A DNA stretch of 53,604 nt. Source: Candidatus Curtissbacteria bacterium (GTDB lineage Bacteria > Patescibacteriota > Microgenomatia > Curtissbacterales > GWA2-41-24). A model generated the notes under the pieces. The model saw nothing but the letters and a program-made list of their open reading frames with translations, searched no databases and was not told the origin of the DNA. Below, in pieces: positions 1 to 53,604 of this stretch. The position numbers and the translations under genes were made by a program. Where the stretch lies: assembly GCA_016183325.1 (NCBI GenBank), contig JACPEV010000016.1, forward strand, positions 1 to 53,604, given 5' to 3'. Numbering within the stretch: position 1 is the stretch's first letter; the number at the start of each line of letters is the position of its first letter.

Positions 1-81
1 AGAAACTATGAGACTTGCTTTAGTGGCATCAATATCGACGCAAAAACACCAAATGACTTTTTTAACTTTAAAACTGCTTAA
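1..81 (+). CDS. 3' end of a gene running in from the left edge; resembles a PIN-domain C-terminus
   Basis: Frame 1 is open from base 1 (RNYETCFSGINIDAKTPNDFFNFKTA*), similar to the PIN tail pattern RN..DF....I...TP.EF; only 26 codons are visible. Confidence 0.25.
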   Translation, partial: RNYETCFSGINIDAKTPNDFFNFKTA

Positions 82-157
82 TTTGCTTAATCTGACAAGC
101 ATTTAGACTAGTTTAGCAGATGCTGTTCTAGTCTAGAGCCAATAATAATAATTAATA

Positions 158-188
158 TGGTAAGTTCTCGCTAATCGCTCGAACAATA
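158..188. repeat. 31-bp REP-like element
   Basis: tggtaagttctcgctaatcgctcgaacaata is identical to 38168-38198; a variant lies at 4683-4707. Confidence 0.8.
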
Positions 189-237
189 TTCTACTTATCC
201 GATCTTGTATACCAGAGTCAATTTAATTAAAATATGA

Positions 238-363
238 TTAAAGGTTCCGAAGTCTGTGTAACTCAGACACCCTACGAAGTTAATAAATCAACTTCCCGGG
301 TCGTGAAGCAATCCGCTTCATAGACTGTGCCGCAACCGTGAAAGCCGGGTCGAAGGCCTTTGA
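238..363 (+). promoter_or_regulatory. cobalamin riboswitch-like leader (atypical)
   Basis: Closing stem taaaggtt/ggcctttga; actgtgccgcaaccgtga and aagccgg resemble cobalamin-riboswitch conserved segments; lies upstream of DUF4430 and DUF6580. The 5' AGGGAA/GGTG-AATCC core is not cleanly recognisable. Confidence 0.5.
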
Positions 364-392
364 CAGGTGCTAATCTTTCGAGCAAAAGAAAA

Positions 393-830
393 ATGAAATT
401 TAAAAATTTACTTCTCCCGTTAATATTTATCCCTCTCGTCCTTGTTCTTTTTTTTGTTTCATCCAACAAATCCCAAACTAATCCTCCACCCGCGCCCCAA
501 ATAGAAGAAGTAAAAATTATCGATATACCAATAAAGATTGACTACGGAAAAGAAAATCAGTCAGAAACAAAAATAGCCAAAGTAGAAGAAAACTCAAGCG
601 CATGGGAAGCGCTAAAAACTGCAGCAGGTGAACAGAACATCGAATATAAAGATTACGGTGGGGAATTAGGAATTTTTATAAGCGCGATAAACCAAGTTAA
701 ACCAACAGGTAACAAATTCTGGCTATTTAAGGTAAACGGTGAAGGCGCAAGTGTCGGAGTAAGTTCTTACAAAGTCCAAAACGGAGATAAACTTGAATTT
801 GTAATTAGCGAACCGGAACCGGGTCAATGA
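393..830 (+). CDS. DUF4430 (transcobalamin C-terminal-like) membrane-anchored protein
   Basis: N-terminal TM segment; G.FI.AIN....FWLFKVNG....VGVSSY....GDKLEF pattern; ATG 393 preferred over TTG 360. Confidence 0.8.
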   Translation: MKFKNLLLPLIFIPLVLVLFFVSSNKSQTNPPPAPQIEEVKIIDIPIKIDYGKENQSETKIAKVEENSSAWEALKTAAGEQNIEYKDYGGELGIFISAINQVKPTGNKFWLFKVNGEGASVGVSSYKVQNGDKLEFVISEPEPGQ

Positions 831-1393
831 GTTTGCTTTTAATAATATCAAGTATTCTTTTAAGATTGTTGCCTCATTTGCCAAATTTCACACCCCTGGG
901 AGCGTCGGCCCTTTTTTCCGGGGCTAATTTCAATAAAAAGTGTTCGGTTATTATCACCATGTCAGCGCTTCTTATTGGTGACTATCTGCTTCTTTATGTA
1001 AATCCTTTTTCCACAAAACCTTTCGATTTTTCAACCATATATTCTCCAATTGCACTTTTTCATTCAACCACGACCTTTGTTTACTTAAGTTTTCTAATCT
1101 ACTCGTTGATTGGTATATGGATCTCACACAAAAAATCTATCAACAGAATACTCTTGGGGTCAGTTATTGCTTCACTACAATTTTTTCTAATTACCAACTT
1201 TGGCGTCTGGGCAACGGGAATGTACGGTAGGGGACTCGACGGTCTGTTGCAAAGTTATATCATGGGCTTGCCATTTTTTAAATACACAATATTGGGAGAC
1301 TTGTTCTATTCAACTTTATTTTTCGGCGCCTACGAAATTGCCAGGAAAATTATTCCCAAGCCTAAACCAGCACTGGAAGTACCTATAGCATAA
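827..1393 (+). CDS. DUF6580 family membrane protein (ECF S-component-like putative vitamin transporter)
   Basis: RLLPHLPNFTPLGASALF and FFLITNFGVW...Y..GLPFF motifs; ATGA overlap with the upstream gene. Confidence 0.8.
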   Translation: MSLLLIISSILLRLLPHLPNFTPLGASALFSGANFNKKCSVIITMSALLIGDYLLLYVNPFSTKPFDFSTIYSPIALFHSTTTFVYLSFLIYSLIGIWISHKKSINRILLGSVIASLQFFLITNFGVWATGMYGRGLDGLLQSYIMGLPFFKYTILGDLFYSTLFFGAYEIARKIIPKPKPALEVPIA

Positions 1394-1433
1394 CCATCAC
1401 AATTTTTGACATGTCATAAATTGTGATGATATT
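1381..1433. repeat. 53-bp palindromic element
   Basis: Reverse complement matches 34323-34375 at 49/53 positions, with another copy at 35614-35666; centred on gacatgtc. Confidence 0.8.
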
Positions 1434-1498
1434 GGGTTTAAATTGGCTTGAAATTTTAAATCCTTTACCGAATTATTTCCCGCTGCTAGACTTAAGTT

Positions 1499-2104
1499 AT
1501 GAGGAAAGGTTTCATTTCCCCATTAATATTAGTAGTTTTATTAGGGGCGATTATTGGAGGTCTTGTTTATCTTAGACCCAAACCACCAGTTATCATCAAT
1601 CAACCACAGGCCACCTCGGATCCATTCGGCAACTGGAAAACTTACAAAAACCAAAAACAAAGTTTTACCATCAGATACCCTAAGGATTTATTTATTTCGG
1701 AGCACGTCACAGATGCAGTTGATTTCATCAACGATCCAAACATAAAAGAGGCAACACCTGCTGCCATCAAAGTTCGCTATTCCAGTGCCACAGACGCAAC
1801 CGACTTAAAAGAGTTTGAGAAAATCTACAAGACCGATCCAGGCGTCGAAATTCTCGAACCGCTCGATGTTAGATCAATCATCATCAAAAACAGCAATCTA
1901 GAAATCGCAGGGTATCGGTCAATCGATTACATCATCAACAGAACCTTCTCAGCTCTTGAAGGTCCCAAAACCGAATACACCCACGTTTATCAAATTGATA
2001 AAAATGGGGTAATCCTGAAATTTTCCTCAAACGCCGAAACCAAAGAATCTCAAAAACAGCTCGATCCAGTTTTCGAAAAGATAATCTCTTCTCTAAAATT
2101 TTAA
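1499..2104 (+). CDS. membrane-anchored hypothetical protein (pilin-like N-terminus, PsbP-like domain)
   Basis: MRKGF followed by a hydrophobic helix; WKTY.N....F.I.YP and C-terminal F.KI.SSLKF patterns. Confidence 0.7.
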   Translation: MRKGFISPLILVVLLGAIIGGLVYLRPKPPVIINQPQATSDPFGNWKTYKNQKQSFTIRYPKDLFISEHVTDAVDFINDPNIKEATPAAIKVRYSSATDATDLKEFEKIYKTDPGVEILEPLDVRSIIIKNSNLEIAGYRSIDYIINRTFSALEGPKTEYTHVYQIDKNGVILKFSSNAETKESQKQLDPVFEKIISSLKF

Positions 2105-2108
2105 CTCT

Positions 2109-3044
2109 CTATTTTCTTTTTAATCGCTCCACCAATTTATCCTCGAGTTCGCGTCTTTTATCCAGGCCAATAGAGTCATATACATTCCCTCGTCTTCTAA
2201 GCCTTGCAAGCATAAATTGAAACCATTCTTCTCCAAATCTCTCCCGGCCTAGCAGTGTTAAAATTGCCGAAGCATCCACAACGAAAATTTTCGAAAACCA
2301 TAAAACTTCTTTTCTCATCTCATCAGGAACAATTTTGATAAATAGACTTCTACCTTCCTCCAGCCCTTCTTTTTGTTGAATTTCTTCAATCTCTTTTTTT
2401 GTCAAATGAGTTTTTGCCCTGAACATCATTACTCGAACCCCTGTTCTGACACCTTTCATGAAACCTAAGCTTTCCGGTGTCTCAATGTCTTGTTGGCTAA
2501 TTCGAGTTTCTTCAGAAGCCTCTCTGAGAGCTGCCCGAAAAGGGTCAATTTGACCATTTTCGTCAACGTCATCTAGCTCAACGTCTCCACCGAGTCCTCC
2601 TAACCAATTTAAAAATCTTGAAACATTCTGCCTTTCATTAATGAGCACATAATCATCACTTGTTTCCAAGACTGAACATACTGCGAGTAATCTTGGTACC
2701 AACTCAGGATGTTCTAGACTAAATTCTGAATCAACAGTTCCAATAAAGTCTTTATAATCACTGCGCCCCAGTTTTAAGCGTAGTTTCTGTTCTTTTTGTT
2801 CAAAATTCATCAAAAGCACCTTTGGTCTGTTTACAAGCGTAATTCCGCGTTTGCTCGCTTCCTCATTTCTTCTTTCCCAATTTTCTTCAATGATTCTTCT
2901 CAACTCCGGTGGTTTGAATAAAGTTTCCAAAGTATCTTCTATTACTACATCCTCACGCGAAAAGTTTCCTAAAACAGGAATTTCAAAAAACGGCGTAACA
3001 ATTGCCGTATTTTCTACCGAAGATAAGGATTCAATCTCTGCCAT
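2109..3044 (-). CDS. NUDIX hydrolase family protein
   Basis: GG...AALREASEETRI Nudix box; 311-aa ORF. Confidence 0.75.
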   Translation of the reverse strand: MAEIESLSSVENTAIVTPFFEIPVLGNFSREDVVIEDTLETLFKPPELRRIIEENWERRNEEASKRGITLVNRPKVLLMNFEQKEQKLRLKLGRSDYKDFIGTVDSEFSLEHPELVPRLLAVCSVLETSDDYVLINERQNVSRFLNWLGGLGGDVELDDVDENGQIDPFRAALREASEETRISQQDIETPESLGFMKGVRTGVRVMMFRAKTHLTKKEIEEIQQKEGLEEGRSLFIKIVPDEMRKEVLWFSKIFVVDASAILTLLGRERFGEEWFQFMLARLRRRGNVYDSIGLDKRRELEDKLVERLKRK

Positions 3045-3046
3045 AA

Positions 3047-3913
3047 TTAAGTATTTAAATATTTAACAAAATTATCAGCCAATTTTTCACTGGCAGCCCC
3101 AATTATAGAGACATTTTCATTTTGTCCGAATTCCAAATATTTTTTTCTACCAATATTTTTTCCGTCTCTTGTAACCATTATGCCTTGCGCTTCAGTTACT
3201 AATCCGTAGGCCACGGCAATTTCTAAATTTCCCTTACGTGTGCACTCGACCACCAAATCAGATTGTCCTGAAGCTAAATCTACATAGTTTGCGGCAGATG
3301 AAATATGTGGTTTGGTATTGTATCCTGCGAGTTTTTCAAAAATTCTCCTTGTCACATCAAAAGTTCCTGCATCATCGATATAAATTCGCGTTTGTCTATT
3401 GAAGCTTCTTGCGTCCGAACATTTGATAGGAATTCTTCTCCCATTTTCAAAAACCCACGCACCTTTTCCACGGGATGCAAAAAATAAGCGACCCGTTGAG
3501 TGTTCCATCACTCCACCAAATAGATAATCGTCATAAACAGGATCTGTTCCTAAAAAAATTCCAAACATCGTACCGCACCGACCATGTAGTCGATCCTTTT
3601 TGTATTCATTAGAACCATCAAGACCATCAAGAATACCCAAATAAAGCGGATTGTCTGAAAGATCTACGACGCCATGCTCTTCTGAAATAATTCTGATCGC
3701 CAATTGTGCTTCATCGAAGGTATCAATTATGACTCTTTCGGCCTCGACATCCATCTTCAGGGCTATTTCTCCAAATTGATTTTTTTGCACTTCATCGGTA
3801 CCTTTCTCTCCAAGAGCGATATATCGCGCGTACGTCATTTGCAAAGCTTCCAAAGACAGCCTTTCTATCTGTTCTGATGCTAGATATTTTTCTAATCTGT
3901 TTTCTCTCATCAT
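3047..3913 (-). CDS. inositol monophosphatase / FBPase-like protein
   Basis: DVEAE, SEE and ILDGLDGS motifs; start 3913 overlaps the upstream stop (ATGA). Confidence 0.8.
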   Translation of the reverse strand: MMRENRLEKYLASEQIERLSLEALQMTYARYIALGEKGTDEVQKNQFGEIALKMDVEAERVIIDTFDEAQLAIRIISEEHGVVDLSDNPLYLGILDGLDGSNEYKKDRLHGRCGTMFGIFLGTDPVYDDYLFGGVMEHSTGRLFFASRGKGAWVFENGRRIPIKCSDARSFNRQTRIYIDDAGTFDVTRRIFEKLAGYNTKPHISSAANYVDLASGQSDLVVECTRKGNLEIAVAYGLVTEAQGIMVTRDGKNIGRKKYLEFGQNENVSIIGAASEKLADNFVKYLNT

Positions 3914-4680
3914 GAGCCTCTTCCTTTCCAAATTTTTTCGGATTGTCCTTCTAATTTATTGACATACCTTGCCAACGTAAAAAGCCAATCGGAGAGTCGA
4001 TTAATGTAAATCAAAGCATTTTTTAGGCCCGCAGTCCGCTGGCTGGCGGATGAGGACCGCAAGCTATGCTTATTAATCCCGTCTGTACGGTCTAGCTCCG
4101 CGATCGATCTTTCCGCCCTTCTGGCCACAGTTCTGGCAAGATGGAGTTGTGCTCCAACTTTTCCTCCTCCTGGCAAAATAAAATTGCGAAGTTGAGGTAG
4201 AGAAACGCTCCAGCTGTCAATCTCTTTCTCGAGTCTGGTGACAAAAGACTTCTTTACCCTTAGCACTTTGACTTTGACTTCCATTGGTGTTGCCAAATCA
4301 CTACCTAGAACAAGAAGTTCGGATTGAATTCTGAAAAGTTTTTTCTCAGTATCCGCGAAAGTATTACCTGTCATTCTGGGGAGCGGAGCGACTCCAGAAT
4401 CGATTCTGGACAAGCCAGAATGACGAGATAGAAGATTGCTTCTCCGGCTCTTGCCGGATCGCAATGACAAGTTGTTACCCATGTCCACCTCCGAGGTGGA
4501 GTCTTGACGTCGTCCAGAGAACACCTCGGAGGTGTGCAATTCAGCAATCACCACTCCTATCAGCGAGTTTAGCTCATCAACCTCACCATATGTCTTAATT
4601 CTCAAATCACTTTTATCAACCCTTTTTCCGCCAAATAGGGAAGTAGTGCCATGATCGCCAGTTTTTGTGTAAATCTTCAT
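3910..4680 (-). CDS. pduO: ATP:cob(I)alamin adenosyltransferase (PduO type) with in-frame repeat insertions
   Basis: MKIYTKTGDHGTT, YGEVDELNS, FILPGG, RTVARRAER and YINRLSDWLF motifs. Confidence 0.9.
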   Translation of the reverse strand: MKIYTKTGDHGTTSLFGGKRVDKSDLRIKTYGEVDELNSLIGVVIAELHTSEVFSGRRQDSTSEVDMGNNLSLRSGKSRRSNLLSRHSGLSRIDSGVAPLPRMTGNTFADTEKKLFRIQSELLVLGSDLATPMEVKVKVLRVKKSFVTRLEKEIDSWSVSLPQLRNFILPGGGKVGAQLHLARTVARRAERSIAELDRTDGINKHSLRSSSASQRTAGLKNALIYINRLSDWLFTLARYVNKLEGQSEKIWKGRGS

Positions 4681-4835
4681 GGAAGTTCTCGACACGCTCG
4701 AACAATAATAGTCTTGCAGTATTATGTCAAGGGAATCCAATAGTAACTATTCACCTTTCTCCAAATTCCTCCACCTCGGAGGAGTGCATACGCATACCAT
4801 CCGAGGTGTCTTTAAGGCTATCTACTCTCCCCCAT

Positions 4836-4864
4836 TTGACATACCCTACCCAGTAGGGTAGGAT
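4836..4864 (+). promoter_or_regulatory. sigma70 promoter with CsoR operator
   Basis: TTGACA-17-TAGGAT; the spacer holds the perfect inverted repeat taccctac-cca-gtagggta, typical of CsoR operators, directly upstream of csoR. Confidence 0.85.
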
Positions 4865-4868
4865 ATAG

Positions 4869-5138
4869 ATGATGCAAAGCCACGTAAAAGCAGAAGCCCT
4901 CAAAAGATTGCGCACTGCCAGGGGACACCTGGACCATGTAATTAGTCAGGTCGAACAAGAAAAATATTGCATCGAAATTCTCCAACAATCCCTTGCCGTC
5001 CAAGCTGCTCTGCGCGCCGTTGACCACATAATCCTTAAAGGCCATTTGGAAGAACACGTCGCCCACGCCATGCACGGTAAAGACCAGCAAAAATCGATCG
5101 ATGAAGTCATAGACATTTTCGACAAAGCTAGAAAATAG
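4869..5138 (+). CDS. csoR: copper-sensing repressor, CsoR family
   Basis: RL..ARGHL, YCIEILQQ..AVQAAL and HL..H motifs. Confidence 0.9.
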   Translation: MMQSHVKAEALKRLRTARGHLDHVISQVEQEKYCIEILQQSLAVQAALRAVDHIILKGHLEEHVAHAMHGKDQQKSIDEVIDIFDKARK

Positions 5139-5151
5139 GATGTGACAAAAT

Positions 5152-5367
5152 ATGTTGCAACTTTCTTTGATGCCTTTCCCAGACCAAGCCAAAGATTTAG
5201 ACCCAGATGGCCGGTACTGGGGTCATCCGATGATGTGGTGGGGTGGCGGTAACCAAGTGACCTACACGCTCTTCAGCATTTTGTGGCTGATAACTTGGAT
5301 CCTTGTCGTCATCGTTTTAATTGCTCTCGCCCGCTGGTTGTGGAAAAAAGGAGATAAAGGTCGATGA
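5152..5367 (+). CDS. small membrane protein (His/Met/Gly-rich, metal-cluster associated)
   Basis: WGHPMMWWGGG followed by one TM helix; operonic overlap with the next gene. Confidence 0.65.
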   Translation: MLQLSLMPFPDQAKDLDPDGRYWGHPMMWWGGGNQVTYTLFSILWLITWILVVIVLIALARWLWKKGDKGR

Positions 5368-5867
5368 AGTTTAAAATTTTTTTGGTCATCATTTTTGCCG
5401 TCGCTTTTGCCTTTGTCGAGGCAGCGGTTGTCGTTTATCTGCGCCATCTTCTCGGCTCAGCTCAGCCGGAAGTCGGCAGGAATGAAATCTTATTACTACT
5501 CCCGGGAGTTACCTTTCTTGAGCCTCAAACCGCTGTCAAAATCATCTCCGACACTTCCCTATTAAATGTCGAGCGCATCCGCGAGGCATCGACTTTGATC
5601 ATGCTTGCATCAGTTGCAGCTCTTGCTGCAAAAAACTTGAGACAGCGATTGGCATTCTTTGCTCTAGCATTTGGAATTTGGGATATTTTTTATTATGTTT
5701 TTTTAAATTTGACAATCGGTTGGCCCAAAAGCCTCTTTGATCTTGATGTCTTTTTTCTGCTGCCAACGCCTTGGGCCGGCCCGGTGGCTATACCCTTGAT
5801 TATCTCGTCAATTCTAATCACAGGTTCCTTAATCTATTTAAATAGGAGCAGAAATGGAAATAGATAA
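5364..5867 (+). CDS. conserved multi-TM membrane protein
   Basis: EAAVVVYLR, E.IREASTL.ML and FG.WDIFYY motifs; about four TM segments. Confidence 0.75.
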   Translation: MKFKIFLVIIFAVAFAFVEAAVVVYLRHLLGSAQPEVGRNEILLLLPGVTFLEPQTAVKIISDTSLLNVERIREASTLIMLASVAALAAKNLRQRLAFFALAFGIWDIFYYVFLNLTIGWPKSLFDLDVFFLLPTPWAGPVAIPLIISSILITGSLIYLNRSRNGNR

Positions 5868-6213
5868 AATTTTCGTTGCTTTTTTTAGTCTGGCGGGTAT
5901 GGGTTTCACATATTGGTTTTTCTTAATGAAAAAAGAAGACGTTGTTTCTGTGACAGATTCGACAGATATAACGGTTGAGGGAGGTTATATTCCAAGTGTT
6001 ATTTCGATTCCCAAAAGAAAGACCACAAAAATTAATTTCACACGACGTGACCCCTCCAGCTGCTTGGAAGAAGTAGTCTTAAGTGATTTTAAAATAAGAA
6101 AGTTTTTGCCGATGAATCAAAAAGTAACTATTGAGGTAACACCCCAAAAAACCGGGGAATTCCCCTTCTCATGCGGCATGAATATGTTTCACGGAAAAAT
6201 CATCGTAAGATAA
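5854..6213 (+). CDS. membrane-anchored cupredoxin-domain protein (CupA-like)
   Basis: [12 protein letters not shown] and [10 protein letters not shown] motifs. Confidence 0.85.
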
Positions 6214-6221
6214 TAGTTACA

Positions 6222-8513
6222 ATGGAACAATCAAACAATTCAACAATATCCAAGATAACATTTCCCATTAAAGGCATTCATTGTGCATCTTGTATAAGAG
6301 TGCTCGAGCGCTCCCTTAAAAAAGTTGATGGCGTTTCGGAAGCTGTGGTAAATCTTGCAACCGGTAAGGCATCTGTTTTGTTCGATCCGGAAAAAGTTAA
6401 AAATCAAGATCTAGAATCGGCAGTTTCAAATGTCGGGTACAAAGCATTAATAAATGAGCAAACGAAATCCGAAGATGATCAAAAAAAAGAGAGGGAAAAA
6501 GAGTTAAAAGATCTAAGAAACAAAGTTGCACTAAGTCTATTTTCGGGAAGCCTAATTCTTTGGGGAAGCTTCCCTGCTTTAATGGAAACAGCGCCCCTAG
6601 TTCTTAGAAATTCGCTCATACAACTTTTTTTAGCAATACCTGTCCAATTTTGGGCAGGATTTGAATTTTACAGAGCAACGATCCCGGCCCTAAAACATCG
6701 CACGGCAAACATGGATACGTTGGTAGCAATCGGCACAACTGTCGCCTTTGGCTATTCGGCGACTGTGACAATTTTCCCAGGTATTCTCCAAAACATCGGG
6801 ATTGAACCGTCGCCTTATTTTGACGTGTCAACAATAATTATTGGCCTAATTCTTCTTGGACGTTATTTTGAAGCAAAAGCCAAAGCTGGCACTTCCGAAG
6901 CCATAAAAAAACTTATTGGTTTGCAGGCGAAAACCGCACGAGTTATGCAACACACAAAAGAAGTAGATGTTCCAATTGAGCAAGTAGTTATTGGAAATAT
7001 TATTAGAGTTCGGCCAGGCGAAAAAATCCCTGTAGATGGTGTAATTATTGAGGGAGAATCTTCCATTGATGAATCAATGATTACCGGCGAGAGCATCCCA
7101 ACTGATAAAGCAAAAGGAGATACCGTAATTGGAGCGACAATCAATAAAACCGGAACTTTTACCTATAAAGCGACAAAAGTGGGCAGCGATACCATGCTTG
7201 CCCAGATAATAAAGCTCGTTGAAGCTGCACAAGGCAGCAAAGCACCAATTCAGCGCCTAGCCGATTTAATTTCTTCATATTTTGTACCTATCGTTATCAT
7301 GCTGGCATTTGTGACATTTGGTGTCTGGTATATTTTTCCAGCACAGCCGGCTTTTTTGTTTGCTCTTCTTAATACTATCGCGGTTTTAATTATCGCTTGT
7401 CCTTGTGCAATGGGACTTGCAACACCAACCGCCATCATGGTCGGAACCGGCAAAGGGGCACAGCAAGGTATCTTGATTAAAGATGCAGAGAGTCTTGAGA
7501 TCGCCAACAAGATTAATACTATTATATTTGATAAAACGGGAACACTAACAAAAGGTAAACCGGAAGTGACAGATGTTATCCCGTCCCCTTCTGTCATTCC
7601 CGCGAAAGCGGGAATCCATAATCAAAAGATCCTGAAACAAGTTCAGGATGACATACTGAAGCTGGCAGCTTCTATTGAAAAAGGATCGGAGCATTCTCTT
7701 GCGGAGGCAATAGTCAAAAAAGCCGAAGATGAAAAACTTGTCCTGGACAAAGTCGAAGGATTCCAAGCAATTGCAGGACACGGCGTAGAAGGCTTTGTCG
7801 GTAAAAATCAGATTTTCTTGGGCAATAGACGGCTGATAGAAAAGGAAAAAATTGCCTTAGCATCATTGGAAAGAGAAATTAGCAAATTAGAGAACGAAGG
7901 AAAAACTGTCATGATATTAGCCGCTAATCGTAAATTAGCTGGACTCATTGCAGTGGCTGATACCGTCAAAGATTCGGCAAAAGATGGCGTTAGCAAGCTT
8001 CAAAAGCGTGGAATCGAAGTTGTCATGATCACTGGCGATAATCAAAAAACAGCAAGTGCAATTGCTCAAAAACTGGGTATTAAGCGAGTATTATCTGAAG
8101 TTTTGCCAGACCAAAAAGAAGCAGAAGTTAGAAAAATCCAGGCTGAGGGCAAAAAGGTTGCTATGGTTGGCGACGGCATCAATGATGCTCCGGCTCTTGC
8201 AGCAGCAGATGTTGGCATTGCAATGGGCAGTGGCACAGATGTTGCTATCGAAGCCGCTGATATAACCCTCATTAATAAAGATTTAACAAGCGTTGCATCA
8301 GCTATAGAACTTTCCAAAAAAACAATGCGCACAATTAAACTTAATCTTTTTTGGGCATTTGGCTATAATGTTCTCTTAATACCAGTGGCAATGGGAGTTT
8401 TATACCCCTTTCTCGGGATTCTGCTAAACCCAATTTTTGCATCTGTTGCCATGGCTGCAAGTTCTATCTCTGTTGTTTCTAATTCACTGTTGCTAAAGAG
8501 GTATAAAATTTAG
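6222..8513 (+). CDS. copA: Cu(I)-translocating P1B-type ATPase
   Basis: [29 protein letters not shown] and MAASS motifs. Confidence 0.95.
7592..7653. repeat. palindromic repeat doublet inserted in frame in copA
   Basis: tgtcattcccgcgaaagcgggaatcca...agatcctgaaacaagttcaggatgaca encodes [20 protein letters not shown]; related intergenic copies near 29650 and 44640. Confidence 0.85.
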
Positions 8514-8515
8514 TT

Positions 8516-8719
8516 ATGAATAAGTTTTTTAATTCATGTAGACGATGTTTAAATCCTTGGATGCTGGGCTTAATTATTGTTGCAGTTGCTGGACTCTTAA
8601 TTTTTGTTCCGATAATAGGTGTTGCAAGCTTAGTCGCAGCCCTTCCTCTTTTAGGCTGCACCGTTATGTGTGGGGCAATGGCCTTTTTTATGAAGGGACA
8701 CAAAAGTAAAGACAAATAG
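8516..8719 (+). CDS. small membrane protein (DUF2933-like, copper cluster)
   Basis: CxxC at the N-terminus, two TM segments, PLLGC..MC..M.FFM.GH. Confidence 0.7.
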   Translation: MNKFFNSCRRCLNPWMLGLIIVAVAGLLIFVPIIGVASLVAALPLLGCTVMCGAMAFFMKGHKSKDK

Positions 8720-8720
8720 A

Positions 8721-9428
8721 ATGTTGAAATTTTTTATACTGCCGTTGTTTGCACTTACTCTTTTTGCAAGCATATTTTTTCTAAAAATCTCTTCAGAAAA
8801 AAACATTGGAAACCAGAATGATACATCAGTGCCGAGTGAACTTGACAGGAAAGCCTTTTATGAACATATTAAAACAGCCAATGGTCAGTGGATTGAAAAT
8901 GCGCCATCTCCCATTTTCGATAACAAATCTGTAGCTAATTTGCCTCCCAAACCAAAAGATGATATTCCCTCTGTAGTCTTAGGATCACACACAGCTGCGG
9001 ACGGAACAGAGAAATGGATAGAAGTGGACATATCCGACCAAAAACTTTATGCGTGGGAAGGAAATCGTAAAATATACGACTTTCCGATATCATCAGGTCG
9101 GCCGGGATACGATACCGTCAAGGGAGAATTTAGGGTTTGGAGGAAAGTTAGATCTCAAACATACCGTGGCGGTTCAAAGGCAAGAGGAGATTATTACTAC
9201 TTGCCTAATGTGCCGTACTCTGTATTCTTCCATGAAGGCTATGCAATTCATGGCGCATATTGGCACAATGATTTTGGAATAAAAAGAAGAAGCGCCGGAT
9301 GTGTTAACTTAAGTATCCCTAATGCCGAAAAAATCTATAACTGGGCAGGGCCGGCAATGTCTTCTGGAGCTGGAGCACTAAACTCTACACCCGATAATCC
9401 GGGTATAAGAGTAGTGGTCCGCGATTAA
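8721..9428 (+). CDS. L,D-transpeptidase (YkuD family)
   Basis: WIEVDISDQKL, ISSGRPG and IHGAYWH...SAGCVN motifs. Confidence 0.9.
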   Translation: MLKFFILPLFALTLFASIFFLKISSEKNIGNQNDTSVPSELDRKAFYEHIKTANGQWIENAPSPIFDNKSVANLPPKPKDDIPSVVLGSHTAADGTEKWIEVDISDQKLYAWEGNRKIYDFPISSGRPGYDTVKGEFRVWRKVRSQTYRGGSKARGDYYYLPNVPYSVFFHEGYAIHGAYWHNDFGIKRRSAGCVNLSIPNAEKIYNWAGPAMSSGAGALNSTPDNPGIRVVVRD

Positions 9429-9478
9429 TTGACAAGCAGGATATGAACACATATATTAAGATTAATATAATTAAATTT

Positions 9479-9898
9479 ATGCGTTTGGTAAGTATAGTTT
9501 TAACCAATCCCAAAATCCTTGCAGTGTCTATATTACTTGCTTTTTCCCTGACTGGAACTCTCGCGATGACTGTTATGGATATGGATCACGAAGGCTCGAT
9601 GTCAAACTGCATATTAATGGTTCAAGAAAAAGAGCAAAGTTGCCAAATGACAATTACACAACATATTGCCAGTTGGCAACAAATGTTTGCAGCGGTATCT
9701 AGCGCAAATATCCTATCACTTGTGTTGGTCTTAATCCCTTTGGGATTAGGTCTATCATTTCTAAAACGAGTTATGCTTGATCCGCCCGAATTGCAACTTT
9801 ATAAACGGTATGTGAAAGAAAATTCCAGCCTAAAACTATTTGATTACCTTCTTTTAGCCTTCTCAAGAGGTATACTTCACTCTAAAATTTACGCTTAA
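9479..9898 (+). CDS. membrane protein, Met/His/Cys-rich (metal-cluster associated)
   Basis: TM-MDMDHEGSMSNC...C.M...HI..WQ-TM; ATG lies 6 nt after TATAAT. Confidence 0.65.
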   Translation: MRLVSIVLTNPKILAVSILLAFSLTGTLAMTVMDMDHEGSMSNCILMVQEKEQSCQMTITQHIASWQQMFAAVSSANILSLVLVLIPLGLGLSFLKRVMLDPPELQLYKRYVKENSSLKLFDYLLLAFSRGILHSKIYA

Positions 9899-9973
9899 AT
9901 TCCTAAAAGTCACGTTTTGTATTTAGTCTATTTAGACTATTCGGATTTAAACTACAAAAAAATTACAAAATTT

Positions 9974-10960
9974 ATGTCAAAAAATAAAATAAAGGGTTCT
10001 AAAATTGCACTTTTAATAATTGTACTGTTTGCATTAGGCGGAGCTTTTTTAATTTTTCAAAAACAAAATAACTCGGCTAAAAATAAAGCTTTAAATACAC
10101 AAAGTTCCTCATCTCAGATGCAAGAAGAATCTATCACGGAAAATGCCACTTACGGTCACGTTCACGCAATTTTGCAAAACCCTAAAGATAATAGTTTGTT
10201 TCTAGGTACTCACGAAGGCTTATTCAAAAGCACTGATAGCGGTAAAACTTTTAAAAAAATAGCCACAAAAGGTGAGGTTAACGAAATGGATTTTATGAAC
10301 TTTGCATATGATCAAAACAATAAAATTATTTATGCAGGAGGCCATGATCTAGGAGTTATTAAAAGCACAGACGGAGGGGTAAATTGGAGCAAAGCCGATT
10401 CAGGTATCAAAGGTAGCGATATTCATGCATTAGCGATAAATCCTTTAGATACTACCAAGCTGTATGCTTTTTCAGTTAGTAATGGTGTTTTTGGAACTAA
10501 AGATGGGGCTAAAACTTGGTACAGAATTGATGATGGTCCAGATAATCCCTCAACGAGAGCTTTTGGTTATATGGGTACACCCTCAAGTATGGACAGAAGT
10601 ATGAAGACAGATAACACGACTAATATTGGTTACCTTTGGGCAGGAACAGGAGAAGGGCTATATAGTTCATTCGCCTGTTTCTGTGGCTGGACTAAAACGG
10701 AAGGCATTTCTGATAATGCAACTATTTATACTTTAGCACCTGATCCAATAAACAAAAGTAGCATGCTAGCGGGCACTAAAAATGGCATCTTCAAAACCAC
10801 TGACGAAGGGAAAACCTTCGCCCAAGTAAGTGATGTTAAAGATATCTCAGCAATTACCTTTGATTCATCAAACCCCAAAGTAGTTTATGCGTCAACCTCA
10901 AGCGGAGTTATTTATAGAACTAATGACGATGGAAAGACCTGGGGCAAAGTAAATGAATAA
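9974..10960 (+). CDS. secreted BNR/Asp-box repeat (sortilin-like beta-propeller) protein
   Basis: N-terminal TM, HVH motif, repeated S/T.D.G.TW/F boxes. Confidence 0.8.
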   Translation: MSKNKIKGSKIALLIIVLFALGGAFLIFQKQNNSAKNKALNTQSSSSQMQEESITENATYGHVHAILQNPKDNSLFLGTHEGLFKSTDSGKTFKKIATKGEVNEMDFMNFAYDQNNKIIYAGGHDLGVIKSTDGGVNWSKADSGIKGSDIHALAINPLDTTKLYAFSVSNGVFGTKDGAKTWYRIDDGPDNPSTRAFGYMGTPSSMDRSMKTDNTTNIGYLWAGTGEGLYSSFACFCGWTKTEGISDNATIYTLAPDPINKSSMLAGTKNGIFKTTDEGKTFAQVSDVKDISAITFDSSNPKVVYASTSSGVIYRTNDDGKTWGKVNE

Positions 10961-11075
10961 ACAAAGCTTTTCTTCGAATAATCAGAACCTTTTTACAAAT
11001 AAATTCTTTAATTCCTGCGGAAGATGTTTAAACCCTTGCGAGTCAGACTCGACGGAGTTCTGCGAGCGAATATAA
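10953..11075 (+). pseudogene. truncated paralog of the 8516..8719 small gene, cut by a palindromic repeat
   Basis: NKFFNSCGRCLNP versus NKFFNSCRRCLNP; homology stops at cgagtcagactcgacg. Confidence 0.6.
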
Positions 11076-11123
11076 AAGGAGCTATTGATCAAGCATTACA
11101 ATGAAAGGTGTTAAAATAAATCC

Positions 11124-12161
11124 ATGAATCTCTGGCCAATATTTATTTCCGGTCTGACGGTTGGAGGACTGACTTGCCTTGCAGTTCAGGGTGGCCTTCT
11201 TGCTTCCGTTATTGCTGCAAGAGAAGAAGAGGATAACAAAGAGGAAGAAAAACGCAAACATAATTTATGGCCAGTCGCCTTATTTTTGACCACTAAACTG
11301 ATTGCTTACACCGCACTGGGTTTTCTCTTGGGATCATTTGGCCAAGCTCTTGCTTTCACTGATAATGTGAGGATATCAATGCAGTTTATAGCCGGGCTCT
11401 ATATGGTGGCAATAGCGCTGAATCTTCTTAATGTTCATCCTATCTTTCGATATGCACTAATCCAACCCCCAAGATTTTTAACAAGGATGCTTAAGAATCA
11501 ATCCAAAAGCAAAGATTTATTTGCTCCGGCATTCCTTGGCACCATGACGATTTTTATTCCCTGCGGTACCACGCTGGCGATGGAGGCATTAGCTATATCA
11601 AGTGGAAGCCCACTCCTGGGAGCTTCTATCATGGCAACATTCATCTTGGCTACAATGCCCTTATTTTTCGGACTCGGATTTTTAACTACAACATTAGGAG
11701 ACACATTCAAAAATAAATTTTATAAAGTGGCAGCATTAGTGGTCTTGTATCTAGGCATCACATCCATAAACGGATCACTGTTAGCATCCGGTTCACCCGT
11801 TACTATTCAATCAATCGCCGACAATTTTCCGATTAAATTTGCCAAAGCTCAATCGTCCGGCAATGGAAATTTGGCCAAATTAAATCCAGCCGGAGAACAA
11901 GCTGTTGAAATTAATGTTCTTCCCAACGGTTACAGTCCAAATCGTTTCACTGTTCGTGCCGGTTCTCCGGTCGCACTTTTTTTAAATGTTGCAGACAAAT
12001 TAGGATGTACTTCCGCGTTCAGAATTCCCAGTCTAGGAATCAGCAAAAATTTAACTCCTTCATTCACCGATTCATCAATCAAATTCACACCGCAGGCGCC
12101 GGGGAGCATTGCTTTTACCTGCTCCATGGGAATGTATAGGGGAGTCATCGAAGTGATCTGA
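11124..12161 (+). CDS. TauE/SafE (DsbD_2) membrane protein with C-terminal cupredoxin domain
   Basis: TCLAVQGG, IPCGTT and C-terminal FTCSMGMYRG motifs. Confidence 0.85.
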   Translation: MNLWPIFISGLTVGGLTCLAVQGGLLASVIAAREEEDNKEEEKRKHNLWPVALFLTTKLIAYTALGFLLGSFGQALAFTDNVRISMQFIAGLYMVAIALNLLNVHPIFRYALIQPPRFLTRMLKNQSKSKDLFAPAFLGTMTIFIPCGTTLAMEALAISSGSPLLGASIMATFILATMPLFFGLGFLTTTLGDTFKNKFYKVAALVVLYLGITSINGSLLASGSPVTIQSIADNFPIKFAKAQSSGNGNLAKLNPAGEQAVEINVLPNGYSPNRFTVRAGSPVALFLNVADKLGCTSAFRIPSLGISKNLTPSFTDSSIKFTPQAPGSIAFTCSMGMYRGVIEVI

Positions 12162-12206
12162 ACAAAGTGAAGATCATCCTGAGCGGAGTCGAAGGATCTA
12201 TATGAG

Positions 12207-12428
12207 ATGAGAATTATTAAGAAAAAATTAAAAATTGATGGTATGCATTGCACCAGCTGCTCCATGAACATTGATTGGGACTTGGAAGATCTAAAAGGGG
12301 TCAAATCAGCAAAAACCAGCTATGGAAGAGGGGAATGTGAAGTAGAGTTCGATGAAGAACAAGTTAGTCTTGAAGAAGTCATCAAAACAATCCAAAAAAC
12401 CGGCTACGGCGCTCAAATCAAAAATTAG
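12207..12428 (+). CDS. copZ: copper chaperone, HMA domain
   Basis: GMHCTSC...GY. Confidence 0.85.
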   Translation: MRIIKKKLKIDGMHCTSCSMNIDWDLEDLKGVKSAKTSYGRGECEVEFDEEQVSLEEVIKTIQKTGYGAQIKN

Positions 12429-12918
12429 CTTCATTTAAAAGTTCACCTTCTGTTTTGAAACTCTCGACTGTCAACTGGTGATTCCAGACCGGCGGTATTC
12501 CATATTCCCCAGCTCGGCTTGAAGCAAAATTTCCGCAAATAGTGGTAACGACTGCTTTCGAATCACCCCAAATCCGTGTGATTATCTCGCGATATTCCGG
12601 ATCGTAAATCCAAATAGAACGGGTATATTCGTCGTCCTTCAGGCTTACCTTTAAAATCGTATAAGAGGGAGTTTGAACATAGAATCCACGAGTACAAATT
12701 TTTTTGCCGTCATAAAAATTTGCATAAGAAAGCAGTTCTACAATTTGTACATTTATATAATTGCCAAAAACTTGGCCAGTGTTTTGCCAGGTGATAAATC
12801 CATAAATCGAAAGTCCTACTATTGCTATTAAAAGCACAAGACCAAACGAGGATTTAAGCCACTCTCCAATAGTTTGTCCAGGGGTGTTTCCCTGATAGAA
12901 TGAAGGTGTGACGCCCAT
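12418..12918 (-). CDS. hypothetical membrane-anchored protein
   Basis: 166-aa ORF with one TM segment; fills the gap between copZ and lit. Confidence 0.6.
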   Translation of the reverse strand: MGVTPSFYQGNTPGQTIGEWLKSSFGLVLLIAIVGLSIYGFITWQNTGQVFGNYINVQIVELLSYANFYDGKKICTRGFYVQTPSYTILKVSLKDDEYTRSIWIYDPEYREIITRIWGDSKAVVTTICGNFASSRAGEYGIPPVWNHQLTVESFKTEGELLNEANF

Positions 12919-13531
12919 TGCTTACTACCTTATTATAATCTTTTTGCCACTTACCATAATATTTTCTAACCTTCTTTCGCTAATCGCGAATAAGAACTTT
13001 TATATGACAATTTACGAAAAAGAGGGAATTTATTCTAATTTCTCTCAAAAAGAGATTGTTAATACTGCGACTGGCAACCTTTTTGGCTACTTTCGAGCTA
13101 ATATTATGCTCGAACAAAATTTTTTTTCACCTCGGGCTCGTCTCCATCTAAGGGACATCAAAATATTAATTAACAATGTCGAATTATTAAATATTATCTC
13201 CGTTCTTTTGGTGCTGTCTTCAAGTGCGATTTTCGTAGCCAAAAAAGAGTTGACATTGCTCAAAAAAGGTGTTTTTTTAGGATCTTTGTCGACTATCTTA
13301 TTTGTATTATTATTGTTTATTTTGAAAGCTCTAAGTTTCTCCTTCTTCTTTGAAAAATTTCACTTACTTTTCTTTAGAAATAATCTCTGGATATTTCCCC
13401 AGGAAGATAATCTGGTTAAACTTTTCCCTGAGAGTTTTTTCCAAGCGTTTGCTAGAACTCTTTTTTTAAATATAGCTGTCACCTCTATACTATTGTTATT
13501 AGCATCAAGAATATTGCCTAAAAAATTATGA
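12908..13531 (+). CDS. lit: DUF1461 / lipoprotein intramolecular transacylase Lit
   Basis: H..D.K.L and F..FH..FF.N..W.F.....L..LFPE.FF motifs; overlaps lgt. Start position uncertain. Confidence 0.75.
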   Translation: MTPIAYYLIIIFLPLTIIFSNLLSLIANKNFYMTIYEKEGIYSNFSQKEIVNTATGNLFGYFRANIMLEQNFFSPRARLHLRDIKILINNVELLNIISVLLVLSSSAIFVAKKELTLLKKGVFLGSLSTILFVLLLFILKALSFSFFFEKFHLLFFRNNLWIFPQEDNLVKLFPESFFQAFARTLFLNIAVTSILLLLASRILPKKL

Positions 13532-14295
13532 ATATTTCCCTTGGCCCTTTAACTTTCCACATGTATGGGTTAATAATCGGAGTAGCAATCTTGCTGGGAT
13601 GGTATTTAGCCAAAAAAAGAGCTCATCTTTACAAAATTTCTCAATCAACACTTGACGATCCGACTCTTTTGATACCGTTAATTTTAGGCATCGCCGGAGC
13701 GCGGCTATATCATGTTCTCGACTATTTAAACTTTTATCGGCAAAACCCTGGGCAAATTTTGTCCATCACCTCGGGTGGCTTAGGAATCTGGGGAGCTTTA
13801 GGCGGTATTTCTCTCGGTTTTTGGATTATAGCCAAAGTTAAAAATATCAAGCTTTTATCAATTTTAGATCTGGTAGCCCCCTCACTTTTACTTGGTCAGG
13901 CTATAGGCAGAATCGGTAATTTTATCAATCAAGAAGGTTTCGGTCCACCAACTAGCTTGCCGTGGGGAGTGTACATTGCCCCCGAAAACCGCCCAATCCA
14001 GTTTATCAACTCAACAAACTTCCACCCGACTTTTTTCTACGAGGCCATTCTCGATGGCCTGTTTTTTATCCTACTGATTATTCTTACCAAAAGATTCAAA
14101 TTGCCTGGCCAAATATTTGGTCTTTATTTAGCTTTCTATGCAGCAGGGCGCTTTACCGTCGAATTCTGGCGCATCGATACCTGGACCGTTGGGACAATCA
14201 AAATAGCCCACGTACTCTCGGTAATAGCCATTGCAGTAGGTATTTGGTTTCTGATTAGACGCGCAAAACCAACTCACGGGCTTGACACCACTTAG
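13528..14295 (+). CDS. lgt: prolipoprotein diacylglyceryl transferase
   Basis: YG, GARLYHV, GQAIGRIGNFINQE and HPTFFYE motifs. Confidence 0.95.
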   Translation: MNISLGPLTFHMYGLIIGVAILLGWYLAKKRAHLYKISQSTLDDPTLLIPLILGIAGARLYHVLDYLNFYRQNPGQILSITSGGLGIWGALGGISLGFWIIAKVKNIKLLSILDLVAPSLLLGQAIGRIGNFINQEGFGPPTSLPWGVYIAPENRPIQFINSTNFHPTFFYEAILDGLFFILLIILTKRFKLPGQIFGLYLAFYAAGRFTVEFWRIDTWTVGTIKIAHVLSVIAIAVGIWFLIRRAKPTHGLDTT

Positions 14296-14319
14296 CACTC
14301 ATGGTATCTTGTTTGCTAA
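14282..14319 (+). promoter_or_regulatory. lon promoter overlapping a CIRCE-like operator
   Basis: TTGACA-17-TATCTT; TTAGCACTC-N10-GTTTGCTAA versus consensus TTAGCACTC-N9-GAGTGCTAA. Confidence 0.45.
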
Positions 14320-14408
14320 TTCCTTCTCCGGCAAAGCCGGATCAGGACAAGCTATACATATCGTATATAATTAGAGGTGAGAATAATTTATACTGAACGA
14401 AGTGAAGT

Positions 14409-16829
14409 ATGGCGATCTTTCTAGAACAGCAAAAACCTAGACTTAAAAACGAATTGCCCATAGTACCTCTCAGGGATACAGTAGTTTTCCCCTCGTCTAT
14501 GGTTCCAATTACCGTCGGCAGACCAAAAGTCAAGCTTGGGCTTGATAATACCTGGAATGCAGATAGACTTGCAGTTTTTGTTGCCCAAAAAAACCCCCGA
14601 ATCGAAAATCCTGCGCCCAATGACATCTATTCCGTCGGAACCGTCGGCTTAATCAGAAGGCTCTGGAAGGTAGACAACGAATACAATCTGGCAGTCGAAG
14701 GCCTCAGTCGCGTTTATCTTAAAGAGTTTACCCAAATCGATCCGTATTTAGCCGTTAAGGTAGAAGAAATTCCTGAACTTACTCAGAAAACCGAAGAAAT
14801 CGAAGCTCTTTTCAGAAATATCCTCGCCAAAATCAAAAAATATGGAGAACTTGGTGGAACTCTCACATTAGAGTCATCAATCCACATTTTTTCAACCGAC
14901 GACCCTAATCAATTAGTCGATATCGTCTCAGCATCAATCGATCTCAAAACCGCCGATAAGCAACAGATTCTTGAAATGGTTGATACTAAATCCAGATTAG
15001 AACGCCTTTCCGAATTGTTAACTAGAGAAATGAGAATTCTGGAAATCTCCTCAAAAATAGATACCGAGACTCAAGAAAGAGTCGGCCGAGTTACTAAAGA
15101 AGCCATCCTTAGAGAAAAAATGAAATCTATTGAAAAAGAATTAGGAGAAGATGAGGATGGCCGTGAAATTGGTGAATTCCGCAAAAAAATCAAAGAAGCC
15201 AATATGTCAGCCGAAGTCAGAAAAAAGGCCGAAAGAGAACTGGCAAGACTTGCCAAAATGTCCTCATATAACCCAGAATCCTCTTATATCAGGACTTACT
15301 TGGAGTGGCTGGTCGAATTACCATGGTCTGTCAAAGATAAAAAGATGACAGATGTCGCTTTTGCGGCCAAGGTTCTGGATGAAGATCATTACGGTCTGCC
15401 TAAGGTCAAAGAAAGAATATTGGAATATTTGGCTGTGCACAAGCTTGTTGGCAAGATTAAAGGACCAATTCTTTGTTTCGTCGGTCCACCAGGAGTTGGT
15501 AAGACTTCCATTGGTAAATCAATCGCAAGAGCCTTAGGACGCAAATTTATAAGAGTCTCCTTAGGTGGTATTCATGATGAAGCTGAGATCCGTGGCCACC
15601 GTCGAACATATGTTGGGGCTTTGCCTGGTCGAATTGTCCAAGGCATCAGAAATGCTGGCACCAAGAATCCGGTTTTTATGCTTGACGAAATCGACAAAAT
15701 TGGTATGGATTTTAGAGGAGATCCTTCTTCCGCACTCTTAGAGGCTCTCGATCCCGAGCAAAACAATTCCTTTTCCGATCATTACCTGGAAGTACCATAC
15801 GATCTTTCTGATGTCATGTTCATAACTACTGCCAATGTTCTTGATACTATTCCACCTGCTCTCCGCGATCGTCTCGAGGTAATCTCATTCCCAGGATATA
15901 CGGAAGAAGAGAAATTCCACATTGCCAAAAAATTTCTTATCCCAAAGCAACTTGAAACTCATGGCTTGACTGGTGAAAAGGTCGAAATCACAGACAGTGC
16001 CATCAGGGAAATTATCGCCAGATACACTCGGGAAGCTGGCGTACGAGAGCTCGAAAGGGAAATAGCCTCAATTATGCGCAAAGTTGCCAAAAAGTTCGCC
16101 TCAAAAGACAAACAAACTAAGATTAAAGTTAGCTCCCAGCAAATTCACGCGTATCTTGGTCCCCATAAATTCAGTAAAACCATTGCTGAAACTAAAGACG
16201 AAATTGGCATGTCCACAGGTCTCTCCGTTACCCCTGCCGGTGGCGAGATTCTTTTTGTAGAAGTCACTTTGATGTCGGGTAAGGGCCAACTAATTTTAAC
16301 CGGCCAGCTTGGTGATGTCATGAAGGAATCTGCTCAAGCAGCTATGTCCTATGTTAGGTCTCGCGCCAGAGTCTTAAATCTTGCTGAAAACTTTGCTTCA
16401 AAAATTGACGTTCATATTCATGTACCGGAAGGAGCCGTTCCCAAAGAGGGCCCTTCAGCTGGAATCGCCATCACTACCGCCCTTGTATCCGCACTAACTA
16501 AAATTCCAGTTAGAAAAGGAGTTGGTATGACAGGCGAAGTCACGCTCCGGGGCAGGGTTTTGGAGATCGGCGGCTTAAAAGAAAAGGCTTTGGCCGCCCA
16601 CAGGGCCGGTCTAACTACAGTCATCCTACCCAAAGCAAATACCAAAGACTTAGAAGACATCCCTAAAAATGTTAAGAAAGATTTACAGTTTATATTCGCC
16701 GAACACATGGATGAAGTCCTAAAAGTTGCTCTTACTCGGGCTCTTCCGATTGAGAAAAAATCGAAAGAATCAAAAGCCAAGGGCGAGCAAACCGCAGGGT
16801 CTTTGCCTGTTTCTCCAACGACTATCTAA
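14409..16829 (+). CDS. lon: ATP-dependent Lon protease
   Basis: GPPGVGKTS, RRTYVGALPG and PKEGPSAG motifs. Confidence 0.97.
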   Translation: MAIFLEQQKPRLKNELPIVPLRDTVVFPSSMVPITVGRPKVKLGLDNTWNADRLAVFVAQKNPRIENPAPNDIYSVGTVGLIRRLWKVDNEYNLAVEGLSRVYLKEFTQIDPYLAVKVEEIPELTQKTEEIEALFRNILAKIKKYGELGGTLTLESSIHIFSTDDPNQLVDIVSASIDLKTADKQQILEMVDTKSRLERLSELLTREMRILEISSKIDTETQERVGRVTKEAILREKMKSIEKELGEDEDGREIGEFRKKIKEANMSAEVRKKAERELARLAKMSSYNPESSYIRTYLEWLVELPWSVKDKKMTDVAFAAKVLDEDHYGLPKVKERILEYLAVHKLVGKIKGPILCFVGPPGVGKTSIGKSIARALGRKFIRVSLGGIHDEAEIRGHRRTYVGALPGRIVQGIRNAGTKNPVFMLDEIDKIGMDFRGDPSSALLEALDPEQNNSFSDHYLEVPYDLSDVMFITTANVLDTIPPALRDRLEVISFPGYTEEEKFHIAKKFLIPKQLETHGLTGEKVEITDSAIREIIARYTREAGVRELEREIASIMRKVAKKFASKDKQTKIKVSSQQIHAYLGPHKFSKTIAETKDEIGMSTGLSVTPAGGEILFVEVTLMSGKGQLILTGQLGDVMKESAQAAMSYVRSRARVLNLAENFASKIDVHIHVPEGAVPKEGPSAGIAITTALVSALTKIPVRKGVGMTGEVTLRGRVLEIGGLKEKALAAHRAGLTTVILPKANTKDLEDIPKNVKKDLQFIFAEHMDEVLKVALTRALPIEKKSKESKAKGEQTAGSLPVSPTTI

Positions 16830-16933
16830 ATCATCTCAAGCTATTTTCCAACTCCAAAAAACTACATCAAAGTGTACTTAAAGAAGTTTGGAATTCGAAT
16901 TACTGCATCAAAAATAGTATATTTCTTCGTGGA

Positions 16934-17866
16934 ATGCAAACCATTATGAAATCATCCAAGATTCTTGAAGAAAAGCTTAAAAATTACCTTGATCTCATCA
17001 ACAAAAATTTTTCTATAGATAAACTGTTGCAAGAGAAAGAGGACCTTACTCAAGTTAGGAGATACTATTTAGTCAATCACTTCGCTTACCTGCTATTTCA
17101 TAGCAGAAAAGGCTTTATGCACATGGGGCTTTATAGAGATGGAGTTTCAAAAAAAGAAAGCTTACTGGAACATTTAAAAATAATTGACAAATATATAAAT
17201 CAAGTTCGGGCTAGAAATGTCTTAGAACTTGGGGCTGGTAATGGAGCCAATTGTGTCTATCTAGCCATGTTGCATCCTGATATTAACTTTAAGGGACTAG
17301 ATTTGTCCAAAAAGCCCCTAAATCCTTATAGGCGCATTAAAAATTATATTCACGAAATTGGAGATTACCATCAGTTAGACAGATACCAAGATAAAAGTTT
17401 TGATCTTGTCTTCGCGATTGAAACCATATGTCATAGTCCCAATAAGGAAAAACTTTTTGGCGAAATTTACAAGAAGCTTAAAAATGATGGGTTGATGGTT
17501 ATTTTTGATGGATACTTTACCAAAAATTTAAGTGATTTAAGTAAAGAGGAAATTCTTGCAAAAAAATTAACTGAAAAAGCCTTGGCTGTAGATAACTTTG
17601 AAACACTTAGAGAGTTTGAAGCAGCCCTTAAAAAGGCTAACTTTCAAATAATTAAAAAAGAGGATTTAACTCAATACGTGTTACCTACCATGCTAGGGTT
17701 TGAGAAACTAGCCTTGTCTTTCTTTAAGGTTCCTATTCTAACAAGAATCTTAAAAACTATCCTGCCTTTTGATCTGATTAAAAATTCCATAGCTGGCCTT
17801 TTAATATCCACTTTGGTAGAGAAAAGGGTGGCTGGTTATTACCTGCATGTATTGAAGAAAACCTAA
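16934..17866 (+). CDS. class I SAM-dependent methyltransferase
   Basis: VLELGAGNG, SFDLVFAIETICH and LKNDG motifs. Confidence 0.85.
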   Translation: MQTIMKSSKILEEKLKNYLDLINKNFSIDKLLQEKEDLTQVRRYYLVNHFAYLLFHSRKGFMHMGLYRDGVSKKESLLEHLKIIDKYINQVRARNVLELGAGNGANCVYLAMLHPDINFKGLDLSKKPLNPYRRIKNYIHEIGDYHQLDRYQDKSFDLVFAIETICHSPNKEKLFGEIYKKLKNDGLMVIFDGYFTKNLSDLSKEEILAKKLTEKALAVDNFETLREFEAALKKANFQIIKKEDLTQYVLPTMLGFEKLALSFFKVPILTRILKTILPFDLIKNSIAGLLISTLVEKRVAGYYLHVLKKT

Positions 17867-17956
17867 AGATTTCTGAGAAATTAACTAGGGAGAAAATTTA
17901 CATTCCCCTGGATTGCAAACTCACCCAAAACTTTGTATCATTCACCTCACAAGATA

Positions 17957-19972
17957 GTGGATTTTACAAACATTCATCCCGCTCTTGGTCTGCCATTTGC
18001 CTTAGCTGCTGCCACAGCAGCTATTTTGTATGGAGTTATAACTTCCTTCAAAATCATTTCGCTTTCCCCCGGTAGTCCTAAAATGCGCCAAATCGCCGAC
18101 AGTATCGCCGAAGGTGCCAGTGCCTACCTTTCTCGCCAGTATATGGTTGTGGCACCGGTTGCCATTATCATATTCACCGTCATCGCCTTCTTCCTTTCAC
18201 TATCAACGGCTATCGGTTTTTTAGTCGGCGCCGCCGCGTCCGCCGCATCAGGTTTCATTGGTATGAACATCTCAGTGAGAGCCAATGTCAGAACTGCTCA
18301 AGCAGCCAAAACTGGTCTTCAAAAAGCCCTCTGGGTGGCTTTTTCAGCCGGCTCAGTAACTGGGCTTTTGGTAGCAGGCCTTGCTCTTCTTGCAGTTAGC
18401 GGATTTTATGGGGCCACGGGAGATCTTTCGGGCCTAATCGGGCTTGGGTTTGGAGGTTCTCTTATTTCTATTTTCGCAAGATTAGGAGGAGGTATCTACA
18501 CCAAAGGCGCGGATGTCGGAGCAGATCTTGTCGGAAAGGCTGAAATTGGGATTCCGGAGGATGATCCTAGAAATCCCGCTGTCATTGCCGATAATGTGGG
18601 TGATAATGTTGGCGATTGCGCCGGTATGGCCGCAGATTTATTTGAAACTTACGCAGTCACCATGATTGCCGCCATGATTCTGGGCTCTTTAATCTTCCCT
18701 AATTTGCTTTCAGCAGTTATCTATCCACTTGTTTTAGGCTCAATTGCCATCATTGCCACAATCATCGCGACTCTATTTGTAAAACTTCCCCGAAATAAAA
18801 GCATTATGGGAGCTCTCTACGTTGGCCTAGGGACTGCCGCTGCCCTTTCTGCTTTAGGATTCTATCCCGCAACGATGTTAATTATGGGTACAAACGGTTT
18901 TATCGATCCCACAAGTATTTATCTCACCTCCATAATCGGAATTTTAGTTACGACTTTCATGGTTTTGATTACCGAATATTATACAGCCACCAAATTCAAA
19001 CCGGTACAACAAATCGCTCAAGCTTCAACCACCGGCCACGGAACCAATATCATTGCCGGACTGGCGATATCCTTAAGGTCCACCTTTTGGCCGGTTATTG
19101 TTATCTCACTTGCCATATTAATTTCTTATGCACTGGCCGGAATCTATGGCGTTGCGACGGCAGCGCTATCAATGCTTTCTTTGACTGGAATAATAGTTGC
19201 CATTGATGCTTTTGGCCCTATTACCGATAACGCCGGCGGCATTGCCGAAATGGCTGGTCTTGAAAAAAAAGTCAGAGATATCACCGATCCTCTCGACGCT
19301 GTTGGCAATACTACCAAAGCAATCACCAAAGGTTATGCAATTGCCTCAGCCGCTCTTGCTGCCTTAGTACTTTTTTCAGCCTACACACAAGAGTTGTCCG
19401 CCAAAGGATCTCTTGTCGAATTTACTCTTTCAGACCCGAAGGTATTAGTTGGTCTTTTAATTGGTGCTTCCCTCCCTTTTTTATTTACCTCATATGCCAT
19501 GGAAGCCGTTGGTAAAGCAGGTTCGGCAGTAGTTGATGAGGTGAGGCGTCAGTTTAAAGAATTCCCCGGCATTCTTTCAGGTAAAGATAAACCCCAGTAT
19601 GATAAAGCAGTTGATATTGTTACCCAAAAAGCCCTTAAGCTCATGATCACTCCCGCCCTTATTCCCGTAGTTGCACCCATAATTATCGGTTTTGCTCTAG
19701 GTACTAAAGCCCTTGGCGGTCTTTTAATTGGTTCAATCGTCTCGGGTCTTTTTGTGGCTATTTCCATGACAACCGGCGGCGCTGCCTGGGATAATGCCAA
19801 GAAATATATTGAAGCAGGCAATTTCGGGGGTAAAGGTTCGGATGCCCACAAGGCCGCGGTTACTGGCGACACTGTCGGTGATCCCTACAAAGACACAGCC
19901 GGTCCCGCCATCAATCCCATGATAAAAATCATCAATATTGTCGCACTTCTCCTGATTCCATTTCTTGTTTAA
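17957..19972 (+). CDS. hppA: membrane H+-translocating pyrophosphatase, K+-independent type
   Basis: [25 protein letters not shown] and [10 protein letters not shown] motifs; GTG start tentative. Confidence 0.93.
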
Positions 19973-19986
19973 ATTTATCTCCATTT

Positions 19987-20080
19987 TGTCATTCTGGGGA
20001 ATTCTGTTTTTACAGAACGACACCAGAATCAGCTACAGTTCGATTCTGGAGTCCTCGCTTCGCTCGTCCCCAGAATGACA
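19987..20080. repeat. TGTCAT-family palindromic doublet between convergent genes
   Basis: tgtcattctgggga...ccagaatc / gattctgg...tccccagaatgaca. Confidence 0.8.
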
Positions 20081-20099
20081 TAGAGACCAATTTTTTATT

Positions 20100-20741
20100 T
20101 CAGAAAGGCGTCGGATACGAAGGAGCGGGAATCACATCATCTCCGGTAATTGATTTAAATCTGTTTTTTAAGCCCGGCTTAACTTCATTGATAAGAAAAA
20201 CCGTCCTCCCGAAATTGGAATAGGCATCGTCGAAGCCGACGTCAAGTTCATCAAAAGTTTCATTCTCTTTGGATTTTTGAAAAATTGCCGATAACAACAC
20301 TTCCTGATCTCTCAATCCTTCGGCAACTTCATTGGCCAAAGTAGTCACATCTTGATTTTGAGACTTCGTTTTTTCAAATTGCGCGGCGTACTTTTCAAGT
20401 TGCAGACTATATCGGACCAAACCCTTGCCAGCAGCCGCAAGGTCATTTGCTTCAAACATTAAATAAGCCTCTTTTATTCTCTTGCCCGCCACCACAAAAT
20501 CAAAAGACGCTCTTTTTTCAGCTGATGGCTTAAACATCCTTGAAAGTGCCTCCTTTACCTGGATTGTGAAAAAAAGCGGACTGGTAGGCAAAAACCTTAT
20601 TGGAACGATTTTTTGTAAGGACTCATTAATCTGTCCAGGATTGACCTCTGGAAATTGGTAACTTCCGTGCGCAAAAACTCTGCCAAAATTTATGCTCAAA
20701 ACCAAAAAAAATACAATCAAGACGAATGAGAAAATTTTCAT
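20100..20741 (-). CDS. secreted helical protein (DUF5667-like)
   Basis: Signal peptide; LPTSPLF..K..E and KRIKEA patterns. Confidence 0.7.
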   Translation of the reverse strand: MKIFSFVLIVFFLVLSINFGRVFAHGSYQFPEVNPGQINESLQKIVPIRFLPTSPLFFTIQVKEALSRMFKPSAEKRASFDFVVAGKRIKEAYLMFEANDLAAAGKGLVRYSLQLEKYAAQFEKTKSQNQDVTTLANEVAEGLRDQEVLLSAIFQKSKENETFDELDVGFDDAYSNFGRTVFLINEVKPGLKNRFKSITGDDVIPAPSYPTPF

Positions 20742-20770
20742 TCAATTACGAATTTCAAAAAAGATATCTG

Positions 20771-20842
20771 TGCCACCAGGGGGACTCGAACCCCCGTTAT
20801 CCGGTTGAGAACCGAATGTCCTAACCCCTAGACGATGGTGGC
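20771..20842 (-). tRNA. tRNA-Glu(CTC)
   Basis: Full cloverleaf GCCACCA...TGGTGGC-A; anticodon loop TTCTCAA; GGTTCGAGTCC T-arm; CCA not encoded. Confidence 0.95.
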
Positions 20843-20861
20843 ATATCAAAAAAAAACGCTG

Positions 20862-20928
20862 CTTGTCCTTCCGAAGCTCTGCACCGCAGAGCGAAGGAGG
20901 GTATCCTGGGCCACTAGACGATAGCGGC
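20862..20928 (-). pseudogene. 5' half of a second tRNA-Glu-like gene fused to a palindromic repeat
   Basis: Minus strand reads GCCGCTATCGTCTAGTGGCCCAGGATAC, then cctccttcgctctgcggtgcagagcttcggaaggacaag. Confidence 0.65.
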
Positions 20929-21027
20929 GGAAAAACCGTCAAAATCGAGGTAAATTATAGCACAAAACGCCCCTGGAAATTTTGAAAAATTTGTGCTATT
21001 ATTAAAACTCTTTTCTGAAGGGGTTAA

Positions 21028-21822
21028 ATGATTAGAATTGCCATTCCTGTAAATCAACCATCGGTTGTTAAGCACTTGGAATATGCTGGTTACGATGTTT
21101 TGCGAAGTCGCGGTTTGACCAGACGACCTGACAATCCTGAGGGGTCTGAGCTCAATGAAGGCATAATTGGCCCGGGCAATCACTATGCTGGATACCTTCG
21201 TTCAATGGACCTTTTATTTAATGTCTCAAGTGGAAATTTCGACTTCGGTTTCGTAGGTAGTGATATCGTTGAGGAAAAACCCTACTGGCCGGTTGAAACT
21301 CTCGACCAATATCCCTATGGCAGAGAGCTGGGAGAGCGTCAGCCTCGGCTAGAAATAGTGGCACATCGTGAGTCTCCAGCAAGAAGTGTACGCGATTTTA
21401 AGCCTGGAGACATATTTTATACCGAAAGGATGGAAATTACTATAGATTATTTACAGAGATTAGGCCTAAAAGTATTAGTGGAAGGTAAAGAGAGCCCGCA
21501 AGATTTTAAAAGAAGAGTTCTTGAAGGTGATGCGGTGGGTGTTCATGAGATCCTTGGAACATCCCCTATACAGATTGCGCCGGAAGATGAATTCGGTGTA
21601 ATGGTCAATGAGTCTGGCGACACAGGTTATGATTATGAATTAATAATAATTGCAAAAATTATGGATATTAAAACACTACTGATCGCCAATCTTGATTCAC
21701 TGCGAGACGAAACTATAAGAGAAGTAATGTTTCAATTCCAGGGGAATTTAAGAGAAGCTTTCTTAACACGTAAAGAATTCGAAATGCCACCCACCCCAGC
21801 TCATCTTGAAAGAGAACTTTAG
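21028..21822 (+). CDS. divergent ATP phosphoribosyltransferase (HisG)-like protein
   Basis: IRIAIP, LRSMD...V.SG..DFG.VGSD.VEE and ESGDT align with HisG motifs, but are degenerate. Confidence 0.6.
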   Translation: MIRIAIPVNQPSVVKHLEYAGYDVLRSRGLTRRPDNPEGSELNEGIIGPGNHYAGYLRSMDLLFNVSSGNFDFGFVGSDIVEEKPYWPVETLDQYPYGRELGERQPRLEIVAHRESPARSVRDFKPGDIFYTERMEITIDYLQRLGLKVLVEGKESPQDFKRRVLEGDAVGVHEILGTSPIQIAPEDEFGVMVNESGDTGYDYELIIIAKIMDIKTLLIANLDSLRDETIREVMFQFQGNLREAFLTRKEFEMPPTPAHLEREL

Positions 21823-21894
21823 ATTCGAATTTCCTCAAGACGATATTCTTGACCTATTTTGGAATTTAGATTAGAATTGACATCCGATTACAAC

Positions 21895-22368
21895 ATGCCG
21901 CCGCATGCAGCTAAGAAATTTATCTTGACTCAGGAAGGTCTGGCCGAGATCAAACAAGAATATGATGATCTGGTCCAAAATAAAAGACCGCAAATTGCCC
22001 AGCGAATTCAAAGAGCCAGGGAATTTGGTGACTTGGCCGAAAATTCCGAATACGATGCTGCCAAAGAAGAACAAACTCTTATTGAAACCAGAATCACCGA
22101 TCTTGAAAAAGTTCTGCATAAAGCTCAGATCATCGAACCGGCAAAACAAACAGATTTTGTAATCATCGGATCCACTGTAGTAGTTGAAATGGATGGAGAG
22201 GTAGACGAATTTATGATTGTCGGTACTATGGAAGCAGATCCTGCTTCAAGGAAAATCTCCAACGAATCACCTGTCGGTCAGACACTTTTGGGAGCAAAAG
22301 TTGGTGACACCGTTGATGTAACCACTCCTATTGTTAAAGCGAGATATAAAATATTGAAAATTAAATGA
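21895..22368 (+). CDS. greA: transcription elongation factor GreA
   Basis: GDLAENSEYDAAK and ISNESPVG motifs. Confidence 0.95.
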   Translation: MPPHAAKKFILTQEGLAEIKQEYDDLVQNKRPQIAQRIQRAREFGDLAENSEYDAAKEEQTLIETRITDLEKVLHKAQIIEPAKQTDFVIIGSTVVVEMDGEVDEFMIVGTMEADPASRKISNESPVGQTLLGAKVGDTVDVTTPIVKARYKILKIK

Positions 22369-23735
22369 AAAACCTTCAGGCATTCAGAGAATTCACAGTC
22401 GACAACTCTATTTTTAAGATTCTTTCAAAAAATGAAAAAGAAATTCTGCCGATTTTAATCGAAGCATCAAAAAAATTAGCAGAGATTTATCTCGAACAAG
22501 AAATAGGACACGAGAAATATCCTGGCGCGAATCTCTATCCGTCAGATGTTACTGACTACGAAATTGAAAAAACGGCCATGAAAGATCCAGATATTCTATC
22601 TTCTTACACAATTGTTGAAAAAAGCCTCAAGGGACTTGTAGCAGTCCCTTATCATATTAAGTTTAAAAACCAACTTACCGAAATCAGCACTTTACTTTCA
22701 AAAGCAAGTTTCGTAATCAAAAATAAAACTTTGGCAAAATATCTAAAAATAGCTTCCGATTCCCTTGTGAATGGAAATTATAGAAAAATGGACGAAGCAT
22801 GGTTGGATTTAAAAAACTCTCACCTAATTTTTTTAATAGGGCCTTACGAACGATATCTGGACAAAAGATTTTTCAAAAAAATGGTTTATATATCTTTTGT
22901 TGGTATAATTGACCCATACCACACACAACAAGCGGAAAAAATTTATAAAGTTTTGTCGACCACTCTCGGAGACAAACCTCACAAATATCCTACTCCAGCT
23001 CGGGTACAGGTTTTGGCTATACGAAACCTGATTTTTTCCGGATTTCTTGCTCGCGCGCTATTCACCTCCGAGCATATACCTTCAGATGACACAACTATTC
23101 AAGGATCAGGAGTCAGATTGATGGGATACCTTTCATCTATGGACTATAAGTTCGAACATCTTCTTTATCCTATTTTTAAATCTATTTTTGAAAAAAGATT
23201 CCAACAATCATATTCCGAAGATCTTTTAAGAAGAGGAAATTATTACTTTGTTTTCGTAACCGGCTTAGCACGTCAGTTGCACAGATTTGAAGGCGCACGC
23301 GAAAAACTCAAAGAGCTTTTCCCTGTAATAGAAGAGCTCAATAGCATAGTCTCCGGGAATCAACATTGTAAGCACTTAGTTATGAAAGGCGTTATTGACC
23401 AGAAAGACTTAGAAGCAATTCTCATTATGCATATTTGCTGGTGGTTCTCGGAATGGATTTTGTCGAAAAAAACTAACGTTAGGGAAGATTATCTCAAAGG
23501 AGACATGGCTGCGCTTAATTATTTAATTAAAGAAAGAGCCTTGCAAGAAAAAGACGGCATTTCCTGGCCAAATTTCGCCAAAATCTTTTTTGAAATGGAG
23601 AACTTGGCCAATTTATTAACGCGCTTATATCAAGAAGGGGATTATAATGAAGTGAAGGAATTTTTATCAAGCTATCTATCACCTGAGCCATTCCGTGCTT
23701 TTGATGAGCGTTTATCCAAAATTAAACCAATTTGA
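22365..23735 (+). CDS. peptidase M49 (DPP III)-like protein lacking HExxH
   Basis: GANLYP.D, LVAVPYH and IGPYE.Y.D motifs; the Zn-motif position reads TGLAR. Confidence 0.65.
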   Translation: MKNLQAFREFTVDNSIFKILSKNEKEILPILIEASKKLAEIYLEQEIGHEKYPGANLYPSDVTDYEIEKTAMKDPDILSSYTIVEKSLKGLVAVPYHIKFKNQLTEISTLLSKASFVIKNKTLAKYLKIASDSLVNGNYRKMDEAWLDLKNSHLIFLIGPYERYLDKRFFKKMVYISFVGIIDPYHTQQAEKIYKVLSTTLGDKPHKYPTPARVQVLAIRNLIFSGFLARALFTSEHIPSDDTTIQGSGVRLMGYLSSMDYKFEHLLYPIFKSIFEKRFQQSYSEDLLRRGNYYFVFVTGLARQLHRFEGAREKLKELFPVIEELNSIVSGNQHCKHLVMKGVIDQKDLEAILIMHICWWFSEWILSKKTNVREDYLKGDMAALNYLIKERALQEKDGISWPNFAKIFFEMENLANLLTRLYQEGDYNEVKEFLSSYLSPEPFRAFDERLSKIKPI

Positions 23736-23817
23736 TTATCGGCAAATTTAGCCTTTTTTCGCCAAACAAAATTCGCCAAACAAGTTTAAAAGGTGTAAAA
23801 TATATTTTTTATTCTAT

Positions 23818-25362
23818 ATGAGGGAAATGCTCAGACAGTCTTATTCGCGTGTCAAGTCACTAATATGGCCAGAGACGGGTTCTCTTCAGGAGTTGGAGGT
23901 TGCTTTTGGGTATGCCAATAACGAAGAACGATTCAGACCGATTCCCCTATCTCGTGAGTTAGAAAGATCCCTTAACGACTACGAAAGGGATCTTATGAGA
24001 AAATGTGAGACCGCTGCTAGGATTATGGCAAAAGTTTATAGTGTCCAAGAAAGCCCCTTACCTGAAGAGAACAATTTTTATCCTGAAGGAACTAGGGAAG
24101 AAGATTTAAGAGCGACTGCTAGATTGCCAGAGAAATCTGACTTAACTTCTCCATATGCGATTGTTATTAAGGATCGAAACCGCGAATATTTTCCTATACC
24201 CTACCACATTGCCTACAGGAGAATTTTCGAACAAAATCGTCTTTTAGAAACCCTTACGGAACTTTCTCAAATTTCTGTCAAATTAAGAGATTCTAATTCG
24301 TCCACCTACTTTAGACAAAAGAGGGAAGAATTCACCTCTGGAGATCACAAATCCCCAGAAATTACCAGAATGAAACGGTTAGATGAGCCAAAAATTGAGC
24401 TAGTAATTGGTTTTTACGACACTAACACAGATAACTTTGGAATTAAATATTCAGCTCAAGCCTGGGGAGATGTGCTGGACGCTAAGAGTACCCAGGAGTA
24501 TAGGCAGTTTCTCGAAGCATTGAAAAACTGGGTGAAGGAATCCACGGGGCGACAACCTCCAGATGCGAAAGTACGCGCAAGCTATCTTTTCATTGTGGCC
24601 GGCCAAGCAGCAAAATATGATTGGGTCGGAAATAACTTACCTTGTCAACCTGCTTGGCGTCAAGAAATGGGTTCAAAGATTGATATCTTTGTTCAGAGAT
24701 TCGATGCCAAGTTTGCAAGAGATTGGTATCCTGCATTTAGAGACATTATTAGTCCGAATAGACGCGTTGGTCTTTCGGAATCACAAGTTAAAGAACTTGC
24801 CAAAACCGCTTTTATAAAGAGATACATTGCGCACGAGTATGGACATTCACTTGTCCCAGAAGGACTGTCCGATCGGTTCGGGGGATACGCCGATTTTCTA
24901 AAAGAACTCTATTGCGAACTTTTTGCGATTCATTCTCTAAACAATATGCCAACAGATTCAAAGTTTGGCAATAAAGAAAAAGATTTTGTCATCGCCTCCG
25001 AATTTTCTGAAGGTATTGTGGATTATCAGACTTATAATTCTCCTCAACAAAGACGAGCGGAATATTTTGTCCTTTCCTCAGTCATTAAGAAATATTGTGA
25101 AGATAAGAAGAGTATCTTTGAAGAAAATGGTTGTATTGCATGGAAATCCTACAGGGATCCCCGTGATGCTACCACGGCATTATATTTCGATGTTGACCAT
25201 CTCATCCGTTATGGTAATTATGATGAAGTCGTAAAGTTCTTCGACGAAAATTTCGATTCCAATACCTACCGGTCCTTAGCCACAAAACAAAGTGCAGGTG
25301 GTCCATTTAGCGGTGCAAGGAGAAGGCCGACGCGCTCAAACCCGAATCATTACGTCGCATAA
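23818..25362 (+). CDS. peptidase M49-like Zn metallopeptidase
   Basis: NNFYP, IPYH, NNLP and HEYGH...KELYCE motifs. Confidence 0.65.
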   Translation: MREMLRQSYSRVKSLIWPETGSLQELEVAFGYANNEERFRPIPLSRELERSLNDYERDLMRKCETAARIMAKVYSVQESPLPEENNFYPEGTREEDLRATARLPEKSDLTSPYAIVIKDRNREYFPIPYHIAYRRIFEQNRLLETLTELSQISVKLRDSNSSTYFRQKREEFTSGDHKSPEITRMKRLDEPKIELVIGFYDTNTDNFGIKYSAQAWGDVLDAKSTQEYRQFLEALKNWVKESTGRQPPDAKVRASYLFIVAGQAAKYDWVGNNLPCQPAWRQEMGSKIDIFVQRFDAKFARDWYPAFRDIISPNRRVGLSESQVKELAKTAFIKRYIAHEYGHSLVPEGLSDRFGGYADFLKELYCELFAIHSLNNMPTDSKFGNKEKDFVIASEFSEGIVDYQTYNSPQQRRAEYFVLSSVIKKYCEDKKSIFEENGCIAWKSYRDPRDATTALYFDVDHLIRYGNYDEVVKFFDENFDSNTYRSLATKQSAGGPFSGARRRPTRSNPNHYVA

Positions 25363-25416
25363 GTGGATAGATTTTCATTGCACAATTAGCCCCTCTTCCC
25401 GTATACTCTAACCATT

Positions 25417-26859
25417 ATGGAGCCGTTGGAAAAACTGCGAAAAGCAAGGCTGGAAAAGCTTGCAAAAATCAAGAATCTCAAGATCGATCCATATCCTGCC
25501 AAAAGCGCCAAAAAACAAACCATTGCCCAGTGTTTAAAATTACGCGGCAGCCAAGTTTCCACCGCCGGCCGCATTATGGCGATCCGAGGACACGGGGGAT
25601 CCACTTTTATGGATTTAGTCGACGAGTCCGGTAAAATCCAACTCTTTTTCTCCAAAAGTCAACTGTCAAATGTCAATTGTCAATTGTTGGAGCTGTTGGA
25701 CCTCGGCGATTTTTTAGAAGTCTCCGGCGAAGTCAAAAAAACTCAGGCAGGTGAAATTACTATCTTTGCAAATGATCTTAATCTTTTGACAAAATCTTTG
25801 AGACCCATTCCGCAGTCATTCTATGGTCTTAAGGACGTCGAAACTAGGCTTCGAAAAAGATATTTAGATCTAATTGTTAATCCCCAAGTCCGCGAAATTT
25901 TCATCAGAAAAGCCAAATTTTGGTCAAGCATTCGGCAATTTTTAGTCGAGAGTGGATTTTTAGAAGTAGAAACTCCCGCACTCGAACCAATTCCAGGCGG
26001 AGCTGATGCTCGACCCTTCATCACCCATCACAACGCCTTAAACCGTGATTTTTACCTGCGAATTTCACTTGAGCTTTATCAAAAAAGGCTTTTAGTAGGC
26101 GGTTTTGAAAAGATCTTTGAAATTGGCAAAATTTTCAGAAATGAAGGTATCGATCAGGAACATTTACAAGATTATTTACAAATGGAATTTTACTGGGCTT
26201 ATGCCGACTTTGAAATGCTGATGGAATTCGTCGAAGATTATTACAGATTTATTGTCAAAGAAACTTTTGGAACTACCAAGACCAGAACAGGAGAAAATGA
26301 ATTGGATTGGGCAAAACCTTGGCCAAAGATAGATTATTTTGATTCATTCAAGCAAGAAACGGGTTTGGATCTTTCTAAAAATCCCAAGATTGAAGATCTC
26401 TACAAACTTGCCCAAAAGGTCGGTGCAAAACCAGATAAAAAAATGGGGGAGGGGCGATTAATCGACTCGATTCATAAAAAAATCATCAGACCAAAAATCA
26501 TTACTCCCTCGTTTTTGATCAATCATCCAGTTTTGGTTTCACCACTTGCCAAAAGAGATTCCAAAAATCCCAATACTGTGCAAAGAGTTCAGGTCATGGC
26601 CGCCGGTACTGAAGTTGGCAACGGTTTTTCGGAGCTCAATGACCCAATTGATCAAAAAGAAAGGTTTCAGCTGCAACAAAAGTTAAGACAATCAGGGGAT
26701 GAAGAAGCTCAAATGTATGACGAAGATTTTATTGAAGCTCTTGAATACGGCATGCCGCCCGCCGTAGGCTTCGGTCTTTCGCAAAGACTTTTTGCTGTTT
26801 TGGTCGACAAGCCAATCAGAGAGACAGTTTTCTTCCCGGCGGTTAAACCGGGCAAATAA
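25417..26859 (+). CDS. lysS: lysine--tRNA ligase (class II)
   Basis: OB domain; GGADARPF, FRNEG and EYGMPP motifs. Confidence 0.97.
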   Translation: MEPLEKLRKARLEKLAKIKNLKIDPYPAKSAKKQTIAQCLKLRGSQVSTAGRIMAIRGHGGSTFMDLVDESGKIQLFFSKSQLSNVNCQLLELLDLGDFLEVSGEVKKTQAGEITIFANDLNLLTKSLRPIPQSFYGLKDVETRLRKRYLDLIVNPQVREIFIRKAKFWSSIRQFLVESGFLEVETPALEPIPGGADARPFITHHNALNRDFYLRISLELYQKRLLVGGFEKIFEIGKIFRNEGIDQEHLQDYLQMEFYWAYADFEMLMEFVEDYYRFIVKETFGTTKTRTGENELDWAKPWPKIDYFDSFKQETGLDLSKNPKIEDLYKLAQKVGAKPDKKMGEGRLIDSIHKKIIRPKIITPSFLINHPVLVSPLAKRDSKNPNTVQRVQVMAAGTEVGNGFSELNDPIDQKERFQLQQKLRQSGDEEAQMYDEDFIEALEYGMPPAVGFGLSQRLFAVLVDKPIRETVFFPAVKPGK

Positions 26860-26932
26860 CCAAAACCCGATGTGTCAACCTGACACACACCTGGTGTGTA
26901 CTAGCTTGACACATGAGGATTTTCTCGCAGAG

Positions 26933-27502
26933 ATGACTAGAAATGAAGCTATAGAAATATTGGAAGAATTAAAAAATTCGCCCAACATGGTCAAACACGC
27001 GCTCGCCGTCGGCTTTACCATGTCCGCTCTTTATGATTACTTCGCAAGTAGGGGCTCAACTCCTGAAATAGAGCGTTCTGACTGGGAAATTGTTGGCATG
27101 CTGCACGATGCAGATTACGAAATCACCGGCAAATCACTCGATCTGCATACGGATGAAACGACCAAAAAATTAAAAGAGTTAAATGCCGATCAGCAAATCA
27201 TCGATGCCATCCGAGGACATTGTGACAAAGCAGAAAGAGCTACTCTAATGGCCAAATCAGTCTATGCGGCAGATGAACTAACGGGCCTGATTGTAGCCTG
27301 CGCTCTTGTCCAACCGGATAAAAAACTGGCGTCCGTCAGCGCCGATTCAGCCATGCGCAAGTTTAAAGATAAATCCTTCGCCGCAGGTGTCAACCGCGAC
27401 CAAATCAAAACTTGCGAGACAGAACTAAACATTCCCCTGGAAGAATTTGTGTCAATGACTTTAAAAGCAATGCAAGATCACTCAGACGAATTGGGATTAT
27501 GA
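26933..27502 (+). CDS. HD-domain (HDIG) phosphohydrolase
   Basis: KH, LHDADYE, DELTGLI and KFKDKSFAAGVNR motifs. Confidence 0.85.
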   Translation: MTRNEAIEILEELKNSPNMVKHALAVGFTMSALYDYFASRGSTPEIERSDWEIVGMLHDADYEITGKSLDLHTDETTKKLKELNADQQIIDAIRGHCDKAERATLMAKSVYAADELTGLIVACALVQPDKKLASVSADSAMRKFKDKSFAAGVNRDQIKTCETELNIPLEEFVSMTLKAMQDHSDELGL

Positions 27503-27507
27503 ATACT

Positions 27508-27592
27508 TGTCATTTGCAAGCGAAGTCGAGTTCAACTCGACGAAGCGATAGAATCGAGATCCTATCAGCCACTTCGTGGCTTCCAGGATGAC
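27508..27592. repeat. TGTCAT-family doublet with nested palindromes
   Basis: tgtcatt...gtcgagttcaactcgac...agccacttcgtggct...ggatgaca. Confidence 0.75.
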
Positions 27593-27601
27593 AGTAAATA
27601 A

Positions 27602-28192
27602 ATGAAAACAGAAATTCTTAAGAAAATTCTAAAAGTATTTCTAACTCTTCAGTGGGCGAAAGAGCTGCCGAGGCAAGGCTTCATTGCCATGGGTTTTAAA
27701 AGAAACGAAGCCGATTCTGTCGCCGCCCATTCGTGGACCACTGCCATGTTAACTTATATGTTGGGCAGCCAGATGATTAAAGACGGGCAAAAAATCAATT
27801 TAGATCGCGCTGTTAAAATGGCTCTTTTCCATGATATGGCAGAAACTATAGTTGGCGACGTCGGCACTTTTGTCAAAAGCATGGCCGGCGGTTCTTTCGC
27901 CCATATTGAAGAAGAAGGCCTCAAGTGGTTAGTTTTCGACTTGCCTCAAAAAGAAGAAATCACCCAACTTTTTAAAGAATACTCCGAAAGAAAAACAGCA
28001 GAAGCCCGCCTTGTCAAAGCCGCCGACAACTTAGATGCTCTTGCCCAAGCAAAGGGTGTTCCCGCAGCCCAAAATGCTCTAAAATATTTTAAGGAGGTCT
28101 ATCATATTACTAAGTTGCCATGGCACAAAGCCGCCGTCGAAATGATCATAAAAGACGAAGTCGAACCTGAACGGGGCTGGCAGAAAAAGTAA
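27602..28192 (+). CDS. HD-domain hydrolase (YfbR/5'-deoxynucleotidase-like)
   Basis: PRQG, SVAAHS, FHDMAETIVGD and ADNLD motifs. Confidence 0.85.
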   Translation: MKTEILKKILKVFLTLQWAKELPRQGFIAMGFKRNEADSVAAHSWTTAMLTYMLGSQMIKDGQKINLDRAVKMALFHDMAETIVGDVGTFVKSMAGGSFAHIEEEGLKWLVFDLPQKEEITQLFKEYSERKTAEARLVKAADNLDALAQAKGVPAAQNALKYFKEVYHITKLPWHKAAVEMIIKDEVEPERGWQKK

Positions 28193-28253
28193 ATCGTAAA
28201 TCGTAAATAGTTAATCGTTAATCGATGAACAATAAACCATAAACGATAAACGA
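28190..28253. repeat. heptamer tandem array
   Basis: About five taaatcg-like units followed by about four ataaacg-like units. Confidence 0.8.
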
Positions 28254-28254
28254 A

Positions 28255-29490
28255 ATGCTTGATATTAAATTCATTCGCGAAAATGCAAAGTTAGTTGAAG
28301 AAAAAGCCAAGCAAAAAGGTTATGTTCCCAATATCGAAAAATTACTTGAGGTCGACGAAAAAAGAAAGAATTTAATCGAAGCCGTTGACAAACTTCGACA
28401 GGAAAGAAATCAATCCGCTAAAAAACAGGACAAAGAGACAGGAACAAAAATCAAAGTTGATCTAAAAAATAAAGAAGTTGAACTCGAAAAGGCGAGCGAA
28501 GAATATTATCAACTAATACGCGAAGTTCCAAACCTGCCCAAAGACGATGTTCCGGTCGGCCGCGACGAAAATGATAATAAGGTATTGAGGGAAGTCGGCG
28601 AAAAACCAAAGTTTGATTTTGAACCGAAAGATCATCTTGAGCTGGGACTCGGTCTGGACCTTATTGATACTGAGCGAGCATCCAAAATCTCAGGTCCTCG
28701 CTTTGCATTTCTAAAAAACGAACTTGTCACACTGGAGTTCGCCATCATAAGATATGCATTCGACATTCTCACTCAAGAAGGTTTCATTCCAATTATCCCT
28801 CCTGTCATCATCAACAAAAAGCCAGCCGAAGGCCTTGGTTATCCGGAATACGAAACAGGCGAAGGGTATAAGATTGATGATCAGTATTTGGTCGGAACCG
28901 CCGAGCACTCCATCGTCCCTATGCACATGAACGAGACGTTTGGCGAAAAAGATCTCCCCAAAAGATATGTAGGCTTTTCTCCCGCTTTCCGAAGAGAAGC
29001 GGGTTCCTACGGCAAAGACACTCGCGGCATCTTTCGCGTCCATCAATTCGATAAGGTAGAAATGGTCTCCTTCGTCAAATCTGAAGATGAGGATAAAGAA
29101 CATCAATATCTTTTGTCACTCGAAGAGAAAATGGTCCAAAGTCTTGCGCTTCCTTATCGCGTGGTCAATATTTGTACCGGCGAGCTCGGTTTCCCAACTG
29201 CGCAAAAATACGATATCGAAACTTGGATCCCATCCCAGCAAAAGTATCGTGAAACTCATTCTGCATCAACCAATACCGACTTTCAATCAAGAAGACTAAA
29301 TATCAAATTCTTTCCCGCCGAAGGACAGGGAGGTCCTCAAAAAGCATACGTTTACGTCCTCAATGCCACTGCCTTTGCCATCGGTAGAACGATAATTGCA
29401 ATCATGGAAAATTTCCAAGCTAAAGACGGATCGATCCAGATTCCAAAAGCTCTGCACAAATACACCGGCTTTACCAAAATCCCCAGCTAG
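28255..29490 (+). CDS. serS: serine--tRNA ligase
   Basis: MLDIKFIREN, GTAE, FRREAG and RVHQFDKVE motifs. Confidence 0.97.
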   Translation: MLDIKFIRENAKLVEEKAKQKGYVPNIEKLLEVDEKRKNLIEAVDKLRQERNQSAKKQDKETGTKIKVDLKNKEVELEKASEEYYQLIREVPNLPKDDVPVGRDENDNKVLREVGEKPKFDFEPKDHLELGLGLDLIDTERASKISGPRFAFLKNELVTLEFAIIRYAFDILTQEGFIPIIPPVIINKKPAEGLGYPEYETGEGYKIDDQYLVGTAEHSIVPMHMNETFGEKDLPKRYVGFSPAFRREAGSYGKDTRGIFRVHQFDKVEMVSFVKSEDEDKEHQYLLSLEEKMVQSLALPYRVVNICTGELGFPTAQKYDIETWIPSQQKYRETHSASTNTDFQSRRLNIKFFPAEGQGGPQKAYVYVLNATAFAIGRTIIAIMENFQAKDGSIQIPKALHKYTGFTKIPS

Positions 29491-29497
29491 GTACTAT

Positions 29498-29716
29498 CTG
29501 TCATTGCGAGCGAATTCTGCGATTAGCAGAATGAGCGTGGCAATCTGTACCTGTCATCCAGTACGAGATAGCGGGATCCAGACCCTCGCTTTCGCGAGAT
29601 GACAGATCTGCCTATCGTCATTCTCGACTTGATCGAGAATCCAGTTCTAGATTCCCGCTTCCGCGGGAATGACAATAATAGCAGATTGCTTCGTCGCTTT
29701 GCTCCTCGCAATGACA
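29498..29716. repeat. cluster of nested TGTCAT-family palindromic repeats
   Basis: tgtcattgcgag...gcaatct encloses two further doublets and is closed by agattgcttcgtcgc...tcgcaatgaca. Confidence 0.85.
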
Positions 29717-29806
29717 AAAATGGCGCTTTTGGGGAATTGACAGCAAAATTTTCATATCCTAATCTAAAGTTAAGTAAAGCCTCCGACTGCTCGTGAGGCT
29801 TTTCTT

Positions 29807-29929
29807 GTAACAGGTTAGTTCTTTCCTGTGTCATTCTGGAAGGAGGCTGAAAAGCCGACTGATAGAATCTCATAGATGCTATCGCTTGCGCTCCAGCATG
29901 ACGATCACTGGAGAAAACTAACCTCTTAC
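29807..29929 (+). mobile_element. ~125-bp MITE-like element, copy 1
   Basis: TIRs gtaacaggttagtt/aactaacctcttac (13/14); inverted copy at 49255-49381; partial copy at 36939. Confidence 0.75.
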
Positions 29930-29938
29930 TTATTTTGG

Positions 29939-30113
29939 CTTTGCGAAGCATACTATGCTGATATATATCAGCCTACGCCTTCGGCGAATCTGATATATCA
30001 GAGGAGCGCCATTCCCGCTTGGCGGGAAGGCGACCTGATAATAATTTCGCGGGAGCGAAAATATATCAGTGAGCTCATGAGCTATAGCGCAATGAGCGAG
30101 GCTGATATATAAT
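29939..30113. repeat. ctgatatat/atatcag palindromic repeat cluster
   Basis: Several ctgatata(ta)tcag units separated by GC hairpins; related copy at 45752-45812. Confidence 0.7.
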
Positions 30114-30121
30114 TGTCGGCA

Positions 30122-30274
30122 ATGATCCTGCCCATTGATGAAGAAGAAATTAAATTAAAAAAACGCAATCGCGCCAGAAAACTTTCCCCCAAAAAACATA
30201 AGATTGTCCATGAATCAGGCAGATCGACTAAAACTTTATGGAAAAAAATTATAGAAGGAGTTATAAAAAAATGA
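30122..30274 (+). CDS. small basic hypothetical protein (50 aa)
   Basis: MILPIDEEEIKLKKRNRARKLSPKK...; ATG lies 8 nt after TATAAT; below the ORF-track cut-off. Confidence 0.5.
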   Translation: MILPIDEEEIKLKKRNRARKLSPKKHKIVHESGRSTKTLWKKIIEGVIKK

Positions 30275-30305
30275 ATCCTGTTAAACTAAGAAATGGAAGA
30301 AGCTA

Positions 30306-33209
30306 ATGCTCGGATTTCTTACAAAATTCCTTGACTCCAACGAGAAGCAAGTTGCCCGACTTGGGCCCCAAGTAGAAGCTGTTAATAACTTAGAGAAGAA
30401 ATTCCAAAAGTTAACCGACGAAAAACTTAAAGCCAAAACTGCCGAATTTAAACTCCGCCAAAAGCGCGGCGAAACTCTCGATGATCTGTTGCCCGAAGCT
30501 TATGCGGCAGTACGTGAAGCTGCCAGGCGCAGCCTGGGCCAAAGACATTTCGATGTCCAAATCTTAGCCGGAATCGTTCTGCACCAAGGTAAAATCGCCG
30601 AGCAAAAGACTGGGGAGGGGAAAACTCTCACCGCCTCACTGGCGCTTTACTTAAACTCCCTTGCTACCCGTGGCGTCCATCTGGCCACCGTCAATGATTA
30701 TCTTGCCCGCATCGGTCTTGGCTGGATGGGCCCTATTTATCAGGCACTTGGAGTCACCGCCGGTTGCATCATCCATGAAAAAGCCTTTCTCTACGATCCA
30801 AAATTTGAAGATAAGCAAGAAACAGATTGGCGTCTGAGACATCTTCGCCCCATAGATAAAAAAGATGCTTACAATGCAGATATCACTTATGGCACCAACA
30901 ACGAATTTGGATTCGATTATCTTCGTGACAATATGGTTTGGAACCTTACTGACATGGCCCAGCGCGGCCATTTCTTTGCCATTGTTGACGAAGCAGATTC
31001 AATCTTAATTGATGAAGCCAGAACCCCGCTAATCATTTCCGCTCCTTCTGCCCAAGCAACCGACAAATATTATCAGTTTGCCAAACTGGTCCAGGAACTT
31101 TCCGGCGATACCGACTATGTCAAAGATGAAAAATTAAAAACCGCCAATTTAACCGAACACGGCATCACCAAGGTCGAAAAACGTCTTGGAGTAGCAAACC
31201 TCTATGAAAAAGATTTTGGTACCATCCACCATATTCAACAGGCCCTTCGTGCAAGAACATTGTTTCAAAAAGATAAAGATTATGTTGTCAAAGAAGGCGA
31301 AATCATAATCGTTGACGAATTTACAGGCAGACTTATGCCCGGCCGCCGCTGGTCAGAGGGCCTCCACCAGGCTATTGAAGCCAAGGAAGGCACAAAAATC
31401 CAGCAGGAATCACAAACCCTGGCAACTATCTCTTTTCAAAATTACTTTAGACTTTACGAAAAACTTAGCGGCATGACCGGAACTGCAGCAACCGAAGCTG
31501 AAGAATTTCATAAAATTTATAAGGTTGAAGTTGTGGTCATTCCGACAAACAAACCCATGATTCGAAAGGATCATTCCGATGTCGTCTACAAAACTTTCAA
31601 GGCAAAATTCACCGCCGTTGCCCACGATGTCATTGAAAGATACGAAAAAGGCCAGCCGGTTCTAATCGGCACAACCTCAATTGAAAAAAACGAATTCCTT
31701 TCGTCTCTTTTGAAAAGGAAAGGAGTCACCCATCAAATCTTAAATGCCAAAAACCACCAAAGAGAAGCCGAAATCATTGCTCAGGCCGGCACCAAAAACT
31801 CAGTCACCTTGGCAACTAATATCGCCGGCAGAGGAGTCGACATTATTTTGGGCGGCACACCTCCGACAGATAAACTCGGTAGACCTCTCATCAAAGGTAA
31901 TGATTATCAAAAATGGCAAAAGGAACACGCAGAAGTTGTCGAACTTGGCGGTCTTCACGTTGTCGGTACAGAAAGACACGAAGCCAGACGAATCGACAAT
32001 CAGCTTCGGGGTCGTTCCGGCCGTCAAGGAGATCCGGGCTCTAGCAAGTTCTATGTTTCACTCGAGGACGATATCATGCGTCTTTTCGGAGGAGAACAAA
32101 TCGCCAGAATTATGACCGCTTTCAAACTTCCCGAAGACACCCCGATCGAACATGGCATGGTTGGAAAAAGCATTGAAAATGCTCAAGTTAAAGTTGAGAC
32201 TCACAACTTTGATATCAGAAAGCACTTGGTCGAATACGACGATGTGGCCAACAAACAGAGAGAAATTATCTACGGAGCGCGCCGCGATATTTTAGAAGCC
32301 GCTCAAGATCCTCAAAAAGCGCAAAAGTTAAAGGAAGATATCACTGCCAAAATTGAAAACGAGATTGAAAACCTTGTTCTGTTAAATTCTCAGGAAGAAA
32401 GTGTTTCAAATCAAGGGCAGATAATTAAAGAGCTGACAACCATAATTCCATTTGACGAAACATCAGCAGGCAAATTGCTTGAGGACGGCCAAAAGATAAC
32501 CGCCTCGCAGAAATTAATTGAATTTCTAAAGGGAGTCGTAAGCCATGTGTACCAGGAAAGAGAAAAATCGCTTGGTGAAACAACCGCCAGAGATATTGAA
32601 AAATTTGTTTCACTTTCTGTTGTCGACACTCTGTGGATCCAGCATCTTGACACACTCGACGACCTTCGCGAAGGCATTGGCCTTCGTGCCGCCGGCCAAC
32701 GCGATCCCTTGGTCGAATATAAACAAGAAGCCTTTAATCTATTTGAAAAATTAATGGCTTCAATTGATTACGAAATTGTTCACCGAATCTTTAAGGTCCA
32801 AGTTCGTCAGCAGCCAACCATAGAACAGGTTGAAGAGCGCGGCGTCGAGGTCCACCCCGAAGCTAAACTTGGGTCACCAGGCGACCAGGCTATCAGGCCA
32901 TCAGGCAATAGTGCTGCTCCAGATAACCTGATAACCCGACAACCCGGTAACCTAGAGAAAGATCCTTCCGAAATGACCGACGCCGAGCTCGACGCCGAAA
33001 TCGCCCGCCTCGAAGCCCTCGAAAGAGGTAATCAGGTAGCCAGGCAATTAGGTAATCAGGTTATAGTTCCAGATAACCTGATAACCCGGCAACCCGGTAA
33101 CCAGCCACTGAAAGTGGCTAAGATCGGCCGCAACGACCCTTGTCCTTGTGGATCAGGATTGAAGTGGAAGAAGTGTGGTTTGATTGGCGCCTCACAACAT
33201 CACGGATGA
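30306..33209 (+). CDS. secA: preprotein translocase ATPase SecA
   Basis: TGEGKT, DEADSILIDEART, QLRGRSGRQGDPG and GRNDPCPCGSG motifs. Confidence 0.98.
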   Translation: MLGFLTKFLDSNEKQVARLGPQVEAVNNLEKKFQKLTDEKLKAKTAEFKLRQKRGETLDDLLPEAYAAVREAARRSLGQRHFDVQILAGIVLHQGKIAEQKTGEGKTLTASLALYLNSLATRGVHLATVNDYLARIGLGWMGPIYQALGVTAGCIIHEKAFLYDPKFEDKQETDWRLRHLRPIDKKDAYNADITYGTNNEFGFDYLRDNMVWNLTDMAQRGHFFAIVDEADSILIDEARTPLIISAPSAQATDKYYQFAKLVQELSGDTDYVKDEKLKTANLTEHGITKVEKRLGVANLYEKDFGTIHHIQQALRARTLFQKDKDYVVKEGEIIIVDEFTGRLMPGRRWSEGLHQAIEAKEGTKIQQESQTLATISFQNYFRLYEKLSGMTGTAATEAEEFHKIYKVEVVVIPTNKPMIRKDHSDVVYKTFKAKFTAVAHDVIERYEKGQPVLIGTTSIEKNEFLSSLLKRKGVTHQILNAKNHQREAEIIAQAGTKNSVTLATNIAGRGVDIILGGTPPTDKLGRPLIKGNDYQKWQKEHAEVVELGGLHVVGTERHEARRIDNQLRGRSGRQGDPGSSKFYVSLEDDIMRLFGGEQIARIMTAFKLPEDTPIEHGMVGKSIENAQVKVETHNFDIRKHLVEYDDVANKQREIIYGARRDILEAAQDPQKAQKLKEDITAKIENEIENLVLLNSQEESVSNQGQIIKELTTIIPFDETSAGKLLEDGQKITASQKLIEFLKGVVSHVYQEREKSLGETTARDIEKFVSLSVVDTLWIQHLDTLDDLREGIGLRAAGQRDPLVEYKQEAFNLFEKLMASIDYEIVHRIFKVQVRQQPTIEQVEERGVEVHPEAKLGSPGDQAIRPSGNSAAPDNLITRQPGNLEKDPSEMTDAELDAEIARLEALERGNQVARQLGNQVIVPDNLITRQPGNQPLKVAKIGRNDPCPCGSGLKWKKCGLIGASQHHG

Positions 33210-33216
33210 ATTTATA

Positions 33217-33335
33217 ATCCACAAGGACCCTGAGCGAAGTCGAAGGGCCCATGCAAAGCGATCAACCCTGATACTGGCAAACCATATAAGTACAAGAAGT
33301 GCGGCATGATCAACGCTCCATATCATAAAGGATAA
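33217..33335 (+). pseudogene. displaced secA 3'-end copy 2
   Basis: Reads IHKDP[20-bp repeat insertion]CKAINPDTGKPYKYKKCGMINAPYHKG*. Confidence 0.8.
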
Positions 33336-33359
33336 TCTTAGTATATAATATTAAAAATT

Positions 33360-34232
33360 ATGGGCGAAGGACAAAGTGACGAAAAGAGAGAAAAGGTTGA
33401 ACTCGATAAATATTCTTCTGAGGAAATTGTTAGATATTTGAGAGATAAATTATCTAAAGATCCAACTCAATTTCCAAACCCAAACGCACTATCGCTTCTT
33501 GATCAAATAATAAATTATCAGGCAAATGAACAAGTAGAAGAAAACTCAGTACAAACAGAGACAGAAGCAAGCGAATGGGCAAATAAAATAAAATATCATT
33601 TTTTACGTGGGAAATTTGGCAATGGATGGCAGACACGAAATGGACCATTACGTTTTGACTACAATACCAGTGATTTTAAATCCACAGAAGTAAAAGGAAG
33701 TTTCACTATCCCATCTGACTGGATAGTAGATAGAAATTATAAAAATATCAAGGCCATGGGGCTTCTTGTAGGTTACTTTTATGAAGTATCCAAGCAAAGA
33801 GATAAGAATTTTTTAATTGTTAGTGCACCATCAGCAGATGTAAACAGAGCAATTGGTCTGAGGGAGGATTATGTTCCACTGCAATATTTAATGTGGTCAC
33901 ATAAAGATGCCACACCTGACGCAAGAGGAAATCATGTTCCATTATCATTCTACTTCTTTCTGCCCGAACAAGAAGCAAAAGCCTTCTTAGAAAAAATAGG
34001 TAAAAACCCCGATTTGATTGAAAATGTATTTCAATTACAACATCCTGGATTGGTCGCACAAGGACAGGTCCAAAGAGTTAGGGTGGACCAGTTATCGAGA
34101 ATTGATGTTGAAACTGCCACAGCAAAGTTCGACCTACTCACAAATCCACCAGGTAATCCTTATGCAATAACTTCAGTAACCCCAAAAGAAACACTCAATT
34201 TCAAAAATCCGGTTGGGGAAATGCCAGGATAA
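33360..34232 (+). CDS. hypothetical protein (cargo between secA tails)
   Basis: 290-aa ORF with no motif recognised; its stop abuts tail copy 3. Confidence 0.75.
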   Translation: MGEGQSDEKREKVELDKYSSEEIVRYLRDKLSKDPTQFPNPNALSLLDQIINYQANEQVEENSVQTETEASEWANKIKYHFLRGKFGNGWQTRNGPLRFDYNTSDFKSTEVKGSFTIPSDWIVDRNYKNIKAMGLLVGYFYEVSKQRDKNFLIVSAPSADVNRAIGLREDYVPLQYLMWSHKDATPDARGNHVPLSFYFFLPEQEAKAFLEKIGKNPDLIENVFQLQHPGLVAQGQVQRVRVDQLSRIDVETATAKFDLLTNPPGNPYAITSVTPKETLNFKNPVGEMPG

Positions 34233-34279
34233 AATGGAAAAAATGCGGCCTTATCAATGCTCAATATCACAAGAGATAG
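34232..34279 (+). pseudogene. displaced secA 3'-end copy 3
   Basis: Reads KWKKCGLINAQYHKR*. Confidence 0.8.
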
Positions 34280-34289
34280 TGAAATCTTC

Positions 34290-34388
34290 AACGGTCTCAA
34301 TCTATCGATTAAGCGATAGATTAATATCATCACACTTTAAGACATGTCAAAAAATGTGATGGTTAAGCTATAGGTTCAACCTTGATTA
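34290..34388 (+). repeat. 99-bp direct repeat, copy 1
   Basis: 98/99 identical to 35581-35679. Confidence 0.9.
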
Positions 34389-34408
34389 CATTACCCTTTG
34401 CGTTACTA

Positions 34409-34456
34409 AAATGGAAAAAATGCGGCCTAATTAATGCCCCTCAACATAAAGGATAA
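34409..34456 (+). pseudogene. displaced secA 3'-end copy 4
   Basis: Reads KWKKCGLINAPQHKG*. Confidence 0.8.
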
Positions 34457-34506
34457 AATCCACCCTTTGACATTTTATAGTTATTTATGTAAACTATTTG
34501 TGTAAT

Positions 34507-34776
34507 ATGATTACACGTCTGAATGTATCAATGCCATCGGAAGTTGTCTCAAAAGTTAAGAAATTTACTTCAAAAAGGGGGGTCAGTCGGTTTTTGACGG
34601 AGGCCGCAAACGAGAAAATTGAAAAACTTGAGCGGGAAAAAGCCCTTGAAGAACTTCTAGCTGCACCTCCCTCATTCAAATTTCTAAAAGGTAAAAACGC
34701 CTCTGCTAGATGGGTGAGAGAATTGAGGCGAACCGATAATAAGAGATTGAAACGAATCTGGGGTAAAAGGGTCTAA
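34507..34776 (+). CDS. ribbon-helix-helix antitoxin (VapB-like)
   Basis: RLNVSMP...SRFL.EA pattern; upstream of the PIN toxin; TTGACA-17-TAAACT promoter. Confidence 0.75.
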   Translation: MITRLNVSMPSEVVSKVKKFTSKRGVSRFLTEAANEKIEKLEREKALEELLAAPPSFKFLKGKNASARWVRELRRTDNKRLKRIWGKRV

Positions 34777-34784
34777 AACCTTCA

Positions 34785-35174
34785 ATGAGAGGTGTATTGG
34801 TTGATACTGATATTTTGGTCGATTTTTTTCATAATCAAGATTATGCAAAAAAGTTAATTGGGCGCTTAGCCGAGGAAGGAAAAATTCACATTTCGATTTT
34901 AACTATTACGGAACTTCGAACAGGATTTACACCAGAACAGGCGGAATTTTTACTCCCAAAATTGTACAAAATGGTAACTATACTTCCCATAACGGTAGAT
35001 CAAGCTGAATTAGCTGGAAAATTTCGATATCAATATAGAATCAAAGGAAAAATCTTATCTACTATAGACACTTTAATTGCAGCTGCAACCCTGTCTAAAA
35101 ATTTACTTTTAATAACTCGCAACAAAAAGGATTTCCCAATGCCAGAAATTAAATTGTATGAATTGCAAAACTAA
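34785..35174 (+). CDS. vapC: PIN-domain toxin (VapC family)
   Basis: LVDTDILVD, EL..G, DTLIAA and TRNKKDF motifs. Confidence 0.9.
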   Translation: MRGVLVDTDILVDFFHNQDYAKKLIGRLAEEGKIHISILTITELRTGFTPEQAEFLLPKLYKMVTILPITVDQAELAGKFRYQYRIKGKILSTIDTLIAAATLSKNLLLITRNKKDFPMPEIKLYELQN

Positions 35175-35203
35175 CATCGCCCTTCGCAGTTCACGTCTCA
35201 ATC

Positions 35204-35247
35204 GGAAAAAATGCGGCTTAATTAATTCGCCGCAGCACAAAGGCTGA
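35204..35247 (+). pseudogene. displaced secA 3'-end copy 5
   Basis: Reads KKCGLINSPQHKG*. Confidence 0.8.
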
Positions 35248-35250
35248 ACC

Positions 35251-35433
35251 ATGAAAACAAATAAAGAAAAGAAGCAAGCAAAAGATAGTCTTTACTTCGA
35301 CGATTGTGCCTTGTGCCAAATGATGGAAGAATCGGAAAAAACAGGTAAGGTATTCACTATTTCCCAGATTAAAAAAGGATTTAAAAATATGAAACTAAAA
35401 GGCGCAATTGTTGGAGAAGATCTTTCAACCTAG
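35251..35433 (+). CDS. small CxxC hypothetical protein
   Basis: YFDDCALCQMM; starts 3 nt after the tail-5 stop. Confidence 0.6.
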   Translation: MKTNKEKKQAKDSLYFDDCALCQMMEESEKTGKVFTISQIKKGFKNMKLKGAIVGEDLST

Positions 35434-35580
35434 CGTTTCTTTGCGGCAAAAAAGAAAAATATTTATACAGCTAAAACCACAGAACAAGCGACGAAGGCTT
35501 TTGAAACATCCCAACCTGTAGTAATTGGCCGATTAGCGCTTAGCCCACAAAGATATTAAATTTAAAATTTAATAATCACT

Positions 35581-35679
35581 AACGGTCTCAATCTATCGAT
35601 TAAGCGATAGATTAATATCATCACACTTTAAGACATGTCAAAAAATGTGATGGTTTAGCTATAGGTTCAACCTTGATTA
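35581..35679 (+). repeat. 99-bp direct repeat, copy 2
   Basis: 98/99 identical to 34290-34388. Confidence 0.9.
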
Positions 35680-35709
35680 TCGATTATACTTATGAGATGC
35701 TAATTTTAG

Positions 35710-36936
35710 ATGGAGCAATCAAATTCTGTAAGAAGTAACCATTCTAGTGAGCAGCCTCAACACATAGACTCTACGTTACCGCAAGGGAAGAGTGTGAATA
35801 ACTCTGGAAGTACAAAAACTCCTTTTTGGAAAAGTGATACATTTTTTGTTATTACGATTTTTCTTTTTGGACCGTTATCATTCCTGTGGGCTCCAAAAGA
35901 AATCTTTGAATCACAAGTAACGATTACAAGACCATCTCCTTTAAAGCTACTTATGGCAGTTTTTCTCTCATTTGTTATCCCAAGCCTATTCACTTATATG
36001 GCTTATTCGAATATAGACATTTGGAAGACGAAACCAGATGTAGCAATACTTTTTATGATATGGATATTTATTTTTCTTGTTGTTAGTTTTATTAGTTGTT
36101 TTACACTATTTCCAGGGCTTGGCAATATTGTGAGAAGAAATAGGATCATTTTTGTAATCTCTTTCGCCATTATCTTGACTATTGTATCAACCTCGTTAGA
36201 TTTTATTGTAGTGATACTTGGAGCGTATGAGGGTGCACTCCCTTCAGTAATCCAAGACAATCTAGCAATCATCGTACTGACAGCAGTATCTATTGGATCC
36301 GCAATAACATATTTCAAAACGCGAAGTCCTATCCATAAAAAGATGGTCGGTACATTGACTGTTATAGTGATAGTGTTAACGATAGCAATTTTGCCTCTAT
36401 TTTTAACATGGGGTTCAGAAATAACAAAAATGTATGGCAATTATCTAAAAAAACAAGGCGATCTTGTTCCCGTGGTAGAGACCCGAATGGGATACACTAT
36501 TAATCTCTACCCAGCGGATGGCTATTGGCAATCACGGGAATTAGGAGAATATTCTCGAGTAACATCTAAAAATGGTTATCAACTTACAATTGAAAAAGCA
36601 CAAACAAATGAAACAACACTGGAAGGATTCGTTGAAGAAAGGATACAACAAATTAAGCAGCGAGCAGAGGAGAGGGCCTTAAAGCAAGGCGTTTCTTGTT
36701 ATCAGCCAGAATTTCAAGAGACTGTTAGTGATGATAACTGGCAAGGAGTACGAGTAACATTATCTGATTGTTTTGATGTAGGGGATATGAAAGTGTATCT
36801 GAAGCATAATAAAAATTTTTATGTAATTTCTCTAAATTATCCTTTGTCATATGCAAACTATGTAAACAAAGATGCGAATCGGCAGAGGGCCTTAAATAAT
36901 TTTAACTTAATGCTTGCTTCTCTTCAATTCCAATAA
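35710..36936 (+). CDS. multi-TM membrane protein with C-terminal soluble domain
   Basis: About six TM segments followed by a PsbP-like tail ending F..ML.SLQF. Confidence 0.7.
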   Translation: MEQSNSVRSNHSSEQPQHIDSTLPQGKSVNNSGSTKTPFWKSDTFFVITIFLFGPLSFLWAPKEIFESQVTITRPSPLKLLMAVFLSFVIPSLFTYMAYSNIDIWKTKPDVAILFMIWIFIFLVVSFISCFTLFPGLGNIVRRNRIIFVISFAIILTIVSTSLDFIVVILGAYEGALPSVIQDNLAIIVLTAVSIGSAITYFKTRSPIHKKMVGTLTVIVIVLTIAILPLFLTWGSEITKMYGNYLKKQGDLVPVVETRMGYTINLYPADGYWQSRELGEYSRVTSKNGYQLTIEKAQTNETTLEGFVEERIQQIKQRAEERALKQGVSCYQPEFQETVSDDNWQGVRVTLSDCFDVGDMKVYLKHNKNFYVISLNYPLSYANYVNKDANRQRALNNFNLMLASLQFQ

Positions 36937-36938
36937 GC

Positions 36939-36997
36939 GTAACAGGTTAGTTCTTCGGAAGTAGTCATTCTGGAAGGAGGCTGAAAGCCGACTGATA
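36939..36997 (+). mobile_element. truncated copy of the MITE-like element
   Basis: Left TIR gtaacaggttagtt plus the first internal palindrome; the rest is absent. Confidence 0.7.
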
Positions 36998-37082
36998 TAG
37001 GAGGGTAAGACGTCCCCTGAGGTCCCCTGAGGGACGGTCCTGAGAAGGATTGTTACAACAGTCCCAAAAACTAGAAAATTAA

Positions 37083-37115
37083 ATCAATCATTCAAAGTAA
37101 ATTGTGCAGTCAAAA
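37083..37115 (+). repeat. 33-bp direct repeat, left of the nitrogen module
   Basis: 32/33 identical to 40986-41018. Confidence 0.85.
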
Positions 37116-37170
37116 CTTCTTTTGCCAAAAAGATATTTTTGCATTATACTTAGGGGCTAAATTTGAGAAT

Positions 37171-37902
37171 ATGGCGACCAAAAAACCCAATGGTTTGACA
37201 GATAACGCTTCGTGGCTACAAGTTATAAACCTGCTTTCGGACCTTGTGGTTTACAACCATTACGATTTCGACGAGTTTTTGAAAAAACTAATAAAAGTTG
37301 TCATTGAAGTAATCCCTACAGACTCTTGCCTGATATATTTCTACGATCAAGATAAATCCGAACTTATCCTGATCGGATCTAAAAAACCGCATAAAGAACA
37401 ACTTGGAAAAATCATTTTGAGAAAAGGCGAAGGGATCACCGGTTGGGTTGCCGAACACAAGCAAACTGTCGCCATTGAAAAAGAAGCGTATAAAGACCCT
37501 AGATTTAAATTCTTTGAAGACCTACCGGAAGACACTTATGAAAGTTTTCTTTCGGTTCCTATTGTCAACCAAGCCGGTGTTGTTGGTGTCGTCAATCTGC
37601 AGAACAGAAAGCCTTACAAATTTTCAAAAATCGAAATTAAAACAATCGAATCTTTAGTCAAACTAATCGCTTCTGCATTTGTCAAAGTAGTTTTAAAAAG
37701 ACAAGTTGACCGACTTGAAAATCAGCTTGAAGAAAGAAAAGTAATTGAAAAAGCCAAAGGACTCTTAATGAAATACAAAAATTTGGATGAAGCGACAACT
37801 TACAAATTTTTAAGGCAAGAGTCGATGAATAGACGAAAATCGATGAAAGAGGTTGCTGAGTCTATATTGTTAGTTTATGAAGCGCTGGGAAAATATCCGT
37901 AA
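37171..37902 (+). CDS. GAF + ANTAR RNA-binding regulator
   Basis: GEGITGWVA...D.RF...SFLSVP (GAF); LEERKVIEKAKGLLM...LR..SM..R.SMKEVA (ANTAR). Confidence 0.92.
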   Translation: MATKKPNGLTDNASWLQVINLLSDLVVYNHYDFDEFLKKLIKVVIEVIPTDSCLIYFYDQDKSELILIGSKKPHKEQLGKIILRKGEGITGWVAEHKQTVAIEKEAYKDPRFKFFEDLPEDTYESFLSVPIVNQAGVVGVVNLQNRKPYKFSKIEIKTIESLVKLIASAFVKVVLKRQVDRLENQLEERKVIEKAKGLLMKYKNLDEATTYKFLRQESMNRRKSMKEVAESILLVYEALGKYP

Positions 37903-38000
37903 TGCGAAGTCTCATTTTTCCAAAAACAACAATTACTAATATACTAGTATATTAGTAGCAAACTGTCATTCAGAGGTTCGGCCAACTGAAGTCCGGCAAC

Positions 38001-38030
38001 TTGACAAAAGTGCTAGCATTCATTTAATCT
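38001..38030 (+). promoter_or_regulatory. glnA promoter
   Basis: TTGACA-18-TAATCT immediately upstream of the ANTAR hairpins. Confidence 0.6.
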
Positions 38031-38041
38031 AAAAGAGAATC

Positions 38042-38079
38042 ATCTTCAAAGTCGAAGATTCTTCAAGACAAAGTAGTCT
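38042..38079 (+). promoter_or_regulatory. ANTAR-target dual-hairpin RNA
   Basis: atcttc-AAAGTC-gaagat and agac-AAAGTA-gtct: two hexaloops with A1/G4, C-G closing pairs and a 6-nt linker; adjacent to the ANTAR gene. Confidence 0.85.
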
Positions 38080-38094
38080 CCAAAGCAGTTTAAA

Positions 38095-38198
38095 TATTCT
38101 TCGAGCGACCCTGAGCGAAGTCGAAGGGGAGTCGAGAAGTTACCTTAAAAATTATTAATATTTTAAGTGGTAAGTTCTCGCTAATCGCTCGAACAATA
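38095..38198. repeat. long palindromic repeat in the glnA leader
   Basis: tattcttcgagcg/cgctcgaacaata and cgagaagttacc/ggtaagttctcg pair; nested ccctgagcgaagtcgaaggg. Confidence 0.8.
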
Positions 38199-38222
38199 AT
38201 TTAATATCAGCAGAATTTTTAC

Positions 38223-39626
38223 ATGATTGATCTTAGAAAAGTTTTAACGCTCACAAGATCCGGCGAAATCGAATTTGTCGATTTACGTTTCGTCGATCTG
38301 CGCGGTGTTTGGCAGCATATGTCAATTCCGGCACATGAACTGAAAGAAAAAAATTTAGAGATGGGTTATGGGTTCGACGGCTCAAGCATCCGCGGTTTTC
38401 AGACAATCTCAGAAAGCGACATGCTTTTGATGCCGGATGTCAAAACTTTTTTTTTCGATCCGTTTTTTGAAAAAACAATAAATGTAATTTGCAATGTTTT
38501 CGATCCTGCAACCGGCAAGAATTACCCAAAAGATCCGCGCTACACTGCCCAAAAAGCCGAAAACTATCTTAAAAAATCGGGCATTGGCGATATTTCTTAT
38601 TGGGGACCGGAAATAGAATACTTCCTGTTCGACAGTCTCGGATACTACGTCTCTCCTTACGAGTCATTTGTCAAAATCGCAAGCTCTGAATTTCCTCCTG
38701 AAGATCCTAACTCTCCAAAAGACGGATATAAAATCCTTCATAAAACCGGCTACTTTCCAGTCCCACCTTTTGATAAGCTTCAAGCTTTTAGATCGGAGTT
38801 TGTTATCTTGCTTGAAAAAAATGGAGTTGAAATCGAAGTCCATCATCACGAAGTTGCCTCCGGCGGTCAGGTTGAAATTGACATGCACTATGACGCACTA
38901 ACTGCCATGGCCGATAAAGTCATGATCTACAAATACTTAGCCAGAAACCTCGCCAAAAAATACCAAATGACTGCTTGCTTTTTGCCAAAGCCGCTTTACG
39001 CTGACAACGGATCTGGTATGCATACACACCAAAGCCTGTTTAAACAGGGCCGAAATCTTTTCTATGACCCAAAGGGATACGCTGAAATGTCCGAAATTGG
39101 TTTTTCTTATCTGGCAGGACTCCTGGTAAATATCAAAACTCTTCTTGCAATTACCAATCCCACAGTCAACTCTTACAGACGACTCGTACCCCACTTCGAG
39201 GCACCGACTTCAATCGCCTTTTCAAAAAGGAACAGGAGTGCCACAGTCAGAATCCCCATGTATTACAAAAAAATTCCCAATGCCAAAAGAATAGAATTCA
39301 GAGTTCCTGATCCAACTTGCAACCCATATTTATCTTTTGCTGCACAATTGGTCTATGGTATTGAGGGCATTAAAAATAAGCTGGATCCCAAAAAACTCGG
39401 TTTTGGCCCGCACGATGAAAATATTTACGAAATGGCAAAGATTGAACAAACCCCAAACAATCTTTTTACCGTTTTGGAAAATCTTAAAAAAGATCAAATA
39501 CTCATAAAAAGCGGCGTCTTTGACGCCCAGCTAGTCAACAGCTATCTGGATGTCAGAACCGAAGACGCCCAGCAAAATCTTCTTTACCCGACACCTGCCG
39601 ATTTCATGTTCTACTCGGACATTTAA
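38223..39626 (+). CDS. glnA: glutamine synthetase type I (beta-like)
   Basis: FDGSSI, HHEVA, KP...DNGSGMHTH, NRSA and RIEFR.PD motifs; GSI-beta insertion; NIYE. Confidence 0.96.
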   Translation: MIDLRKVLTLTRSGEIEFVDLRFVDLRGVWQHMSIPAHELKEKNLEMGYGFDGSSIRGFQTISESDMLLMPDVKTFFFDPFFEKTINVICNVFDPATGKNYPKDPRYTAQKAENYLKKSGIGDISYWGPEIEYFLFDSLGYYVSPYESFVKIASSEFPPEDPNSPKDGYKILHKTGYFPVPPFDKLQAFRSEFVILLEKNGVEIEVHHHEVASGGQVEIDMHYDALTAMADKVMIYKYLARNLAKKYQMTACFLPKPLYADNGSGMHTHQSLFKQGRNLFYDPKGYAEMSEIGFSYLAGLLVNIKTLLAITNPTVNSYRRLVPHFEAPTSIAFSKRNRSATVRIPMYYKKIPNAKRIEFRVPDPTCNPYLSFAAQLVYGIEGIKNKLDPKKLGFGPHDENIYEMAKIEQTPNNLFTVLENLKKDQILIKSGVFDAQLVNSYLDVRTEDAQQNLLYPTPADFMFYSDI

Positions 39627-39634
39627 AAAGATAA

Positions 39635-40966
39635 ATGAATCTGACATTTGCAGTTTTACTGATAATTTTATTAGGAGTTGCAACTACTTTTTTTGCCACA
39701 AACTTTGCCGGAGCATCAGCCGGGGATTTTGATCCGACCACTATTTCAAGCGGCGATACGGCCTGGGTTCTGGCAGCAGCAGCACTGGTTATGATCATGA
39801 CCCCGGCAGTCGGTTTTTTCTATGGCGGCATGGTGCGCGCCAAAAACGTGGTCAGCGTTATCAAGCAATCTTTGGTTATTTTGGCTCTTGTGGGCATTCA
39901 ATGGGTTATTTTGGGTTACAGTCTTGTATTCGGTCGAGACATAAACGGGCTAATTGGAGGTCTTGATTTTTTTGGTCTAAGAAATGTTGGTTTTGCTGCG
40001 AATCCCGATTATGCCGCCACTATCCCTCATTTGGCCTACATGATCTTTCAGGCTATGTTTGCCATAATTACTCCGGCATTAATAATCGGTTCATTTGTTG
40101 AGAGAATCCGCTTCAGAACCCTTGTCCTCTTCATACTTTTATGGGCGACTTTTGTTTATGATCCAATTGCCCATTGGGTCTGGGGAGTCGGCGGATGGCT
40201 AAGAACTTTGGGTGCTTTGGATTTTGCTGGCGGTACAGTTGTTCACATCAGTGCCGGTTTTTCTGCTCTTGCCGCCGCCATTTTAGTTGGTAAAAGAAGC
40301 GATGTTAAAGATCACAAGATCTCAGCCAACAACGTTCCGCTGGTTCTAATTGGCGCTTCACTTTTATGGTTTGGCTGGTTTGGTTTCAATGCAGGCAGCG
40401 CCCTTTCAGCATCACCCCTTGCGGCCAGCGCCTTCGTGGTAACCAATACTGCCGCTGCTGCCGCCGCCTTGGTCTGGATGGTTCTTTCCTGGGCAGAACA
40501 TAAAAAACCAAGCGCACTAGCTACTGCAACCGGTGCGGTCTGCGGCCTTGTCGCAATCACTCCGGCCAGCGGCTTTGTCGGTCCAATTGCATCAATCGCG
40601 ATAGGAATAATTGCAGGAGTGGCGACATATTTGGCCCTACGCTATAGAAGCCTTTATACCAAAATTGATGATACACTCGATGTCTGGGCCGCACACGGTG
40701 TAGGTGGCCTAACAGGAGCGGTTCTTACCGGAGTTTTTGCCGAAAAAGCCATCAACAGCGCTGGCAACAACGGTTTTTTATTTGGCAATCCCGGCCAATT
40801 GCCAATACAGCTGACTGCAGTCGCGGCAACTTCTATTTATGCTTTTATTGCTACCTGGATAATTCTTAAAGTCTTAAGCTTCATAAGTGATCTGCGAGTA
40901 AGTGAAAAAGAAGAAAAACTGGGCCTAGACCAATCTGTCCACGGTGAATCCGGCTACCGCTTTTAA
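39635..40966 (+). CDS. amtB: ammonium transporter
   Basis: DTAWVL, DFAGGTVVH, WFGWFGFNAGS and DDTLDV..HG motifs. Confidence 0.96.
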   Translation: MNLTFAVLLIILLGVATTFFATNFAGASAGDFDPTTISSGDTAWVLAAAALVMIMTPAVGFFYGGMVRAKNVVSVIKQSLVILALVGIQWVILGYSLVFGRDINGLIGGLDFFGLRNVGFAANPDYAATIPHLAYMIFQAMFAIITPALIIGSFVERIRFRTLVLFILLWATFVYDPIAHWVWGVGGWLRTLGALDFAGGTVVHISAGFSALAAAILVGKRSDVKDHKISANNVPLVLIGASLLWFGWFGFNAGSALSASPLAASAFVVTNTAAAAAALVWMVLSWAEHKKPSALATATGAVCGLVAITPASGFVGPIASIAIGIIAGVATYLALRYRSLYTKIDDTLDVWAAHGVGGLTGAVLTGVFAEKAINSAGNNGFLFGNPGQLPIQLTAVAATSIYAFIATWIILKVLSFISDLRVSEKEEKLGLDQSVHGESGYRF

Positions 40967-40985
40967 ACCCCAATACCAGAATTAG

Positions 40986-41018
40986 ATCAATCATTCAAAG
41001 TAAATTGTGCAATCAAAA
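40986..41018 (+). repeat. 33-bp direct repeat, right of the nitrogen module
   Basis: 32/33 identical to 37083-37115. Confidence 0.85.
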
Positions 41019-41108
41019 TATATCACAGTTTTAGACTATTAAGGCAAGACATTTCAGGACCGTCCCTATTCCGGTTATCAACCATAGCAAAGTGTTAAAC
41101 TGAAGATA

Positions 41109-41645
41109 ATGGAGAGAAGAAATCTAGTCTTGCTCCTTGCAGGAATAATCCTATTGGGCATCATTATGGCAACCAATGCCAACTACAGCATAATAGTTTT
41201 TCCGCTGTTTTTGATATTTCTAACTGTTAAAGATCGCGTTGTTCCTCTTTTTAAAAATCTTCCTTTTCCCACATTCTTACTTTTTCTTCTAATAGGTTTA
41301 ATTGTAAGCTTTATTCTAGAATGGGGTGTTGGGGTGGATGAATTAAAGAAAAATCCTTCACATAGTTGGCTTAACAATTGGCTTAGCCTTTCAATCTTTT
41401 ATCTTCTATGGCTCGCTGGATCATATTGGATTATAAAGCGCTTCAAATTAACACCAAAGGGAGTTTTTATTGTAACTTCTCTCTTTGGTATTCTTATTGA
41501 ACAACAATTTCAGTTTTTTCAGATTCTATCTTCGTTTAATCCGGCAATCATAATTTTCTGGGTCTTATATGTTCCTCTTGCTTACACCCCAGTAATTTTA
41601 ATCCCGTATCTAATTTTGAAAAATAAGACTCTAAACAATGGATAA
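41109..41645 (+). CDS. hypothetical multi-TM membrane protein
   Basis: 178 aa, five to six TM segments. Confidence 0.7.
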   Translation: MERRNLVLLLAGIILLGIIMATNANYSIIVFPLFLIFLTVKDRVVPLFKNLPFPTFLLFLLIGLIVSFILEWGVGVDELKKNPSHSWLNNWLSLSIFYLLWLAGSYWIIKRFKLTPKGVFIVTSLFGILIEQQFQFFQILSSFNPAIIIFWVLYVPLAYTPVILIPYLILKNKTLNNG

Positions 41646-41810
41646 AAAGATTATAAAGAATTTTTAAAGTCTATTGAAAAAAACACTCAACATTAACTAC
41701 GGAAGCTGTAGGAGGCGTTAAGGACGTATTCGTGATGAGGGAATTAAAGAAAGTAATTTTAGAAATTGCCCTCCATGATCCTAAATTATTGCAGTGAAAA
41801 ATTGTACGAT

Positions 41811-41958
41811 TATATATCACAAGTTTCGCAGTTGTCATTCTGGTAAGTCGAGTCTGACTCGACGCATCCAGAATCCTCACTTTTTGTAGATTCTGGGCAA
41901 GTCCTAGACCCGGACCTTAGGGCCAGAATGACAAAAAGTGCGAAATTCGTGTATATAT
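41811..41958. repeat. TGTCAT doublet inside imperfect outer inverted repeats (MITE-like)
   Basis: tatatcacaagtttcgca ... tgcgaaattcgtgtatata enclose 41833-41933. Confidence 0.6.
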
Positions 41959-41971
41959 TCACAAAAGAGAT

Positions 41972-42283
41972 CTATGATTTTTTTAACAATTTTGCTCTGT
42001 GCGTTAAAATATTACCCCAAGTCATCATCTTCTCAGCCCACAAAAGTTCATTTTGAATTTTTTCCATTCTTTTTAGCTTTCCCCAATTCTTCAAAAATGT
42101 CAGGAATGTTTTTTTAAAAGAATTTTTGAGTTTCGACTTATCAACCTCTTTGACATAGTCGGATGTTTGATCAACAAATGTTTCGATCCTTTTCTTTCTG
42201 TTGTCAAATCCATCCGCCGCCCAATTACCAATCCGATTCAAGTTAACTGCAATATTTAGTATTTGTGTCTTTTGATCAATCAT
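41972..42283 (-). CDS. small helical hypothetical protein
   Basis: 103 aa, ILNIAVNLNRI; overlaps the DUF5674 stop. Confidence 0.7.
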   Translation of the reverse strand: MIDQKTQILNIAVNLNRIGNWAADGFDNRKKRIETFVDQTSDYVKEVDKSKLKNSFKKTFLTFLKNWGKLKRMEKIQNELLWAEKMMTWGNILTHRAKLLKKS

Positions 42284-42611
42284 TTATCAACAATCTTTTG
42301 ACAACCTCATCAAATTTTTTCCGGATTCCGGCGTCTAAAATCTCCCGGCTAGGATTATTCTGAGTTGGCCTCAAATTGATCATCGAATTGTAATCAATCT
42401 GACCGCTTTCAATATCCAAACCACCACCCCAAAGATTCTCCTGCGCTGATCCATCAGCTATCAGCATTTTCTCGGCGTCCGCATGAAATTCTCCTCCGCC
42501 TGCCAAGATTTTTTTCTCCAAATCAACGACCACTTTAATATAACCCTCATAATCCTCAGCCATTTGTTTAGTTTCTTCTTGATTTGCCTTTTTGCGAATT
42601 ATTAAAATCAT
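42276..42611 (-). CDS. DUF5674 family protein
   Basis: IKVVVD....AGGGE.HAD.E..L...GS.QENLWG...YNSMINLRP.Q.N pattern. Confidence 0.85.
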   Translation of the reverse strand: MILIIRKKANQEETKQMAEDYEGYIKVVVDLEKKILAGGGEFHADAEKMLIADGSAQENLWGGGLDIESGQIDYNSMINLRPTQNNPSREILDAGIRKKFDEVVKRLLIND

Positions 42612-42634
42612 TAATGATATTATATGTTATCGAA

Positions 42635-43192
42635 ATGATAGGCAAAAAAGAACTCCTTGAAAAAGAAGTAAGGAAAATTAAAAATTGTAAAGCGTGTAGA
42701 GTTGGCAAAATTGGCAAAGCGGTTCCAGGGGAGGGGAATCCAAATGCCAAAATTGTTTTCGTTGGTGAAGCTCCCGGCAAAACCGAATCACAAACGGGTC
42801 GTCCATTTGTCGGTAGATCAGGGAAATTTCTACGTCAGTTGATAACTCAAATCGGCCTCAAAGAAAAAGATGTCTATATCACAAGTCCCGTAAAGTATTT
42901 GCCAAAGCGGGGTACGCCATCAAGATCAGACATTAATCACGGATTAACCCACCTTGCTAAACAGCTTGAAATTATCAAGCCAGAACTAATTGTACTTTTA
43001 GGTAATATTGCATATAAAGCTCTGATCGATAAATCGGCCTCAATCAATAAATATCACGGCAAAATTATCCAAAAAGACAAACAAAAATATTTCCCCACTT
43101 TTCATCCCGCCGCAGGCATTAGATTTCAAAAAATCAAGAAATTAATCTTGCAAGATTTCCCAAAGCTCAAATTCATAATTCATAATTCATAA
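42635..43192 (+). CDS. uracil-DNA glycosylase, family 4-like
   Basis: VPGEG, VGEAPG, GRPFVGRSG and FHPAA motifs. Confidence 0.9.
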   Translation: MIGKKELLEKEVRKIKNCKACRVGKIGKAVPGEGNPNAKIVFVGEAPGKTESQTGRPFVGRSGKFLRQLITQIGLKEKDVYITSPVKYLPKRGTPSRSDINHGLTHLAKQLEIIKPELIVLLGNIAYKALIDKSASINKYHGKIIQKDKQKYFPTFHPAAGIRFQKIKKLILQDFPKLKFIIHNS

Positions 43193-43203
43193 TTCATAAT
43201 TCT
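43170..43203. repeat. heptamer tandem array over the UDG stop
   Basis: (attcata) x4; encodes the terminal FIIHNS*. Confidence 0.8.
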
Positions 43204-43260
43204 TGCTTCTTACTTCTTATTCCATTGACTTTATATCGCAAAAGACCACATACTAAATTT

Positions 43261-43929
43261 ATGGGCAATTCCAAAAGGGACTCCCAACACCTATTGCTGC
43301 TTATTTTTGGACTTTTACTGATAACATTTTTAGCCTTTGGCGACAGAAGATATATTTATTCGACAGTTCAGCATTCCAGCGCCAAAATCGGCATCAATGT
43401 CAACAATATTGCCACGAACAGTTATGTTAAGTGGATAAAATCCCAATCGGATGAGTTTGAATTAGCCCCAAACCCTATCTTTTTAAATAAACCTGTCGCC
43501 TTTAAAGACATTGTCGCCAGTCAAACTGCTCTAGTTTTAGGTCAACAAACAGGTGCAGGTGACCAAAGATGGATTGAGATCGATCTTTCGGACCAACGCC
43601 TTTATATGAAAGAAGGCGCCACAACCGTCGGTAATTTTTTAGTTTCCACTGGCAAATGGGCACCAACCCCAGTTGGGGAATGGCGTATTTGGATCAAACT
43701 TCGCTACACCAGAATGCAAGGGGGCTCTAAAGCTCTCGGAACTTACTACAATCTTCCCAACGTTCCCTACACTATGTATTATTATCAAGGCTATGGCATC
43801 CATGGCGCCTATTGGCACAATAATTTCGGTAATCCTATGAGTCACGGCTGCGTTAATATGAAACCGGAAGAAGCCGGCATCGTTTTCAACTGGGCCAGCG
43901 TCGGTACTCGCGTAGTCGTGCATGAATGA
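43261..43929 (+). CDS. L,D-transpeptidase (YkuD family)
   Basis: WIEIDLSDQRL, VSTG and IHGAYWH...SHGCVN motifs. Confidence 0.9.
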   Translation: MGNSKRDSQHLLLLIFGLLLITFLAFGDRRYIYSTVQHSSAKIGINVNNIATNSYVKWIKSQSDEFELAPNPIFLNKPVAFKDIVASQTALVLGQQTGAGDQRWIEIDLSDQRLYMKEGATTVGNFLVSTGKWAPTPVGEWRIWIKLRYTRMQGGSKALGTYYNLPNVPYTMYYYQGYGIHGAYWHNNFGNPMSHGCVNMKPEEAGIVFNWASVGTRVVVHE

Positions 43930-44013
43930 CAAAACAATCAACGGGCAAGTTTACCCTGAGCGGAGCCACGTCAGACGTGGCACAGTCGAAGGGTCCATGA
44001 ATGATTTGCAAAG

Positions 44014-44511
44014 ATGGACATCTTAATAATTTTCGCTGCGCAATATTTGCTTCCACTTGTAATCTTATTTAGTTTTCTTATTTGGCTACGCTTGGGAAAA
44101 ATCCCCAAAAAGGGAATACTCAAAGTAGGTCTGATAGCTTTTCCCTTGTCATATTTAATTGCAGCAATTTTCAAAATTTTTATTTATGAAAGTCGCCCTT
44201 TCGTCGTCGAAAACGTCAAGCCATTAATCCCTCACGCGCCAGACAATAGTTTTCCTTCAGACCATACTCTTTTGATACTGACAGTTGCCTCCGTTTTTTA
44301 TATCTATAACCGTAAACTGGGTATTTTCATCTTCCTGTTGGGCCTAGTTGTTGGTTTGGCCAGGGTCATGGCCAAAGTCCACTATCCGATTGACATCATA
44401 ACAAGCGGTGTAATCGCCATCTTGTCAACTTACGGTGCCAATTTCCTCTTGCTGAAAAACAGCAGAATAAACTCACTGCTCAATCAATTCTCCTCAAGAG
44501 TTGTCAGATAA
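44014..44511 (+). CDS. PAP2 phosphatase (BcrC-like undecaprenyl-PP phosphatase)
   Basis: RPF, SFPSDH and ARV..VHYP.D motifs. Confidence 0.9.
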   Translation: MDILIIFAAQYLLPLVILFSFLIWLRLGKIPKKGILKVGLIAFPLSYLIAAIFKIFIYESRPFVVENVKPLIPHAPDNSFPSDHTLLILTVASVFYIYNRKLGIFIFLLGLVVGLARVMAKVHYPIDIITSGVIAILSTYGANFLLLKNSRINSLLNQFSSRVVR

Positions 44512-44550
44512 TCAGTAAGCCGCAAGTTTGATCTTGCGATATAATATCAA

Positions 44551-44707
44551 TGAACTCGTTTCAAAACTCATACATTATTGTCATGCTGAACTTGTCTGGA
44601 GTCTAAAGACTCCGACCTGTAAGGTTTCAGCATCTATATAGATCCCGAAACCCATTCGGGTCGATAAAATCAGACGAGTTCGGGATGACACTTTTGAAAC
44701 AGGTTCA
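44551..44707. mobile_element. MITE-like element upstream of prfB
   Basis: tgaactcgtttcaaaa/ttttgaaacaggttca (14/16) enclose a TGTCAT doublet at 44579-44690. Confidence 0.6.
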
Positions 44708-44713
44708 ATCACC

Positions 44714-45721
44714 ATGGAAGAAGTAAAACAAAGAGCGGCAAAGCTCTTAGAAAAATTAAATATCGACGAAAAAAGGCAAAAAATCCGTGAGCTCGAAGCA
44801 GAAAGCACTAGCCCCTCTTTTTGGCAAGATCATGAATCAGCCGCCAAAAAAATGAAAGAGCTATCAAGCCTTCAAAAAGAAATCGAAGAAGCGCAGAAAC
44901 TTCAAGAACTTGTGGAATCCGGCAAATTTGACGATGCACGGAAACTGTTGGTTTCCCTTGAAAAGTATTTATATTTATCCGGCCCTTACGATCAAAACTC
45001 TGCGATTTTATCAATTCACGCCGGCCAGGGCGGTGTTGAGGCAATGGACTGGGTGGCTGTGCTCTCGCGCATGTATCAAAAATTCTTTTCAAGTCAAAAG
45101 TGGGATTATGAGGTCATAGACGAAATTCCTGGTGAAGAAGCAGGATTTAAAACCGTAACCACGATAGTTCGACACGACTTTGCATACGGCCTTTTAAGAA
45201 ACGAAGCAGGAGTCCACAGACTCGTTCGCCAATCCCCATTCAATGCCGCAAACCTTCGCCAAACTTCCTTCGCCCTGGTCGAAGTTATGCCAGAAATCGA
45301 AGAAGAACCCGAAATTGAGATCAAACCCGAAGACATAGAATTTGAAGCCTTCAGATCAGGCGGCCATGGCGGCCAGAACGTTAATAAAGTCTCAACCGCA
45401 GTCAGGCTCAAACACAAACCGACAGGAATCGTTGTCACTTGCCAAACCCAACGCTTTCAAGCTCAAAATAGAGAAAACGCCATGAAACTTCTTAAGGCCA
45501 AACTTTGGAGCATAAAACAGCAGGAAGAAAGAAAAACAAAAGAGGATTTACGAGGCGCCCACGTTACACCGGGCTGGGGTAACCAAATCCGCTCCTATGT
45601 TCTTCACCCTTACAAAATGGTCAAAGACCTGCGCACCAATTACGAAACCGCAGACGCCCAAGGTGTATTGGATGGTAATTTGGAAGAATTCATTAAAGAA
45701 GAACTTCCCCTTACCACATAA
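44714..45721 (+). CDS. prfB: peptide chain release factor 2 (no frameshift)
   Basis: SPF, GGQNVNK and WGNQIRSY motifs in one frame. Confidence 0.96.
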
Positions 45722-45828
45722 CTGCTTGCTCACACTAAAACTATATTGCTATTTTGCGAAGCAAAAATATCAGAATGACGAATTGCAGCAATCGTCATGG
45801 CTGATATATAATAAATGGCAACCCGACT

Positions 45829-46329
45829 ATGGAAAAAGATCCCCCCCCAAACCGCCCTCTGGATCAATCTAAACTTCAAGATTTAGCCCAGCGTCTTACT
45901 ATTCCCCTAAGGGCCGTTCCGAAAAAAACAAATTTCGCCAAATTTCTGCCAATTGTAATTATCGTTTTAGTAGTAGGCGCGGGTATCTATACCGGCCTTG
46001 TGTTTTCGACAAAAAATAAAGTTCAATCTCAATCAAAAGCGGCAATTGAAGAAGAAAGCTTAACCGGTGAACAGAAGCAATCCTTTAGCCAAACTTTTAG
46101 GGACCAGGCCGAAGGTACGCTTGAGAGAAATGATGAACTGGATAAATATGCCCAGGGTACTCACAAGCTGATACGTCCTGGTGGGGAAGACCAAACAGCT
46201 TACCTAACATCAACGGTTTTAGATCTTGACCAGTACGTTGGTAAAAAGGTAAAAGTTTACGGCGAAACCTTCGGGTCTTCGCAAGTTGGCTGGTTGATGG
46301 ATGTTGGCAAAGTTGAAATTATCCAGTGA
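45829..46329 (+). CDS. hypothetical membrane-anchored protein
   Basis: One TM segment; beta-rich C-terminus. Confidence 0.7.
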   Translation: MEKDPPPNRPLDQSKLQDLAQRLTIPLRAVPKKTNFAKFLPIVIIVLVVGAGIYTGLVFSTKNKVQSQSKAAIEEESLTGEQKQSFSQTFRDQAEGTLERNDELDKYAQGTHKLIRPGGEDQTAYLTSTVLDLDQYVGKKVKVYGETFGSSQVGWLMDVGKVEIIQ

Positions 46330-46341
46330 TTCCACTATCCC

Positions 46342-47028
46342 ATGATACAGTTTGAACAAGTCACCAAAGCCTATCCCAATGGTCAAGTCGCTCTTGAAAA
46401 TATTGATCTTGCCATCGACGATTCAGAATTTGTTTTTATAGTCGGATCATCAGGTGCCGGAAAATCAACTCTTTTAAAATTAATTACCAGGGAAATTTCA
46501 CCAACCTCTGGTAGTATTTTATATAATGGCGAAGATATTCGAAAAATTCCTCCAGACAAATTGCCAATTTTGCGAAGAAGAGTTGGCACAGTTTTTCAGG
46601 ATTTCAAGTTACTTTTCACAAGGACAGTATTTGAAAATGTTGCCGTGCCTCTTGAGGTACGTTCTCTCAAAGATTCTGAGGTAGAAAGACGTGTTTCAAG
46701 TGTCCTTGAAAAAGTCGGTCTTTTAGAAAAAGCCAATGACTTTCCTGTGCAACTTTCGGGCGGTGAAGTCCAAAGAACAGCAATCGCCAGAGCCATCGTT
46801 GGTCAACCGGAAGTTCTTCTAGCTGATGAACCTACTGGAGATCTTGATCCAAAAACGGCAGAAAGCGTCGTTAAAGTCCTGGAGAAAATAAATAAAGAAG
46901 ATAAAACAACCGTTATCATGGCCACTCATAATGCGCAAATTGTTAATCACTTTAAAAAACGTGTCGTCGTTTTGAAAAAAGGTAAAATAGAAAAGGACGA
47001 AAAAGAAGGCAAGTATGAGTCAGATTAA
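46342..47028 (+). CDS. ftsE: cell division ATP-binding protein FtsE
   Basis: GSSGAGKST, VFQDFKLL, LSGGE and DEPTG motifs. Confidence 0.93.
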   Translation: MIQFEQVTKAYPNGQVALENIDLAIDDSEFVFIVGSSGAGKSTLLKLITREISPTSGSILYNGEDIRKIPPDKLPILRRRVGTVFQDFKLLFTRTVFENVAVPLEVRSLKDSEVERRVSSVLEKVGLLEKANDFPVQLSGGEVQRTAIARAIVGQPEVLLADEPTGDLDPKTAESVVKVLEKINKEDKTTVIMATHNAQIVNHFKKRVVVLKKGKIEKDEKEGKYESD

Positions 47029-47890
47029 AAAAACCATAAAAATTCTAAGGCGCAGTCCCTACCAGGCACTTGCTGCGGCACTTGCCATGACCTTAACATT
47101 TTTTGTTGGATCAATCTTCGTAATTTTAATAATCGGTGGCCAATTAATCCTCAATTATGTAGAACAGAGGCCTGAACTGCATATTTTCTTTAAAGATGAA
47201 GCTTCGGATACTAGGATAAGTGAGATTACCCAGATAGTTAAATCAAGTGGTTCTGTCATAAGAGTTAAATATACTTCCAAAGAAGAAGCCTTAGCCATCT
47301 ATCGGGAACGACTAAAGGGGGAACCACTACTTCTCGAATCCGTTACTGCAGATTATTTGCCCAGGTCTATTCAAGTTACCATCAATAAACCTGAGGATAT
47401 CATCTCAATCACTAAATCAGTTGAGTCATTGCCCGAAGTAGACCAGGTTGTATCTTTAACAGATGAGGCTATCAGTAATCTTTCAACTGGTCTCAAAATA
47501 GTTAGAATTGGAGGTATTATTCTTGTCTCAACCTTAATGGCAATATCCTTCCTTATTATTATTATGGTGGTTGGCATGAGAATCGCGCTTCGCCGGGATG
47601 AAATTTCCATAATGAATTTGGTCGGGGCAACAAAATGGTATATCTCACGACCCTTTTTCGTAGAAGGAGCAATATACGGAATCGTTGGGAGCACGATCGC
47701 CGTACTTTTGACATATTCGATGCTTCTTTTCTACTCGCCGAATATTCAGGAATTTTTGGGTGAGATTCAGATATTTCCAGTTTCTCCGCTCTTTTTCGTT
47801 TATCTTTGGGCGGCAGAAGCTCTGGTTGCGATACTGGTTGGTATTATCGGGGCAGCAATAGCCTTATTCCGTTATCTTAAAATTCGCTAA
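47015..47890 (+). CDS. ftsX: cell division permease FtsX
   Basis: SKEEAL and EI.IM.LVGAT...PF.VEG motifs. Confidence 0.92.
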   Translation: MSQIKKTIKILRRSPYQALAAALAMTLTFFVGSIFVILIIGGQLILNYVEQRPELHIFFKDEASDTRISEITQIVKSSGSVIRVKYTSKEEALAIYRERLKGEPLLLESVTADYLPRSIQVTINKPEDIISITKSVESLPEVDQVVSLTDEAISNLSTGLKIVRIGGIILVSTLMAISFLIIIMVVGMRIALRRDEISIMNLVGATKWYISRPFFVEGAIYGIVGSTIAVLLTYSMLLFYSPNIQEFLGEIQIFPVSPLFFVYLWAAEALVAILVGIIGAAIALFRYLKIR

Positions 47891-47898
47891 AGCTTTTT

Positions 47899-49035
47899 AT
47901 GCAAAAAAAATGGCTGCCCACATTCATATTTCTTATTCTGTTCTTAATTTCTGGCTTCCTGGCTGCGCCCAAAGTTTTTGCCCAATCAAGCGTCGAAAGA
48001 TATAATGAAATTCAAAAGCAAATTGAAAAGACCCAGGCCAAGATTTCCGAGCTCCAGGAAACTGAAAGAAATCTTTCCCAGCAAATTTCCCTAATCAACA
48101 CCCAGATTCGGCTCACTGAGCTTAAAATACAGGAGGCTCAGGCCAAAATTGACCAGCTCGAAAAAGAAATCAATGTTTTAGGTTTTAGAATTGAATATAT
48201 ATCGGAATCTTTAGAAAAACTTCAAATCCTCATAAAAAAGCGTATCATTGTCACTTACGAGCAAAGTTTCATTTCCAATCTGGAGCTGATGCTCACCTCA
48301 CGGGATTTTTCTGATTTAATCCTGCGATTCCAGTACCTTAAACAAGTTCAGGAAAACGACAAGCGACTTTTTTTAAGTATGCAGCAAACTAAAACTGAAT
48401 ATGCCAACCAAAAAGACGACCGCGAGACAAAACAGGCACAGATTCTTGGCATCAAAAAACAGCTGGATGCAAGCGTCGCGCTTTTAGATCACCAAAAGAA
48501 AGAAAAAGACAACTTTTTAGCGGTAACTAAAAACGACGAAGCAAGCTATCAGGAAGAGCTAAAACGCCTACAGGCAGATGCCGCTTCTATTTCCCTGGCA
48601 TTAGGAAATGTTGGGGCAAGAATTGGCACTGTCGCAAAAAGCGATATCATTGCCTCGGTTGGTTCAAGCGGTTGTTCAACCGGCCCCCATCTTCACTTTG
48701 AAGTATTCACCGATGCCAAAGTCGAGGACGGCAAAATTATCGGTAATCGCGTCGATCCTAAACCCTATCTTGACGATGGCAAATACGAAAAGCCGGTTCC
48801 CAATTATCCTGGCAATGTCACAACCTGGTACGGCGAAGTTTATTTCTTAGGAGTTCACACGGGCATCGATATTGCCAATTCTTTTGGCACGTCAATTAGG
48901 GCCATCGATGGGGGAGAAGCTTATTTCACGCAAGCTCCCTGCAGCTACAATATCCCCGGCGGCACTCCTCTTGGCAAAGGTATCGTCGTCGACCACAAAA
49001 ACGGCCTCGTCACCCTCTATTGGCACATACCCTAA
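47899..49035 (+). CDS. coiled-coil + circularly permuted M23 peptidase (EnvC/CwlO-like FtsEX partner)
   Basis: Signal peptide, long coiled coil, then STGPHLHFEV ahead of HTGID...Y.H. Confidence 0.85.
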   Translation: MQKKWLPTFIFLILFLISGFLAAPKVFAQSSVERYNEIQKQIEKTQAKISELQETERNLSQQISLINTQIRLTELKIQEAQAKIDQLEKEINVLGFRIEYISESLEKLQILIKKRIIVTYEQSFISNLELMLTSRDFSDLILRFQYLKQVQENDKRLFLSMQQTKTEYANQKDDRETKQAQILGIKKQLDASVALLDHQKKEKDNFLAVTKNDEASYQEELKRLQADAASISLALGNVGARIGTVAKSDIIASVGSSGCSTGPHLHFEVFTDAKVEDGKIIGNRVDPKPYLDDGKYEKPVPNYPGNVTTWYGEVYFLGVHTGIDIANSFGTSIRAIDGGEAYFTQAPCSYNIPGGTPLGKGIVVDHKNGLVTLYWHIP

Positions 49036-49043
49036 AATGTTCG

Positions 49044-49098
49044 CAATCACCCTCATCACCCTTATCTTCCTAATCCCCCTTATTTCCCTCATCACCCC
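49044..49098. repeat. nonamer tandem array
   Basis: About six units of cct(c/t/a)atc(a/t/c)(c/t). Confidence 0.7.
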
Positions 49099-49156
49099 AA
49101 CGAATTGATTGAACAATTACGTACTCGCCGAAGTCCGTCAACTGACGGACTGAGGA

Positions 49157-49186
49157 TACCACGACTGTTTAGTCGTGGTAGTTCAT
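49157..49186 (+). mobile_element. IS200/IS605-like end hairpin (non-autonomous remnant)
   Basis: taccacgact-gttt-agtcgtggta followed by gttcat. Confidence 0.45.
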
Positions 49187-49187
49187 T

Positions 49188-49241
49188 GAGGTCCGACCTC
49201 CCAAAAAGCTTCAGTGACGCCTTTTATAGAGGTCGGACCTC
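49188..49241. repeat. inverted REP-like pair
   Basis: gaggtccgacctc ... gaggtcggacctc (exact reverse complements). Confidence 0.7.
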
Positions 49242-49254
49242 TTAAATAAATTCC

Positions 49255-49381
49255 GTAAGAGGTTAGTTTTCTTCAGTGATCGTCATGCTGGAGCGTAAGC
49301 GATAGCATCTATGAGATTCTATCAGTCTCCGCCAGCTGGCGGATCCTTCCAGAATGACACCGGGAAGAACTAACCTGTTAC
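49255..49381 (-). mobile_element. ~125-bp MITE-like element, copy 2, with 8-bp target duplication
   Basis: Reverse complement of 29807-29929; taaattcc at both 49247-49254 and 49382-49389. Confidence 0.85.
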
Positions 49382-49428
49382 TAAATTCCTCGTTGACAAA
49401 ATTCGCCAAAACCCCTATTTTCTCTCTA

Positions 49429-50295
49429 ATGTTTAAAATTCATCTTCTGACAATATCATTTGCTATTATTCTATTTTTAATCTTTACCCCACAGGTATTA
49501 GCTGCTGGTCTTGTCATAAATGAGTTTGTCTCAGACACTGCTGGGACAGCTGCCGATCCAGATTGGGTAGAAATGTACAACAGTGGTTCAGAGTCAGTTG
49601 ACTTGTCTAAATACCGTTTAAGGGATAACACCGTAACCAATAAATTGGACTTGACGGGCACGATTGAGCCAGGAGGCTTTGCCGCTTTTGATTGGTCGAA
49701 TAGATTAAATAAAGACGGTGACCTAATCAAACTCGTTGAAATAGTAAACGAAAGTAATCAAATTGATCAAGTAGCTTACGGGAACGAAACCGGTGGAGAA
49801 GTAGGTGCCCCGGAGTCTGGACAGTCAACTGGTCGCCAAACTGACGGAGCAGCAACATGGGTAATTTTTTTAAGTCCAACAAAAGCTTCAAATAATAGAG
49901 GAGCGATTGTAGTCCCAACCCCATCGCCAACTCCCACACCAACACCCGTCCCAACTCCTTCTCCAACGCTGTCCCCTACACCGTCGCCTAAATCTTCGCC
50001 CAGCCCCAGTCCCACCCCCCAAAAATCACCAACCTTAAAGCCTAAACCCTCACCCACTCCATCATCTGCAGAATCCCCCCAAGTTCTTGGCCAAACCGAT
50101 CAATCCTCTCCTGCTCCTTCACCGGATCAAAAACAGCAAGACCAAAACAACCAACAGCAAAACCAATCACCATCACGAATCAAAATTGCCGGCACCCTCG
50201 CTGGTTCAGGTGCAACCTTAATAGGTGCCTCTTTTGGCTTCTACCTGTGGTATAAAAGAATACTGGGGCAAAAAACTGATGAGGAAAAAAGTTAG
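49429..50295 (+). CDS. lamin-tail-domain surface protein with Pro/Thr/Ser linker and C-terminal anchor
   Basis: Signal peptide; VINEF...DWVEMYN...VDLS.Y.L.D; PT repeats; TM plus basic tail. Confidence 0.85.
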
Positions 50296-50656
50296 AGAAA
50301 GAGCCATCAGGTGGCTGCCGCCTTTTTTATGGGCAATAGTCATTTTCGCACTTTCATCGATTGAGCAAATTGCCACCAGTCGTGTTTTCGTCTGGGACTT
50401 TTTTATCAAAAAATTTGCCCACGTTTCAGAGTATGCTGTTTTATTTGGTCTTATTTATCGCGCAACCCACGGCAATTGGATTTCAGCGTACGTTTTGACT
50501 ATCATTTATGCTGCGACAGATGAGTATCATCAAAGTTTCGTGCCGGGTCGAACTGCAACGTTTTTAGACCTTGGCATTGATTTTTCTGGTGCTAACATTG
50601 CTGCTTACTGTTTATGGAAATTAAATCAGATACGATCCAAAAAACCCAAAAAATAG
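50279..50656 (+). CDS. VanZ family membrane protein
   Basis: K.AH..EY and [11 protein letters not shown] motifs. Confidence 0.9.
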
Positions 50657-51069
50657 CTCACGATTTGGCAAAAACTCTCAAAGGGGGCGATATAGTAGCT
50701 CTTTTTGGCGATCTTGGAGTTGGCAAAACTACTTTCGTGCAAGGGTTAGCCGTCGGACTTGGCATCAAAAAAAGAATTCTCTCACCAACTTTTGTCTTCA
50801 TACGCTCTTATCCATTAACCATTAACCATAAACCCGCTTCGCCCGCGAAGCGAGGCGAGCCATTAACCTTTTACCATATTGATCTTTACCGAGGTGAGGG
50901 AATCAACGATTTCCAAGATTTAGGTCTTGACGAACTTTTTGGCAATGATGCGATTGTTGTTTTAGAATGGGCCGATAAAATCAAAAATAAACTTCCCAAA
51001 AAAAGAATTGATGTTACCATCGAAACAGTCGATGAAACAACAAGAAGAATCAAAATCCAACGCAGATAG
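50614..51069 (+). CDS. tsaE: t6A biosynthesis ATPase TsaE
   Basis: GDLGVGKTT, SPTF, HIDLYR and EW motifs. Confidence 0.95.
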   Translation: MEIKSDTIQKTQKIAHDLAKTLKGGDIVALFGDLGVGKTTFVQGLAVGLGIKKRILSPTFVFIRSYPLTINHKPASPAKRGEPLTFYHIDLYRGEGINDFQDLGLDELFGNDAIVVLEWADKIKNKLPKKRIDVTIETVDETTRRIKIQRR

Positions 51070-51664
51070 GGTCGGACGCGCCAATATTAGTAAAGCAGCT
51101 CAAGTTCTAAAAGCCGGCGGCATCGTCATTTTTCCTACAGACACCGTCTATGGCATCGGCTGTCGCTATGACGACCCAAAAGCCATCGCTCGTCTGCGCC
51201 AGGTCAAAGGCACACCAAAATCTCAAAATTTTCCAATTTTAGTATCAAGGATCAGCCAAGTCAGAAAGCTTGCCAAAATCGTCCCTCTTGCCCAAAAATT
51301 AATTAAAAAATATTGGCCGGGCGCACTAACCATTATCCTTACCGGCTTGTCTACCTATTCCAACCCCGGCTTGAAACAGCTTCACAAGCCGGGGTTACCT
51401 AATAAAATCGGCTTCCGTATGCCAAACTCTAAATTAGTATTGGCTTTAATCCAAAAAGTCGGCGTCCCCATTGTCGGTACTTCAGCAAACTTTCATGGCC
51501 ATCCGACCCAAAGCTCATACAAGCAGTTAGATCCAGAATTGATAAAGCTTGCCGATTTTGTTATCAAAGGCCAATGCCAAAAAGGTATTGAATCAACCGT
51601 TATCGACACTACCGTCAATCCGCCCAAAATCTTGAGACAAGGAGCAGTACAACTAATATACTAG
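51032..51664 (+). CDS. tsaC: threonylcarbamoyl-AMP synthase (YrdC/Sua5)
   Basis: FPTDTVYG, WPGALT, TSAN, STVID and LRQG motifs; start uncertain. Confidence 0.92.
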   Translation: MKQQEESKSNADRVGRANISKAAQVLKAGGIVIFPTDTVYGIGCRYDDPKAIARLRQVKGTPKSQNFPILVSRISQVRKLAKIVPLAQKLIKKYWPGALTIILTGLSTYSNPGLKQLHKPGLPNKIGFRMPNSKLVLALIQKVGVPIVGTSANFHGHPTQSSYKQLDPELIKLADFVIKGQCQKGIESTVIDTTVNPPKILRQGAVQLIY

Positions 51665-51682
51665 TATATTAGTAATCGGAGA

Positions 51683-52003
51683 ATGATTTTAAGAATTGAT
51701 TCAACTGAAAGAGAAAAAGTGATAGTTGAGATAGTTGATCCTCAGTCCGGCAAGTCAGATAAGTTAGTTCAAGAACAACATCTTGGTTCTCAGGTCTTAC
51801 TTCCGATGATTGTTAAAATTTTAAAAAAGAACAAGCTTGATTTTTCCGATTTAACCGCCATTGAAGTTAATCCCGGCCCTGGTTCTTTTACCGGCACCCG
51901 AGTCGGTGTCGCCATTGCCAATGCCTTGAGCTATGCCCTAAACTTATTCGTAAACGGCAAAAAGCAAGAAGAGCCTATCTATGAAAAGTCCAAATTCGAC
52001 TAA
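51683..52003 (+). CDS. tsaB: short TsaB (N-terminal domain only)
   Basis: IDS and GPGSFTGTRVG...ANAL motifs. Confidence 0.88.
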   Translation: MILRIDSTEREKVIVEIVDPQSGKSDKLVQEQHLGSQVLLPMIVKILKKNKLDFSDLTAIEVNPGPGSFTGTRVGVAIANALSYALNLFVNGKKQEEPIYEKSKFD

Positions 52004-52535
52004 GTTTTGGAAAACTATAAGAAAACAAATAGTCTACAGGGATAAATGGCACAATCTAAGACGGGATATTGTCATAAAACCAGATGGTAAAAGAGGTGTT
52101 TACAGTTTTTTGGACCATGGTGACGGTGTTGCCATCGCGGCCCTAGAAAAAGACCAAATATATCTTGTTAAGGAATGGAAATATCCCGTTAATCAAAAAG
52201 TCTTGACTGTTATTTGTGGTGGCATAGAAAAAGGCGAGTCTCCGCTTGAAAGCGCCAAAAGAGAACTCCAGGAAGAAGCCGGCCTACTAGCCAAAAATTG
52301 GCAATCTCTCGGCTACTTTTACACTTCTCCAGGGACAGTTTCAGAAAAAGCATTTGTCTTTCTTGCGACGGCTCTTAATAAAATAAAAGCCACTCCAAAC
52401 CCGACAGAGCATCTTGAAATCGTCAAAATCCCCTTTAAAAAATCCCTAGAGTTGGTAATGGAAAGTAAAATTACCGACTCCTACGCCGTTGCTGCTATAT
52501 TAAAGACATACAAGTATTTACAAGAGTCCCAATGA
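51981..52535 (+). CDS. NUDIX hydrolase (ADP-ribose pyrophosphatase-like)
   Basis: GGIEKGE...AKRELQEEAG and SPG motifs. Confidence 0.9.
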   Translation: MKSPNSTKFWKTIRKQIVYRDKWHNLRRDIVIKPDGKRGVYSFLDHGDGVAIAALEKDQIYLVKEWKYPVNQKVLTVICGGIEKGESPLESAKRELQEEAGLLAKNWQSLGYFYTSPGTVSEKAFVFLATALNKIKATPNPTEHLEIVKIPFKKSLELVMESKITDSYAVAAILKTYKYLQESQ

Positions 52536-53452
52536 AAATTTTAGTTACCGGTGGCGCCGGTTATATCGGATCGGAAATCACAAAATTGCTTTTGAAAGCA
52601 GGCCATGAGGTTGTCGTTTTGGATAATTTGTCTCACGGATTTGTAGAAAATGTCCCCAAAGGCGCCGAGCTAATTGTAGGTGATATGCGTGATCGTAAAA
52701 AAGCAAAACAAGCGCTTGCCGGTGTTAATTGCGTCATCCACATGGCAGGTCTTATTGTCGTTCCAGAATCTGTCAAAGATCCCATTAAATATTGCGACAA
52801 CAATGTTTTGAGAACAGTCAGCTTTCTTGTGGCAATGAATGACGCTGGTTGCAAAAAGATAATTTTCTCATCTTCCGCTTGCGTCTACGGCACTTCGGAT
52901 AAACTTCCCATCAAAGAAGATGCACCGCTTAGGCCGGATAATCCCTACGGCGCAACCAAAGCGTCGACTGAAGCATTTTTGCAAGCCTTTCATGCTTGCT
53001 TCGGATTTGACGTTACAATTCTTCGCTACTTCAATCCTTATGGCCCCGGCAGGATGCACGAACCCATCACCCATGCCATCCCCAATTTCATAAAAGCAGC
53101 TCTTGCCCAAAAACCCTTACCGCTTTATTGGAAAGGGGAACAAATTCGCGATTTTATTTATATTGAAGATCTTGCCCAAGCCCATATCGACGTTCTTAAT
53201 CTTTCTGGTTTTAACATTTTTAATCTCGGCTCCGAAACCGGCATTAAAATTAAAGACGTTGTCGACCTCATTTTTGAAATCCTTGGATACCGCGTGCCGA
53301 TTGCCGATTTAGGGGAAAGGAAAGGCGATGTTCATGCCAATTATGCAGCCAGCGACAGGCTCAAAAAAGCCGTCGGCTGGCAACCCAAAGTCGACTTACG
53401 CGAAGGCCTAAGGCGCACAATTGATTACTACAAAAGCCAACCGAAATCTTAA
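52532..53452 (+). CDS. galE: UDP-glucose 4-epimerase-like NAD-dependent epimerase
   Basis: GGAGYIG, VPES, SSSA, YGATK and RYFN motifs. Confidence 0.85.
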   Translation: MKILVTGGAGYIGSEITKLLLKAGHEVVVLDNLSHGFVENVPKGAELIVGDMRDRKKAKQALAGVNCVIHMAGLIVVPESVKDPIKYCDNNVLRTVSFLVAMNDAGCKKIIFSSSACVYGTSDKLPIKEDAPLRPDNPYGATKASTEAFLQAFHACFGFDVTILRYFNPYGPGRMHEPITHAIPNFIKAALAQKPLPLYWKGEQIRDFIYIEDLAQAHIDVLNLSGFNIFNLGSETGIKIKDVVDLIFEILGYRVPIADLGERKGDVHANYAASDRLKKAVGWQPKVDLREGLRRTIDYYKSQPKS

Positions 53453-53567
53453 TCAAAAAATTCTGCTGTCTTGACAGCCTATTTTTAACTTTGCTAGTTT
53501 ATTGCCGATGTTCAAAACTGTTTGCCTTTTAGCTTTTACAGCTGGATTTGTATTTTATACAGTTACA

Positions 53568-53604
53568 ATCAGTAATGTCTGGGCCCAAAGTAATAATTTT
53601 GTCC
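53568..53604 (+). CDS. possible 5' part of a gene at the right edge
   Basis: A TTGACA-18-TAGTTT promoter (53471-53500) precedes MFKTVCLLAFTAGFVFYTVTISNVWAQSNNF, a signal-peptide-like ORF starting at ATG 53508 and open to the edge; only the last codons are marked. Confidence 0.3.
   Translation, partial: MSNVWAQSNNFV

What the first reader, a model, noticed from the sequence alone, without database searches (positions are those of the whole stretch)
33162..35433. Array of displaced secA 3' ends delimiting small gene cassettes
Seen: the last ~16 codons of secA (KWKKCGLIGASQHHG*, 33162-33209) recur four more times in the same orientation: 33288-33335 (KYKKCGMINAPYHKG*, extending back to a DPC motif), 34232-34279 (KWKKCGLINAQYHKR*), 34409-34456 (KWKKCGLINAPQHKG*) and 35204-35247 (KKCGLINSPQHKG*). 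Each keeps the frame and stop position and differs largely at third codon positions (ttg/atg/ctt/cta/tta; tga/taa/tag). Each is followed by different cargo: a 290-aa ORF, a 99-bp repeat, vapBC, and a CxxC ORF. Copies 3-5 begin at almost the same codon, and copy 3 starts on the cargo gene's stop codon. Inference: these are formerly functional tails of different secA alleles, left by serial integration of 'tail + downstream gene' units into the SEC-C coding region. The blocks (0.13-0.9 kb) are too small to be autonomous and the window has no integrase, so this may be a trans-mobilised or transformation-driven cassette array that also swaps SecA's metal-binding tail.
Basis: partly seen in the sequence, partly recalled or inferred. 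Interest (0 to 1): 0.9.

Follow-up and report, generated by a model that had tools for sequence, protein, structure and literature searches.

The report
Stack of displaced secA tail relics
Behind the essential secretion gene secA lie four dead copies of its last codons, left as foreign DNA carrying a new gene end plus extra genes was repeatedly inserted, a pattern that recurs in related small-genome groundwater bacteria.

Summary
The 20-nt tail pattern occurs 5 times on one strand (0.14 expected) and nowhere else in the 1.21-Mb genome.

The copies are relics of once-functional SecA tails:
- Variable columns by codon position are 7/2/13 of 13.
- The family has two tail alleles, short and long. 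They switch at least 12 times on a 57-row SecA tree.
- Tail 4 plus vapBC is the native secA end in metagenome locus L140.
- Sister genomes G029 and G031 differ by one clean 159-nt insertion (new tail plus hairpin) at the Cys-Pro-Cys codons. Three of the window's relics begin 1 to 11 nt after that junction, and relic 2 begins 6 nt before it.

Displaced tails occur in 8 of 26 family genomes, in 4 further metagenome lineages and in other families. In 10 loci each relic carries a conserved 30-35-nt left arm, an att-like site that this genome lacks. No recombinase lies nearby. Public contigs give even depth, so a chimera is unlikely.

Best reading: serial C-terminal displacement, as in rhs genes. 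Whether host recombination or a trans-acting recombinase drives it is open.

The parts
30306..33209 (+). secA, 967 aa, intact, with a short-type (S) SEC-C tail ...NDPCPCGSGLKWKKCGLIGASQHHG*
   Evidence: ORF. Pfam SEC-C PF02810 E 5.6e-8 and SecA_SW.
33162..33209 (+). Tail 1, the functional tail
33229..33247 (+). REP-like motif CCTGAGCGAAGTCGAAGGG in the spacer between tail 1 and relic 2
   Evidence: 57 copies with up to 3 mismatches in G000 and 0 in the reversed-pattern control. The same spacer is present in G004.
33247..33335 (+). Relic 2: a long-type (L) tail from the first Cys codon, (C)PCKAINPDTGKPYKYKKCGMINAPYHKG*
   Evidence: nhmmer against the L profile, positions 20-107, E 5.5e-23. Native L tails with the CPCKAINP variant occur in L093 and L094.
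33360..34232 (+). Cargo: 290-aa ORF of unknown function. Its stop codon lies inside relic 3.
   Evidence: No Pfam or NCBIfam hit. One homologue at 67% identity. The atlas search gave only low scores.
34226..34279 (+). Relic 3: S-type, ...(G)IKWKKCGLINAQYHKR*
   Evidence: nhmmer against the S profile, positions 34-85, E 6.5e-10.
34283..34388 (+). Direct repeat, copy A (99-106 nt)
   Evidence: Its core recurs at 81-92% identity on six other contigs and once more in the window at 1381-1433.
34406..34456 (+). Relic 4: S-type, LKWKKCGLINAPQHKG*
   Evidence: nhmmer against the S profile, positions 37-86, E 8.5e-13.
34507..35174 (+). Cargo: vapB-like gene (34507-34776) and PIN/VapC gene (34785-35174). 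A promoter-like TTGACA-17-TAAACT lies at 34467-34495.
   Evidence: PIN E 3.1e-15. VapC NCBIfam hits are below cut-off. Homologues directly follow secA in L140 at 62% and 56% aa identity. Promoter-like site.
35181..35247 (+). Relic 5: S-type, decayed upstream part (P-C-G-S-G-L-K-W with a 1-nt insertion) then KKCGLINSPQHKG*
   Evidence: nhmmer against the S profile, positions 22-86, E 4.3e-12.
35251..35433 (+). Cargo: 60-aa ORF with a CxxC motif
   Evidence: No family found. No homologue in the loci held.
35574..35679 (+). Direct repeat, copy B. Copies A and B bracket a 1291-bp unit holding relic 4, vapBC, relic 5 and the CxxC ORF.
35710..43200 (.). Rest of the variable island between secA and the conserved YkuD gene at 43225. 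It holds a 408-aa membrane ORF, a GAF-ANTAR gene, glnA-like ORF (named by reading the sequence, not tested against a family library), an ammonium transporter, DUF5674 and UDG.
   Evidence: The segment is absent in L080, where YkuD follows secA after about 50 nt.

Best explanation
The array is a stack of dead SecA C-terminal tails made by serial C-terminal displacement. Four times, a DNA segment entered the resident secA at or next to the Cys-Pro-Cys codons. Each segment began inside the SEC-C coding region and carried a complete replacement tail, its stop codon and whatever lay downstream in the donor: a REP hairpin, the 290-aa ORF, the 99-nt repeat element, or vapBC. SecA stayed intact each time because the incoming tail took over. 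The old tail was pushed downstream, where it now decays.

Shown: the relics are former coding tails from diverged alleles. Tail plus downstream DNA moves as a unit. Such insertions happen at this exact site in relatives. No recombinase gene lies in cis.

Inferred: the DNA arrives by horizontal transfer, most simply natural transformation. It is fixed by the host's own recombination. Homologous pairing in the conserved secA coding sequence sets the left junction. The right junction forms in one of three ways: pairing between a donor relic and the resident tail, single-crossover integration of a small circle excised between two tails (the model proposed for rhs tips), or a microhomology join.

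Once one tail-cargo-tail structure exists, the tails act as portable homology. Arrays can then spread and grow without a dedicated enzyme.
For: 1. Relic status:
- Variable columns among the five tails are 7, 2 and 13 of 13 at codon positions 1, 2 and 3. There are 56 synonymous-only and 33 amino-acid-changing codon differences over the 10 pairs.
- A relic in G017 carries a 1-nt frameshift, and its counterpart in G027 has changes at conserved residues.

2. Tail alleles:
- There are 42 distinct S tails and 22 distinct L tails.
- Tail type changes at least 12 times on a 57-row tree of the SecA core, and at least 6 changes are forced by well-supported branches. The shuffle mean is 16.3.

3. Insertion seen directly:
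- G031 differs from its sisters G029 and L084 by one 159-nt insertion (L tail, stop codon and a 78-nt hairpin) at CCGT|GYGG, with GCGG on both sides.
- The flanks are no more diverged than background, and the downstream flank is identical.

4. Same site:
- In S-profile positions, relics 3, 4 and 5 begin at 34, 37 and 22. Relic 2 begins at L-profile position 20.
- The relics of G022, G031 and L118 and the third relic of G004 begin at S positions 26-27.

5. Unit character:
- Tail 4 plus vapBC matches the native secA tail plus vapBC of L140 (69% over 252 nt; 62% and 56% aa).
- The L tail plus hairpin module is single-copy and found only at secA in G004, G022 and G031. At locus level L118 carries it only next to secA. 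It is absent from G029 and G000.

6. No cis enzyme:
- The Tyr, Ser and Y1 recombinase genes of G000 all lie on other contigs.
- In the 32 family genomes no PF00589 hit lies on the secA contig within 10 kb.

7. Means:
- ComEC and DprA are present.
- 99-nt direct repeats at 99% identity bracket a 1291-bp unit, as a recent single-crossover insertion would leave.

8. Third positions of the 64 native tails are free (mean information 0.54 bits), so the tail holds no hidden DNA site.
Against: - The same nucleotide-level insertion site recurs in four lineages for the L tail plus hairpin module. Recurrence of this kind fits a site-specific process.
- No imported flank is visible in G031.
- Sixteen relics in 10 loci of sister lineages, two of them in the window's own family, start exactly at the KKCG codons. 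Each is preceded by a conserved 30-35-nt arm. That points to a dedicated att-like site at least there.
- The tails offer only 40-60 nt of 62-79% identity to one another, which is poor substrate for RecA-type recombination.
- No donor close to any G000 tail was found. The best match is 38 of 42 nt.
- No excised circle or empty-site variant of this array was seen (contigs only).
- How the first tail-cargo-tail structure arose is not explained.
Confidence: 0.58

Rival explanations
1. The tails are attachment sites of a site-specific recombination system acting in trans. The enzyme could be a recombinase on an absent or unlinked element, or the host XerC/XerD-like pair. Small circular cassettes, each with its own tail copy, integrate into the SEC-C coding region. 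This would resemble integron cassettes, pdif modules, or tandem accretion of integrase-less elements at a gene's 3' end.
For: - Sixteen relics in 10 loci begin exactly at KKCG and are preceded by a conserved arm. The loci are L039, L081, L162, L167, L169 and L173-L176 plus L182. The arm consensus is TTAAACCTATATGTGTACCATTAAACTAGCACTTC, and 15 of its last 18 positions are conserved in at least 12 of 16 sites.
- The arm's end forms an inverted repeat with the first tail codons around AA. Complementarity is 47% at a spacer of 2, against 21-42% at other offsets.
- Arrays of three relics carrying toxin-antitoxin cassettes occur in L173 and L175.
- The 159-nt module sits at one identical site in four lineages.
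- Two conserved Tyr recombinases occur in nearly all family genomes, with a match in 31 of 32.
Against: - G000 has no copy of the arm, allowing up to 7 substitutions genome-wide and up to 9 in the window.
- Its relics keep SecA codons upstream of KKCG and share no left motif.
- The tails in G000 are only 62-79% alike, with no identical core.
- Native tails show no DNA conservation beyond coding.
- The tails do not fold as hairpins (z 0.66 to -0.88).
- No recombinase gene lies in or beside any array examined.
- No serine recombinase was found in G317 or G248, which carry arm-type relics.
- One viral-contig scan gave only a chance match.
Confidence: 0.3
2. The copies arose in place by local tandem duplication of the secA end, through slippage or unequal crossing-over, and then diverged.
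For: In L124 and L111 the relic lies only about 20 nt behind the stop codon. In L124 the two 62-nt units, including the short flank after the stop, look alike by eye (my estimate about 85% identity, not computed), as a tandem duplication would leave.
Against: - In G000 the differences are concentrated at third codon positions (13 of 13 columns vary, against 2 of 13 at second positions). Non-coding copies diverging in place would not show this.
- Relic 2 is of the other allele type, with an 8-codon insert.
- Different cargo lies between the copies.
- Tail 4 plus vapBC has a native counterpart elsewhere.
Confidence: 0.03
3. The array is an assembly chimera of several strains with different secA ends.
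For: - Public contigs break at both copies of the 99-nt repeat (34319/34335 and 35610/35626). The placement of the 1276-bp piece between them is therefore not independently bridged.
- A low-depth contig with an intact L-type allele from a co-occurring relative exists in run X3 (table 5c).
Against: - In three runs one contig spans 30000-34319 (secA, tail 1, relic 2, the ORF and relic 3) with 0 mismatches.
- The three pieces have near-equal depth: 62.2/63.9/70.3 in X1, 14.6/14.5/15.5 in X2 and 30.1/36.2/33.0 in X3. These runs may be the source samples, so this is consistency, not independent proof.
- A fourth run from another study holds parts of vapC and of the island at low depth.
- Similar arrays occur in many other assemblies.
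Confidence: 0.02
4. The relics are kept as silent cassettes, so that the cell can switch its SecA tail by recombination. This would be a programmed variation system.
For: - Several relics keep an open frame and the stop position.
- S and L types switch often on the tree.
- G017 and G027 share the spacer and relic but carry different functional tails.
Against: - Direct repeats can only delete, not switch back.
- Relics carry a frameshift (G017), a truncation (third relic of G004) and changes at conserved residues.
- Differences from the functional tail are not limited to adenines and no reverse transcriptase is evident, so it is not retroelement-driven.
- No variant junctions were seen in the contigs.
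Confidence: 0.05

Closest known systems
C-terminal displacement in rhs genes and orphan CdiA-CT/immunity modules (Jackson et al. 2009, PMC2935791: abstract and discussion passages read; Poole et al. 2011 seen only in the listing)
   Same: An intact gene keeps its conserved part while incoming alternative 3' ends take over. Old ends pile up downstream as dissociated tips that keep a piece of the conserved sequence. Tips are evolutionarily decoupled from the core. Each tip brings its own downstream gene. The proposed mechanism is homologous recombination with small circular intermediates, with no dedicated recombinase.
   Different: - The gene here is an essential housekeeping ATPase, not a polymorphic toxin.
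- The swapped part is a 15-30-codon zinc-binding tail rather than a toxin domain.
- The shared homology is tens of nucleotides rather than hundreds.
- The cargo is unrelated to the tail's function: a toxin-antitoxin pair and ORFs of unknown function here, and haem or arsenic-type genes in relatives.
Site-specific integration of islands, ICEs and prophages into the 3' end of a gene, with tandem accretion of integrase-less remnants (for example cis-mobilisable elements at fda in Streptococcus thermophilus). Recalled, not from a call.
   Same: - The element carries a replacement for the gene's 3' end.
- The old end remains as a partial direct repeat at the far junction.
- Successive integrations build arrays.
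- The arm-type relics in sister lineages look like attR sites.
   Different: - No integrase lies in or near any array.
- Units are 0.13-1.3 kb in this window.
- The repeats in G000 are diverged alleles, not an identical core.
- Two searches found no paper naming secA as such a target.
Integron cassette arrays and pdif modules of Acinetobacter plasmids. Recalled, not from a call.
   Same: These are arrays of very small, promoter-poor or single-operon units. The units often carry toxin-antitoxin pairs, are bounded by a repeated site, and are mobilised in trans.
   Different: - There is no intI next to the array.
- The repeated site is coding sequence of a host gene and does not fold as an attC-like hairpin.
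- No Xer-type 11-6-11 site was shown.
Minimal mobile elements of Neisseria (papers seen only as the listing)
   Same: Different gene cassettes occupy one site between conserved flanks. They are exchanged by transformation and homologous recombination without their own mobility genes.
   Different: Here one flank is duplicated at every event, so old ends accumulate instead of being replaced.
Mobile ORFs with C-terminal duplications in fungal mitochondrial genes (atp6, cox and others). Recalled, not from a call.
   Same: An inserted element supplies a new in-frame C-terminus and leaves the original 3' end as a downstream relic.
   Different: Those elements encode homing endonucleases. No nuclease was recognised in the cargo here.

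Membership tests
rhs-type C-terminal displacement | The intact gene keeps its conserved part, and displaced ends lie downstream, each with a fragment of the conserved sequence | tested here: met
   secA is intact. Four relics reach back into the CPC...KKCG coding blocks.
rhs-type C-terminal displacement | Ends are evolutionarily decoupled from the core gene | tested here: met
   S and L tail types change at least 12 times on the SecA core tree of 57 rows, and at least 6 changes are forced by supported branches.
rhs-type C-terminal displacement | Each end travels with its own downstream gene | tested here: met
   Tail 4 plus vapBC matches native tail plus vapBC in L140. The L tail plus hairpin module occurs in four lineages. 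For tails 2, 3 and 5 no native counterpart was found.
rhs-type C-terminal displacement | Circular intermediate that integrates by homologous recombination | not testable with these tools
   Only contigs were available, not raw reads. The 99-nt direct repeats around a 1291-bp unit fit this feature but do not show it.
Integron | intI tyrosine recombinase gene beside the array | tested here: not met
   The PF00589 hits of G000 are on contigs C26 and C22, not on the window contig C25. None lies near secA in the 32 family genomes.
Integron | attC sites: imperfect palindromes that fold as single strands | tested here: not met
   The five tails folded as single-stranded DNA give z-scores from 0.66 to -0.88.
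Integrative element with att sites (Tyr or Ser recombinase) | Recombinase gene within the element | tested here: not met
   No such gene is in the window. None is in the arrays of L162, L163, L175, L176, L182, L169 or L167. Only the L162 cargo was put through Pfam. The L163 (G317) ORFs were only listed and read by eye. The ORFs of L175, L176, L182, L169 and L167 were judged from their first 60 residues only, not by a family search.
Integrative element with att sites (Tyr or Ser recombinase) | Identical core sequence at both junctions, and a conserved element-side arm | tested here: not met
   In G000 the tails are 62-79% identical and there is no arm. In 10 loci of sister lineages a conserved arm is present. 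The feature is therefore met there but not in this window.
Diversity-generating retroelement | Template and variable repeats that differ only at template adenines, plus a reverse transcriptase nearby | tested here: not met
   Only 6-8 of the 13-21 differences fall on relic adenines. No search for a reverse transcriptase was run.
Type II toxin-antitoxin pair VapBC (cargo) | PIN-domain toxin preceded by a small antitoxin gene | tested here: inconclusive
   The PIN domain is met (Pfam E 3.1e-15, above cut-off). The NCBIfam VapC models score below cut-off. The upstream 89-aa gene has no family hit, but the pair is conserved in L140.

The most novel reading that the evidence does not exclude
The coding sequence of SecA's zinc-binding tail may serve as the attachment site of a lineage-wide cassette platform in these small-genome bacteria. 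The loci carrying it have record titles naming Woykebacteria, Daviesbacteria, Curtissbacteria and Patescibacteria. Small circular units would carry their own tail copy and, in many lineages, a conserved 30-35-nt arm. A recombinase acting in trans and not yet identified would insert them. The platform would capture toxin-antitoxin pairs and whole metabolic islands: haem synthesis in one genome and, possibly, the nitrogen-assimilation genes in this window. As a side effect it would keep exchanging the metal-binding end of an essential protein. The G000 array would then be an old, arm-less or differently targeted version of the same system.
Probability: 0.3. Interest if true: 0.85.

Novelty: new variant of a known kind. 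Interest (0 to 1): 0.72.

Why it matters
- Mechanism of gene gain. These bacteria have tiny genomes and few recognisable mobile elements. How they gain genes is poorly understood. Here one fixed place, the last codons of an essential gene, repeatedly takes up foreign DNA and keeps a readable record of each event.
- An ordered history. The stack of relics records the order of acquisitions. This is rare for bacterial islands.
- A testable site. The arm-type relics in sister lineages give a concrete short DNA site. It can be tested with candidate recombinases. It can also be used to find cassettes in metagenomes.
- SecA itself. The zinc-binding tail exists in two exchangeable forms in one family. 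This bears on what the tail does in organisms that may lack the usual partners.
- Annotation. Genome annotators would otherwise miss or misread these fragments.

Tried and rejected
- Known RNA families and tRNA or tmRNA fragments as the repeated unit: none found in window 32500-38500 or in L175.
- attC-like folding of the tails: not supported.
- Retroelement-type adenine mutagenesis: not supported.
- Donor hunting: the best native match to any G000 tail is 38 of 42 nt, too short and too common to name a donor.
- Cargo homologues: tblastn of the cargo against all held loci found homologues only for vapB and vapC.
- The 290-aa ORF: one homologue in the large protein collection and only low-score atlas rows. 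No structure prediction was run.
- Imported-flank test for G031: divergence next to the insertion is like background, so it does not separate homologous import from precise insertion.
- Phage or plasmid attP: one scan of viral contigs with the arm-plus-tail pattern gave one match without a tail, taken as chance.
- Serine recombinases in five genomes: present in 2 of 5 and absent from two arm-type array genomes. This is no support and no exclusion, since the assemblies are 77-100% complete.
- Dyad symmetry of the arm-type site: modest, confined to the inner 7 positions, and kept as a lead only.
- Excised circles or deletion variants: the joints listed include none for 34319/35626 or 35610/34335, but 19 joints were not shown and the data are contigs. 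This says nothing either way.
- Family-wide repeat of the pattern scan: it added no genomes beyond.
- Literature: searches for secA as an integration site and for the SecA zinc-binding domain in the Candidate Phyla Radiation found nothing relevant. Supplementary files were not consulted.

Full report
**What is there.** secA runs from 30306 to 33209 on the + strand. It ends in a SEC-C zinc-binding tail...NDPCPCGSGLKWKKCGLIGASQHHG*.
- Four more copies of the tail follow on the same strand. Each is in frame to a stop at the same relative place.
- A 20-nt degenerate pattern for KKCG(L/M)I hits 5 times in the window. The mean is 0.14 in 100 shuffles.
- It hits only these 5 places in the 1.21-Mb, 30-contig genome G000.

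**What lies between the copies**:
- a REP-like motif;
- a 290-aa ORF without any family;
- a 99-106-nt repeat whose second copy lies 1291 bp downstream;
- a vapB-like gene with a PIN/VapC gene;
- a 60-aa CxxC ORF.

**Are they relics of working tails?**
- Among the five tails, 7, 2 and 13 of 13 columns vary at codon positions 1, 2 and 3. Over the 10 pairs, 56 codon differences are synonymous-only and 33 change the residue.
- Copies drifting in place as non-coding DNA would not keep that pattern. The tails diverged while they were coding.
- The family explains where such tails come from. Across 26 family genomes with a recognisable secA end and 80 metagenome loci, I found 42 distinct short (S) tails. 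They read CPCG-SGL-K(W/Y)KKCGL...
- I also found 22 distinct long (L) tails, reading CPCG-AINPxTGKPY-KYKKCGM..., plus 4 odd ones.
- Relic 2 of the window is an L tail behind a functional S tail.
- On a tree of the SecA core (57 rows; the tail and about 80 upstream codons left out), tail type changes at least 12 times. At least 6 changes are forced by supported branches. The shuffle mean is 16.3, and 9 (for the S label) and 5 (for the L label) of 500 shuffles are as low.
- Very close sisters differ in type: L089/G026, G027/G017, G028/G018, L097/L118, and G031 against G029 and L084.

**Is the phenomenon general?**
- Within the family, 8 of 26 genomes carry at least one displaced tail: G000, G004, G011, G013, G017, G022, G027 and G031. 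Several contigs end within 0.4-1.5 kb of secA, so this is a lower bound.
- Among the 80 metagenome loci, 10 carry one. Six of these repeat family genomes and four are new lineages: L081, L111, L118 and L124.
- A scan of 401 genomes of the class found further multi-tail genomes in another family: G112, G248 and G317.
- A pattern scan of the species-level genome collection gave 17 loci. Four repeat arrays already seen under G handles.
- Of the other 13, five (L169, L174, L175, L176, L182) carry tail relics. Seven carry none: L170, L171, L172, L177, L179, L180 and L181. L166 matched the pattern but was not examined. L175 and L176 have record titles naming Woykebacteria.
- G000 has 4 relics. The largest other arrays, L173 and L175, have 3.

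**An insertion caught in the act.**
- G031 (L type plus an S relic) sits inside a clade of S-type genomes. Against G029 and L084 it differs by a single 159-nt insertion.
- The insertion lies between CCGT and G(C/T)GG of the second Cys codon. It consists of the rest of an L tail, a stop codon and a 78-nt hairpin. GCGG is present at both edges.
- The old S tail and its downstream flank follow unchanged. The 32 nt after the relic's stop are identical in G029 and G031 by my reading of the alignment. One search gives 8/60 and 7/60 differences in the first two 60-column windows after the insertion.
- The 60-nt windows on either side are no more diverged than the control pair.
- The same module sits at the same site in G022, L118 and G004. 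The relics there start at S-profile positions 26-27.
- Its hairpin shows 11 of 23 pairs with compensatory changes in four sequences.
- It is single-copy and found only at secA in G004, G022 and G031. At locus level L118 carries it only next to secA. It is absent from G029 and G000.

**Where the window's relics begin.**
- nhmmer against profiles of native tails places the left ends as follows: relic 2 at L position 20 (first Cys codon), relic 5 at S position 22, relic 3 at 34 and relic 4 at 37.
- All four therefore begin at or shortly after the Cys-Pro-Cys codons, the site of the G031 insertion. By eye, relics 3 and 4 may extend to the Cys codon with small deletions. That reading is not statistically supported.
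- Each junction thus reads: new tail, stop, cargo, then the old tail from about CPC onward.

**Tail and right-hand neighbour travel together.**
- Tail 4 with its promoter-like site and vapBC matches the native secA end of L140. The match is 69% over 252 nt, with VapB 62% and VapC 56% identical. L140 has no relic.
- G000 and G004 share the block S tail, REP element and L relic at 84% over 129 nt.
- In G004 the most distal relic differs from the functional tail of its congener G024 at 6 of 42 nt by my count from the sequences printed. This fits the oldest tail lying furthest out.

**Context.**
- The conserved order in the family is secA, sometimes two glycosyltransferase-type genes, YkuD transpeptidases, prfB, ftsE and ftsX.
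- In L080, among the nearest secA sequences by core identity (78.3%; G012 and G025 score slightly higher), YkuD follows secA after about 50 nt.
- In G000 about 10 kb of genes unique in this sample lie between them. They include a GAF-ANTAR gene, glnA-like ORF (named by reading the sequence, not tested against a family library) and an ammonium transporter. The relic array forms the first 2.2 kb.

**No enzyme in cis.**
- G000 has two Tyr recombinases, two large Ser recombinases and six Y1 transposase genes, all on other contigs.
- In the 32 family genomes no PF00589 match lies within 10 kb of secA on its contig. The nearest are more than 160 kb away in G001, G009 and G025. Short contigs could hide one.
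- Cargo in the arrays examined is accessory genes. They include toxin-antitoxin pairs and what look like arsenic-type genes (read from the first residues of the ORFs, not confirmed by a family search) in L175. In L162 a 10-kb haem-synthesis island lies between the tail and a relic.
- ComEC and DprA are present in G000.

**A second kind of junction in sister lineages.**
- In 16 relics of 10 loci the relic starts exactly at the first Lys codon of KKCG. It is preceded by a conserved non-SecA arm, consensus TTAAACCTATATGTGTACCATTAAACTAGCACTTC.
- The arm's end mirrors the first tail codons around an AA dinucleotide. This looks like the element-side half of an attachment site.
- Two such relics are in the window's family (in G004 and L081). 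G000 has no copy of the arm.
- I could not tie a recombinase to it.

**Assembly.**
- Public contigs of three runs cover 30000-34319 in one piece with no mismatches. They break only at the two 99-nt repeat copies and have near-equal depth across the pieces.
- These runs may be the source of the genome. This shows internal consistency rather than independent confirmation.
- The position of the 1276-bp piece between the repeats is not bridged.

**Interpretation.**
- Serial C-terminal displacement is well supported. This is the process described for rhs genes (Jackson et al. 2009, passages read). Here it acts on an essential gene and on a very short tail.
- The driver is open. I put about 0.58 on host recombination using the tails as portable homology. 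Import would be by transformation, and some integrations would go through small circles. The 99-nt repeats around the 1291-bp unit fit that.
- I put about 0.3 on a trans-acting site-specific recombinase. The arm-type sites and the recurrent exact insertion site are the main arguments for it. The lack of any arm, identical core or recombinase in this genome argues against it.
- In-place duplication, chimeric assembly and programmed tail switching are each unlikely, for the reasons given under rivals.

**Novelty.** I found no paper that names secA as an integration or displacement site, or that treats the SecA tail in these lineages. The library does not cover subscription journals, and supplements were closed. 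I rate this a new variant of a known kind.

Noticed in passing
window 33229-33247, 38110-38128, 12178-12196, and 54 more places in G000: A dispersed motif, CCTGAGCGAAGTCGAAGGG, has 57 copies with up to 3 mismatches and none in the control. Variable inverted flanks around it look like stems. Six Y1-transposase genes of about 225 aa lie elsewhere in the genome. Together these look like a REP/RAYT-type system.
   Followed up: partly
window 33210-43200: About 10 kb between secA and YkuD is unique among the relatives sampled. It holds a GAF-ANTAR regulator, glnA-like ORF (named by reading the sequence, not tested against a family library), an ammonium transporter, DUF5674 and a uracil-DNA glycosylase. 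L080, among the nearest secA sequences, has none of it.
   Followed up: partly
window 34283-34388 and 35574-35679; also 1381-1433 and six other contigs: The 99-nt direct repeats are 99% identical and bracket 1291 bp. Their palindromic core recurs at 81-92% identity elsewhere in the genome. It carries a minus-strand promoter-like site (TTGACA-16-GATATT).
   Followed up: partly
window 32918-33110: The SecA linker before the zinc-binding tail contains an internal duplication encoding (P)DNLITRQPGN twice, about 150 nt apart, with an 8-nt sub-periodicity. This linker is not alignable even between sister genomes.
   Followed up: no
L051:1543-1640, L057:12020-12120 (-), L118:10688-10790, L038:400-500 (-): A 78-nt hairpin always follows the long-type tail when an S relic lies behind it. 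It shows 11 of 23 pairs with compensatory changes and occurs once per genome. It matches no Rfam family in the window, and the loci themselves were not scanned.
   Followed up: partly
window 33151/33276 (run X3, table 5c): A low-depth contig (3.15) joins secA at 33151 to relic 2 at 33276 through 19 other letters. It reads as an intact long-type tail. This is probably a co-occurring relative with the L allele, and possibly a pre-displacement form.
   Followed up: no
L162 (G112:C1:393500-408500): A 10-kb block lies between the functional secA tail and an arm-type relic. It holds ferrochelatase, ALAD, porphobilinogen deaminase, HemD, a chlorite-dismutase-like gene, URO-D and TelA.
   Followed up: partly
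L169: A record titled as a Nanoarchaeia archaeon carries a bacterial-type secA with a tail and an arm-type relic. The contig may be misbinned.
   Followed up: no
L175:5860-5895, L173:4355-4390 and 14 more sites: A conserved 30-35-nt arm lies left of relics in sister lineages. No tRNA was found in L173, L175, L176 or L182, and no Rfam family in L175 3900-8000.
   Followed up: partly

Follow-up and report, generated by a model that had tools for sequence, protein, structure and literature searches.

A GAF-ANTAR regulator gene and a predicted ANTAR-target leader upstream of glnA-amtB in a Candidatus Curtissbacteria genome

How could a regulator with an RNA-binding output domain, encoded just upstream of glnA and amtB, control these two genes when its candidate target RNA is parted from the glnA start codon by a long repeat? 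The locus lies in a 53,604-nt stretch of DNA, referred to as the window and read on the forward strand, from contig JACPEV010000016.1 of Candidatus Curtissbacteria bacterium assembly GCA_016183325.1 (genome 1.21 Mb). Three genes follow one another on the plus strand in the order GAF-ANTAR, glnA, amtB:

37171..37902, plus strand: GAF-ANTAR one-component regulator, 243 aa from the first ATG (MATKK...), stop at 37902 (Pfam)
38223..39626, plus strand: glnA, type I glutamine synthetase (Pfam; NCBIfam TIGR00653)
39635..40966, plus strand: amtB, ammonium transporter (Pfam; NCBIfam TIGR00836)

The glnA product scored 370.5 bits with Gln-synt_C in Pfam and 532.2 bits (cut-off 429.15) with the type I glutamine synthetase (GS) equivalog TIGR00653 in NCBIfam, and the amtB product scored 412.8 bits with Ammonium_transp (PF00909) and 457.9 bits (cut-off 343.3) with the amt subfamily TIGR00836. 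Since the gap after the glnA stop is only 8 nt, glnA and amtB are probably co-transcribed. An earlier note on this DNA had placed a GAF-ANTAR gene upstream of glnA-amtB, and all three genes are upheld by sequence and Pfam.

Pfam analysis of the regulator, using 37162-37902 and thus three residues more than the first-ATG form, revealed an ANTAR domain (PF03861, 68.8 bits, cut-off 27.3, profile positions 2-54 of 54 covered) and a GAF_2 domain (59.8 bits). GAF_2, GAF and GAF_3 each exceeded their own cut-off over residues 35-173, which defines an N-terminal signal domain and a one-component architecture. The regulator is the sole ANTAR match genome-wide, retains 10/10 invariant columns in a family alignment of 30 sequences, and matches by sequence the solved ANTAR proteins 6wsh (EutV-type), 1s8n (Rv1626), 4akk (NasR) and 1qo0 (AmiR). 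No kinase is apparent beside it, since neither flanking ORF has a Pfam match. One promoter-like site lies 5′ of its gene:

37122..37150, plus strand: promoter-like site, TTGCCA-17 nt-TATACT, 10/12 matches (promoter scan)

The region holds no excess of promoter-like sites (8 against a shuffle mean of 8.5), and this one is therefore a consensus match only. The best solved relatives of the GAF domain were 3e0y and the PtsP GAF domains (profile E 3e-33, 2e-31 and 1e-26), with the first cyclic-nucleotide GAF at 7e-22; its best NCBIfam matches were PtsP, NifA and NreA, at scores under the full-length family cut-offs. The PtsP GAF domain is described as binding glutamine (PMC4848567). Judged by sequence, the GAF domain of the regulator resembles a glutamine-type nitrogen sensor, and we infer glutamine as its ligand.

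The leader between the regulator gene and glnA holds the following features:

37934..37957, no strand assigned: perfect 24-bp AT-rich palindrome, candidate DNA operator outside the ANTAR switch (genome repeats)
38001..38028, plus strand: sigma-70-like promoter, TTGACA (38001-38006), 16 nt, TTTAAT (38023-38028) (read by eye)
38037..38064, plus strand: P1 hairpin, core ATCTTC[AAAGTC]GAAGAT (38042-38059) plus outer GAA/TTC pairs (38037-39 with 38062-64) (fold)
38066..38079, plus strand: P2 hairpin, AGAC[AAAGTA]GTCT (fold)
38094..38199, plus strand: 106-nt nested-palindrome dispersed repeat, MITE-like (genome-wide modules, fold)

The promoter scan accepts only second hexamers with A as their second base, hence TTGACA-16-TTTAAT was not listed by it. 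The predicted transcription start falls at about 38035, 1-6 nt 5′ of P1, and the same promoter-to-P1 layout is found in the homologous leaders L041 (tool-called TTGACG-16-TAAAAT) and L091/L092. P1 and P2 are both present in the minimum-energy and centroid folds of the leader, with pair probabilities in leader context of 0.6-0.84 for the P1 core and 0.88-0.99 for P2. They are joined by a 6-nt linker, TCTTCA, which shrinks to 1 nt should the outer P1 pairs form and measures 1-7 nt in six related leaders. Position 1 is A and position 4 is G in both hexaloops, each of which is closed by a C-G pair; ANTAR targets are defined in PMC3369931 and PMC8934654 as two adjacent hexaloop stem-loops with A1 and G4 in each.

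Covariance model R2, for which six leaders from relatives were used and the window left out, returned 38040-38083 as the top match of the genome, at 25.0 bits (E 0.019 for the genome, 0.00084 for the window; next match 18.2 bits), and model R1 gave a single strong genome match of 46.1 bits, the runner-up scoring 21.1 bits. Rfam yielded nine matches, every one with E of at least 3.8 and none relevant. A strict pattern, with A..G.. hexaloops on Watson-Crick stems no shorter than 4 bp and a linker no longer than 12 nt, occurred once genome-wide, at the glnA leader, and 0-6 times in ten Markov-simulated genomes; as these average 3.3, the bare pattern is not rare. By our own arithmetic about 4e-4 occurrences are expected in a single leader strand of about 320 nt, so it is the position rather than the bare pattern that carries weight. 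Across seven leaders, P1/P2 pairing was found in 80.7% of cells against 70.6% in shuffles, none of 500 shuffles reaching it, and both-sided changes occurred in 6/13 pairs of P1 and P2 together (4/7 pairs of P1), statistics that are partly built in because the seed leaders were chosen via a hairpin scan. These seeds come from no more than four independent lineages (the window, L041, L091/L092 and genus g6). The P2 core GAC[AAAG..]GTC is kept in 7/7 aligned leaders. The earlier note had described two A1/G4 hexaloop hairpins with C-G closing pairs and a 6-nt linker after a TTGACA element, in agreement with the sequence and the folds, and had named them an ANTAR target; that assignment stands, as they adjoin the only ANTAR gene of the genome and the window-free model puts the site at the top. 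On the strength of these sequence comparisons both hairpins form a genuine ANTAR-type target motif, and binding by the regulator is predicted.

Among 101 related genomes, matches of at least 46 bits occurred only in the four that encode GAF-ANTAR, and three others reached 22-25 bits; at 30 glnA loci in genomes without a significant ANTAR match no motif was found, the best score being 14.4 bits. At L041 the regulator gene, which has a frame break, precedes the same P1/P2, with glnA next in line. The 63% identical regulator of the L009 and L010 genomes is unlinked to the target, and in these genomes a GS-family gene elsewhere (L091/L092) has the promoter, P1 and P2, with the P2 end 13-15 nt before the ATG. 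Genus g6 has the motif upstream of the operon that contains the regulator gene itself, overlapping a canonical terminator there, and a GS-family gene in the regulator-bearing genome G064 lacks the motif. The relatives differ in layout, the motif standing either before GS genes without a terminator or before the regulator operon with an overlapping one, and its distance to the ATG is 13-52 nt.

A terminator scan of the leader found no terminator-like site, and no competing or refolding RNA fold was predicted in it. The overlap of P2 with the 5′ arm of a terminator that marks the antitermination class is absent from the leader and present in genus g6; the overlap with a ribosome site or start codon that marks the translational class is likewise absent, P2 ending 143 nt before the ATG, beyond any ribosome footprint. 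L091 and L092 approach such an overlap, at 13-15 nt. Between forcing and forbidding P1/P2, the accessibility of the start region went from 0.52 to 0.60 in the window, the direction being inconsistent across four leaders, and the genome hardly uses Shine-Dalgarno sites. P1 and P2 are predicted to be stable without protein. Since there is no terminator and no alternative fold, and P1/P2 are predicted to form unaided, the protein would act directly. We propose that both hexaloop hairpins at the extreme 5′ end of the glnA-amtB mRNA are bound by GAF-ANTAR, probably in dimeric form, that its PtsP-like GAF domain senses a ligand reporting nitrogen status and so sets the output of glutamine synthetase and ammonium transporter, and that the bound protein would itself act on translation initiation or mRNA fate rather than by canonical intrinsic-terminator antitermination. 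Overall, GAF-ANTAR probably binds P1/P2 and tunes glnA-amtB by a sensed nitrogen ligand, putatively glutamine, without a terminator and with the repeat as a passenger. As to direction, our low-confidence choice is product feedback, in which the glutamine-loaded protein binds and lowers glnA-amtB expression; the opposite direction is only slightly less likely.

The 106-nt repeat is flanked by TTTAA at 38089-38093 and 38200-38204, a possible target-site duplication at the leader copy, with none evident at the other repeat copies compared. Its termini, of the TTATTCTTCGAGCG / CGCTCGAACAATAA type, are shared with copies at many unrelated places, genome-wide its modules recur 26, 11, 4 and 3 times, for the most part outside long ORFs, and full-length relatives exist. 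It has the MITE-like features of many copies, terminal inverted repeats and non-coding content. Folded alone the hairpin has -36.3 kcal/mol, and it folds independently of P1 and P2. Removing it would shorten the distance from motif to AUG from 143 nt to about 32 nt. The earlier note had seen neither a terminator nor an overlap with the ribosome site, and the terminator scan and folds agree; the long repeat-derived hairpin it reported between the motif and glnA, put there at about 104 nt, is also real, at 106 nt and with genome-wide modules. Its suggestion that the repeat possibly serves as the expression platform is not supported, the repeat being a dispersed element that folds independently and that the homologous leaders L041, L091 and L092 lack. 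The repeat is a passenger and a later insertion, which may have weakened control.

With the repeat as terminator or platform, the switch would be canonical antitermination, in which transcription without protein stops at the 106-nt hairpin and ANTAR bound to P1/P2 allows read-through. The hairpin is very stable and sits between the motif and glnA, genus g6 shows true antitermination by the same protein family, and the 3′ arm of P1 is complementary over 7 nt to the 5′ base of the repeat. However, no U-tract lies 3′ of the hairpin, and the full hairpin forms alongside P1 and P2 in both the minimum-energy and centroid folds, so that the three are not mutually exclusive; together with the identical termini at many unrelated sites and the missing element in L041, L091 and L092, this makes the scheme highly unlikely. 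We consider it quite improbable, too, that the P1 region pairs with the start region and blocks initiation unless ANTAR keeps P1 closed, turning expression on. When the leader was folded to +18, 38054-38062 did pair with a U-rich stretch before the AUG, at a P1 probability of about 0.27 and a duplex energy of -11.8 kcal/mol, but 13.7% of 643 other start regions of the genome, and 6.1% of shuffles, pair with the P1 region equally well or better. Addition of 40 nt of coding sequence restored P1 in the minimum-energy fold, accessibility barely shifted, and L041, L091 and L092 show no conservation of the pairing.

Unlikely, too, is an uncoupled relic, in which repeat insertion or RNase III cleavage detached the site and glnA-amtB became effectively constitutive or came under other control, for example through the palindrome at 37934-37957. 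Without the repeat the motif would stand about 32 nt from the AUG, like the 13-52 nt of the relatives, and over 22-31 nt the repeat's modules match other copies at 100% identity, suggesting that it inserted recently; the genome also encodes RNase III. The 24-bp palindrome just upstream has seven genome sites within 6 mismatches, four of them identical and one lacking two end bases, and two diverged sites flank a Trp_repressor-like ORF elsewhere (29.7 bits, cut-off 27). Against a relic, the regulator ORF is full length with all invariant family residues retained, the promoter, P1 and P2 are intact, and the self-folded hairpin holds its flanks near each other in space, so that the insertion may have been nearly neutral. 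Very improbable, finally, is a coincidence of stem-loops with the regulator acting elsewhere: the stems are short (6 and 4 bp) and simulated genomes contain up to six such patterns, but the leave-one-out model places the site first, the remaining genome sites score no more than about 21 bits, and the motif precedes GS genes in three other regulator-bearing genomes and was not found in regulator-less ones. Direct action of GAF-ANTAR on P1/P2 remains the preferred reading.

Searches of the genome for PII, GOGAT and GDH came up empty; the glnA-amtB pair makes glutamine and does not run full ammonium assimilation. The earlier note had called ammonium assimilation genes unexpected in this lineage, which is overstated: glnA was found in 59/401 sampled genomes of the phylum, amtB (10/401) and ANTAR (3/401) being rare. 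A more ambitious reading, which we regard as doubtful, is a minimal nitrogen circuit in which a glutamine-sensing GAF-ANTAR replaces PII control and would regulate glnA-amtB without RNA refolding through the 5′-terminal hairpins, by blocking or promoting initiation or by protecting the mRNA 5′ end; because the self-folding repeat keeps its flanks together, it would be tolerated or co-opted as a spacer. If true, this would be RNA-binding nitrogen control suited to a 1.2 Mb genome that hardly uses Shine-Dalgarno sites.

Compared with known systems, the locus is a further case of a familiar switch type, distinctive only by the missing terminator and the mobile repeat in its leader. Predictions of ANTAR leaders ahead of glnA and amt genes go back to 2012 (perspective in PMC3369936): Table S2 of Ramesh et al. 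2012 contains 'Glutamine synthetase' 25 times and 'ammonium transporter' 18 times, with the same motif and gene kinds as here, and in its entry for Alkaliphilus metalliredigens the ANTAR regulator gene adjoins a GS gene. Those leaders, as given there, are predictions in Firmicutes and other cultured phyla for which an overlapping terminator was a selection criterion, whereas the leader here has none. The eut leaders of Enterococcus faecalis, as described in PMC3369931 and PMC8934654, share the dual A1/G4 hexaloop hairpins, the short constrained linker and the 5′ leader position, and their dual hairpin is recognised by a dimeric ANTAR domain; EutV, however, is a phosphorylated response regulator whose P2 overlaps an intrinsic terminator, in contrast to a GAF sensor, no terminator and a glnA-amtB target here. 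GnfK/GnfR of Geobacter sulfurreducens likewise represents ANTAR control of nitrogen genes, including the glnK and amtB leaders, but is reported as a two-component system that overrides terminators at a recognition sequence unlike the present motif (PMC2995071). PtsP (EI-Ntr), the glutamine sensor of PMC4848567, has the closest named solved GAF by sequence and also belongs to nitrogen signalling, although its described output is a phosphotransferase and that of the regulator an RNA-binding domain. The actinobacterial ANTAR-target RNAs reported in PMC8164766 are dual hexaloops mostly without terminators and thought to act on translation, and the leader here is likewise terminator-less; 37% of those targets overlap a ribosome site or start codon, whereas the motif here lies 143 nt upstream, or about 32 nt without the repeat.

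The GAF-ANTAR regulator gene stands directly upstream of the glnA-amtB leader and is the single ANTAR gene that a profile search detected in the genome. The elements of the locus are as follows.

37171..37902, forward strand: GAF-ANTAR regulator gene, first ATG to stop; ANTAR 68.8 bits, cut-off 27.3
38001..38006 and 38023..38028, forward strand: promoter read by eye, TTGACA and TTTAAT separated by 16 nt
38042..38059, forward strand: hexaloop hairpin P1, ATCTTC[AAAGTC]GAAGAT
38066..38079, forward strand: hexaloop hairpin P2, AGAC[AAAGTA]GTCT
38094..38199: 106-nt repeat hairpin, a nested palindrome of a dispersed family, −36.3 kcal/mol folded alone
38223..39626, forward strand: glnA, NCBIfam type I glutamine synthetase equivalog (532, cut-off 429), also matched by Pfam
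39635..40966, forward strand: amtB, starting 8 nt 3′ of the glnA stop, matched by Pfam and NCBIfam

Three Pfam GAF models also exceeded their cut-offs in the regulator, for which the searches were run on 37162–37902, three residues more than from the first ATG. No clear compositional sign of recent transfer was found, the G+C of the three genes being 0.36–0.51 and that of the genome 0.406. Just 5′ of the regulator promoter, a G+C-rich patch (36995–37055) in which CCCTGAGG-like words are reiterated is similar to one of the modules that make up the dispersed repeats.

The leader sequence reads as the earlier note had described it, with a promoter and two hexaloop hairpins; the absence of an evident terminator was likewise borne out, as the terminator scan called no terminator-like site in the leader. 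The promoter is unlisted by the tool scan because that scan accepts only −10 hexamers with A in second position. P1, P2 and the long hairpin are all present in both the minimum-energy and centroid folds, and an Rfam scan of 36800–38400 in E-value mode returned nine matches, all with E of at least 3.8 and none relevant. A perfect 24-bp AT-rich palindrome (37934–37957) lies 3′ of the regulator gene and 5′ of the glnA promoter, one of seven sites in the genome within six mismatches; the others are at about 51654 in the window and on contigs C2, C4 (two sites), C21 and C26. Two diverged sites flank a 143-aa Trp_repressor-like ORF (C4:96847–97278). The palindrome is a candidate DNA operator and may provide a second layer of control on glnA.

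A strict Watson-Crick dual-hexaloop pattern had a single site in the 1.21 Mb genome, that of the leader, and the same pattern matched 0–6 times (mean 3.3) in ten simulated genomes. The bare hairpin pattern is not beyond chance; position and relatives are what lend it weight. The scan with an ANTAR RNA covariance model proposed in the earlier note was performed with a leave-out model, built from six leaders of relatives without the window, and placed the leader site (38040–38083) first in the genome at 25.0 bits (E 0.019), followed by a site of 18.2 bits; on the window alone with filters off, the leader site reached E 0.00084. Model R1, seeded with the window, found one strong site in the genome (46.1 bits; next 21.1 bits), which suggests a one-target regulon. 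We consider the finding real and clean.

Within the family and near kin, a profile search found the regulator in 4 of 61 genomes, our own counted, the other three being three of the four genomes of genus g6. A model search of 101 relatives gave motif matches of at least 46 bits only in these four regulator-bearing genomes; three others reached 22–25 bits, roughly chance level, and the best motif score at 30 glnA loci from sampled phylum genomes lacking a significant ANTAR match was 14.4 bits. Across species genomes, the closest regulators belong to four Patescibacteria genomes (59–66% identity), followed by many Acidobacteriota and other phyla at no more than 48%. At L041, a relative's locus, a frame break near 6246–6249 interrupts the regulator gene, after which come a tool-called promoter, P1 (TTTCTTC[AGCGTT]GAAGAAA), P2 (AAGAC[AAAGTT]GTCTT) and one more hairpin of this type. 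From that third hairpin it is 22 nt to the start of a 63% identical glnA, and the leader holds neither repeat nor terminator. This is the closest homologous glnA leader, with its three hexaloop hairpins at 6929–6996, the second and third of which share AAGAC/GTCTT stems whose partners could swap. Two further genomes (regulator loci L009 and L010) encode a 63% identical regulator on a different contig from a GS-family gene that is 36–37% identical to the window GlnA and under the GlnA equivalog cut-off. That gene is nonetheless preceded by TTGACA-17-TATAAA, P1 and P2, with P2 ending 13–15 nt before the ATG.

Genus g6 carries the motif upstream of small ORFs without a Pfam family and of the regulator gene itself, and there the P2 loop doubles as the 5′ arm of a classic terminator, tool-called in L007 at 3114–3138 and beginning at the first base of the loop. 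These dual-hexaloop/terminator leaders, one or two per GAF-ANTAR gene, are:

L006, 2577..2640 and 3040..3100
L007, 3081..3145
L008, 2105..2045, minus strand

In g6, then, the regulator seems to govern the operon to which it belongs, and the query used found glnA in 0 of 4 g6 genomes. An alignment of seven leaders has 80.7% paired cells; shuffled alignments have 70.6% (0 of 500 shuffles as high) and slid controls at most 51%. In 6 of the 13 pairs both bases vary. Since the leaders were selected through a hairpin scan and stand for four lineages, this statistic is supportive and not independent.

How binding at P1 and P2 would act on glnA was approached through the leader itself. The repeat, which the earlier note had considered a possible expression platform, did not hold up in that role: no platform was found in the leader folds or the terminator scan, and the repeat belongs to a family with termini of type TTATTCTTCGAGCG and CGCTCGAACAATAA and an inner stem GAGAAGTTACC / GGTAAGTTCTC. 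Its modules occur 26, 11, 4 and 3 times at set mismatch levels, mostly outside long ORFs, and full-length relatives lie at unrelated places in the genome. The leader copy has TTTAA on both flanks; removing it with one TTTAA would leave P2 about 32 nt from the ATG, within the 13–52 nt of relatives, whose homologous leaders lack the repeat. From the dispersed copies, this absence and the restored distance, we conclude that the 106-nt repeat is an insertion into the leader, one that may have weakened the control.

Sequestration of the start region was weighed by folding. Folding predicts that P1 and P2 form unaided (probabilities 0.6–0.99), and when the leader is folded only to +18, the 3′ arm of P1 pairs with a U-rich stretch before the AUG. 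This pairing was rejected as significant: 13.7% of 643 other start regions in the genome pair as well or better, and it is gone once more coding sequence is included. Forcing or forbidding P1 and P2 shifted start-region accessibility by at most about 0.07, with a direction inconsistent across four leaders. A core Shine-Dalgarno 4-mer precedes 10.9% of 643 long ORFs, compared with 9.8% at a control position inside ORFs; the genome hardly uses such sites, so that ribosome-site sequestration in the usual sense is inapplicable, and initiation that is short-leader or leaderless and independent of Shine-Dalgarno sites is suggested. The genome encodes Rho as well as RNase III, and several of its promoters lie just 7–14 nt before start codons. 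The best reading is that the bound GAF-ANTAR protein would itself be the effector, acting either on initiation or on the fate of the mRNA. The reading is modelled on the actinobacterial ANTAR targets without terminators (PMC8164766) and on the remark of Ramesh 2012 that terminator-less motif matches may control translation (PMC3369931).

The closest solved structures to the GAF domain, compared by profile search with a single-sequence search also run, are an unnamed GAF (3e0y) and PtsP GAF domains, with profile E-values of 3e-33, 2e-31 and 1e-26; the first cyclic-nucleotide GAF has 7e-22. In NCBIfam it is nearest to PtsP, then to NifA and NreA, with all matches under the full-length cut-offs; we take these three to be nitrogen sensors. 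The PtsP GAF binds glutamine (PMC4848567). From this likeness we infer that the ligand would be glutamine, possibly against 2-oxoglutarate. Product feedback would be the favoured logic of control, and its direction is a guess.

PII/GlnK, GOGAT and GDH were not detected in the 95%-complete genome, while control genomes were positive in 13/14, 14/14 and 14/14 cases, respectively; an ammonium transporter is thus encoded without detectable PII/GlnK, and no route from ammonium to glutamate was detectable. Given these three absences, the pair would import ammonium and make glutamine from acquired glutamate, and glnA-amtB presumably runs no GS-GOGAT cycle. Nitrogen use in this CPR bacterium would then consist of ammonium import and amidation of glutamate to glutamine.

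Wider surveys covered the phylum, metagenomes and distant regulators. A sample of 401 phylum genomes, our own counted, contained glnA in 59, amtB in 10 and ANTAR in 3, two of these ANTAR matches passing the cut-off; judged by coordinates, glnA and amtB are paired in four sampled genomes that have no significant ANTAR match. A metagenome scan with GlnA gave 18 loci, all at most 56% identical and in DNA of 56–70% G+C, which are uninformative on the leader because none (0/18) has an ANTAR or AmtB match nearby. Distant GAF-ANTAR genes, acidobacterial and other, lie at an operon end or are fused to other domains; some Acidobacteriota, for example, encode a uroporphyrinogen-III synthase (HemD) domain followed in the same protein by the GAF-ANTAR unit, as at L011 (5059–6639). 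They show no link to glnA (GlnA adjacent at 1 of 80 loci, AmtB nearby at 7 of 80). Model R1 recovered only its own seed on 80 distant loci, its lineage specificity keeping it from reaching other phyla. A hairpin scan allowing 3-bp stems and G-U pairs was discarded as too noisy; with stems of at least 4 bp, a dual hexaloop appeared no more than 500 nt 3′ of the gene at only 6 of 79 distant GAF-ANTAR loci, at a density of 0.179 per kb in those downstream stretches versus 0.028 per kb elsewhere.

The locus offers a compact, self-contained test case, with one regulator, one strong genome site and one operon, in which glutamine sensing by a PtsP-like GAF domain and ANTAR protein action without a terminator could be tested; the repeat insertion is a natural experiment on how far a site can be displaced from the start codon. 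By title and abstract, no literature was found on ANTAR with the candidate phyla radiation or Patescibacteria. The portions of PMC3369931 and PMC7496416 covered here contain no experimentally characterised GAF-ANTAR regulator, and a 2025 review, in the part covered, gives GAF merely as a domain type. The locus is not a new kind of system, and its own interest lies in a leader with a repeat and no terminator, and in a genome without detected PII, GOGAT or GDH. The 2012 list already included ANTAR leaders upstream of genes for GS and ammonium transporters (Table S2, PMC3369931; perspective PMC3369936), and GnfR of Geobacter controls the amtB and glnK leaders (PMC2995071).
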